Shown here: positions 1-32,000 of the stretch, one piece after another
Layout of the letters: every line of letters starts with the position of its first letter
How positions within the stretch are numbered: position 1 is the stretch's first letter
NCBI RefSeq assembly: GCF_000940845.1
Contig: NZ_CP010341.1
Span: 390,001 to 422,000, forward strand
DNA from: Propionibacterium freudenreichii subsp. freudenreichii
GTDB taxonomy: Bacteria > Actinomycetota > Actinomycetes > Propionibacteriales > Propionibacteriaceae
DNA length: 32,000 bases
Direction of reading: 5' to 3'
The notes under the pieces: model-generated
Told to the model about the DNA's origin: nothing
Databases searched by the model: none
What the model saw: the letters and a program-made list of their open reading frames with translations, nothing else
Translations under genes and position numbers: made by a program

Positions 1-300
1 TCGGTCGAGGAGAAGGCCGCCGCGGTGCGGATGGTGAGGACGCTGCGCGCGGAGCTGGGCGTCACGCAGGGGACGGTGCAGCGGGTCGCGACGCAGCTCG
101 GTTACGGGGTCGAGTCCGTGCGGATGTGGGTCAAGCAGGCCGACGTCGACGACGGTGTCGTCCCCGGTGTGAGCTCGGCGGAGGAGCAGCGGGTGAAAGA
201 GCTCGAGCAAGAGAATCGGGAGCTGCGCCGGGCCAACGAGGTGCTGAAACGGGCGGCGTCTTTCTTCGGGGCGGAGCTCGACCGCCACTACCGGAAGTAG
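1..300 (+). CDS. IS3-family transposase OrfA (HTH / leucine-zipper part), N-terminus cut by the window edge
   Basis: Frame 1 is open from base 1 (SVEEKAAAVRMVRTLRAELG...). It contains an HTH-like segment and the heptad-like LEQENRELRRANEVLKRA, then ends ...FFGAELDRHYRK*, as typical for IS3 OrfA. Confidence 0.75.
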   Translation, partial: SVEEKAAAVRMVRTLRAELGVTQGTVQRVATQLGYGVESVRMWVKQADVDDGVVPGVSSAEEQRVKELEQENRELRRANEVLKRAASFFGAELDRHYRK

Positions 301-1220
301 TCGCGTTCATCGACGCGAACAAGGACGACGTCGTGGACGGTCGCCGGCTCGGAGTCGAGCTCATCTGCAGACTGTTGCAGGTGGCTCCGAGCAGCTACTA
401 CGCCGCCAAGACCCGTGCGCCCTCTGCCCGTGCGCTGCGTGACGAGGAACTGATCCCGCAGCTGGTCGAGATCTGGGAGGCCAACTACCGCGTCTACGGG
501 GTCCGCAAGCTCTGGAAGGCTGCCCGGCGTGGGGGCATCATGATCGGCCGCGACCAGACTGCGAGGCTGATGCGCGCCGCAGGGATCGAAGGTGCGAGGC
601 GGTCGAAGCGGGTGAAGACCACGCGGCCGGACCCGGCGTCGTCGCGGCACCCGGACCTGGTCAAGCGGGAGTTCACCGCGACGGCACCGAACCGGCTCTG
701 GGTGACCGATCTGACATTCGTGCCCACCTGGGCTGGCGTCGCCTACGTCTGCTTCATCATCGACGCGTTCTCCCGGATGATCGTGGGGTGGCGGGTCGCG
801 TCACATATGCGCACCGAGATGGTCCTCGACGCGATCGAGATGGCGCGCTGGTCCCGAGGCGCCCACCATGAGGATCTGCGGTGTCACAGCGACGCGGGCT
901 GTCAATTCACATCGATTCGCTACGGCGAACGCCTCGCAGAGATCGGTGCGACACCCTCGATCGGGACCGTCGGCGATTCGTATGACAACGCCCTGGCCGA
1001 GACGGTGAACGGCTACTACAAGGCCGAGTTGGTTCGCGGGCCCACCCGCTCGGGACCGTGGAAGACGGTCGAGGATCTCGAGCTCGCGACGCTCGGCTGG
1101 GTGCCCTGGCACAACACGCAGCGCCTCCACGGATACCTCGGAGACGTCCCACCCGCCGAGTTCGAGAACGTGTTCTATGCTGTCCCCAACGACAGCAATC
1201 TGCTGATCGGAATCAAATAG
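285..1220 (+). CDS. IS3-family transposase OrfB (DDE/RNase-H integrase core), expected as an OrfAB fusion via -1 frameshift
   Basis: Sequence is typical of IS3 OrfB: LWVTDLTFV..YVCFIIDAFSRMIVGW...HSDAGCQFTS..YDNALAETVNGYYKAE..HNTQRLHGYLGDVPPAEFE. The frame is open from 126, but similarity starts near 285 (PLPEVVAFIDANKD). The exact slippery site was not identified. Confidence 0.85.
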   Translation, partial: PLPEVVAFIDANKDDVVDGRRLGVELICRLLQVAPSSYYAAKTRAPSARALRDEELIPQLVEIWEANYRVYGVRKLWKAARRGGIMIGRDQTARLMRAAGIEGARRSKRVKTTRPDPASSRHPDLVKREFTATAPNRLWVTDLTFVPTWAGVAYVCFIIDAFSRMIVGWRVASHMRTEMVLDAIEMARWSRGAHHEDLRCHSDAGCQFTSIRYGERLAEIGATPSIGTVGDSYDNALAETVNGYYKAELVRGPTRSGPWKTVEDLELATLGWVPWHNTQRLHGYLGDVPPAEFENVFYAVPNDSNLLIGIK

Positions 1221-1263
1221 CGCGAGTCTCCATCAGACCCAGGGCGCTTCAGTCGAGGCCAAC

Positions 1264-2343
1264 ATGACCCGCATGATCGACTACTACAATCAACAGGCTT
1301 CAACCTGCGACGGAGAAGAGCAAAACCTCGACCGTGATCCCACCAAGATCAGCTGGTCATCCAGTCTCGTTCCCCGTGCCCTCCGCGGAGAATTGAGAGA
1401 GTTCCGAAAAGACTCAATACGAACGGGCCTCTACAGGCCGTTCTCAAAGCAAGCAGTCTACTTTGACTCCGTCTTCAATCATCGCCCCGGCAAGAGCGCT
1501 GCATACTTCCCCACCCCCGCACACGACAACATCGGCTTCTATCTTGTGGGAGTGGGTTCCGCGGTCCCGTTCAGTGCGGTCGCGATTGACTGCCTCCCGG
1601 ATCTCCATGTGACGGGGGCCGGAAGCGGCGGCCAGTTCTTCCCTCGCTGGACCTATGAGCGGGCCGATAGCGGCGACCAGGACGTCCTGCCTGCCCCCGA
1701 CGAGACCGTCGACGAGTGGGGCTACCGGCGCGTCGACAACATCACCGACCAAGCGCTCAAGGCTTATCGCGACGCGTTCGGCGCGCAGGTGTCCAAGGAT
1801 GACATCTTCTACTACGTCTACGCCGTCCTCCACTCGCCGCAGTACCGCACGGCGTTCGCCGCAGACCTCAAGCGCATGCTGCCCCGGATCCCGCTGGCCG
1901 CCTCCCGAGACGACTTCGAGCGGTTCGTCGATGCCGGGACCAGGCTGATTGATCTGCACGTCAACTATGAGTCGGTGGACCCGTACCCGCTGGTCGAACA
2001 CCACACCGAAGGCGTGCCGGAAGGTGTGCTGTACAGGGTGGAGAAGATGCGGTGGAAGGACAAGACCGCCAAGAAGACCCTCATCTACAACGCTCACGTC
2101 ACCCTCGACGACATCCCTGTCGTCGCCAGTGAGTACATGCTCGGCTCCAGATCGGCGCTGGAGTGGATCATCGACCGTTACAGGGTCAAGACGGACAAGG
2201 CCTCCGGCATCCTCAACGACCCCAACCAGTGGGCCACCGAGCACGACGATCCTCGCTACATCCTCGACCTGGTCAAACGCGTCACCCGAGTCTCCGTCGA
2301 CACCATGGCGGTCGTTGAAACTCTGCCGGGGCTCCCGTTGTGA
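1264..2343 (+). pseudogene. 3' fragment of a type ISP (LlaGI/LlaBIII-like) restriction-modification enzyme: C-terminal specificity domain only
   Basis: Motifs I associate with the type ISP C-terminal domain are present: YRPFSKQAVYFD, CLPDLHVTG..GGQFFPRWTYE, DIFYYVYAVLHSPQYR, LKRMLPRIPL, LHVNYE and SRSALEWIIDRYRVKTDKASGILNDPN. Only about 359 codons are present, whereas such enzymes are about 1500-1600 aa. The frame is open back to 1207 and runs straight into the IS3 right end. No nuclease, helicase or methylase parts are present here. Confidence 0.65.
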
Positions 2344-3311
2344 CCGATCCCGAACCCCTGGATCCGTGGACTCGGATCGACGTGTCGGGGTGGAAGGTGA
2401 ACCTTGTTGAGCCGGCCGGGTCGACCGCCGGCATGTGGCTGATCAGACCGGGCACCACACAGCACTGGTTGTGCAAGCTGACTACGACTCCGGCCACAGG
2501 TGTGGAGCAGGGCGAGGACTGGGCGGAGGTGGTGTCCACCCAAGTGGCACGGGCACTGTCTGTGCCCTGCGCTCAAACCTGTCTGTGCACCCAGGACGGC
2601 CAACGAGGATCGCTGTCACTGTCGGTGAGGCCCTTCGGCTATGACTTAGTCGAAGGAAAAGTCTTGCTCCAAACTGAGAATGTTCCCGGCTACGTGCCGT
2701 ATGAGGTGGGCGGCCATGCAGCTGATCCTCAGCGGCCCGGCGTCGAGCGGCCCGGCCACACTTTGGAGAACATCCGGAGAGTCCTGGACCAAGTAGAGCC
2801 CCCCGATGGATGGATGGGGCCTTCCACGGCGACTGGGTTTGACGTGTTCGTGGGGTACTTGGTGCTCGACGCCCTCGTGGCCAACCGTGACAGGCACGAG
2901 GAGAACTGGGCGGTCCTACGGGCTCAGACGAACGATGTCGCTGACCGAGTGTCTCCCTCCTACGATCATGGTGGGACCCTGGGATATCAGCTGTCCGAAG
3001 CCGCCCGCCTCAGCTGTCTCGACACGCAGGATGGCGTGGCTCGTTGGGCGAAACGCGGTACCGCCTGGCGGTTCGAACATCGACGACCTGCGCCCACTCT
3101 TGTCGAGGTTGCCGTACGGGGACTGGAGATGTGTCGGCCGGCCACTGCCGTGTGGTGGCGGTCTCGCCTGCACGACCTTGACCTCAGTGCCGTGGTTGAG
3201 CGGGTATCGTCAGGGGTTCCGGGAATGTCTGAGCTGGCCGGTAGGTTCATCACTGAACTGCTCAATATGAACGTCAGGAGGTTGCGGGATGCCTTACACA
3301 TCAGTGCTTGA
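2340..3311 (+). CDS. HipA-family Ser/Thr kinase, core kinase domain only (HipT-like); candidate toxin
   Basis: The catalytic loop has the pattern D-x-H-x-x-N (LVANRDRHEENWAVL), followed by SPSYDHGGTLGY (Mg-binding YD), as in HipA-family kinases. At 323 aa it is too short to include the HipA N-subdomain. The GTG start overlaps the upstream stop (GTGA at 2340-2343). Confidence 0.65.
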   Translation: MTDPEPLDPWTRIDVSGWKVNLVEPAGSTAGMWLIRPGTTQHWLCKLTTTPATGVEQGEDWAEVVSTQVARALSVPCAQTCLCTQDGQRGSLSLSVRPFGYDLVEGKVLLQTENVPGYVPYEVGGHAADPQRPGVERPGHTLENIRRVLDQVEPPDGWMGPSTATGFDVFVGYLVLDALVANRDRHEENWAVLRAQTNDVADRVSPSYDHGGTLGYQLSEAARLSCLDTQDGVARWAKRGTAWRFEHRRPAPTLVEVAVRGLEMCRPATAVWWRSRLHDLDLSAVVERVSSGVPGMSELAGRFITELLNMNVRRLRDALHISA

Positions 3312-4098
3312 GCGTGCCAGTGCCGATACCGCCACCCGTGTCGTGGACCTGCTGGTGTTGTGGCAGCGCCCCGACACCAGGCAGATCGTGCCGATTGGAC
3401 GGTTCGGCTTTAACGGCGTCGAGTACACGTTCTCCTATACCCGCACTGCCACCGAGCTCAGCAGCTTCCGGCCGCTTCCGGGTCTTGGCGGCTTGTTCGA
3501 TCGCTACCAGTCGACCACGATGCCTGCGGTATTCAGTCAACGTGTTATGTCCGATCAGCGGCCCGACTACAGCAGCTATCTTCACAGCCTGGGACTGGAA
3601 CGGGCCACCCCGTGGGAACAGATCGTGTACTCGGGTGGTCCCCGGGCTGGGGACACGTTGCAGTTCATGCAGATGCCGGTGGTGTCTGAGGGGACGGCGA
3701 CAGCTCAGTTCCTGGTGAACGGGATCTCGCACATTCCCGATGGACTACTGCGCCTCGACGATCGGACGGTTCAGGTCACCAGGCCGCAACTGGATGGCGC
3801 TCTTGCCGGGGTGCAGAAGTTCCAGAGTGTCCGCCTCGCCAGAGAGATCGACAACCCCGAAGATCCCCACGCGGTACTTGTCATGGATGGGACTGTCCCG
3901 CTGGGATGGGTGCCCCGTGTTCTCTCCCAAGGTGTGCGCCAGCTCATGGACGCAGGTTTGGCAGAAGCTGTGGTGGACAATCTGGGTTCTGTAGGTGCAT
4001 CGGACCACGAGCGCCTGACGTTGACCATCAGGACCTCAGCCCCAGAAGGATTCAGTTTCGATCCTGACGGGCGGTGGGATCCCGCCTTCCGCGGGTGA
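3289..4098 (+). CDS. HipS-like N-terminal domain fused to a C-terminal HIRAN domain; candidate antitoxin/sensor
   Basis: The N-terminal ~130 aa follow the HipA N-subdomain/HipS pattern (IVPIGRFGFNGVEYTFSYT..FRPLPGL..AVFSQRVMSDQRPDY..LGLERATPWEQIVYSGGPRAGDTLQF). The C-terminal ~100 aa fit HIRAN (VRLAREIDNPEDPHAVLVMDGTVPLGWVPRVLSQGVRQLMDAG). An AGGAGG Shine-Dalgarno sits 7 nt before ATG 3289, and the gene overlaps the kinase gene by 23 nt. Confidence 0.6.
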   Translation: MPYTSVLERASADTATRVVDLLVLWQRPDTRQIVPIGRFGFNGVEYTFSYTRTATELSSFRPLPGLGGLFDRYQSTTMPAVFSQRVMSDQRPDYSSYLHSLGLERATPWEQIVYSGGPRAGDTLQFMQMPVVSEGTATAQFLVNGISHIPDGLLRLDDRTVQVTRPQLDGALAGVQKFQSVRLAREIDNPEDPHAVLVMDGTVPLGWVPRVLSQGVRQLMDAGLAEAVVDNLGSVGASDHERLTLTIRTSAPEGFSFDPDGRWDPAFRG

Positions 4099-4253
4099 GT
4101 AGCGTCGGTGCTCCGGAGATTGCTCACCAATGGCCACCTCGACTGCCTCGTCGACCGCACCTTCGGCGCCACCAAGAAGCATGCCTGCAACCATGACGGG
4201 GAAGCATTGCTGTACAAGCGGTACTCGTCCAGGACGGGTCTGGGGCCACTCGC

Positions 4254-4760
4254 ATGACATGGGGAATTGCCGCTGACATTGCGACAACATTCGGCGTGTT
4301 CGTGGCACTCGTCGGCGTGATCGTGTCGGCCTTCCTCGGTGTGCGTTCCGAGAGAGCCAGCGCGAGCCGCTCGGAAGCGGCCGCCAGACTGAGCGACGAG
4401 AACGCTCGGTTGACGATAGCCGCTCTCGAAAAGATCGCAGCACATCAGCCAGGCCATGAGCCACTGCAAGTGGCCACGAAGGTCGCTTGGGCCATGACCC
4501 ACTACAAGGGCGACACCTACCAGTTGCAGAACATTGGAGACAAGACCGCATACGAGGTGGAGATAGACCCTGCCCGCGACGCGAACATGATATTCCGTAA
4601 GCCAGCTGTGGCCGATCTAAACCCAGAAGATGCACTTACCTTCTTGGCTGCCAAGACGATGGCTACGTTAGATAGCACGATCACGGTCGCATGGACTGAA
4701 GAGGGAGACAACACTCCGCACGAGTGGCGCTACCCCCTGCCTCCTCGTCCGCCACGTTAG
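4254..4760 (+). CDS. hypothetical protein with an N-terminal transmembrane anchor
   Basis: The 168-aa ORF has one clear hydrophobic helix (IAADIATTFGVFVALVGVIVSAFLGV) followed by a soluble domain. I recognise no family. GC is intermediate and some rare codons are used. Confidence 0.45.
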   Translation: MTWGIAADIATTFGVFVALVGVIVSAFLGVRSERASASRSEAAARLSDENARLTIAALEKIAAHQPGHEPLQVATKVAWAMTHYKGDTYQLQNIGDKTAYEVEIDPARDANMIFRKPAVADLNPEDALTFLAAKTMATLDSTITVAWTEEGDNTPHEWRYPLPPRPPR

Positions 4761-4869
4761 GCCTGGAGCGACGTGCAGTCACTGGAAGGTAGCTCGCGAG
4801 TTGGCCAGTCCTACCGCAAGCATGAGGTCATTTCAAGCAACTAGAAAATTGGCGTTGGGTGAATCTGAA

Positions 4870-6123
4870 TCATTTCAGTGACCTGAGCGCTTCGTCAGCT
4901 CGATACAAGTAGTAGAAGTCATGGGATGCAAGATCCTTTCTGGCTCTCGCTCTTTCCTTTGTCACGCTTCTGGCCATTATCCCTACAGTTGCCAACGCGC
5001 CGATTCCTGTCGCGATAGCTCCGTTAATGTCTGTCTTATCAGCAATCAGCATACCGATCGTTAAAGGCGCCCAAGTGCCATTCGCCAGACTTTTTATGTC
5101 ACCATCGACAGCCTGAATCATTTCACGAACAAGTCCATGGTCTGCCATAGCGGACCTAATCTCTTGAATTTCTGGCTCGACACGCGTTCTCCAAGCTGCA
5201 AGAATATCGGCCTGAACGTCAGCATCGAAGGGACTGGTAGTCATCTCCTCTCTCAGGGCCGCCACATCAGCGCGATATTGAGACAACGGTTCATCAAGAT
5301 CGCTTCGAAGATCCATGATCTCGTCCATTGGGGCTGTGGTGAAAGCTGGGAGGCAAGAAATGAATCCAGTCCCTAGAGTGGCTTCCTTGGCATTATTAAG
5401 TACTCGTGTTGAAGGTGTGATGAGTCCCTCATTCTGCATCGCCGTCACGAGGGGAGACGCGGTCGGATCGAGAAGAATCAGCTTGTACTGATCGTTGAGG
5501 GTCTTCGTGAGTTCATCGAGGAACTGATCGAGCAGATCGTTGGAATTGATCGCGCTTGATATGCGAGGATTGAAAGTTACTGTGCGGCTTGATATTACAC
5601 CGTTTAGCTCTTCGACCCCTGACGTAACACGTAGTTGATGGAGATCACTCAACATTTTGTCCATCTCGGGTCCATGTATAGACTCATGGATCTGAGTAAG
5701 CTGGTGATCGATCTCATTTCCTTGAGGGGAATCGTTCAAGATCTCTTTACGATCCTCTGGGTTCATATGTAACAGTGTTAGGGCCACTCGCAGTAAATGT
5801 ATATCCATGTTGTTCTGCTTCAGAATATCTGGTCCTGCTAGCTGTAGCAGTGTCTCATCGTCAAGAGACTGAAGAAACAGCCCTGGGTCTTCAGCGATAC
5901 CCTCCGCGGTACTTCGTGTCTGGTTGATTATTTCGGTCATGGGGCTTAACAGTTCGACATCGTCGGCATATAGTATGGATGCTTTTATAAGGTTATTTAC
6001 GTGTCGAAGTTCGGGTTGCTCTGAGGTTCCTACGCCTGTGGAGACGACAGTCAGATGAGTTGGATGCACTGTCTTGGCGGTGCGTCTTCTGCTTCTGTTT
6101 GGTGTGCGATTGTGCTTGGTCAC
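4870..6123 (-). CDS. hypothetical protein, low-GC (foreign) gene, with a C-terminal glycine-zipper-like membrane segment
   Basis: This 417-aa ORF is the only long ORF in the stretch. Hand-counted 60-nt lines at 5581, 5761 and 5941 give 40-48% G+C, versus 70% for line 6241 in the neighbouring recombinase gene. The C-terminus reads GTWAPLTIGMLIADKTDINGAIATGIGALATVGIMA. I recognise no family. GTG start at 6123 with GAGGAG upstream. Confidence 0.55.
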   Translation of the reverse strand: MTKHNRTPNRSRRRTAKTVHPTHLTVVSTGVGTSEQPELRHVNNLIKASILYADDVELLSPMTEIINQTRSTAEGIAEDPGLFLQSLDDETLLQLAGPDILKQNNMDIHLLRVALTLLHMNPEDRKEILNDSPQGNEIDHQLTQIHESIHGPEMDKMLSDLHQLRVTSGVEELNGVISSRTVTFNPRISSAINSNDLLDQFLDELTKTLNDQYKLILLDPTASPLVTAMQNEGLITPSTRVLNNAKEATLGTGFISCLPAFTTAPMDEIMDLRSDLDEPLSQYRADVAALREEMTTSPFDADVQADILAAWRTRVEPEIQEIRSAMADHGLVREMIQAVDGDIKSLANGTWAPLTIGMLIADKTDINGAIATGIGALATVGIMARSVTKERARARKDLASHDFYYLYRADEALRSLK

Positions 6124-6170
6124 GAGACTCCTCGTCGGTGGTCGGTCTGCTGTTGGTCCGGGAAAGAGCT

Positions 6171-6746
6171 TCAGTGTTGGTAGCGGCCTTGGCCGGACAG
6201 GGCGGTGTAGAGGGTCTGCCGCGACACTCCGAGATCCCGGGCGACCCTGGATTTGGTCACCCCGTTGGCGATGCGCCGGCGGGCGGTGTCGATCTGGTCG
6301 GCCGACAGTTTCGGGGTCCGGTTGTAGACGCCGCGGGCTTTGGCCAGGGCGATGCCCTCGGCCTGGCGTTCTTTGATGGTGGCTCGTTCCAGTTGAGCTA
6401 CAGCGCCCAGGATGGTGAGCATGAACTCACCCTGGGGGGAGTCGGTGTTCAGGGCGGGCTGGTCGATGAACTGGATCTGGACGTCCTTGTCCTTGAGCTG
6501 GTTGACCAGGGCGAGGAGGTCGGTGGTGGAGCGGGCGAGCCGGTCGGGCGACTTCACCTTCACCACATCACCGGAGCGCACGTAGCCGAGCATGGCCTGC
6601 AGCTGAGGCCGGTCGGTGGTCCTGGCCGAGATCTTCTCGGCGAAGAGCCGATCAACCTGGCCGATGGCCTCCAACTGGCGTGCCGGGTTCTGGTCAGTGG
6701 TCGAGACCCTGACGTAGCCGACAGTCTGCCCGTCATGTCCACTCAT
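6171..6746 (-). CDS. small serine recombinase (resolvase/invertase family)
   Basis: The N-terminal catalytic motif is VGYVRVSTTDQNPARQ, followed by SPDRLARSTTDLL, GAVAQLERATIKERQAEGI and a C-terminal HTH (VTKSRVARDLGVSRQTLY). At 191 aa it matches the Hin/Gin/gamma-delta resolvase size. Confidence 0.9.
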   Translation of the reverse strand: MSGHDGQTVGYVRVSTTDQNPARQLEAIGQVDRLFAEKISARTTDRPQLQAMLGYVRSGDVVKVKSPDRLARSTTDLLALVNQLKDKDVQIQFIDQPALNTDSPQGEFMLTILGAVAQLERATIKERQAEGIALAKARGVYNRTPKLSADQIDTARRRIANGVTKSRVARDLGVSRQTLYTALSGQGRYQH

Positions 6747-6986
6747 GCTTAAACTCTACGACAGAGCTGTCCATCATGTCTCAAAGCGGCATGGTTGGAC
6801 ACGGTTTCCCGTGGGGCGGGGGAGTGTCTGGTGGGGTATACCCCGGTGGGCGGATCAGCTGCTCAGTGCGATTCGGACTCCTGGCTCGGTCAGGACATCA
6901 CAAATCGACCAGGACTCCCAGGCGATCCAGATGCGGGGCGGGGGCGGGGTAGCCCTGGGCTGGACGTGGCGCACCGGCCCTGCACA

Positions 6987-7036
6987 GTGGTGGCCATGGT
7001 CACATACGCACGCTCGTCTGTGACCATGGCCACCAC
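6987..7036 (-). terminator. Perfect 18-bp inverted repeat hairpin (14-nt loop) directly after the stop of the 7043-7957 gene
   Basis: GTGGTGGCCATGGTCACA (6987-7004) pairs with TGTGACCATGGCCACCAC (7019-7036). No U-tract follows on the minus strand, so this would be an I-shaped terminator as often assumed in high-GC actinobacteria. A recombinase or other protein-binding site is an alternative. Confidence 0.4.
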
Positions 7037-7042
7037 CATCTG

Positions 7043-7957
7043 CTAGGCCGCTGTGCCGTCCTCGGTGGTGTCATCGACGCGCTCGTCGACGAACCGCTCG
7101 AATGCGGCTATGAGGTCTTGCTCATCGTCGAAGGCATGGAGTGTCTTGGCGACGTTCGCCTGTCGGACGGGTTTCAGCTCGGCCCTCCTCTGGAGGACGT
7201 CCTTGGGTGTCTTCAGCCATTTGCCGTCGGAGGTGAGCACGGCCTGCGTGAACTGAACGTAGGAGAGCACGGTGGTCTCGTAGTAGCGGCGAGCTGACAT
7301 GAGGAGATTCCGTCGGGCCCATCCCTTGGGGACCAGGAGGAGCGGGCGGTCGTTTGCGACGGGCAACCGACCACGAGCTGTTGTCCATCGCATGGCGTGC
7401 CGATCCCAAACCGGTCGTTCGACGGACTCGGTGTGGTGAGAGCCAGCCGTGAACTGCGGGTAGATGTCGAGCATCGCTGCGGTGAACTGCATGAGCGGGT
7501 CGAAAACGATCCGGGTAGTGATGTCGGAAGTGATGTCTCGGTCGATGCCTTCAACGAACATCGGAAGTTCTTCAAGATGACGCAGCACACCGATTCGAAC
7601 CAGTGCTTCAACGTTTCCAAGAAGTGTGTCCCAGATCAAGGTGCCGACCTGGTCTGCACCGCCGTGGCCGTGTGTACCGGTTCTTGTCATGCCGAGGCAC
7701 GTCTCGCTTGGCTCATGGAAGTGCTGGAGCAAATCCAGGCCGTGTCTATGTGTATCCTCACCTCCGTCCAGGATGCAGCGCGTCACCTCCGAGAAGAACG
7801 TGTCCATGTCTGTGGCGGCCATCTGCGCGTATGGTTCCGGACCTCCTGAGATGCGGATGGCATGAGGGTCGAGGAACAGGAGGTTGTCTCCCGTCACATC
7901 GACGTCGAGGAATGGGACCGGACCGGGGATCCCGTAGTAGGTACTGATGTTTGACAA
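7043..7957 (-). CDS. hypothetical protein (304 aa from TTG 7957; the ORF is open to GTG 8041)
   Basis: This is a long ORF with good coding appearance. AGGAGG lies 9 nt upstream of TTG 7957, giving an N-terminus LSNISTYYGIPGPVPFLDVDV.... I recognise no domain. Confidence 0.55.
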   Translation of the reverse strand: MSNISTYYGIPGPVPFLDVDVTGDNLLFLDPHAIRISGGPEPYAQMAATDMDTFFSEVTRCILDGGEDTHRHGLDLLQHFHEPSETCLGMTRTGTHGHGGADQVGTLIWDTLLGNVEALVRIGVLRHLEELPMFVEGIDRDITSDITTRIVFDPLMQFTAAMLDIYPQFTAGSHHTESVERPVWDRHAMRWTTARGRLPVANDRPLLLVPKGWARRNLLMSARRYYETTVLSYVQFTQAVLTSDGKWLKTPKDVLQRRAELKPVRQANVAKTLHAFDDEQDLIAAFERFVDERVDDTTEDGTAA

Positions 7958-8112
7958 GGCGTGTTGCCTCCTGGGTTGTTGCCCAAGGGGGAAGCAGTGG
8001 CTTGTGCCACAGGAAACTCCGCTACGCTGGTGAAGACTCACAAGTCATCATCTGCGCCCCTTGGGCCAGAGGCGGCCCGGGACTGTTCGAGCAGTCCCGG
8101 GCCGTCACATTC

Positions 8113-8526
8113 TTATGGGGTCGGCGATCCCTCCTTCGAGGATGCCGCCGGTTTCCTGTTGCCGTGGACCTCGGCGCTGTCGCCGTTGAGGTCGATGCAC
8201 AAGATCCCGTCCTTCAGCGTGGGACGCCACCGTCGACTCACGCTCGTGTCGATCCCGTAGTACTGAGTGAACGCCGAGGCCGACAAAAGCGTGAGCCCCG
8301 TCCTGCTCTTGGGCTGAGTGCGGATCTGGTAGGCGTTCGGTGAGGCCGTTGCCGGCCGGATGCCGATGATGTTGTTCTCCCTGTCGAAGAGGAGCTCCAC
8401 GGTTTCGGCGTTGTCGATCAACTTGTGGGCAGCACCGTTGAAGGAGAAGATCCCTCGCTTCTGGATCGTCACGCTCGGCTCCTTGCCCAGCGGAGCGACG
8501 CGCTTGTTGAAGACCTCGAATGCCAT
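8113..8526 (-). CDS. hypothetical small protein, first gene of a two-gene operon with 7043-7957
   Basis: GGGAGG lies 5 nt upstream of ATG 8526 (MAFEVFNKRVAPLG...). It is on the same strand, with a 155-nt gap to my preferred TTG start at 7957 (71 nt if the start is GTG 8041). I recognise no family. Confidence 0.5.
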   Translation of the reverse strand: MAFEVFNKRVAPLGKEPSVTIQKRGIFSFNGAAHKLIDNAETVELLFDRENNIIGIRPATASPNAYQIRTQPKSRTGLTLLSASAFTQYYGIDTSVSRRWRPTLKDGILCIDLNGDSAEVHGNRKPAASSKEGSPTP

Positions 8527-8842
8527 ATCCACCTCCCAGATAGTTTAAACAAGAGTGTACCTAAGAAACGTTCGATCCCAAAGGATCGGACGTTGCCATC
8601 TCATCGCGTGAGCTCTTCACGTTGTCCACCGATGTGGGAATCGGCCGATTCGATCGTGCGGCAACGCGTGATTCGACTGCTTGCATCGCAGCACGGACAC
8701 AATGAAACAGGGTGAATGCTCCTATCATCGCCGCGGCGTCCGCAGGAGGGGTGTCGTGCCGAACCATCCCGGGGATGTGTACGGTCGAGCCATGTCGTTC
8801 GGTCGGGGTGAGTGGGTCTTCGTGGATGAGTCGAAGGCCCAC

Positions 8843-10269
8843 GGCTCTTCACGAACGAGGGTGTAGCGCGGGTCTGAATCCGCCGGCTTCGAGCAGCGAC
8901 CGAGCGATGTAGTGGCTGAGGTTGCGGAAGCCGAGGGCCGTGCCGCGGAGGTGTTCGAGTCGGCCGTTGATCGCTTCGGTGGGGCCGTTGCTGGTGCCGG
9001 GGCGGTCGAAGTAGCCGAGCACGTCCGAAGCGCGCTGTGTGAGGGTGCGGGCGAGTTTGCGGATCTCGACGAGCTGCTCCGGGACGCTGGCGCTGATCTT
9101 GTCGATCGTGTGCGCGAGGAAGAATCTGCCCAGGCCGCGGTCCTTGTCCCGGTAGGCGGTGATCATGTCTTGGTAGATGCCCCACGTCGCTTCGACCTCG
9201 ACGTGCCTGTCGTCGACGAACAGGGCATCTAGCCGCGCCTGCTGCTTGTCGGTGAGCAGACCGGCACCGGTGAGCAGGGTCCGTCTGGCCTGGTAGGGCG
9301 GATCGCCCTTCATGCCCCGCCGGCCGAAGACGTCGTGCTGTACCCGGCGTCGGCAGTTCTCCAGCGCGTCACCGGCGAGCCGGATCACGTGGAACGGATC
9401 CATGACCGGGGCCGCGTCGGGCAGTTCTTCGGCGGCGGCGGTCTTGAACCCGGTGAATCCGTCCATGGCGACGACCTCGATCCCCTCTCGCCAGGGCTTC
9501 GGTCTGGCGGCGAGCCAGGTCTTGAACACGGCTTTCGAGCGTCCGGCGACCATGTCCAGCAGCCGTGCCGGGCCGGTCTTGTCGCGCACCGGGGTCAGGT
9601 CGATGATCACGGTCACGTACGTGTCGCCGTGGCGGGTGTGTCGCCACACGTGCTCGTCGACGCCGATCGTGGTCACGCCCTCGAACCGCGCCGGGTCATC
9701 GATCAGCCGCCGGCGGCCCTCGGCGAGGATCGCGTCGTTCGCGGCGGACCAGGACACCCCCAGCCCTGCCGCGACACGCGTGACCGAGAGATGATCGAGG
9801 ACCAAGCCCGCCAGCCCCCACGCCAACCCACCGCGGGAGATCTTCGCCCGTACCGGCGCGGCGGCCGTGGTGTCCTGCCGCCAGACCCGCCCACACCCGC
9901 AGCATTTGTAGCGCCGGACCCGGATCAGCAGGGTCGTGGGCCGATGCCCGAACGGCTCATGCGCGAGCCGACGGATCACCGTGTCGCGCGGGGCGCCCTC
10001 GCATCCACACTCGCGGCACCACCGGTCCGGCTCCACGACACGGCACTCGATCACCGCCCGATCCGGGTCCAGACGCTGCCCGACAGCCTCCAGGCCGAGC
10101 TCGTCGAGACCGCAGAACGTGGTCAGGCAAGGTGTAGTGAAAGTAGGGTGTGACACGTCGAGGTCTTCCGGCAGATGGCGAGTGTGAGAACTTCCATCCT
10201 CAGGGAGACCTCGACCCCTACCCGGCCACCGACACGCTCAACCCGCTACACCCTCGTTCGTGAAGAGCC
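8843..10269 (-). mobile_element. ISL3-family insertion sequence, copy A (1427 bp)
   Basis: Perfect 26-bp terminal IRs GGCTCTTCACGAACGAGGGTGTAGCG at both ends. It is identical to the copy at 26349-27775 except for two positions visible in the translations. The flanks AGGCCCAC and CGTTTGGT do not match, so there is no target duplication. Confidence 0.9.
8849..10156 (-). CDS. ISL3-family transposase (435 aa)
   Basis: An N-terminal zinc-finger-like Cys pair region (CRECGCEG...CCGCGRVW) is followed by a DDE_Tnp_ISL3-type body (IGVDEHVWRH..., VVAMDGFTGFKTA, TSNGPTEAINGRLEHLRG). GTG start. Confidence 0.9.
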   Translation of the reverse strand: MSHPTFTTPCLTTFCGLDELGLEAVGQRLDPDRAVIECRVVEPDRWCRECGCEGAPRDTVIRRLAHEPFGHRPTTLLIRVRRYKCCGCGRVWRQDTTAAAPVRAKISRGGLAWGLAGLVLDHLSVTRVAAGLGVSWSAANDAILAEGRRRLIDDPARFEGVTTIGVDEHVWRHTRHGDTYVTVIIDLTPVRDKTGPARLLDMVAGRSKAVFKTWLAARPKPWREGIEVVAMDGFTGFKTAAAEELPDAAPVMDPFHVIRLAGDALENCRRRVQHDVFGRRGMKGDPPYQARRTLLTGAGLLTDKQQARLDALFVDDRHVEVEATWGIYQDMITAYRDKDRGLGRFFLAHTIDKISASVPEQLVEIRKLARTLTQRASDVLGYFDRPGTSNGPTEAINGRLEHLRGTALGFRNLSHYIARSLLEAGGFRPALHPRS

Positions 10270-10277
10270 CGTTTGGT

Positions 10278-11716
10278 GGCTCATCCCAATCGGGGGTGTA
10301 GGAGTTGGGGTCTGAAGCCGCCGGTCTCGAGCAGGCTTCGGGCGATGTAGTTGGTCAGGTTGCGGAACCCGAGTGCGGAGCCGCGCAGGTGTTCGAGCCG
10401 TCCGTTGAGCGCCTCGGTCGGCCCGTTGCTGGTGCCGGGTCGTTCGAAGTAGGCGAGCACGTCAGCGGCTCGCTTCTTCAGGGTCCGGCCCAGGGTGGTG
10501 AGCTCGGTGAGCACCTTGGGGACGCCGGCGCTGAGGTCGGTGATCAGCTTCTCCATGAGCTCGCGGCCACGTTGCCGGTCCTCGTGGCGATAGGCGGCGA
10601 TCATGCGCTGGTAGACACCCCAGGTCGCCTCGACCTCGACGTGAGCGTCATCAACGAACAGCGCGCGTAGCCTGTCGCTCTGCTTGTCGGTGAGCAGGTC
10701 CGCGCCGGTGTGCAGCGTGCGCCGCGACTTGTAGAGCGGGTCGTCCCTGAACCCACGGTGCCCGTGGATCGCGAGTTGGACCCGGCGCCGGCACCTGTCG
10801 AGGGCGTCACCGGCCAGGCGCACGACGTGGAAGGGATCCATCACCGTGACCGCGTCCGGGATCTCCTCTGCAGCGGCGGTCTTGAACCCGGTGAAGCCGT
10901 CCATCGCGACCACCTCGACCGCGTCACGGAAGGCGTCGTCGCGGTCGGCGAGCCAGGTCTTGAACGCCGCCTTCGACCGGCCCTCGACCATGTCCAGCAG
11001 CCTTGCTGGGCCGGCGCCATCGCGGACCGGGGTGAGGTCGATGATCACGGTGACGTACTTGTCGCCACGCCTGGTGTGGCGCCAGACGTGCTCATCGACG
11101 CCAATGACCTTCACGCCCTCAAACCGCGTGGGGTCGTTGATCAGCAGCCGCTTGCCTTCAGCCAGGACCGCGTTGTTGGCGGTGTCCCACGCGACCCCGA
11201 GTCCCTCGGCGACACGGGCGACGGTGAGGTGTGCGACCACGATCCCTTCCAGCGCCCACCGCAGCCCGGTGCGCGAGAGCTTCGCGCGTGGCTCCGCCGC
11301 GGCGCTGGTGTCTTGGCGCCACACGTGTCCGCAGTCGGCACAGCGGTAGCGGCGCACTACAACTTCCAGCACGGTCGGTCGCCAGCCCAGCGGCTCGTGG
11401 GCCAACCGCCGGATCACGGTGTCACGAGCAGCGCCTTCGCTGCCGCACCGTCGGCACCACTGATCTGGTTCCACCACGCGGCACGCGAGGACCGCACGAT
11501 CCGGTTCAAGTCGTTGTCCGGTCACGCTCAGACCGAGGCCGTCGAGTCGAGCGAAGGCGGTCAGGTCAGGGCGGCCGAAGCCGGCCGGCGGGGTAGCGTC
11601 GGACACGTCGAGGTCTTTCGGATGGATGGCGTAGGAACCTCCATCGTCGGGAGACCTCGACGTCTATCTGCGGACCGACGCGCCCGGCCGACCTACACCC
11701 TCATCTGAGAAGACCC
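10278..11716 (-). mobile_element. Second, divergent ISL3-family insertion sequence, element B (1439 bp)
   Basis: It is flanked by a perfect 8-bp direct repeat CGTTTGGT (10270-10277 and 11717-11724). The imperfect IRs are GGCTCATCCCAATCGGGGGTGTAGG and GGGTCTTCTCAGATGAGGGTGTAGG (18/25 identical). Confidence 0.85.
10281..11606 (-). CDS. ISL3-family transposase (441 aa), paralogous to the copy A/C enzyme
   Basis: It is collinear with the 435-aa transposase along its whole length, with the same Cys motifs plus IGVDEHVWRH and TSNGPTEALNGRLEHLRG, but has many substitutions. Confidence 0.9.
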   Translation of the reverse strand: MSDATPPAGFGRPDLTAFARLDGLGLSVTGQRLEPDRAVLACRVVEPDQWCRRCGSEGAARDTVIRRLAHEPLGWRPTVLEVVVRRYRCADCGHVWRQDTSAAAEPRAKLSRTGLRWALEGIVVAHLTVARVAEGLGVAWDTANNAVLAEGKRLLINDPTRFEGVKVIGVDEHVWRHTRRGDKYVTVIIDLTPVRDGAGPARLLDMVEGRSKAAFKTWLADRDDAFRDAVEVVAMDGFTGFKTAAAEEIPDAVTVMDPFHVVRLAGDALDRCRRRVQLAIHGHRGFRDDPLYKSRRTLHTGADLLTDKQSDRLRALFVDDAHVEVEATWGVYQRMIAAYRHEDRQRGRELMEKLITDLSAGVPKVLTELTTLGRTLKKRAADVLAYFERPGTSNGPTEALNGRLEHLRGSALGFRNLTNYIARSLLETGGFRPQLLHPRLG

Positions 11717-12272
11717 CGTTTGGTAGCCACATCGTGAAAGTGGTAAAAGCCATGGTCAGGAGTGTGAGGACTCTCATTTTGTCCATTGTGGTGCCTTTCA
11801 AAAGCGTCCCGGGTCGGGTGTCATTCTGAATGGCTGCCGTGGCTCCGGGTGTCGTGTGCCACGACGCTAGGGGCGGCCACTGACAGTTCTTGTGCCTGTG
11901 GTGGGCGCAAGTGCCGGGCAAGCGGGCGATCCCCAACCTCCCCGCGCCGCTGTCGTCGGGCGATTTCGACCTACCGGGAACCTTGTTGGCCAGAAACTGT
12001 CAGTGGGGCCTGCTTCACTGAGGCCATGCAGGGTGCCCGCATGTGTGGCGATGAGTCACTGCAGTGCGCACCGTCAAGGGGATCCCGACTTTGCGATCCA
12101 CCTCGGCCTCCAATTCGCCTTGCTGGACGAGATCAGGATTCCGGAACCCCTTCTGGAGGCGACTGGGGTCCTGCTGGACGATCCCGCCTTCGACCCTGAC
12201 CTGCGCCCCGAGGCCATGGCATGGTGTGCTCAGCTCCGTTCGGGTGACGCAGCCGATCGCAACCTCCACTGA

Positions 12273-15200
12273 TCAGGTCGCGGCGGCCCGTGCCGCCAGG
12301 TACAGGCCCTGGGGCATGGGCCGGCGAAGGCGCCATGTGATGCTGATCGGCTTGGAACCGCTGTAACTCACCAGATCGACCAGGCCCAGGAATGTGTACG
12401 GCGCTCCCTTGCCGAGGTCGTCGTTGCCGCGCTGGCGCACGAACAGTGCAAGGTCAAAGCTCTGGGCATGCTCGCCAAGCAGGCGTCGGCCGCTTGAACT
12501 GCCCGGGGTGGTTGCCGATTGCGACTGCCAGTGGAACAGCGTGTCGTTGATTGCGTAGTCCGCATACATGGTGCTGTCGGTGAAGGTATCCGAGTCCTTC
12601 TCCAACTGCACGCTCAATGCGCCGATTCCGGTCGACTCAACCCAGACGACCCCCTCGCGGACATCCCCGGGCATCCGCGCGTCACCATCGGCCCGGCCCA
12701 CGCCGATCGCCGCCAGCAACTCCTCGCGTCGGTAGGTGCCGTGCACCACCAACGGGGTGCCGGCCAGGTTTCCCCCGGGCCTTTCGAACACGGCGCGAGA
12801 TGCGTCGACCGAGGATTCCATGACTTCCCGCAGCTCATCGGAGAACCAGCCATGAGCCCGCAACACGTCGAGGCCGTCGCGGATGCTGCCAATGAGCTGG
12901 TCGTCCTGATCGCGGCCCTTGGGCCACACCGAATAGAACAGCATCTCCGCGGCGATGCGCTGCATGGGCCCCAGGTTGTCCCATTGTGGGCCCTGCGGTG
13001 AGCTCAGGGCCACATATGCCTGGGCGCGCGCCGGATCGTCGACATGGGCGAAATTGCGCACCCGACCACGCAGATAGGCCCCGGTGGGGCTGACGTCGAT
13101 GGTCGTTGCGAGCCCCGCCCGATGCCGGATGAAGGTCATCTCCACCGGCTCGCCGCGGAACTTGGACCGGCCAAAGATGGATCCGAGGGTCAGTCCGGAC
13201 TCGGCAAGGAACCGACGCAGCGAATACTCCGTCGGGCTGGCGGAGCGGCGGGCGTAGTCCGCGAACTCATTCACCAGGCGCAGCGTGGTGGTGGCCAGCT
13301 GCCTCTTCACATTCTTCAGGACTTCCTTCTGCGACATCTTGTCGAACTGGATCTCGCAGCCCGCCGGCAGCTCGCTGAACCCCTTCTCCACAGAGTCGAC
13401 CAGCTGCTTGCGTCCCTGGCCGGTCAAGGCCCGCAGGCGGGGTTCGAAGCTGAAGTCCTCGCGCTGGTGTCCCACGAAGTCCAACACGGTGAGCACCGAC
13501 TTTCCCGGTGCCCGACGCAGACCGCGTCCCAGCTGTTGCAGGAAAATCGTGGCCGATTGGGTCGGACGCAGCATGATCACCGTGTCGATCGACGGGATGT
13601 CGATGCCCTCGTTGAACAGGTCCACGGTGCACAAGCAGGCCAGCCTGCCCTCCCGCAGATCGCGGATGGCCGCCTCGCGGATTTCCCGAGACGACTGCCC
13701 CGACAATGCAACCGATGGCACGCCGGCCTGGCTCAACACATCCGCCATGTAGTGCGCGTGCTCCACGCTCACGCAGAAGGCGAGCGCCTTCATGCGCGTG
13801 GGATCCAGGATGCGGTGGCGCATCGCCGCCAGCACGAGCCGGGAGCGGCCGTCATTGTCCGTGTAGAGCCGTGACAACTCACCGGCCTGGTATTCGCCGC
13901 CGCTGGCCTTGACGCCGCGCAGGTCGGTGTCGTCCCACTGCACGAAGTAATGGAATGGCGCCAGCAGGTCGCCGTCGAGGGCGTCCCACAGGCGCAATTC
14001 CGAGGCGATCCGATCACCGAAGAAGGAGGCGACATTGACGCCGTCAGCGCGTTCGGGGGTTGCCGTCAGACCCAGGAGCTCGCGGGGCTGGAAATGGTCA
14101 AGGATGCGGCGATATGTTGCCGCCTCGGCGTGGTGGAATTCGTCGATCACCATCACGTCGAAGGCGGTGGGATCAAGCGCGTCGAGGTTCATGCGGCTCA
14201 GGGATTGCACGGACGCGAAGACGTGGCGATGCTCGGTCGGGTGTTCGCCGCCGACCAGGAGTTCGCCGAAGTTGGCGTCGTTGAGCACGTGGGCGTAGGT
14301 ACTGCGGGCCTGCTCCAGGATTTCCTTGCGGTGGGCCACGAACAGCAGCGAGAGCGAGCCGGGCTTGTCGCCGCACAGCCGCAGGTAGTCCAGCGCGGCC
14401 AGCACCGTCTTGCCCGTGCCTGTGGCGGCGACCACCAGGTTGCGGTGGAAGTCCTGCTGGCGCTCGTGGGCAAGGTCGTCGAGCATGATCCGCTGGTGGG
14501 GCTGCGGCTGGATGTCGAGGAACGCGGCATCAAAGTGCCGGCCCGGTTGGGTAACGGCCTGCTTGAGGCTGGTGGCCAGCCGCTCGTCGTCGCGCCCGGG
14601 TAGGTAGGGCTCGAATTTCGGATCGTCCCAATAGGTGTCAAAAGCGGTCCCGAGCTTGGAGAACAATGCCAGTTCGTTGACCGCCGAGACCCTGACATTC
14701 CATTCCAGGCCGTCGACCATTGCGGCGTGCGACAGATTCGAGCTGCCGATGAAAGCGGTATGGAATCCGGAATTGCGGTAGATCATCCATGACTTCGCAT
14801 GCAGGCGCGTGGTTCCGGTGTTGTAGTTCACCTTCACCTGGAAACCGAGCTCATCGGCCAACCGGTGGATCGCCGTGGCGTCCGTGGCGCCCATGTACGT
14901 GGTGGTGAGCAGGCGGACTGGCACGCCCTGCTCGTGCAGCATCGCCAGCGTGTCCATGATCGATTGGATGCCCGACCACTTGACGAAGGCGCACAGCAGG
15001 TCGACGCGGTCAGCGGTGGCGAGCTCGAGGTTGAGCGCCTGTGCCAGGGACTCGTCACGGCGTGCGTTGGTGATCAGGGTCGACTCGTTGAGCGGCGTCA
15101 GCGGACGCGTGGCATAGCGCGGACGGCCGTCGGTGAGCGACTGGAGCTCCATCGGATCGCCGCTGGAGTCAGTGACCAGCTGGGCACTGGGGCCGGCGAT

Positions 15201-15437
15201 CTGCCGAAGGAGTTCGTTGGTTGTGTACACCGCCTTGTGGGGTGCCTCCGGCAGGGCGTTCAGATGCTCGCGCAGGGTCCGCTGCACCGAGCCCGACAGC
15301 GCCGCATCGCGCCGTTCGGCGGGAATGGGCTTGCTGGTGGCCTGCAATCCCGTGCGTTCGACGCGCGCCTGGAGTTCCTCGGTGAGCGGGGTCTCGTAGA
15401 GGCCCGGAGCCATGTCGTTGTTGGGATCGTCTGCCAC
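12273..15437 (-). CDS. SauUSI-like type IV (modification-dependent) restriction enzyme candidate: PLD nuclease + SF2 helicase + DUF3427-like C-terminal region
   Basis: An HKD motif LHAKSWMIYRNSGFHTAFIGSSNLS lies in the N-terminal third. Helicase motifs are VVAATGTGKTV (Walker A), VIDEFHH (motif II), LTATPER (motif III), and TVDLFNEGIDIPSIDTVIMLRPTQS with QQLGRGLRR (motifs V/VI). A C-terminal extension of about 300 aa follows. The domain order matches S. aureus SauUSI as I remember it. Confidence 0.65.
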   Translation of the reverse strand: MADDPNNDMAPGLYETPLTEELQARVERTGLQATSKPIPAERRDAALSGSVQRTLREHLNALPEAPHKAVYTTNELLRQIAGPSAQLVTDSSGDPMELQSLTDGRPRYATRPLTPLNESTLITNARRDESLAQALNLELATADRVDLLCAFVKWSGIQSIMDTLAMLHEQGVPVRLLTTTYMGATDATAIHRLADELGFQVKVNYNTGTTRLHAKSWMIYRNSGFHTAFIGSSNLSHAAMVDGLEWNVRVSAVNELALFSKLGTAFDTYWDDPKFEPYLPGRDDERLATSLKQAVTQPGRHFDAAFLDIQPQPHQRIMLDDLAHERQQDFHRNLVVAATGTGKTVLAALDYLRLCGDKPGSLSLLFVAHRKEILEQARSTYAHVLNDANFGELLVGGEHPTEHRHVFASVQSLSRMNLDALDPTAFDVMVIDEFHHAEAATYRRILDHFQPRELLGLTATPERADGVNVASFFGDRIASELRLWDALDGDLLAPFHYFVQWDDTDLRGVKASGGEYQAGELSRLYTDNDGRSRLVLAAMRHRILDPTRMKALAFCVSVEHAHYMADVLSQAGVPSVALSGQSSREIREAAIRDLREGRLACLCTVDLFNEGIDIPSIDTVIMLRPTQSATIFLQQLGRGLRRAPGKSVLTVLDFVGHQREDFSFEPRLRALTGQGRKQLVDSVEKGFSELPAGCEIQFDKMSQKEVLKNVKRQLATTTLRLVNEFADYARRSASPTEYSLRRFLAESGLTLGSIFGRSKFRGEPVEMTFIRHRAGLATTIDVSPTGAYLRGRVRNFAHVDDPARAQAYVALSSPQGPQWDNLGPMQRIAAEMLFYSVWPKGRDQDDQLIGSIRDGLDVLRAHGWFSDELREVMESSVDASRAVFERPGGNLAGTPLVVHGTYRREELLAAIGVGRADGDARMPGDVREGVVWVESTGIGALSVQLEKDSDTFTDSTMYADYAINDTLFHWQSQSATTPGSSSGRRLLGEHAQSFDLALFVRQRGNDDLGKGAPYTFLGLVDLVSYSGSKPISITWRLRRPMPQGLYLAARAAAT

Positions 15438-15611
15438 CCGGCCAGGGTAACGGGTTCGGGCGAGTGCGGTGGCCAGTCCGATATGCGTGGGTAGGGGAGC
15501 GTTGGTGCGAATTGCCGAGGGCTATTCCAGGGGGCGGGTAGATGCCCGCACCCCTGGAATATCGGACCGTCAGAAAGGGCAGGCGCATCTTCCCGTGTGT
15601 TGTGCTCTAGG

Positions 15612-16704
15612 TGTACTTCCCCGGGAGGTTGTGAACGGGTGAGGTAGCGAAGACCTCCGGGCAGGATGTGGGTTACCACACTCACTCTCCTGACCACGGA
15701 GGTCTTCGTGACTCACGCTAACGCACCCTTGACACCGGAAGGGCGTCGTCGTCTTGCTGTTCTCGTCGTGGAACAGGGCTGGTCGTTGCGGCGGGCGGCG
15801 GAACGGTTCCAGTGCTCGCCCGCGACGGTGAAGCGGTGGGCCGACAGGTACCGGGCAGGGCTGCCGTTGATCGACCGTAGTTCGAGGCCCACCTCGTCAC
15901 CGAACCGGCTTTCGCGTAAGACGGAGCATCGGATCGTCGCGTTGCGGTTCACTCGCCGGTGGGGTCCGCACCGGATCGCGTATCACCTGCGGTTGCACCG
16001 TTCCACGGTCGGTCGGGTGCTCGCCCGATACAAGATGCCGAAGCTGATCAACATCGACCAGGCCACCGGGCTGCCGGTTCGCCGCCCGAAGCCGACACGG
16101 TACGAGGTCGCCGCGCCGGGCCAGCTCGTGCACGTAGATATCAAGAAACAAGGCCGGATCCCCGACGGCGGCGGGTGGCGTGCCCACGGTCGCGGATCCA
16201 TGCAGGACCGTCACGCGGGAGTGGCCCGCGACAAGGCAGCCCGTGCCGGGGCAGCCGGCTCTCGCGGCTACCGGTATCTGCACCACGCCGTGGACGACCA
16301 CTCCCGGATCGCGTACTCAGAGATCCTTGACGACGAGCGCAAAGAGACCGCAGCGGGGTTCTGGACCCGCGCGAACGCGTTCTTCGCAGGCCTGGGCGTC
16401 ACAGTCACCGCGGTGATGACCGACAACGGTTCCTGCTACCGGTCAGGCGCCTTCGCTGACGCGCTCGGCGACGAGGTGAAGCACAAGTGGACCCGGCCAT
16501 ACCGGCCGCAGACCAACGGCAAGGTCGAGCGGTTCAACCGAACCCTCGCCGTCGAGTGGGCCTACGCGAAGCCCTACGCCAGCGAAGCCGAGCGCGCCGC
16601 AGCCTACGAGACCTGGCTCCATCACTACAATCACCACAGACCCCACACCGGGATCGGCGGCCAGACTCCCTCAGCCCGCGTTCACAACGTCACGGGGAAG
16701 TACA
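15612..16704 (+). mobile_element. IS481-family insertion sequence (1093 bp)
   Basis: The terminal IRs are TGTACTTCCCCGGGAGGTTGTGAACG and TGTACTTCCCCGTGACGTTGTGAACG (24/26 identical). It is flanked by the direct repeat TCTAGG (15606-15611 and 16705-16710), which contains the CTAG target typical of IS481-type elements. Confidence 0.85.
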
Positions 16705-16709
16705 TCTAG
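15708..16709 (+). CDS. IS481-family DDE transposase (333 aa from GTG 15708)
   Basis: The N-terminus VTHANAPLTPEGRRRLAVLVVEQGWSLRRAAERFQCSPATVKRWADRY (HTH) is followed by an integrase core (VHVDIKK...YLHHAVDDHSRIAY...VMTDNGSCYRS...RPQTNGKVERFNRTL). GGAGG lies 5 nt before the GTG. The stop TAG (16707-16709) lies in the flanking TCTAGG. Confidence 0.85.
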   Translation: MTHANAPLTPEGRRRLAVLVVEQGWSLRRAAERFQCSPATVKRWADRYRAGLPLIDRSSRPTSSPNRLSRKTEHRIVALRFTRRWGPHRIAYHLRLHRSTVGRVLARYKMPKLINIDQATGLPVRRPKPTRYEVAAPGQLVHVDIKKQGRIPDGGGWRAHGRGSMQDRHAGVARDKAARAGAAGSRGYRYLHHAVDDHSRIAYSEILDDERKETAAGFWTRANAFFAGLGVTVTAVMTDNGSCYRSGAFADALGDEVKHKWTRPYRPQTNGKVERFNRTLAVEWAYAKPYASEAERAAAYETWLHHYNHHRPHTGIGGQTPSARVHNVTGKYI

Positions 16710-16771
16710 GGGGCGGCTGTGTGGGCGGCCAACGCGTGGGAAGCGTTGAAGTCGCGGTAGTCGCCCGCGTG

Positions 16772-18088
16772 TCAGGCGACGATCGGCGCCCAGAAGAAGC
16801 CGAGGGCCACGGCGACGGCAATCGACACCGTCCCCGGAATCACGAACGGGTGATTCAGCACAAAGCGTCCCACCCGGGTCGATCCGGTGTCGTCCATTTC
16901 GATCGCCGCGACCGTCGTGGGGTAATTCGGCAGCAGATAGTAGTTGGCGACCGCCGGATAGCAGGCGAGCATCGTCGTGGCAGTCAGGCCGATCTTGGCG
17001 GCAACCGGCATGAATGCCGCGGTCGTGGCCGCATGGGAGAACAACAGGGGTGCGCAGAAGTAGAGGATCACTGCATAGAGCCACGGCACCTGGTGCAGCA
17101 GGCTGGAACCAACTGTCGTGATCTGGGACATGTAATTGTTGAAGAAGGTGGTGCCGAGCCAGGCCACGCCCATGATGCAGATGGCGGCAGTCATGCCAGC
17201 GCGGAAAGTGGACTGTGTCGTGACCTCGGACACCGGCTTGCGTGACAAGACGCAAATGATGGCGGCGGTGGTCATCATGATCACCATGATGGCCGACGAA
17301 GAATTGATGGGCGGGTTGCTCATGATGCCGAGCTGCTTGGAACTGATGGTGGCCCAGACCACGATGACCACCAGCGAGGCAAGGAAGATGAGCAGGCTGG
17401 GGATGGCGCTCGGGGCCGGCTTGAAGTCAGGCGCTGCGGCAGCGGCGCTGTGGCTCACAAGGCCCTTTGCCTCACGTTCCTGGTAGATCGGATCGTCCTT
17501 GAGCTCCTTGCCCTGACGCGATGCGACGATGGCGCCGACGGCACACCCGATGAAGGTGGTGGGGATCGTCACGGCCAACACCTGCAGATAGCCGATTCCC
17601 ATCGGTTCCACCACGGTGGTCATTGCCACTGTGGCGGCCGAGATGGGCGATGAGGCCACCGCGACCTGGGAGGCGACCACGGCGATCGACAAGGGACGCG
17701 AGGGTCGCACATCGTGCTCCTTGGCCACGTCGACGATCACTGGAATCACCGAATAGGCCGTATGTCCGGTGCCGCACAGCAGGGACAGCATGAATGTGAC
17801 GAAAGGAGCCAGATAGGTGATCTGCTTCGGATGCCGACGAAGCAGCACCTCGGTGAGGTGCACCAGGTAGTCCATGCCGCCGGCCACCTGTAGTGCGGCA
17901 ATGGTGCAGATCACCGGAATGATGATGCCGATAACCGACCACGGGACGTCCTTGGCGGCGTCGGTATGGAGCCCTGTGGCCACCAGGACCAGCACTCCGG
18001 CACCGCCCGCCAGGCCGATGCCGACGCCTCCAAGCCGTGAGCCGAGGAAGACGAAGATGAGCAGAATCAGCAGATGCACCCAGATCAT
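16772..18088 (-). CDS. anaerobic C4-dicarboxylate transporter, DcuA/DcuB family
   Basis: This 438-aa polytopic membrane protein has an N-terminus MIWVHLLILLIFVFLGSRLGGVGIGLAGGAGVLVL. Its overall hydrophobic pattern is typical of the Dcu family. Confidence 0.8.
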   Translation of the reverse strand: MIWVHLLILLIFVFLGSRLGGVGIGLAGGAGVLVLVATGLHTDAAKDVPWSVIGIIIPVICTIAALQVAGGMDYLVHLTEVLLRRHPKQITYLAPFVTFMLSLLCGTGHTAYSVIPVIVDVAKEHDVRPSRPLSIAVVASQVAVASSPISAATVAMTTVVEPMGIGYLQVLAVTIPTTFIGCAVGAIVASRQGKELKDDPIYQEREAKGLVSHSAAAAAPDFKPAPSAIPSLLIFLASLVVIVVWATISSKQLGIMSNPPINSSSAIMVIMMTTAAIICVLSRKPVSEVTTQSTFRAGMTAAICIMGVAWLGTTFFNNYMSQITTVGSSLLHQVPWLYAVILYFCAPLLFSHAATTAAFMPVAAKIGLTATTMLACYPAVANYYLLPNYPTTVAAIEMDDTGSTRVGRFVLNHPFVIPGTVSIAVAVALGFFWAPIVA

Positions 18089-18484
18089 GATGGCTTCTTC
18101 CGGAGGGGGATGATCTGATCGCGGAGGGTCCGTTGGGTCGATTCTGAGATTACGCTGACCGTGGCCGTATTGATTTGAAATTGAGAAAGTCGATGATCAA
18201 CGTTATGTGTCCCCTCAGGGCGGTGGTTACCGAGTGCGCGGCCGGGCCTGTGGGACGACCTCCTGGATGGTGATCGCCACGTTTCCGCTCTGTGGGGCGG
18301 GGCCCGCACAGCTGCACTCCACGGCCCGGGTGTCCCGGTCCTTTGAAGTGATCCGGCCGTCAGGAGGGCTGGTCGCTCGCCCCGGGCCCCCTCTTCAGCA
18401 CCCTTGTCAACGAGCCAGTCCCGTCAAGAGGCCCGCTGTGGCTTCCTGTCCTGCCCGCGTCTGCCACCGCGTGAACAACTACAA

Positions 18485-18760
18485 CTACGCCTTAGGGCGC
18501 GGACCGAGATACATCGCAAAATCCTCAACATCTTCAGGATCGGTGATCGACCAGATCTTGTCCGCATACTCCTTGGGGATCTTCACGCCCTTGAAATGGA
18601 GGTCTGACAGGAGGAGGCCCAAGGCGTCGTAAGGCTCTCCTGCCTCCTCGAATGCCCTCACCCCCTGAGCCTCATAACCATCAAGGAGGGCGCCAAACTT
18701 CGTCGTCAGGACTTCGAGCATCTCATAGGAAGTGGTCAGCGGCACCCGTGGCTGATCCAT
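18485..18760 (-). CDS. hypothetical small acidic protein (91 aa)
   Basis: An ORF with an ATG start and a plausible acidic globular composition. I recognise no family. It sits just downstream of a decayed ORF region (18736-19170). Confidence 0.4.
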   Translation of the reverse strand: MDQPRVPLTTSYEMLEVLTTKFGALLDGYEAQGVRAFEEAGEPYDALGLLLSDLHFKGVKIPKEYADKIWSITDPEDVEDFAMYLGPRPKA

Positions 18761-19217
18761 CGAGATCGACCCCCTTCATGGCGTGACGGTGGCAATGGCA
18801 TTGAGGCCACTCTCGCCACGGCTTGCCAGCATCGGTAAGTGGCATCTTCAACAGCTTTGACCGAATCTGGCAGTTTCCAAAACAGGAGTCCCCGAGAGCC
18901 TCCGGTCCCTGCTGCCGAAGGGCGAACATGATGGCCCTCGATCAATTCGTCAGTCCAGCCTTCGGGAAGGTAGCGCTTGGCCTTCAATGCCTTGAATGAT
19001 CCCTCGTTGACGCCATACCGCTCAGTATGGGCTAGTTACTTCTGTCGGACAGCCCCGCGACGGTATTAATACCAGCTCCTGACGTCGCTGGGTAGTTCGT
19101 CTTCGGTGATCTGGCGCAGGGTGCGGGCAGCGATTGCCGGAGCTCCGGGAGGTCGCCCCTCGTCCCATTCGTGTCACACCCCCTCACTAGAGTCATCACC
19201 GACAAGGGGGAACATCC

Positions 19218-19967
19218 ATGGCGCACCACAGATCAGCCGGCTGGCTCGCGCTGGCGGCATTCGTTGCCGCCAGCGTGCTGGTGGGTTGCGACCCGCCCGC
19301 GACCACAGGCTCGCCCTCGACGTCGGCGTCGTCCTCCGTCGCAACAAGCACGCCCACGCCATCCATCACCCAGACCAGTGCGGCAGGCGAGGCGGTGGCC
19401 ACCGGCGACGCGGAGGCCGTGCGCCAGCTGCTCAACACCTTGCCGGTGAAGGGCCGTGCCCCCAAGACGGGGTATGAGCGCAGCGAGTTCGGTACCGCGT
19501 GGAAGGACGTCGACCACAACGGCTGCGACACCCGCAACGACGTCCTGGCCCGCGACCTCACCGACAAGGTCTACAAGCCCGGCACCCACGACTGCGTGGT
19601 CGCCAGCGGCGTGCTGCACGACCCCTACACGGGCACCACCATCCACTTCACACGGGGCCAGAACACCTCCACCGCAGTACAGATCGACCACATCGTCGCC
19701 CTGTCCGACGCCTGGCAGAAGGGCGCCCAACAACTCAGCGCCGACCTGCGCACCCAGCTGGCCAACGACCCGCTCAACCTGCTGGCCGTCGACGGACCCA
19801 CCAACCAGCAGAAGAGCGATGGGGACGCCGCTACCTGGCTGCCACCGAACAAGGCATTCCGTTGCACCTATGTGACCCATCAGGTGCAGGTGAAGGCGAA
19901 GTACTCCCTGTGGGTGACCCAGGCGGAGAAGGCCGCCATCACCAATCAACTCGGCACCTGCAGCTGA
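19218..19967 (+). CDS. secreted lipoprotein with a DUF1524/GmrSD-C-type HNH-like nuclease domain
   Basis: It has a signal peptide with lipobox (LAAFVAASVLVGC) and a Ser/Thr/Pro-rich linker. The domain carries FGTAWKDVDHNGCDTRNDVL, IDHIVALSDAW and LLAVDGPTNQQKSDGDAATWLPP, typical of this actinobacterial family. A Shine-Dalgarno AAGGGGGA lies upstream. Confidence 0.75.
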   Translation: MAHHRSAGWLALAAFVAASVLVGCDPPATTGSPSTSASSSVATSTPTPSITQTSAAGEAVATGDAEAVRQLLNTLPVKGRAPKTGYERSEFGTAWKDVDHNGCDTRNDVLARDLTDKVYKPGTHDCVVASGVLHDPYTGTTIHFTRGQNTSTAVQIDHIVALSDAWQKGAQQLSADLRTQLANDPLNLLAVDGPTNQQKSDGDAATWLPPNKAFRCTYVTHQVQVKAKYSLWVTQAEKAAITNQLGTCS

Positions 19968-20056
19968 GCGCACAAGACCTCGGCACTCAGCGCGAAATGT
20001 CGTGGGAACAGATCCGCCCCATTCGACGTTCCATGAATGCATGCGAAGGAGGCGCC

Positions 20057-20299
20057 ATGATGAGCACCACACCGGATACCGAACCGACAACGACAGGTCG
20101 GGCCCACGAGAAGATCACCTCGACCGAACTCGTGCCCATCGCACCTGCCGTGAAGCACCACCTCAGCGCCACCCCGCCCGCGACCCGCACCTCGCCATCG
20201 CGGGGACACCTCGAGGCACTGCGCGAACAACTGGCCCAGGGCGACCTGTCCATCGATGACGCCGCCCGCCTCACCCGCGAATACATCGACAACATCTGA
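20057..20299 (+). CDS. hypothetical small protein (80 aa)
   Basis: GAAGGAGG lies 4 nt upstream of ATG 20057. Only the 3' part of the 266-aa track ORF is credible, because the rest overlaps the nuclease gene. No family recognised. Confidence 0.4.
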   Translation: MMSTTPDTEPTTTGRAHEKITSTELVPIAPAVKHHLSATPPATRTSPSRGHLEALREQLAQGDLSIDDAARLTREYIDNI

Positions 20300-20412
20300 G
20301 CCTGCCGAGAGCCCGCGTGGACGCGTCCCGACCACTCCCCGGAATAGTCGACGGCCCCATGGGTTGGTTCTTGTAGGGGCGCGATTCGGCGCGCCCCGGA
20401 ACAGGAGCACTC

Positions 20413-21427
20413 ATGGCACGCACGATGCACGCAGTCGTCACCCGCGACGGGGGCCCGCTCGACGGGTCGAACAGCCTTGTGGACGCCACCGTCGACGCCC
20501 CGGCGGCCCCCGAGGGGCACGACCTGCTGGTGGAGGTCCACGCCACATAGGTGAACCCGGTGGATACCAAGGTGCGTTCGGGCGGCAAGCCCAGCGACGG
20601 GAAGGTCCTGGGCTGGGACGCCGCCGGCGTCGTGCAGGGCGTCGGACCTGAGGTGACGCTCTTCGCGCCCGGTGACGAGGTGTTCTACGCTGGTGACCTC
20701 ACCCGCGCGGGCTTCCGATGCGGAGTTGCAGCTCGTCGACGAGCGTATCGTGGGGCATAAGCCCCACACCCTCGACTTCGCCGCGGCCGCTGCGCTTCCC
20801 CTCACCAGCCTGACCGCCTACGAGGCCCTGTTCGACAAGCTGCGCCTCACCGCCGACAGTTCCGGGACGTTGCTCGTGCTCGGTTCGTCGGGAGGCGTCG
20901 GCTCGGTGCTCATCCAGCTCGCCAAGCAGCTCACCCACGTCACGGTGATCGCGGCCGCATCACGCGAGGAGTCCACGCAATGGGCCGTCGACCTGGGTGC
21001 CGACCACGTGCTCAACTACCATGACGATGACTTTGCCGACCAGATCGTGGAATTGGCGCCGGGCGGTGTCGATGATGTCTTCAGCGCGCATAGTCGCGGC
21101 CAGATCCCCTTGTTCATCAAGGTATTGCGCCCCTTCGGGCAAATCGTCGCCATTGACGACGAACCAGAACTTGATTACTACGCCCTGAAGAACAAGGCGC
21201 TCACGTGGCATTGGGAATTCATGTTCGCCCGCTCCATGTTCCACGCTCCGGACCTGATCCGCCAGCACGAAATCCTGGAACGCATCGCCGAACTGGTGGA
21301 TACCGGCCGCGTGCGCACCACCCTTACCCGTGCCCTGCAACCCTTTGATGCCGCCCAGCTCCGCGAAGCGCACCGGGTGGTCGAGAGTGGGCACGCCCTG
21401 GGCAAGATCGTGGTGGCCCGCAGCTGA
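20413..21427 (+). pseudogene. zinc-binding alcohol dehydrogenase / quinone oxidoreductase family gene, inactivated by a nonsense codon and a frameshift
   Basis: The three track ORFs join into one MDR-family protein. An in-frame TAG (20548-20550) interrupts the conserved ...[15 protein letters not shown]. One extra T at 20713/20714 shifts the frame inside ...YAGDLTRAG|[17 protein letters not shown]. The remainder is intact (LPLTSLTAYEALFDKL, GSSGGVGSVLIQLAK, WHWEFMFARSMF, GKIVVA). Confidence 0.8.
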
Positions 21428-21682
21428 CACCGGCGTCCCGGGTGTGATCGGGGCCCTCCTGCAGCCAGAGATGGCGGTTTTCTCGGCGGCAGCAGTAGGC
21501 CAATCCGGGTAAGGTTCCGCAGCGGTGCGCCGGTGGTGGCGTCCGGGCGCAGGTCCGAGGTGGTGTCCAGGCTGGGCGGGCGTGCCGCTATGTTGCTTGG
21601 ACGCGTTGTCATGACGCGCCGCCCACCCAGCGCCAACCGGCCACACCTGCCGTGAACTGATCGCCGAACAGGAGACACCCCC

Positions 21683-22198
21683 GTGTCCGACACCCCCCGT
21701 CCGTCACATGATCCCCGCCCGAAGGTGACCCTGCGCACCGTGCTGATCGCGATCGGCGTCGTGCTGGTGGTGCTCATCGCCGGCGCCATCGTGGTGACCA
21801 CCCGCAACGCGTCCACGCCCGACACGAATCCCTCGCCGGTGGCGCCGGCCCCCGTGTCGACCACATCGAGTGGGGCGGTCGCCAGCCGTGCGGCGATGGT
21901 GGAGGAGGAGAAGCCCGACTCCGAGCACGTCATTGAGTTCCGGGCGACGACGAATCGTCCCGGTTTCGTGGTCTACCGCGTCACCGACGGTGAAGGAACG
22001 CGCGCCGATATGACGCAGAGCTGGTCACACGAGGAGCGCGTGAAGAACCTGGACGGCGTCTTCCTCAAGGTCAAGAGCCTGTCGGGAGGCGACGCTGACG
22101 CCGAGGTGAGCTGCCAGATCCTGGTGGACGGACAGGTGTGGGGCTCGGATTCCGGGTCGGGACGCGGCGCATTCAGCAAGTGCCTGTTGCGCGGCTGA
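21683..22198 (+). CDS. MmpS-like small membrane protein
   Basis: A single N-terminal TM (LRTVLIAIGVVLVVLIAGAIVV) is followed by a ~100-aa domain, IEFRATTN..VVYRV...SCQILVDGQVW....SKC, resembling the MmpS pattern with its two Cys. GTG start with AGGAG 9 nt upstream. Confidence 0.5.
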   Translation: MSDTPRPSHDPRPKVTLRTVLIAIGVVLVVLIAGAIVVTTRNASTPDTNPSPVAPAPVSTTSSGAVASRAAMVEEEKPDSEHVIEFRATTNRPGFVVYRVTDGEGTRADMTQSWSHEERVKNLDGVFLKVKSLSGGDADAEVSCQILVDGQVWGSDSGSGRGAFSKCLLRG

Positions 22199-22232
22199 CC
22201 CGGTCTCGGAGGTAGCCGCCCCGCGACGATTC

Positions 22233-22739
22233 CTACTGCTGATCGGGGGTCATCGTGCCCAGTTCGCCGTTCTCGGCCTTACCGACGGGCATCGGAACCC
22301 ACTGGATTCCGGTCTTGATGCTCAGTTCCTTCATCATCTGGCCGATGTGCATGAGGTCGGTGCCCAGCAGCTCGCCGGTGTACGGGGTGGACTCGTCCAT
22401 GCTCTTGAGGAAGCCGGCCATGTCGACGGGCACCTCGAGCGTGCCGTAGCGGTCGGAGATGATCGGAAACGGCGCGGCATTGGCCAGTGCCACCTCATTG
22501 GCCGAATCGCTCTGGTCGATCGAGGGGAGCAGCGGCGCGCCCAGGTCCTCGGAGCGACGCACCAACAGTTCACACAGGCCGACGATGTCCTGGGCGACGG
22601 GGTGGAACTTCTTGTCGTCCTCCAGCTGCAGGGCGTAGCTGCCATTGATCTCGAGCTGCACGGGCACCAGGCGCACCTCGGGACGTTCAGTGTCGTCGCT
22701 CTGGGGTTGATTGTTGGTCTGGCCCGGGTTCTCGATCAT
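22233..22739 (-). CDS. hypothetical acidic protein (168 aa from ATG 22739)
   Basis: A clean ORF with AGGAG 9 nt upstream of ATG 22739 (MIENPGQ...). No family recognised. Confidence 0.5.
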   Translation of the reverse strand: MIENPGQTNNQPQSDDTERPEVRLVPVQLEINGSYALQLEDDKKFHPVAQDIVGLCELLVRRSEDLGAPLLPSIDQSDSANEVALANAAPFPIISDRYGTLEVPVDMAGFLKSMDESTPYTGELLGTDLMHIGQMMKELSIKTGIQWVPMPVGKAENGELGTMTPDQQ

Positions 22740-22826
22740 GTGCGTGGTCTCCTGCCGTTGGCGCCCCCGCATGAGGGGGTTTGTGAGTGGTGGCCCAGCC
22801 TACCCATGACGGGTTTGCTGGGCGCA

Positions 22827-22932
22827 GGGGCAATGAAGGGCCCCTCCGTGAGGAGGGACTTTGGCGGGTGTCGCAAATGCCCATCTATTGGCGTCAGCCT
22901 CAATGAAGGGGGCATGCCTTGCCGGCCCCGCC
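22827..22932 (-). repeat. Two degenerate (fossil) CRISPR repeats beyond the trailer end
   Basis: 22827-22862 matches the 36-bp repeat at 27/36 positions, including a 17-nt identical core CAATGAAGGGCCCCTCC. 22897-22932 keeps the first 14 nt (GCCTCAATGAAGGG). They are separated by a spacer-sized 34 bp. Confidence 0.55.
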
Positions 22933-23340
22933 GGATTTAACCGTAGCGGGGGGAGCTGTGTGGGGGCACGTCTCGGCATCGCCAGTGCGTGACGAAAACG
23001 CCTTGTCATGGCGGTTGTCAGGTCCGGAAACGCCTAGGGCTCGTGCGCGGCCACGTGGCCTTGTCAGTGAGCGCTGATCGGGGTGACGGGTCCTCGCGCG
23101 GGTGGACGAGAGGGTGGGCGGTTGGACGGAATCGGTGGCTCTTGGCGCCACCGGGGGTGCGAAAAAGGGAAGGTGGGTCAGCTGGGCGTCTGCCCTACCT
23201 CCCACCTTCTCATGGCGAGTCTAGCTCTCGGCGCCGGCGGGAGTTCCGTGAGTTTCGGGACGTTGAACGGGTGGAGGGCTTCGCCCGGGGAGAGGGGCAA
23301 CGCCACGTCAAGGCGCCATCGTCTCCGAGAGCTGGCGCAA

Positions 23341-26300
23341 GCCTCAATGAAGGGCCTCTCCAGAAGGAGGGGCAATGGTTTGATCCATACCCGGAATGAT
23401 CGCTCTTTCGCTCCTCAATGAAGGGCCCCTCCAGAAGGAGGGGCAATCCGCCCGAACTCTAGGTTTCTGTGCGCACACCATGACGCCTCAATGAAGGGCC
23501 CCTCCAGAAGGAGAGGCAATACGGCAACCGTCCCTCGCCGAGCCGGGGCCTTGGTGCGGCCTCAATGAAGGGCCCCTCCAGAAGGAGGGGCAATTGGGCA
23601 AGACGACTCTGTCCACGATTGAGGGTGACGGCCTCAATGAAGGGCCCCTCCAGAAGGAGGGGCAATTTGCGATCATCTGGTCCACGTCGAGCCCGGTGCC
23701 GCCTCAATGAAGGGCCCCTCCAGAAGGAGGGGCAATAGAACGTCAGCCCCATACCCTCAAGCACCTGACGGAGCCTCAATGAAGGGCCCCTCCAGAAGGA
23801 GGGGCAATATCGTCTGCTTGGCAGTCTCCGGGATACCCCCAAAGATGCCTCAATGAAGGGCCCCTCCAGAAGGAGGGGCAATCCTACGGTTTGACGATGA
23901 GCAAGGGTGAGATCGAGCCTCAATGAAGGGCCCCTCCAGAAGGAGGGGCAATGTGGGGCCCTTCTTGATTTGTCCTTGTGGTACACAGTGCCTCAATGAA
24001 GGGCCCCTCCAGAAGGAGGGGCAATCTTATCGAACGGCGGAAACCAATCGGAACGGCCGCCGCCTCAATGAAGGGCCCCTCCAGAGAGAGGGGCAATTGG
24101 ACCTGCCCGCCTGGACCCTGCCCGCCGGCCACTTGCCTCAATGAAGGGCCCCTCCAGAAGGAGGGGCAATGCGAGGGCCAACCAAACGAACTGCCAACAA
24201 CAAGGAGTGCCTCAATGAAGGGCCCCTCCAGAAGGAGGGGCAATTTGAGTCGCGAAAAGCCTTTAACGAGAGCCACCCCTGCGGCCTCAATGAAGGGCCC
24301 CTCCAGAAGGAGGGGCAATCCCGAGCAGCGTCCCGAGCGGCGTTCAGAGCGGCGCCGCCTCAATGAAGGGCCCCTCCAGAAGGAGGGGCAATCTCCGCCG
24401 AGGTCGGTGGATTTTACAACGAGTGGGTGCCTCAATGAAGGGCCCCTCCAGAAGGAGGGGCAATGGTATGGTCGTCCACGGCGCTAGAGGGTAAGACCGG
24501 TAAGCCTCAATGAAGGGCCCCTCCAGAAGGAGGGGCAATCCGGACCAGCCAGATCGCTGGTCGCCGACGCGAAGCCTCAATGAAGGGCCCCTCCAGAAGG
24601 AGGGGCAATGCCCTCGGCACTGCTGGCGTGTGATCTGATGCGCACGCCTCAATGAAGGGCCCCTCCAGAAGGAGGGGCAATCACCTTGTAATCAAGTCTG
24701 TCAAGTGAGCTGGTAGGGCCTCAATGAAGGGCCCCTCCAGAAGAAGGGGCAATATCACCCCTTCAGCAGGAAGCCAGTGGACCTTACCGGCCTCAATGAA
24801 GGGCCCCTCCAGAAGGAGGGGCAATCCTGTGCAGTCGGTTTCCACCGTCGATGTCGACAGGCCTCAATGAAGGGCCCCTCCAGAAGGAGGGGCAATGGTC
24901 CGGTTCGTCGGGGTCTTCGAGCAGGGTGACGCGGGTGCCTCAATGAAGGGCCCCTCCAGAAGGAGGGGCAATGCCACGAAGGGTGAGTCGGTGACGGCGC
25001 GAGAATAGGCCTCAATGAAGGGCCCCTCCAGAAGGAGGGGCAATATTCGCCAGGTGAGCGGGAAGGGTGCAAATAGCTAGCCTCAATGAAGGGCCCCTCC
25101 AGAAGGAGGGGCAATTGTGCGACGCCCAGCCGGCGCCAACGATATTGTGGTCGCCTCAATGAAGGGCCCCTCCAGAAGGAGGGGCAATTTCAACGACCGG
25201 CCCGACGCCTTGAGCTCCTTGACGAAGCCTCAATGAAGGGCCCCTCCAGAAGGAGGGGCAATGGTGAGCTCTGACTGGATTGTGTTCATGTGGAGACCGC
25301 CTCAATGAAGGGCCCCTCCAGAAGGAGGGGCAATAGGAGGCGTCCGCCATCCCTTTTCCAGCCAGGCATCGGGCCTCAATGAAGGGCCCCTCCAGAAGGA
25401 GGGGCAATCTGGAGGCGCTGCGAGGTGCCGCCAGACAAGAGCCTCAATGAAGGGCCCCTCCAGAAGGAGGGGCAATTGCTTGCTCAGAGCTTGTCTCTTT
25501 TGGTCGTTTTGCGCCTCAATGAAGGGCCCCTCCAGAAGGAGGGGCAATTGCTTGCTCAGAGCTTGTCTCTTTTGGTCGTTTTGCGCCTCAATGAAGGGCC
25601 CCTCCAGAAGGAGGGGCAATTTGCTGTGCAATGGCAGTCACTCCCGGTGGTCTTGCCTGCCTCAATGAAGGGCCCCTCCAGAAGGAGGGGCAATTCTCCG
25701 CCACCAAGGCCAAGGAGACCCTGCCGCCCGACGTGCCTCAATGAAGGGCCCCTCCAGAAGGAGGGGCAATTTGTTTCTCCCTAAAACTTTAGTGTATATC
25801 CGACTTCTGCCTCAATGAAGGGCCCCTCCAGAAGGAGGGGCAATCAGAAGTCTGTGCCGTCCGGGCGAACAGACTTAAAGCCTCAATGAAGGGCCCCTCC
25901 AGAAGGAGGGGCAATAATAGGTGCGGTTCATGCCGCGACCGCGACGCTCGGGCCTCAATGAAGGGCCCCTCCAGAAGGAGGGGCAATCAGTCGATCCGTC
26001 TGTCGAAGGACTCGAACGGCCAGCCTCAATGAAGGGCCCCTCCAGAAGGAGGGGCAATGGGTTTACGCGAGGGTGAGCATCAATGCCTACCCGCCTCAAT
26101 GAAGGGCCCCTCCAGAAGGAGGGGCAATGGGATGGTTGGAGATGGTCCGCCCGATCACATCGACGCCTCAATGAAGGGCCCCTCCAGAAGGAGGGGCAAT
26201 GATTACGGCTTTTCCGTTCAGGAATTAGCGGACGGTGCCTCAATGAAGGGCCCCTCCAGGAGGAGGGGCAATCTCCTGCTCGTGGAGCCTGTAGGTGCCA

Positions 26301-26346
26301 TGTGGACCCCGCCTCAATGAAGGGCCCCTCCAGAAGGAGGGGCAAT
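23341..26346 (-). CRISPR. CRISPR array, leader-distal block: 42 repeats of 36 bp and 41 complete spacers
   Basis: The repeat is GCCTCAATGAAGGGCCCCTCCAGAAGGAGGGGCAAT as written on the + strand, with an internal hairpin CCCCTCC-AGAA-GGAGGGG. I located all 42 copies by hand. Spacers are 32-40 bp. Variant repeats occur at 23341 (T at 23357), 23412 (first base T), 23485 (A at 23514), 24062 (GA at 24086-24087), 24718 (A at 24744) and 26237 (G at 26260). Confidence 0.97.
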
Positions 26347-26348
26347 CT

Positions 26349-27775
26349 GGCTCTTCACGAACGAGGGTGTAGCGGGTTGAGCGTGTCGGTGGCCGGGTAG
26401 GGGTCGAGGTCTCCCTGAGGATGGAAGTTCTCACACTCGCCATCTGCCGGAAGACCTCGACGTGTCACACCCTACTTTCACTACACCTTGCCTGACCACG
26501 TTCTGCGGTCTCGACGAGCTCGGCCTGGAGGCTGTCGGGCAGCGTCTGGACCCGGATCGGGCGGTGATCGAGTGCCGTGTCGTGGAGCCGGACCGGTGGT
26601 GCCGCGAGTGTGGATGCGAGGGCGCCCCGCGCGACACGGTGATCCGTCGGCTCGCGCATGAGCCGTTCGGGCATCGGCCCACGACCCTGCTGATCCGGGT
26701 CCGGCGCTACAAATGCTGCGGGTGTGGGCGGGTCTGGCGGCAGGACACCACGGCCGCCGCGCCGGTACGGGCGAAGATCTCCCGCGGTGGGTTGGCGTGG
26801 GGGCTGGCGGGCTTGGTCCTCGATCATCTCTCGGTCACGCGTGTCGCGGCAGGGCTGGGGGTGTCCTGGTCCGCCGCGAACGACGCGATCCTCGCCGAGG
26901 GCCGCCGGCGGCTGATCGATGACCCGGCGCGGTTCGAGGGCGTGACCACGATCGGCGTCGACGAGCACGTGTGGCGACACACCCGCCACGGCGACACGTA
27001 CGTGACCGTGATCATCGACCTGACCCCGGTGCGCGACAAGACCGGCCCGGCACGGCTGCTGGACATGGTCGCCGGACGCTCGAAAGCCGTGTTCAAGACC
27101 TGGCTCGCCGCCAGACCGAAGCCCTGGCGAGAGGGGATCGAGGTCGTCGCCATGGACGGATTCACCGGGTTCAAGACCGCCGCCGCCGAAGAACTGCCCG
27201 ACGCGGCCCCGGTCATGGATCCGTTCCACGTGATCCGGCTCGCCGGTGACGCGCTGGAGAACTGCCGACGCCGGGTACAGCACGACGTCTTCGGCCGGCG
27301 GGGCATGAAGGGCGATCCGCTCTACCAGGCCAGACGGACCCTGCTCACCGGTGCCGGTCTGCTCACCGACAAGCAGCAGGCGCGGCTAGATGCCCTGTTC
27401 GCCGACGACAGGCACGTCGAGGTCGAAGCGACGTGGGGCATCTACCAAGACATGATCACCGCCTACCGGGACAAGGACCGCGGCCTGGGCAGATTCTTCC
27501 TCGCGCACACGATCGACAAGATCAGCGCCAGCGTCCCGGAGCAGCTCGTCGAGATCCGCAAACTCGCCCGCACCCTCACACAGCGCGCTTCGGACGTGCT
27601 CGGCTACTTCGACCGCCCCGGCACCAGCAACGGCCCCACCGAAGCGATCAACGGCCGACTCGAACACCTCCGCGGCACGGCCCTCGGCTTCCGCAACCTC
27701 AGCCACTACATCGCTCGGTCGCTGCTCGAAGCCGGCGGATTCAGACCCGCGCTACACCCTCGTTCGTGAAGAGCC
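26349..27775 (+). mobile_element. ISL3-family insertion sequence, copy C (1427 bp), inserted in the CRISPR array
   Basis: It has the same 26-bp perfect IRs as copy A. It is flanked by an 8-bp direct repeat GGCAATCT (26341-26348 and 27776-27783), which is the last 6 nt of a repeat plus the first 2 nt of the spacer. Confidence 0.95.
26462..27769 (+). CDS. ISL3-family transposase (435 aa), 2 aa different from the copy A enzyme
   Basis: The translation is identical to 8849-10156 except GDPLYQ versus GDPPYQ and LFADDRH versus LFVDDRH. Confidence 0.95.
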   Translation: MSHPTFTTPCLTTFCGLDELGLEAVGQRLDPDRAVIECRVVEPDRWCRECGCEGAPRDTVIRRLAHEPFGHRPTTLLIRVRRYKCCGCGRVWRQDTTAAAPVRAKISRGGLAWGLAGLVLDHLSVTRVAAGLGVSWSAANDAILAEGRRRLIDDPARFEGVTTIGVDEHVWRHTRHGDTYVTVIIDLTPVRDKTGPARLLDMVAGRSKAVFKTWLAARPKPWREGIEVVAMDGFTGFKTAAAEELPDAAPVMDPFHVIRLAGDALENCRRRVQHDVFGRRGMKGDPLYQARRTLLTGAGLLTDKQQARLDALFADDRHVEVEATWGIYQDMITAYRDKDRGLGRFFLAHTIDKISASVPEQLVEIRKLARTLTQRASDVLGYFDRPGTSNGPTEAINGRLEHLRGTALGFRNLSHYIARSLLEAGGFRPALHPRS

Positions 27776-27818
27776 GGCAATCTCGGGTCGCCGCGCAGGT
27801 CGCTGCTCGGGACGCTGC

Positions 27819-29521
27819 GCCTCAATGAAGGGCCCCTCCAGAAGGAGGGGCAATTGGTTTCCTGTGAGCGTGTTGTAGGCGCTCTGATAGCCGCCTCAAT
27901 GAAGGGCCCCTCCAGAAGGAGGGGCAATACCGAACATGCCCTCAGCGCCATAACGCGACTTCGCGCCTCAATGAAGGGCCCCTCCAGAAGGAGGGGCAAT
28001 TCTGGCTGTGGCACCTATGCGAAGGATGCCTTGGGCCTCAATGAAGGGCCCCTCCAGAAGGAGGGGCAATATTTTGCTCACCCCCTTTCATCAAAAAACT
28101 GAATGCCTCAATGAAGGGCCCCTCCAGAAGGAGGGGCAATAATCCTTTCTCCCCTTTCACGCAGTTCGATGAATGGCCTCAATGAAGGGCCCCTCCAGAA
28201 GGAGGGGCAATTGGTGGAGCTTCCCCCTTGACATCGCGAATACTATGGCCGCCTCAATGAAGGGCCCCTCCAGAAGGAGGGGCAATTCGCAAGCTATCCA
28301 GGCGAACGCCACCATGACGTCCCGGCCTCAATGAAGGGCCCCTCCAGAAGGAGGGGCAATATGAGGACCTTCTCGAAGCTCGGGTTGATCAGCAAGCCTC
28401 AATGAAGGGCCCCTCCAGAAGGAGGGGCAATTTGACCTCGTCGGCACCGAACTTCGTCGCCACCCAGTTGCCTCAATGAAGGGCCCCTCCAGAAGGAGGG
28501 GCAATGATGGAACGAACAATGCTCGAGCGAGACCTGGAGTTGCCTCAATGAAGGGCCCCTCCAGAAGGAGGGGCAATGAACCGTGTGGCGACACATCGAG
28601 GAGCACGGTGACGGGCCTCAATGAAGGGCCCCTCCAGAAGGAGGGGCAATCGGCCGCGAGGGCTTCGAGTATCAGGCGAGCTTCGGTGAGCCTCAATGAA
28701 GGGCCCCTCCAGAAGGAGGGGCAATTCTAGCCAGACGATCACGATCTGTGGCGGCATCGTCGCCTCAATGAAGGGCCCCTCCAGAAGGAGGGGCAATCCC
28801 ATCACCTCCGACACGTAGGCCGTCCATGACTTGCCTCAATGAAGGGCCCCTCCAGAAGGAGGGGCAATGTCTCAGGGGCGCAGATGATGACTCGTCGTCT
28901 TCATTGCCTCAATGAAGGGCCCCTCCAGAAGGAGGGGCAATTGTGGGCCAGCGTGGTGGTCAGCGACTTGACCGACGCGCCTCAATGAAGGGCCCCTCCA
29001 GAAGGAGGGGCAATAATCTGAAGCCATAGAGAGTCGCATGCCGCCCTCAGAGCCTCAATGAAGGGCCCCTCCAGAAGGAGGGGCAATGATCCACATGGTA
29101 GACCGGCGACTCATGATGCCCATCCGCCTCAATGAAGGGCCCCTCCAGAAGGAGGGGCAATCGGGGTGTCGCCTGGGATGCCGCTCGATGTTCCGGCCTC
29201 AATGAAGGGCCCCTCCAGAAGGAGGGGCAATCCGCATCTATGACACCCAGTTCGCCACGGAATACATGCCTCAATGAAGGGCCCCTCCAGAAGGAGGGGC
29301 AATCAGTTCGATCATTACATCGAAGGTCTTATCGAAAAGCCTCAATGAAGGGCCCCTCCAGAAGGAGGGGCAATGGTTGCGTTACTCGTGCGTCCTGGCA
29401 CTTGGCATTGGCCTCAATGAAGGGCCCCTCCAGAAGGAGGGGCAATTTGAGGACCAGAGGCGTTCCCATACTAGTCGTAGCTTCAGCCTCAATGAAGGGC
29501 CCCTCCAGAAGGAGGGGCAAT
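27819..29521 (-). CRISPR. CRISPR array, leader-proximal block: 24 perfect repeats and 23 complete spacers, plus the remainder of the interrupted spacer at 27784-27818
   Basis: The 36-bp repeat is the same, and all 24 copies are identical to the consensus by eye. Spacers are 34-39 bp. The last repeat ends at 29521, 178 bp from the cas2 stop. Confidence 0.97.
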
Positions 29522-29699
29522 GGCGGGCGTGGGAACAGGGCTCCCACTAGGCATTATACCGGCCGCCTGCGAGCGGTGCTGAAGAAGGATGGCTCGCGCG
29601 TGGAGGATTGATGACCCCTTCAGCGCAATCTGCTTGTGACAAGGGGAAACATCACGCGAGCGGCTCCGCGTGACAACCGGGCCGCAGAGCCGCTGGTCG
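29522..29699 (-). promoter_or_regulatory. putative CRISPR leader
   Basis: This 178-bp non-coding stretch lies between the cas2 stop (29700) and the first perfect repeat. Repeat degeneration at the opposite end of the array supports this end as the leader. No promoter motifs were identified. Confidence 0.6.
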
Positions 29700-30002
29700 T
29701 CAGATGATGATGCTGCGTCCGCCGCTCTGGTACCTCTGACCGCCCAACCAGGTGATGCGTTGGGCGTCTGCCGACGTGGACATGCCCAGGTCGCAGATCA
29801 CCACCGAGTCCTCATCAATATCCATCGCGTCGGTGAGATCGTGGCGTAGCACCAGCAGGTGTGACGGCGGACAATCAACCATGAATACGCTGTACTGCAC
29901 ACGCTCCCCGTAGCCCTTCAGTACCGTGGCCAACCTGGTGCGACGACGGTCATCGGGCACGTCGTAGGCGATCAGAAAGCAATGGGAATCTCGTCGGCTC
30001 AT
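29700..30002 (-). CDS. cas2: CRISPR-associated endoribonuclease Cas2
   Basis: The 100-aa protein has the typical N-terminus FLIAYDVPDDRRRTRLATVLKGYGERVQYSVFMVD. Its ATG overlaps the cas4-cas1 stop (ATGA at 29999-30002). Confidence 0.9.
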   Translation of the reverse strand: MSRRDSHCFLIAYDVPDDRRRTRLATVLKGYGERVQYSVFMVDCPPSHLLVLRHDLTDAMDIDEDSVVICDLGMSTSADAQRITWLGGQRYQSGGRSIII

Positions 30003-31600
30003 CTGACCGTCATTCCTATATACTCAGATCGCGTGCCGTCAATGAATCCCAATAACAAGCGTGCCTGGATCTCCATCGTCCTTCGCCAGGTGGCCGGGTA
30101 GCCGAACGTTGGATGCTTGATGTCGGTTGTCACCCGGCGTTCGTATGCCGAGGTGAGTGCGGCGATCCCTGCCCGGGTGAGGCGGACGTCCCCCAGAGTG
30201 TGGGAGAACATATCCGCGGTGAGCGTCTGGTTATTGATGCAGGTGATCACCGCGGAATCCGCCACAGGTGCGCGGAACTCCTCCATGAGGTCCAAGGCCA
30301 ATGCAGGCTTGTTCCGGCTGGGCGAGTGCAGAAACCCGCCATGCGGGTCCAAACCACATGCAGCGATCGCACGAACACAGTCTGCGAGCAGCATTCCATA
30401 GGCGTAATTCAGCGCAGCATTGAGCGGGTCGATCGCGCCCCGACCATGCCGGCCGGGCCATTCGTCGAGGAAGTCCTGCGCCGAGTCCGACTTGAGTATC
30501 AACGGGAACTCAGAAAAGTACGCCTTCGCCGCCCGTCCTTCGACGGCGAAGAGTTCAGGCAGGCTCTCGACCCTCATGGCTACCCGACTGAGCTCGCGGA
30601 TCTCCTGGGGAGCGGTGGCTGCCGCGGCGTTCCTGCGCAGGAGGGTCGCTTGGTTGATCAACTTCGCGCGCACAATGGCCCGCGCGACCGGCAGACAGCC
30701 CACCTCCGAGAGGGCCTGCTGATGCATCCGCGCCTGCCCATTGGGGGCCGCAGCTCCGGTGGCCCAGCCCACCACGCGGCCGCGCCCGCTGCACCAGACG
30801 ATCGTCAATCGACGCCACAGAATCTCCCGAATGAGCGCGCCAGAAACATCCACATTGCCGTGGAGCACAAGCCCCTGCACACGTTCGAGTGGAACGGCGG
30901 CGAGTTGCTCACCCTGGCGTGTGATGCGTATCTGCCGGTCGCGCATCGATAGCCTCGCGCCGGGTGTGACGGCGTGCAGAATCTCCCCGTGGGGATCGGC
31001 CACCGAGATGCGGCGCTTGAGCTCCCCTCCGTTGTGGACCTGCTCGTCAGGCAAGCAAATCGTGGCGTGTGAGCACCCATTGCAGCGGCTGTCGTCGAGC
31101 AGCGGCGGGGGCGCAGAGTCTGCCTCCACCACCTTGCGTGTTTCTGTCACCCAATCGCGGCACGCCTCGCGGGCCTCAGCACCCAGGGGAACCGGAACAT
31201 CCTTGTGATGATTCACAAAGTGCACCACCCCGCTCGTGACGTGATGACCCATCTCCTCCAGGCACATGGACTGCAACCCGACCTGCACGGCCTGGGCAGG
31301 GGTGATCTCTGCTTTCCTGCGCACCGGGGTGGACTTGTATTCGACCACCGACAGGCCATCGGACGAGACTTCCACCACGTCACAGCGGCCCGTGATGCCC
31401 AGCGATTCACTGTGCACCGACACTGCGCGCCGCACCTCGGGCCGTGACTCAGCAGGCTGGTCCACGCGCCGGTGTGCGAGCGTGCCGGCCGTCATTGCAT
31501 AGCTATCGGCCTGCTCGCCCTGGGCCTCCAACCAAGCCCGCCGCGGACAGAACACGGTGTGGGCCACCAGGCTGATCGGCAGCTTGTCATCACCAGACAT
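29999..31600 (-). CDS. cas4-cas1: Cas4-Cas1 fusion protein (adaptation module)
   Basis: The N-terminal ~190 aa have Cas4/RecB-like features: an N-terminal Cys (VFCPRRAWLE), CDVVEVSSDGLSVVEYK, and the Cys cluster CNGCSHATIC. The C-terminal ~330 aa are Cas1-like (NAALNYAYGMLLADCVRAIAACGLDPHGGFLH, ALDLMEEFRAPVADS). Confidence 0.9.
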   Translation of the reverse strand: MSGDDKLPISLVAHTVFCPRRAWLEAQGEQADSYAMTAGTLAHRRVDQPAESRPEVRRAVSVHSESLGITGRCDVVEVSSDGLSVVEYKSTPVRRKAEITPAQAVQVGLQSMCLEEMGHHVTSGVVHFVNHHKDVPVPLGAEAREACRDWVTETRKVVEADSAPPPLLDDSRCNGCSHATICLPDEQVHNGGELKRRISVADPHGEILHAVTPGARLSMRDRQIRITRQGEQLAAVPLERVQGLVLHGNVDVSGALIREILWRRLTIVWCSGRGRVVGWATGAAAPNGQARMHQQALSEVGCLPVARAIVRAKLINQATLLRRNAAAATAPQEIRELSRVAMRVESLPELFAVEGRAAKAYFSEFPLILKSDSAQDFLDEWPGRHGRGAIDPLNAALNYAYGMLLADCVRAIAACGLDPHGGFLHSPSRNKPALALDLMEEFRAPVADSAVITCINNQTLTADMFSHTLGDVRLTRAGIAALTSAYERRVTTDIKHPTFGYPATWRRTMEIQARLLLGFIDGTRSEYIGMTVR

Positions 31601-32000
31601 CAGCGTCCTCCTGAAAGGGATGCAGGGTGCCCCGGAGCAGCGTGCGTTCGGGGGCGCTGTCGTTGTCGGACTTGTCCAGTGGAAAGCTGCACGCGCCGAT
31701 CACCCCGCGTCTCACCAAGAGCTGTCTGGCGTCCACGGACCGGACGGGATCATCCGAGAAGGCTGACAACAGCTCCCGACTACGTGCCAGGGCCGTCCAC
31801 AGCACCGGCGAGATCGGATCGGCAACCACCGGGACCACCAGCAGCCGCGGATACGATCGCGCGGGCGGCACCGCACCCGCCGTGGCACTCACCCCGATGC
31901 TCTTGGGCACCAGCGTGAACGCGCTGATACCCCATAAGGAGCACCAGGCCAACGCATTGTCCGTGGGTCCCGGTGAGCTGAGCCCGGTAGGGGTTCGCGA
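31590..32000 (-). CDS. C-terminal 136 codons of an upstream gene in the cas operon (possibly the type I-G Cas5/Cas6-type subunit); N-terminus off-window
   Basis: The frame is open to base 32000 with no stop upstream of the annotated TTG. There is an 11-nt overlap with the cas4-cas1 start. Assignment rests on position only; I recognise no diagnostic motif. Confidence 0.35.
   Translation of the reverse strand, partial: SRTPTGLSSPGPTDNALAWCSLWGISAFTLVPKSIGVSATAGAVPPARSYPRLLVVPVVADPISPVLWTALARSRELLSAFSDDPVRSVDARQLLVRRGVIGACSFPLDKSDNDSAPERTLLRGTLHPFQEDADVW

What the first reader, a model, noticed from the sequence alone, without database searches (positions are those of the whole stretch)
2340..4098. 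Split Hip-type kinase module: core kinase plus HipS-like/HIRAN partner, translationally coupled to a restriction gene
Seen in the sequence:
- Two overlapping genes: GTGA overlap with the upstream gene, and a 23-nt overlap between the pair.
- The first protein has the HipA-family catalytic signature (NRDRHEENW, then SPSYDHG) but lacks the N-subdomain.
- The second protein begins with a HipS/HipA-N-like segment and ends in a HIRAN-like domain (NPEDPHAVLV..LGWVPR).

Established knowledge:
- In HipBST the detached N-subdomain protein HipS neutralises the kinase HipT.
- HipA-type kinases poison translation by phosphorylating aminoacyl-tRNA synthetases.
- HIRAN domains bind free DNA 3' ends and fork structures (HLTF/Rad5).
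- From memory, a 2021 phylogenetic survey of Hip kinases predicted bicistronic operons with HipS-HIRAN partners. I know of no experimental characterisation.

Inference: the antitoxin half may sense DNA ends, such as injected or replicating phage DNA or restriction products, and release a growth-arresting kinase. That would make this an abortive-infection module functionally wired to the adjacent type ISP restriction enzyme, which is now disrupted.
Basis: partly seen in the sequence, partly recalled or inferred. Interest (0 to 1): 0.8.

Follow-up and report, generated by a model that had tools for sequence, protein, structure and literature searches.

The report
HipI kinase and HipN partner module
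Two overlapping genes encode a HipA-type toxin kinase and a partner that joins a HipS-like inhibitor domain to a HIRAN DNA-end-binding domain; this is an already predicted but untested anti-phage candidate (hipIN / PADLOC PDC-M03), here attached to the end of a restriction enzyme gene that an insertion sequence has broken.

Summary
Window 2340-3311 encodes a 323-aa core HipA-fold kinase with all catalytic motifs. Window 3289-4098 encodes a 269-aa protein with a HipS-like domain followed by a HIRAN domain. Both overlaps (GTGA and 23 nt) are real, and the upstream gene is the C-terminal remnant of a Type ISP restriction enzyme split by an IS3 element.

The pair is not new in kind. It is the hipIN module of Gerdes et al. 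2021 and candidate system PDC-M03 of PADLOC (E 1e-102 and 5e-60). The DNA-end-sensing abortive-infection idea was published in 2021. I found no experimental study.

What is new is the context.
- In most relatives, hipN abuts a convergent deoxydinucleotide nuclease (diDNase) gene. This was seen in 13/21 genome loci and 30/43 metagenome loci.
- The Acidipropionibacterium loci, and one relative at about 55-60% identity, lack the diDNase and sit on the stop codon of a Type ISP gene.
- Other relatives sit in the same way on Type I hsdR.

So a link to translocating restriction enzymes recurs, but it is not universal. hipIN also stays intact in strains where the Type ISP gene is broken.

Novelty: new variant of a known kind. 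Interest about 0.5.

The parts
1..1252 (+). Right-hand part of an IS3-family insertion sequence. It carries orfA (25-300) and the frameshifted orfB (126-1220). The right inverted repeat ends at about 1250-1252. The element splits the Type ISP gene.
   Evidence: ORFs. Pfam HTH_Tnp_1/HTH_21/rve/rve_3 on the same element in L024, L026 and L027. 32-nt terminal inverted repeats and a GTC target duplication in L026. The window is 99.9% identical to L026/L027 over window 1-7047.
1253..2343 (+). C-terminal remnant (target-recognition domain) of a Type ISP restriction-modification enzyme. The listed ORF is 1264-2343.
   Evidence: Pfam Type_ISP_C E 2.5e-95, profile positions 30-342 of 342. PADLOC REase_MTase_IIG E 5.6e-119, aligned to model positions 1271-1638 of 1646. 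Intact 1,619-aa and 1,611-aa versions exist in L023, L025 and L002.
2340..2343 (+). GTGA overlap between the Type ISP stop codon and the hipI start codon.
   Evidence: Sequence. The same GTGA junction occurs in L023, L002 and L036.
2340..3311 (+). hipI: a 323-aa core HipA-superfamily Ser/Thr kinase without N-subdomain 1. Features: Gly-rich loop near residues 23-31, K46, catalytic loop D184-R-H186-x-x-N189, and Mg-binding D209.
   Evidence: PADLOC PDC-M03A E 1.1e-102. Pfam HipA_C E 8.4e-7. AlphaFold2 model pLDDT 91.9. Foldseek matches CtkA at E 7e-12 and then HipA and HipT. Invariant residues.
3276..3311 (+). Coupling region between the two genes: AGGAGG at 3276-3281 and the 23-nt hipI/hipN overlap at 3289-3311.
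   Evidence: Sequence. The 23-nt overlap is conserved in most related loci.
3289..4098 (+). hipN: a 269-aa two-domain partner and putative antitoxin/sensor.
   Evidence: PADLOC PDC-M03B E 4.6e-60. AlphaFold2 model pLDDT 82.7, pTM 0.80.
3337..3693 (+). HipS-like domain of HipN (HipA N-subdomain-1-like), residues about 17-135. Invariant motifs: LLxxWQ, TPWEQI and GGxRxGDxLQF.
   Evidence: Foldseek matches the 102-residue partner chain of a bacterial kinase complex (7vkb_B, TM 0.70) and a 101-residue chain of the E. coli HipBST complex (7ab3_E, TM 0.65), both with probability 1.0; I read both chains as HipS from their size, since the output does not name them. Pfam Couple_hipA is only marginal: 5 of 19 homologues, best E 0.005, and no hit for the window protein itself. 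Invariants.
3694..4038 (+). HIRAN domain of HipN, residues about 136-250, with an invariant N189-P-x-D192 motif.
   Evidence: Pfam HIRAN E 5e-5. Family profile against PDB 3k2y E 1.7e-4. Foldseek matches 3k2y and the HLTF HIRAN domains 4s0n, 4xzg, 6kcs and 5bnh with probability 1.0.
4108..4760 (+). Two small ORFs directly downstream: 49 aa (4108-4257) and a 168-aa protein with a hydrophobic N-terminal stretch that looks like a membrane helix (4254-4760). They overlap each other by 4 nt. They may be co-transcribed but are not part of the conserved module.
   Evidence: Called in L026 and L027. No Pfam or PADLOC family. Homology to L002 ends at window 4078 and to L023 at 4305.

Best explanation
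This is a hipIN module (PADLOC candidate PDC-M03): a two-gene, toxin-antitoxin-like kinase switch that sits in a defence island.

Shown
- HipI is a core HipA-fold protein kinase with a complete catalytic apparatus and no N-subdomain 1.
- HipN supplies that missing subdomain as a separate HipS-like domain, fused to a HIRAN domain.
- The two genes are always adjacent, in this order, and share a conserved 23-nt overlap.

Inferred
- The overlap makes the two proteins be produced together.
- The HipS-like domain docks on the kinase and holds it inactive, as HipS does to HipT.
- The HIRAN domain is the sensor. When it binds a DNA-derived ligand that appears during infection or DNA breakdown (free 3'-OH ends or short DNA fragments), inhibition is released.
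- The kinase then phosphorylates an essential host protein, whose identity is unknown, and arrests growth.

Context
- In Acidipropionibacterium the module has been inserted on the stop codon of a Type ISP restriction gene and is probably transcribed with it.
- It has lost the diDNase gene that accompanies most relatives.
- In this strain an IS3 element has cut the restriction gene, leaving hipIN intact.
For: Identity of the two proteins
- PADLOC PDC-M03A/B at E 1e-102 and 5e-60.
- The kinase model (pLDDT 91.9) matches CtkA, HipA and HipT. The catalytic D, H, N and D residues are invariant.
- The HipN model (pTM 0.80) matches both HIRAN structures and chains I take to be HipS in two kinase complexes.

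Pair conservation
- 20/21 genome loci and 64/68 metagenome loci. The 23-nt overlap is conserved.

Toxin/antitoxin asymmetry
- The kinase is knocked out while HipN stays intact in L024 (nonsense codon 85) and in L013 (IS110 insertion).
- Relatives carry an N-terminal HipB-like HTH fused to HipS-HIRAN, which is typical of antitoxins.
- An actinobacterial phage encodes a stand-alone copy of the HipS-like domain (hhalign probability 99.5%, E 3e-22). This is what a phage counter-defence would look like.

Defence context
- The window also carries a Type IV restriction enzyme, a Cas4-Cas1 fusion and a CRISPR array.
- Relatives lie next to Type I RM, GmrSD and CBASS genes, on plasmids, and beside prophage integrases.

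Coupling to restriction genes
- GTGA junction to Type ISP in three lineages.
- TTGA junction to hsdR.

Published basis
- HipS neutralises HipT through a wedged Trp (PMC10627512).
- The hipIN hypothesis of Gerdes et al. (PMC8262856).
Against: - No experiment on any hipIN module was found.
- The HipS-like call rests on a predicted structure. Sequence support is marginal.
- HIRAN scores just below Pfam's cut-off. Gerdes et al. state that actinobacterial HipN HIRAN domains lack most DNA-contact motifs.
The position matching HLTF Tyr93 is Glu191.
- The nearest solved kinase is CtkA, not HipA or HipT. An aminoacyl-tRNA synthetase target therefore cannot be assumed.
- The gene order (kinase first) is the reverse of hipBST.
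- In L017 the HipN reading frame is broken while the kinase is intact. This is a long-read MAG, so it may be a sequencing error.
- With the IS3 element upstream, it is unknown whether hipIN is still transcribed in this strain (one search was uninformative).
Confidence: 0.6

Rival explanations
1. Plain addiction module. HipI/HipN is a toxin-antitoxin pair whose only role is to stabilise the mobile defence island or the restriction operon it rides on. Cells that lose it are killed or arrested. No phage or DNA signal is sensed.
For: - The locus lies among many insertion sequences.
- Relatives occur on plasmids, next to integrases and on an integrative element.
- Type I and Type ISP enzymes are not self-addictive, so a toxin-antitoxin pair on their 3' end could stabilise them (inference).
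Against: - This does not explain why a HIRAN domain is conserved on the antitoxin in 1,589 sequence clusters.
- It does not explain why a diDNase gene is conserved against hipN.
- It does not explain why a phage carries a stand-alone HipS-like domain.
Confidence: 0.17
2. HipN is a targeting or activating subunit, not an inhibitor. The HipS-like domain completes the kinase, as N-subdomain 1 does within HipA. The HIRAN domain brings the kinase to DNA ends, where it phosphorylates a DNA-bound protein such as a phage replication or repair factor, or the restriction enzyme itself.
For: - N-subdomain 1 is an integral part of active HipA (PMC8262856).
- The HipN model is a compact two-domain unit, pTM 0.80.
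- The repeated fusion to translocating restriction enzymes and the CtkA-like rather than HipT-like kinase leave the substrate open.
Against: - Kinase genes are found inactivated while HipN is kept. This fits a toxin better than a harmless enzyme.
- The phage-encoded stand-alone HipS-like domain makes more sense as an inhibitor.
- HTH-HipS-HIRAN fusions look like autoregulating antitoxins.
Confidence: 0.12
3. Guard of the restriction enzyme, in the manner of PrrC-EcoprrI. HipIN is held silent by the Type ISP enzyme and fires when a phage anti-restriction protein inactivates that enzyme.
For: Stop/start coupling to Type ISP in three lineages and to Type I hsdR in others.
Against: - The window, L026 and L027 have an IS3-split Type ISP gene, and L022 has a truncated one, yet hipI and hipN are intact.
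- Most relatives have no adjacent restriction gene at all: 3/66 metagenome loci.
- HipN already provides a built-in inhibitor domain.
Confidence: 0.06
4. In this particular strain the module is a silent relic. The IS3 insertion has cut it off from the Type ISP promoter, so it is on the way to decay.
For: - The IS3 element lies about 1.1 kb upstream.
- No promoter-like site was found between the IS3 element and hipI.
- A sister strain with the same IS3 insertion (L024) already has a nonsense codon in hipI.
Against: - Both ORFs are intact here and in L026 and L027, and HipN is 100% identical across A. jensenii strains.
- The consensus promoter scan does not cover actinobacterial promoters.
- IS3 elements can drive outward transcription (general knowledge).
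Confidence: 0.05

Closest known systems
hipIN modules (Gerdes, Baerentsen and Brodersen 2021, mBio, PMC8262856), also catalogued as PADLOC candidate system PDC-M03
   Same: - Short core HipA-family kinase with the four kinase motifs and no N-subdomain 1.
- Downstream gene encoding a HipS-like domain plus a HIRAN domain, in a bicistronic arrangement.
- Actinobacterial subclade.
- Both PADLOC models match at E 1e-102 and 5e-60.
   Different: - Here the pair is a third cistron on the stop codon of a Type ISP restriction gene.
- It lacks the convergent diDNase gene that accompanies most actinobacterial relatives.
- The 2021 survey had only 14 hipIN modules. The family now spans 1,589 clusters at 50% identity.
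diDNase-HipA-HIRAN gene clusters (Mortensen et al. 2025, NAR, PMC11706625)
   Same: The same kinase and HIRAN-protein families occur in Actinomycetes, in genomic islands near defence genes.
   Different: The window and all Acidipropionibacterium loci, as well as L036, have no diDNase gene.
HipBST of E. coli O127:H6 and Legionella pneumophila
   Same: - The HipA kinase is split into a core kinase (HipT) and a separate N-subdomain-1 protein (HipS).
- Chains I take to be HipS are structural matches of the HipN N-terminal half.
- A conserved Trp, W109 in TPWEQI, is present in HipN; whether it occupies the position of HipS Trp65 was not tested.
   Different: - There is no HipB gene here.
- The gene order is reversed, with the kinase first.
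- The HipS-like domain carries a HIRAN domain.
- The kinase is structurally closer to CtkA than to HipT.
- Equivalence of W109 to HipS Trp65 was not established at residue level.
HipL (kinase, HipS-like and HIRAN domains in one polypeptide; Gerdes et al. 2021)
   Same: The same three domains in the same order.
   Different: Here they are split into two translationally coupled proteins.
CtkA of Helicobacter pylori (PDB 3akj, 3akk, 3akl)
   Same: It is the closest solved structure to HipI: Foldseek E 7e-12, TM 0.7-0.8. It is also the only PDB match of the kinase family profile, at E 1e-6.
   Different: As far as I recall, CtkA is a stand-alone secreted kinase. It has no HipS/HIRAN partner in the structures that matched.
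PrrC-EcoprrI and similar abortive-infection genes embedded in Type I restriction operons (from general knowledge)
   Same: A growth-arresting effector is encoded inside or at the end of an operon for an ATP-dependent restriction enzyme.
   Different: - The effector is unrelated: a kinase rather than an anticodon nuclease.
- hipIN carries its own inhibitor domain.
- hipIN survives loss of the restriction enzyme.
HLTF/Rad5 HIRAN domain and bacterial HIRAN protein lp_0118 (PDB 3k2y)
   Same: The fold matches and the N-P-x-D core motif is shared.
   Different: - The position aligned with HLTF Tyr93 is Glu191 (HLTF sequence and numbering from memory).
- There is an insertion of about 30 residues after the first strand.

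Membership tests
HipA-superfamily kinase (Pfam HipA_C, PF07804) | Significant match to the family profile | tested here: inconclusive
   E 8.4e-7, but 29.3 bits against a gathering cut-off of 30.5. Most homologues carry a precomputed PF07804 hit.
HipA-superfamily kinase (Pfam HipA_C, PF07804) | HipA/CtkA kinase fold | tested here: met
   Model pLDDT 91.9. Foldseek matches CtkA at E 7e-12, HipA (3dnv) at 2e-6 and HipT (8ezs_B) at 2e-5, all with probability 1.0.
HipA-superfamily kinase (Pfam HipA_C, PF07804) | Catalytic loop D-x-H-x-x-N and Mg-binding Asp conserved | tested here: met
   D184, H186, N189 and D209 are invariant in 34 sequences. K46 and G27 are also invariant.
HipA-superfamily kinase (Pfam HipA_C, PF07804) | Protein kinase activity and toxicity | not testable with these tools
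   Needs expression and phosphorylation assays.
hipIN (Gerdes 2021) / PADLOC PDC-M03 | Short core kinase lacking N-subdomain 1, with the Gly-rich loop near the N-terminus | tested here: met
   323 aa. Conserved G27 with S/T28 at residues 23-31. Pfam HipA_C aligns from residue 36.
hipIN (Gerdes 2021) / PADLOC PDC-M03 | [quoted passage not shown] | tested here: met
   Foldseek matches 7vkb_B (TM 0.70) and 7ab3_E (TM 0.65), probability 1.0; I take both chains to be HipS from their size, as the output does not name them. Sequence-level support is weak.
hipIN (Gerdes 2021) / PADLOC PDC-M03 | C-terminal HIRAN domain on the same protein | tested here: met
   Pfam E 5e-5, just under the cut-off. Family profile against 3k2y E 1.7e-4. 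Foldseek matches 3k2y and HLTF HIRAN domains.
hipIN (Gerdes 2021) / PADLOC PDC-M03 | Both PADLOC models matched by adjacent genes | tested here: met
   PDC-M03A E 1.1e-102 and PDC-M03B E 4.6e-60.
hipIN (Gerdes 2021) / PADLOC PDC-M03 | [quoted passage not shown] | not tested
No Propionibacteriales entry was found in the supplementary text held.
HipBST | Tricistronic hipB-hipS-hipT operon with a HipB HTH protein | tested here: not met
   No HTH gene. The upstream gene is Type ISP. The order is kinase then partner.
HIRAN domain as a DNA 3'-end binder | Conservation of the DNA-contact residues of HLTF | tested here: inconclusive
   The N-P-x-D core is invariant. Gerdes et al. report that actinobacterial HipN lacks most motifs.
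diDNase-HipA-HIRAN three-gene cluster | DEDD diDNase gene directly adjacent to hipN | tested here: not met
   No tblastn hit in the window or in any Acidipropionibacterium locus. It is present in 13/21 genome loci and 30/43 metagenome loci. Its identity was confirmed against PDB diDNase entries.
Type ISP restriction-modification enzyme (upstream gene) | Single polypeptide with Mrr-like nuclease, helicase, coupler, methyltransferase and target-recognition domain | tested here: not met
   In the window only the Type_ISP_C part remains in frame, behind an IS3 element. The full architecture is present in L023, L025 and L002.

The most novel reading that the evidence does not exclude
hipIN may be a checkpoint that reads the products of DNA degradation.
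- The HIRAN pocket of HipN would bind the 3'-terminal nucleotides of short DNA fragments, possibly deoxydinucleotides. These accumulate when translocating restriction enzymes (Type I or Type ISP) and the exonucleases that follow them shred DNA.
- The convergent diDNase would normally clear this signal and set the threshold.
- In the Type ISP-coupled lineage without a diDNase, the restriction enzyme encoded on the same transcript would be the signal generator. Heavy restriction activity, meaning an infection that is not being contained, would then release the kinase.
- Phages would answer with stand-alone HipS-like decoys, such as gp43 of Rathayibacter phage NCPPB3778.
Probability: 0.15. Interest if true: 0.8.

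Novelty: new variant of a known kind. Interest (0 to 1): 0.5.

Why it matters
- hipIN/PDC-M03 is a large family (1,589 clusters at 50% identity) for which I found no experimental study. It joins a toxin kinase to a DNA-end-binding fold, and its trigger and target are unknown.
- The comparisons here give three concrete handles on mechanism:
  - a conserved partnership with a nuclease that destroys deoxydinucleotides;
  - repeated stop/start fusion to restriction enzymes that translocate along DNA (Type ISP and Type I);
  - a phage gene that looks like a decoy copy of the inhibitor domain.
- Acidipropionibacterium jensenii offers natural isogenic-like variants for testing: intact Type ISP, IS3-split Type ISP, and a kinase nonsense mutant.
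- If the kinase is released by DNA breakdown products, this would be a new way of linking restriction to growth arrest.

Tried and rejected
- Sequence-only support for the HipS-like domain. A profile of the N-terminal domain found no HipS or HipA in the PDB. Pfam Couple_hipA matched only 5 of 19 homologues, weakly. I therefore could not map W109 onto HipS Trp65.
- NCBIfam gave no family for either protein.
- The promoter and terminator scan of 1000-4900 found nothing useful.
- Literature searches for HipI/HipN/HipL, HIRAN with anti-phage and kinase, and HIRAN with HipA returned no experimental work and much noise. HIRAN in Millman et al. 2022 was a false hit on an author name.
- A scan for relatives of the phage HipS-like protein in viral contigs found none.
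- A strict PrrC-like dependence on Type ISP was considered and given low weight, because hipIN is intact where the Type ISP gene is broken.
- A lipid or small-molecule kinase was considered because PI3K, PI4K and MavQ appear low in the Foldseek list. I rejected it in favour of a protein kinase because the top matches are CtkA, HipA and HipT.

Full report
**1. The observation**

- The first starts at a GTG that overlaps the upstream stop codon as GTGA. This GTG is the only listed start codon (ATG/GTG/TTG) in the ORF upstream of the nearly invariant W10 and D14 of the family, so the overlap is genuine.
- The second starts at an ATG 23 nt before the first gene's stop, preceded by AGGAGG at a 7-nt spacing.
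- The quoted motifs are present.
- The window is 99.9% identical to Acidipropionibacterium jensenii contigs over window 1-7047. The HipN protein is found with an identical sequence in several A. jensenii genomes.

**2. What the two proteins are**

*The kinase*
- It matches PADLOC model PDC-M03A at E 1.1e-102.
- It matches Pfam HipA_C at E 8.4e-7, 1.2 bits under the gathering score.
- An AlphaFold2 model built on 34 homologues is confident (pLDDT 91.9, pTM 0.91).
- Its best structural matches are the H. pylori kinase CtkA (E 7e-12, TM 0.7-0.8), followed by E. coli HipA, Legionella HipT and E. coli O127 HipT.
- A profile of the family finds only CtkA in the PDB by sequence.
- The catalytic loop (D184, H186, N189), the Mg-binding D209, K46 and the Gly-rich-loop G27 are invariant.
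- At 323 aa, with the Gly-rich loop at residues 23-31, it is a core kinase without HipA's N-subdomain 1.

*The partner*
- It matches PDC-M03B at E 4.6e-60.
- Its C-terminal half matches Pfam HIRAN at E 5e-5, 1.2 bits under the cut-off.
- The family profile matches the bacterial HIRAN protein 3k2y at E 1.7e-4.
- The AlphaFold2 model (pLDDT 82.7, pTM 0.80) matches two different sets of PDB entries. One set is HIRAN domains (3k2y and HLTF 4s0n, 4xzg, 6kcs, 5bnh). The other is the short partner chain of two kinase complexes (7vkb_B, TM 0.70; 7ab3_E, TM 0.65), which I read as HipS from their size because the output does not name the chains.
- The HipS-like assignment is therefore structural. At sequence level it is marginal.
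- Invariant motifs of the N-terminal half include TPWEQI and GGxRxGDxLQF. The HIRAN half keeps an invariant N-P-x-D.

**3. It is a known, predicted family**

- Gerdes et al. 2021 named exactly this architecture hipIN: a HipI kinase plus HipN, where HipN is a HipS-like domain followed by HIRAN. They proposed that the HIRAN domain senses phage DNA ends and triggers abortive infection.
- They list no experimentally analysed module in that clade. They also note that actinobacterial HipN HIRAN domains lack most DNA-contact motifs.
- PADLOC lists the pair as candidate system PDC-M03. [quoted passage not shown]
- My literature searches found no functional study.
- The 2021 survey had 14 hipIN modules. 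An exhaustive profile search now finds 1,589 clusters at 50% identity, 877 of them at E <= 1e-10.

**4. Conservation of the pair**

- In 21 loci from species-representative genomes, the kinase gene lies directly upstream of hipN in 20.
- In 80 metagenome loci found with the kinase profile, 64 of the 68 with enough downstream sequence have hipN adjacent on the same strand.
- The 23-nt overlap is retained in most loci, even at about 50% protein identity.

**5. The usual third gene, which is missing here**

- In four diverged genomes a gene of about 206 aa for a DEDD exonuclease converges on hipN, with the 3' ends overlapping. It is a diDNase: PDB 9qrf, 9f7g and 9f7d match at E 3e-41 to 3e-24. 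This family was shown by Mortensen et al. 2025 to hydrolyse deoxydinucleotides, and they noted that it clusters with HipA and HIRAN genes.
- It is present in 13/21 genome loci and in 30/43 metagenome loci.
- It is absent from the window and from every Acidipropionibacterium locus.

**6. The link to restriction enzymes**

- In A. jensenii DSM 20535 and in LR134473.1, the upstream gene is an intact 1,619-aa Type ISP enzyme. Its domains are Mrr_cat_2, ResIII/Helicase_C, ISP_coupler, Eco57I and Type_ISP_C, and its stop codon overlaps the hipI start.
- A second Acidipropionibacterium lineage (hipIN about 89% identical) has the same arrangement, with an intact 1,611-aa gene.
- A metagenomic relative at only 55-60% identity (L036) starts with the last 25 codons of a Type ISP gene, DLVKRITRVSVDTISIVDGLPELPL*, joined by the same GTGA. 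It too lacks a diDNase gene.
- In the window, L024, L026 and L027 the Type ISP gene is split by an IS3 element with 32-nt inverted repeats and a GTC target duplication. In L022 it is truncated to 738 aa.
- Other relatives are coupled to Type I systems:
  - hsdM-hsdS-hsdR, then hipI through a TTGA overlap, then hipN, with the diDNase converging (L037 and L039; also L041, L044 and L045; L017 has the same order).
  - Alternatively hsdM-hsdS-hsdR-diDNase as one operon converging on hipIN (Flexivirga; L091).
- Such couplings are still a minority. Only 3 of 66 metagenome loci have an R gene ending at the kinase start.
- hipI and hipN are intact in strains whose Type ISP gene is broken. The enzyme is therefore not what keeps the kinase silent.

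**7. Evidence on how it works**

Several observations fit a toxin kinase held by an inhibitor domain.
- The kinase is knocked out while HipN is unchanged in L024 (Q85 to stop) and in Nocardioides alpinus (IS110 insertion).
- Some relatives carry an N-terminal HipB-like HTH fused to HipS-HIRAN (P0321 and P0331).
- Rathayibacter phage NCPPB3778 encodes a 127-aa stand-alone copy of the HipS-like domain among small genes, with no kinase or HIRAN. The hhalign probability is 99.5% at E 3e-22 over the whole domain, and the Trp is conserved. I read it as a candidate decoy inhibitor. This is inference.

The defence setting is clear.
- The window also holds a Type IV restriction enzyme, a Cas4-Cas1 fusion and a long CRISPR array.
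- Relatives sit beside Type I RM, GmrSD and CBASS genes, on plasmids, and next to integrases of a C. difficile prophage and of Vibrio elements.

Not shown by any of this: kinase toxicity, the kinase target, ligand binding by the HIRAN domain, or phage defence.

**8. Verdict**

- It belongs to an already predicted family whose proposed mechanism is published, so the module itself is not new.
- The new element is the architecture: a diDNase-less hipIN riding on a Type ISP gene. Alongside it is the broader pattern of repeated fusion to translocating restriction enzymes.
- I rate it a new variant of a known kind, with interest 0.5.
- The most novel reading still open is that HipN reads DNA-degradation products, possibly the deoxydinucleotides that the diDNase removes, and so links restriction to growth arrest. 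I give it a probability of about 0.15.

Noticed in passing
L034 2486-2869 (Rathayibacter phage NCPPB3778, KX911187.2, gene NCPPB3778_43): [quoted passage not shown] It may be a decoy antitoxin against hipIN.
   Followed up: partly
L024 9052-10023 (A. jensenii CP120878.1): The kinase gene has a nonsense codon at residue 85 (CAG to TAG relative to the window), while HipN is 100% identical. In Nocardioides alpinus (L013) the kinase gene is split by an IS110 element.
   Followed up: yes
window 23485-29231: A long CRISPR array with the 36-nt repeat GCCTCAATGAAGGGCCCCTCCAGAAGGAGGGGCAAT. It is interrupted by an ISL3 element at 26462-27769.
   Followed up: no
window 29999-31600 (-): A Cas4-Cas1 fusion gene. 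The best PADLOC model is Cas1g at E 7e-233, with Cas4 models matching residues 3-187. It lies next to the CRISPR array.
   Followed up: no
window 12273-15437 (-): A 1,054-aa Type IV methyl-directed restriction enzyme (PADLOC mREase_IV, E 2.7e-280). It confirms that the region is a defence island.
   Followed up: no
window 4870-6123 (-) and 6171-6746 (-): A 417-aa ORF lies in a region of unusually low G+C (0.48 for window 5001-6000, against 0.59-0.70 elsewhere). It has no significant Pfam or PADLOC family, and it sits next to a resolvase/invertase gene (Resolvase and HTH_7 domains). It may be a foreign cassette.
   Followed up: no
window 1253-1628, compared with L023: Nucleotide homology between the window and the strain with an intact Type ISP gene starts only at window 1628. 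The C-terminal 370 residues of the enzyme are 68% identical, against 92% for the N-terminal 1,300. The strains therefore appear to carry different alleles in the C-terminal, target-recognition part of the enzyme on the same hipIN cassette.
   Followed up: partly
P0321 and P0331: Relatives of HipN carry an N-terminal XRE/HipB-like helix-turn-helix domain fused to the HipS-like and HIRAN domains. This is a three-in-one putative antitoxin.
   Followed up: no
L028 7813-14790 and L091 5189-12025: In two unrelated lineages the diDNase gene follows hsdR in the same orientation, after hsdM and hsdS; in L028 the two genes overlap by 4 nt. The whole unit converges on hipIN.
   Followed up: partly
window 7043-8041 (-): A 332-aa ORF with a weak match to PADLOC candidate PDC-M36A (E 2.9e-11) and no Pfam family.
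   Followed up: no
window 8849-10156 (-), 10281-11606 (-), 26462-27769 (+): Three ISL3-family transposase copies, in addition to the IS3 element. Insertion sequences have heavily reshuffled the island, and its layout differs between A. jensenii strains.
   Followed up: partly

What the first reader, a model, noticed from the sequence alone, without database searches (positions are those of the whole stretch)
26341..27783. ISL3 insertion exactly at a repeat/spacer junction splits the CRISPR array 24 + 42
GGCAATCT occurs immediately before the left IR (26341-26348) and immediately after the right IR (27776-27783). It consists of the last 6 nt of repeat 42 plus the first 2 nt of the spacer, which is the hallmark 8-bp ISL3 duplication. 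Removing the IS and one copy of the 8-mer restores a normal 37-bp spacer. This is therefore a genuine, probably recent transposition and not an assembly join.

The transposase gene is antisense to array transcription. Pre-crRNA from the leader would have to traverse 1.4 kb of IS to express the 42 older spacers. All six variant repeats lie in that distal block.
Basis: seen in the sequence. Interest (0 to 1): 0.65.

Follow-up and report, generated by a model that had tools for sequence, protein, structure and literature searches.

The report
Insertion sequence splitting a CRISPR array
A 1.4-kb ISL3-family jumping gene sits between the 24th and 25th repeats of the type I-G CRISPR array of Propionibacterium freudenreichii DSM 20271; the insertion is real, but the split array was already reported in 2017 and is an ordinary kind of event.

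Summary
There are 66 repeats of 36 nt (23341-29521). A 1427-bp element (26349-27775) splits them 42 + 24. The element has perfect 26-nt terminal inverted repeats and one ISL3-family transposase gene, and GGCAATCT flanks it on both sides. Removing it together with one 8-mer restores a 37-nt spacer.

cas4/cas1, cas2 and a conserved leader lie to the right on the minus strand. The transposase is therefore antisense to the array, and the 42-repeat block is the distal, older part.

The window maps base-for-base onto CP010341 (P. freudenreichii DSM 20271T = JS16), positions 390,001-422,000. Deptula et al. [quoted passage not shown]

New here:
- the exact junction and the 8-bp duplication;
- a second, inverted copy of the IS 16 kb away in the window;
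- three further ISL3-family insertion events in the arrays of two of the other strains examined, one of them at the same repeat/spacer register.

Whether the insertion lowers distal crRNA levels is untested. No uninterrupted allele was found. Low interest: already known.

The parts
23341..26346 (-). Distal (older) block of the CRISPR array: 42 repeats and 41 spacers. It includes the degenerate trailer repeats (23341-23520) and a duplicated spacer (25477-25512 = 25549-25584).
   Evidence: repeat map; trailer spacers 63-65 are shared with other strains; 100% matches to phages Anatole, B3, B22, E1 and E6.
26341..26348 (.). Left copy of the 8-bp target-site duplication GGCAATCT (last 6 nt of the repeat plus 2 nt of spacer, + strand view).
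26349..27775 (+). ISL3-family insertion sequence, 1427 bp. Terminal inverted repeats are at 26349-26374 and 27750-27775 (26/26 complementary).
   Evidence: I1; 100% identical over 1427 bp to copies in L003, L009 and L010, and 99.86% to window 8843-10269.
26462..27769 (+). Transposase gene, 435 aa, antisense to array transcription.
   Evidence: PF01610, E = 1e-55. NF033550, 356 bits against a cut-off of 180; the exact protein is on record in 58 blocks of the public collection.
27776..27783 (.). Right copy of the target-site duplication GGCAATCT. Its GGCAAT is a 6-nt orphan repeat fragment.
27782..27818 (-). Spacer 24 counted from the leader. It is complete (37 nt) but is followed only by ATTGCC and then the IS, so it has lost the downstream repeat needed for normal 3' processing.
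   Evidence: The processing consequence is inferred.
27819..29521 (-). Leader-proximal block of the array: 24 identical repeats and 23 spacers.
   Evidence: matches to phages B22, E6, G4, PFR1 and PFR2.
29522..29699 (-). Leader, 178 nt, with a perfect -10 hexamer TATAAT at 29558->29553, 31 nt upstream of the first repeat.
   Evidence: 0-2 differences among 10 strains. TATAAT position.
29700..31600 (-). cas2 (29700-30002) and the cas4/cas1 fusion (29999-31600) of a type I-G system. The rest of the cas operon runs off the right end of the window.
   Evidence: related loci carry cas7g/csb1, csb2, cas3, a 333-aa gene, cas4/cas1 and cas2.
8843..10269 (-). Second copy of the same IS (2 nt different), inverted relative to the array copy and 16 kb from it. 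It has no target duplication of its own.
10278..11716 (-). A different ISL3-family element (72% identical), flanked by ACCAAACG on both sides. It is separated from the IS copy at 8843-10269 only by that 8-mer.

Best explanation
**What happened.** An autonomous ISL3-family insertion sequence transposed into the type I-G CRISPR array of Propionibacterium freudenreichii DSM 20271. Its DDE transposase made an 8-bp staggered cut at the sequence GGCAATCT. On the transcribed strand this reads AGATTGCC: the last 2 nt of spacer 24 plus the first 6 nt of repeat 25. Repair duplicated those 8 bp.

**What was lost.** No repeat or spacer was lost. Spacer 24 keeps its upstream repeat, but downstream it now has only ATTGCC followed by the IS. 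Repeat 25 and everything distal to it are intact, but lie 1435 bp further from the leader promoter.

**Age.** The insertion is evolutionarily recent, because the copy is identical to copies elsewhere.

**Inferred consequences (not shown).**
- crRNA 24 is no longer matured normally.
- The 41 distal spacers depend on read-through across 1.4 kb of untranslated RNA antisense to the transposase gene, so their crRNAs are probably reduced but not necessarily abolished. I put about 0.6 on a clear drop.
- The insertion was tolerated because arrays are non-essential. It was probably also favoured by the family's taste for AT-rich 8-mers in a GC-rich genome.
For: **Shown**
- IS anatomy: inverted repeats; transposase family.
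- The 8-bp duplication and the orphan GGCAAT.
- Restored 37-nt spacer.
- An 8-bp duplication is the rule for this element and its relatives. The same IS in L006 is flanked by TCATATCC. Related ISL3 elements are flanked by ACCAAACG (window 10278-11716), GGTTAAGT (L020) and TCATTGAG (L015).
- The array copy is 100% identical to three copies in other assemblies and differs by 2 nt from the second copy in the window.
- Orientation: cas genes, conserved leader with TATAAT, shared trailer spacers.
- The window coordinates plus 390,000 equal all four CRISPR coordinates given for strain JS16 / CP010341. [quoted passage not shown]
- ISL3 transposase genes change position within cultures of this species.
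- All six duplications seen have 4 or fewer G+C out of 8. Only 31% of non-array 8-mers and 42% of array 8-mers in the window are that AT-rich.
Against: - No relative with the uninterrupted spacer 23-24-25 arrangement was found. There were 0 metagenome hits. None of 14 other arrays shares spacers 1-43.
- Six of the eight duplicated bases are repeat sequence. The duplication therefore discriminates less than a random 8-mer against a history of two insertions plus recombination.
- No terminator-like site was found on the minus strand inside the IS, so there is no positive evidence for polarity.
- The type strain (ATCC 6207) resists phages Anatole, B3 and E1, which only distal spacers match. It also resists Doucette, which Table 4 does not list among the phages its spacers match, so this says nothing either way.
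Confidence: 0.9

Rival explanations
1. IS-mediated deletion. Two copies of the IS inserted in the same orientation and register at two different repeat/spacer junctions. Homologous recombination between them then deleted the intervening spacers. One IS remained, and its flanks only look like a target duplication.
For: - GGCAAT recurs at every repeat end, so only the 2 spacer bases (CT) need to match by chance. Five of 65 spacers begin with CT.
- Another ISL3 event at the same register exists in L020.
- Several copies of this IS have mismatched flanks, which shows that IS-IS recombination happens in this species (L001, L002, L010 and window 8843-10269).
- IS6110-mediated deletions of exactly this kind are documented in the M. 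tuberculosis array.
Against: - It needs three events instead of one, plus a coincidence of about 1 in 13.
- The restored spacer has a normal length.
- No relative shows extra spacers at this position, though none covers this part of the array.
Confidence: 0.05
2. Assembly artefact. The IS was placed in the array by mis-joining through one of the identical IS copies in the genome.
For: The genome holds several near-identical copies, one of them only 16 kb away. In short-read assemblies, contigs break at this IS (L003, L004, L007 and L008 start at the IS end).
Against: - A mis-join would not create an 8-bp duplication together with an orphan 6-nt repeat fragment and a spacer that restores to 37 nt.
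- Both flanks are the same array in the same orientation.
- The source genome is listed at 190x coverage in the PacBio-based study that reports the split.
Confidence: 0.02
3. The insertion has no functional effect on the array. The distal block is expressed as before, either by unimpeded read-through or from an outward promoter in the left end of the IS, so only spacer 24 is affected.
For: - No terminator-like hairpin followed by a T-run lies on the minus strand within the IS.
- A weak -10-like TAGGGT lies on the minus strand at 26474->26469, 125 nt from the left end of the IS.
- Distal spacers still match circulating phages perfectly.
Against: - No consensus promoter was found, and the TAGGGT is a single weak hexamer.
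- From general knowledge, 1.4 kb of untranslated RNA converging on the transposase promoter is a typical substrate for Rho-dependent termination and transcriptional interference.
- No boxA-like antitermination motif is present in the leader.
Confidence: 0.35

Closest known systems
The same locus as published: P. freudenreichii JS16 / DSM 20271T (CP010341), Deptula et al. 2017, BMC Genomics 18:790 (PMC5644110), Table 4
   Same: - Identical coordinates after adding 390,000 (413,342-416,347 with 41 spacers; 417,820-419,522 with 23 spacers).
- The same 36-nt repeat.
[quoted passage not shown]
   Different: In the passages of the paper's main text that I retrieved by keyword search, I found no mention of the IS family of this copy, the inverted repeats, the 8-bp duplication, the exact junction or the fate of spacer 24. 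I did not read the full text, the figures or the supplementary files.
IS6110 in the direct-repeat (CRISPR, type III-A) locus of Mycobacterium tuberculosis (for example PMC7708916)
   Same: An IS sits inside an array at or within a repeat, with a short target duplication, and splits the array. Further insertions occur at various positions of the locus. Recombination between copies deletes spacer blocks.
   Different: - By its name and 1355-bp length it is a different element (the family assignment, IS3, is from memory).
- The duplication is 3 bp, not 8 bp.
- The M. tuberculosis array no longer acquires spacers. Here the leader-end spacers differ between strains, and both blocks match current phages.
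Other split type I-G arrays in P. freudenreichii (JS4, JS20, JS21 and JS25 lineage; assembly GCA_053839625.1)
   Same: ISL3-family elements in the same array type.
- L020 (= JS25) has one inside a spacer, with duplication GGTTAAGT.
- L020 also has a composite of two ISL3 elements plus 1 kb of foreign DNA at repeat + 2 nt, with flanks GGCAATGT / GCAATGT. This is the same register as in the window.
- L015 has one inside the repeat, with duplication TCATTGAG.
   Different: - These are different ISL3 elements (70-78% identical to the window's IS) at different positions and in either orientation.
- They are independent events in other lineages, which share no leader-side spacers with the window.
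ISL3 family of insertion sequences (ISfinder family; NCBIfam NF033550)
   Same: A single DDE transposase of about 435 aa, a length of 1.4 kb, terminal inverted repeats beginning GGCTCTT, and an 8-bp direct target duplication.
   Different: Nothing. It is an ordinary member. The same left end occurs in Acidipropionibacterium jensenii and A. thoenii genomes.

Membership tests
ISL3 family insertion sequence | Transposase with the DDE_Tnp_ISL3 catalytic domain | tested here: met
   PF01610, E = 9.9e-56, profile positions 1-239 of 240. NF033550, 355.9 bits against a cut-off of 180, profile positions 1-369 of 370.
ISL3 family insertion sequence | Terminal inverted repeats of roughly 15-40 bp bounding a 1.2-2.3 kb element with a single transposase ORF (family description recalled from ISfinder) | tested here: met
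   26/26-nt perfect inverted repeats at 26349-26374 and 27750-27775, a 1427-bp element and one 435-aa ORF.
ISL3 family insertion sequence | 8-bp direct duplication of the target | tested here: met
   GGCAATCT on both sides. 8-bp duplications also flank an independent copy (L006, TCATATCC) and three related elements.
ISL3 family insertion sequence | Transposition activity (mobility) | not testable with these tools
   Indirect only. Identical copies sit in different genomic contexts. Published within-culture differences in ISL3 transposase positions exist for this species.
Type I-G (formerly I-U) CRISPR-Cas | Cas4-Cas1 fusion protein and Cas2 next to the array | tested here: met
   Window 29999-31600 carries PF01930 + PF01867. 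Its best NCBIfam match is Cas4g/Cas1g NF049935 at 465.7 bits, below that model's strict cut-off of 560. Cas2 matches TIGR01573.
Type I-G (formerly I-U) CRISPR-Cas | Csb1/Cas7g, Csb2 (Cas5-Cas6 fusion) and Cas3 effector genes | tested here: inconclusive
   These genes lie outside the window. In strains with identical Cas2 and Cas4/Cas1 the operon holds TIGR02570 Cas7g (41.8 bits, cut-off 38), TIGR02165 Csb2 (441.6 bits) and a Cas3-like 871-aa protein. The gene order is atypical according to PMC5644110.
Type I-G (formerly I-U) CRISPR-Cas | Active interference and crRNA processing | not testable with these tools
   Only spacer-phage matches are available. [quoted passage not shown]

The most novel reading that the evidence does not exclude
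The ISL3 elements of dairy propionibacteria may have a sequence preference, roughly a G/C-flanked A/T-rich core such as GGCAATNN or CTCAATGA. That would make the two AT-rich edges of the I-G repeat a recurrent landing site. IS insertion would then be a systematic driver of array truncation and turnover in this species, or an incidental counter-defence by mobile elements, rather than a one-off accident. Four ISL3 events were seen in 15 arrays. Two share the exact repeat + 2 nt register and a third lies in the other AT-rich patch of the repeat.
Probability: 0.2. Interest if true: 0.35.

Novelty: already known. Interest (0 to 1): 0.15.

Why it matters
The finding has little general significance. 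IS insertions in CRISPR arrays are a familiar mode of array decay; IS6110 in M. tuberculosis is the classic case. This particular split is already tabulated for the type strain.

Its practical value is local:
- DSM 20271 is the reference strain of an industrial cheese and vitamin B12 bacterium, and its phage resistance matters.
- The strain offers a ready-made natural experiment. According to the published table, phages Anatole, B3 and E1 are matched only by spacers distal to the IS, while G4, PFR1 and PFR2 are matched only by proximal ones.
- Measuring crRNAs or interference on both sides would show how polar a 1.4-kb antisense IS is in a type I-G array.
- The inverted second IS copy 16 kb away also predicts a possible inversion that would detach the distal block from its leader.

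Tried and rejected
1. **Search for an uninterrupted allele.**
   - An exact scan of metagenome contigs for spacer 24 gave 0 hits.
   - Look-ups of two array-embedded ORFs (28328-28696 and 27706-28014) found nothing on record.
   - The 14 other arrays fetched through Cas2 and Cas4/Cas1 share only trailer-side spacers with the window. JS12 shares spacers 44, 48-51, 54-56, 60 and 63-65; the others share only 63-65.
2. **Scan for more same-register insertions.** A scan of metagenome contigs for 'repeat end + 0-30 nt + ISL3 inverted-repeat consensus' gave 0 hits.
3. **Copy census in the host genome.** A scan of the species-representative genomes for the left end of the IS returned only Acidipropionibacterium jensenii, A. 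thoenii and Propionibacterium MAG contigs, all cut at the IS. This gave no copy census and no additional duplications.
4. **Look-up of the second copy's transposase variant.** It gave only two IS-length contigs.
5. **Terminators and promoters.** The consensus scan over 25900-29800 found nothing on the minus strand. No boxA-like motif is in the leader. The C-versus-G skew of the antisense IS RNA is mixed and not informative.
6. **Rejected idea: the six variant repeats are linked to the IS.** The numbers fit chance plus trailer decay.
7. **Rejected idea: host-range data can tell whether the distal spacers work.** ATCC 6207 and every other ATCC strain tested resist all seven phages. That includes Doucette, which Table 4 does not list among the phages matched by this strain's spacers.

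Full report
**What is in the sequence**

A fuzzy search with the 36-nt unit GCCTCAATGAAGGGCCCCTCCAGAAGGAGGGGCAAT finds 66 copies on the + strand between 23341 and 29521, and none on the other strand. Spacers are 32-40 nt (median 36), with one exception. Between repeat 42 (26311-26346) and repeat 43 (27819-27854) there are 1472 nt.

That gap contains a 1427-bp element at 26349-27775. It has perfect 26-nt terminal inverted repeats, GGCTCTTCACGAACGAGGGTGTAGCG (I1). It has one long ORF, 26462-27769 on the + strand, 435 aa. The protein matches Pfam DDE_Tnp_ISL3 over the whole profile (E = 1e-55). It also matches the NCBIfam equivalog 'ISL3 family transposase' at 356 bits against a cut-off of 180.

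GGCAATCT lies immediately outside both inverted repeats, at 26341-26348 and 27776-27783. The 8-mer occurs six times in the window against 0.9 expected. Five occurrences are the end of a complete repeat followed by a spacer that starts with CT. The sixth, at 27776, is the only one with no repeat in front of it and abuts the right end of the IS.

Removing the IS and one 8-mer gives a 37-nt spacer.

**Polarity**

- cas2 (29700-30002) and a cas4/cas1 fusion (29999-31600) are on the minus strand just right of repeat 66.
- The 178 nt between cas2 and the first repeat differ by 0-2 nt among ten strains. They hold a perfect TATAAT 31 nt upstream of the first repeat.
- The three left-most repeats are degenerate.
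- The left-most spacers (63-65 counted from the leader) are the ones shared with other strains, while leader-side spacers are strain-specific.

The array is therefore read on the minus strand from right to left. The transposase gene is antisense to it, the 24-repeat block is proximal and the 42-repeat block is distal.

On the transcribed strand the duplicated 8-mer is AGATTGCC, which is the last 2 nt of spacer 24 plus the first 6 nt of repeat 25. Spacer 24 is complete and keeps its upstream repeat, but it is followed only by ATTGCC and then the IS. Repeat 25 is complete on the far side. No repeat or spacer was lost.

**Where the window comes from, and what is already published**

Look-ups of the exact Cas2 and Cas4/Cas1 proteins return complete genomes of Propionibacterium freudenreichii. 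Deptula et al. 2017 (PMC5644110) give the same repeat consensus. Their Table 4 lists, for strain JS16 (= DSM 20271T, CP010341), Crispr_1 at 413,342-416,347 (41 spacers) and Crispr_2 at 417,820-419,522 (23 spacers).

All four numbers equal my block coordinates plus 390,000. The window is therefore CP010341:390,001-422,000.

[quoted passage not shown] The same table lists JS4, JS20, JS21 and JS25 as arrays split by a transposase gene and an 'integron'.

The split array is thus already known. In the passages of the paper's main text that I retrieved, I did not find the junction, the duplication or the IS family of this copy.

The system is now called type I-G (PMC12755874). Profile matches to Cas4g/Cas1g, Csb1/Cas7g and Csb2 agree with that.

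**Is it a genuine, recent, simple insertion?**

- The same IS occurs elsewhere with an 8-bp duplication (L006, TCATATCC).
- Three related ISL3 elements also have 8-bp duplications: ACCAAACG at window 10278-11716, GGTTAAGT in L020 and TCATTGAG in L015.
- The array copy is 100% identical over all 1427 bp to copies in three other assemblies. It differs by 2 nt from a second copy in the window at 8843-10269.
- Many other copies have mismatched flanks (L001, L002, L010 and the window's second copy). This shows IS-IS recombination in the species, so the matching flanks here argue that this copy has not been rearranged since it landed.
- The published assembly is listed at 190x in the PacBio-based study.

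Against this, six of the eight duplicated bases are repeat sequence. A history of two same-register insertions followed by recombination and loss of the intervening spacers would mimic the duplication whenever two spacers share their first two bases. Five of 65 spacers start with CT.

I could not find a relative that carries spacers 23-25 to settle this. I put that rival at about 5% and misassembly at about 2%.

**Consequences (inferred, not shown)**

The pre-crRNA must cross 1435 extra nucleotides, antisense to the transposase gene, to reach the 41 distal spacers.

- I found no hairpin-plus-T terminator and no consensus promoter on the minus strand inside the IS.
- There is only a weak TAGGGT at 26474->26469.
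- There is no boxA-like motif in the leader.

From general knowledge of Rho-dependent termination on long untranslated RNA, and of convergent transcription, I expect lower distal crRNA levels. I give that about 0.6.

The stakes are real. Both blocks have perfect matches to P. freudenreichii phages. The proximal block matches B22, E6, G4, PFR1 and PFR2. The distal block matches Anatole, B3, B22, E1 and E6 through a spacer that is present twice.

Published host-range data do not help. ATCC 6207 resists all seven phages tested, as do all the other ATCC strains. (That ATCC 6207 is the same type strain is from my own knowledge.) The resisted phages include Doucette, which Table 4 does not list among the phages matched by this strain's spacers.

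**The variant repeats**

All six variant repeats are in the distal block. Three of them are the terminal trailer repeats. The probability of all six falling among 42 of 66 repeats is 0.058, and for the three internal ones it is 0.23. This is ordinary ageing of old repeats and is unrelated to the IS.

**Beyond the finding**

Among 15 distinct arrays of this type (the window plus 14 loci), I saw four ISL3-family events:

1. The window.
2. L015, inside the repeat, with duplication TCATTGAG.
3. L020 (= JS25), inside a spacer.
4. L020 again, a composite of two ISL3 elements and 1 kb of foreign DNA, with flanks GGCAATGT / GCAATGT. This is the same repeat + 2 nt register as in the window.

All six ISL3 duplications seen have 4 or fewer G+C out of 8. 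Only 31% of non-array 8-mers in the window are that AT-rich. The two AT-rich patches of the repeat, CTCAATGA and GGCAAT, are exactly where three of the four events lie.

This hints at a target preference that makes the repeat edges attractive. With so few events it remains a hint, at about 0.2.

A different mobile element also sits in the loop of a repeat in L028 and L036. It has terminal inverted repeats of at least 40 bp and carries an EcsC-family gene. An IS30-like element separates cas4/cas1 from cas2 in L017. The array region is evidently a tolerated sink for mobile DNA, as the M. tuberculosis direct-repeat locus is for IS6110.

**Verdict**

This is a real, cleanly documented ISL3 insertion. 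It belongs to a well-known class of events and was already reported for this very strain. Interest is low (0.15) and novelty is 'already known'.

Noticed in passing
window 25477-25512 and 25549-25584: Two adjacent spacers are identical (TGCTTGCTCAGAGCTTGTCTCTTTTGGTCGTTTTGC), that is, a duplicated repeat-spacer unit. This is the distal spacer that matches phages Anatole, B3, B22, E1 and E6 at 100%.
   Followed up: partly
window 8843-10269 (-) and 10278-11716 (-): A second copy of the same IS (2 nt different) sits 8 bp (ACCAAACG) from a 72%-identical ISL3 element that carries ACCAAACG on both sides. The second copy has no duplication of its own. The same tandem pair occurs in L005 with different outer flanks. 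The two near-identical copies in the window are inverted and 16 kb apart, so recombination between them could invert the segment that holds the distal 42 repeats.
   Followed up: partly
L020 (JS25, LT618783) 13435-14860 and 15398-19299; L015 (GCA_053839625.1) 11308-12722: Other strains carry independent ISL3-family insertions in the same array type. One is in a spacer (GGTTAAGT) and one is inside the repeat (TCATTGAG). One is a two-IS composite with a 1-kb HsdM-fragment cargo at the same repeat + 2 nt register as in the window.
   Followed up: yes
L036 13277-15111 and L028 13483-15317: An identical 1835-nt gap between two recognised repeats contains an element of about 1.75 kb. The element has terminal inverted repeats of at least 40 bp (TGGGCCTACCCTGGTTTTTCGGACACC...) and carries an EcsC-family gene. 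It is inserted in the loop of a CRISPR repeat and flanked by CTGG. No transposase gene was called inside it.
   Followed up: partly
L017 (GCA_027945155.1) 8863-9897: An IS30-like transposase gene (HTH_38 + rve) lies between cas4/cas1 and cas2. cas4/cas1 is shortened there to 505 aa.
   Followed up: no
window 15666-16709 (+): An IS481-family transposase gene (NF033577, 345 bits) lies between the DUF3427 helicase gene and the DcuA/DcuB transporter gene.
   Followed up: no
window 12273-15437 (-) and 19218-19967 (+): A 1054-aa PLD-nuclease / ResIII helicase / DUF3427 protein lies beside the array, and so does a 249-aa ORF. In related loci the protein at the corresponding position matches GmrSD_C. 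Together with the array they look like a defence island, in line with the published 'genomic island' call for JS16.
   Followed up: no
window 20413-21421 and 21427-21683: The zinc-dependent alcohol dehydrogenase gene, 351 aa in other strains, is frameshifted here (two tblastn pieces in different frames). The 408-aa ATP-grasp gene that follows it in all other strains has no match in the window.
   Followed up: partly
window 27832-27861 (+): On the + strand, the first repeat hairpin after the IS is followed by a T-rich spacer start and scores as an intrinsic-terminator-like site. It lies about 60 nt downstream of the transposase stop codon. It might end transposase read-out transcripts, or it may be coincidence.
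   Followed up: no
L022-L024, L026 (Acidipropionibacterium jensenii DSM 20535, A. thoenii DSM 20276): The first 37 nt of the IS occur exactly in genomes of another genus, which suggests horizontal spread of this element among dairy propionibacteria.
   Followed up: no
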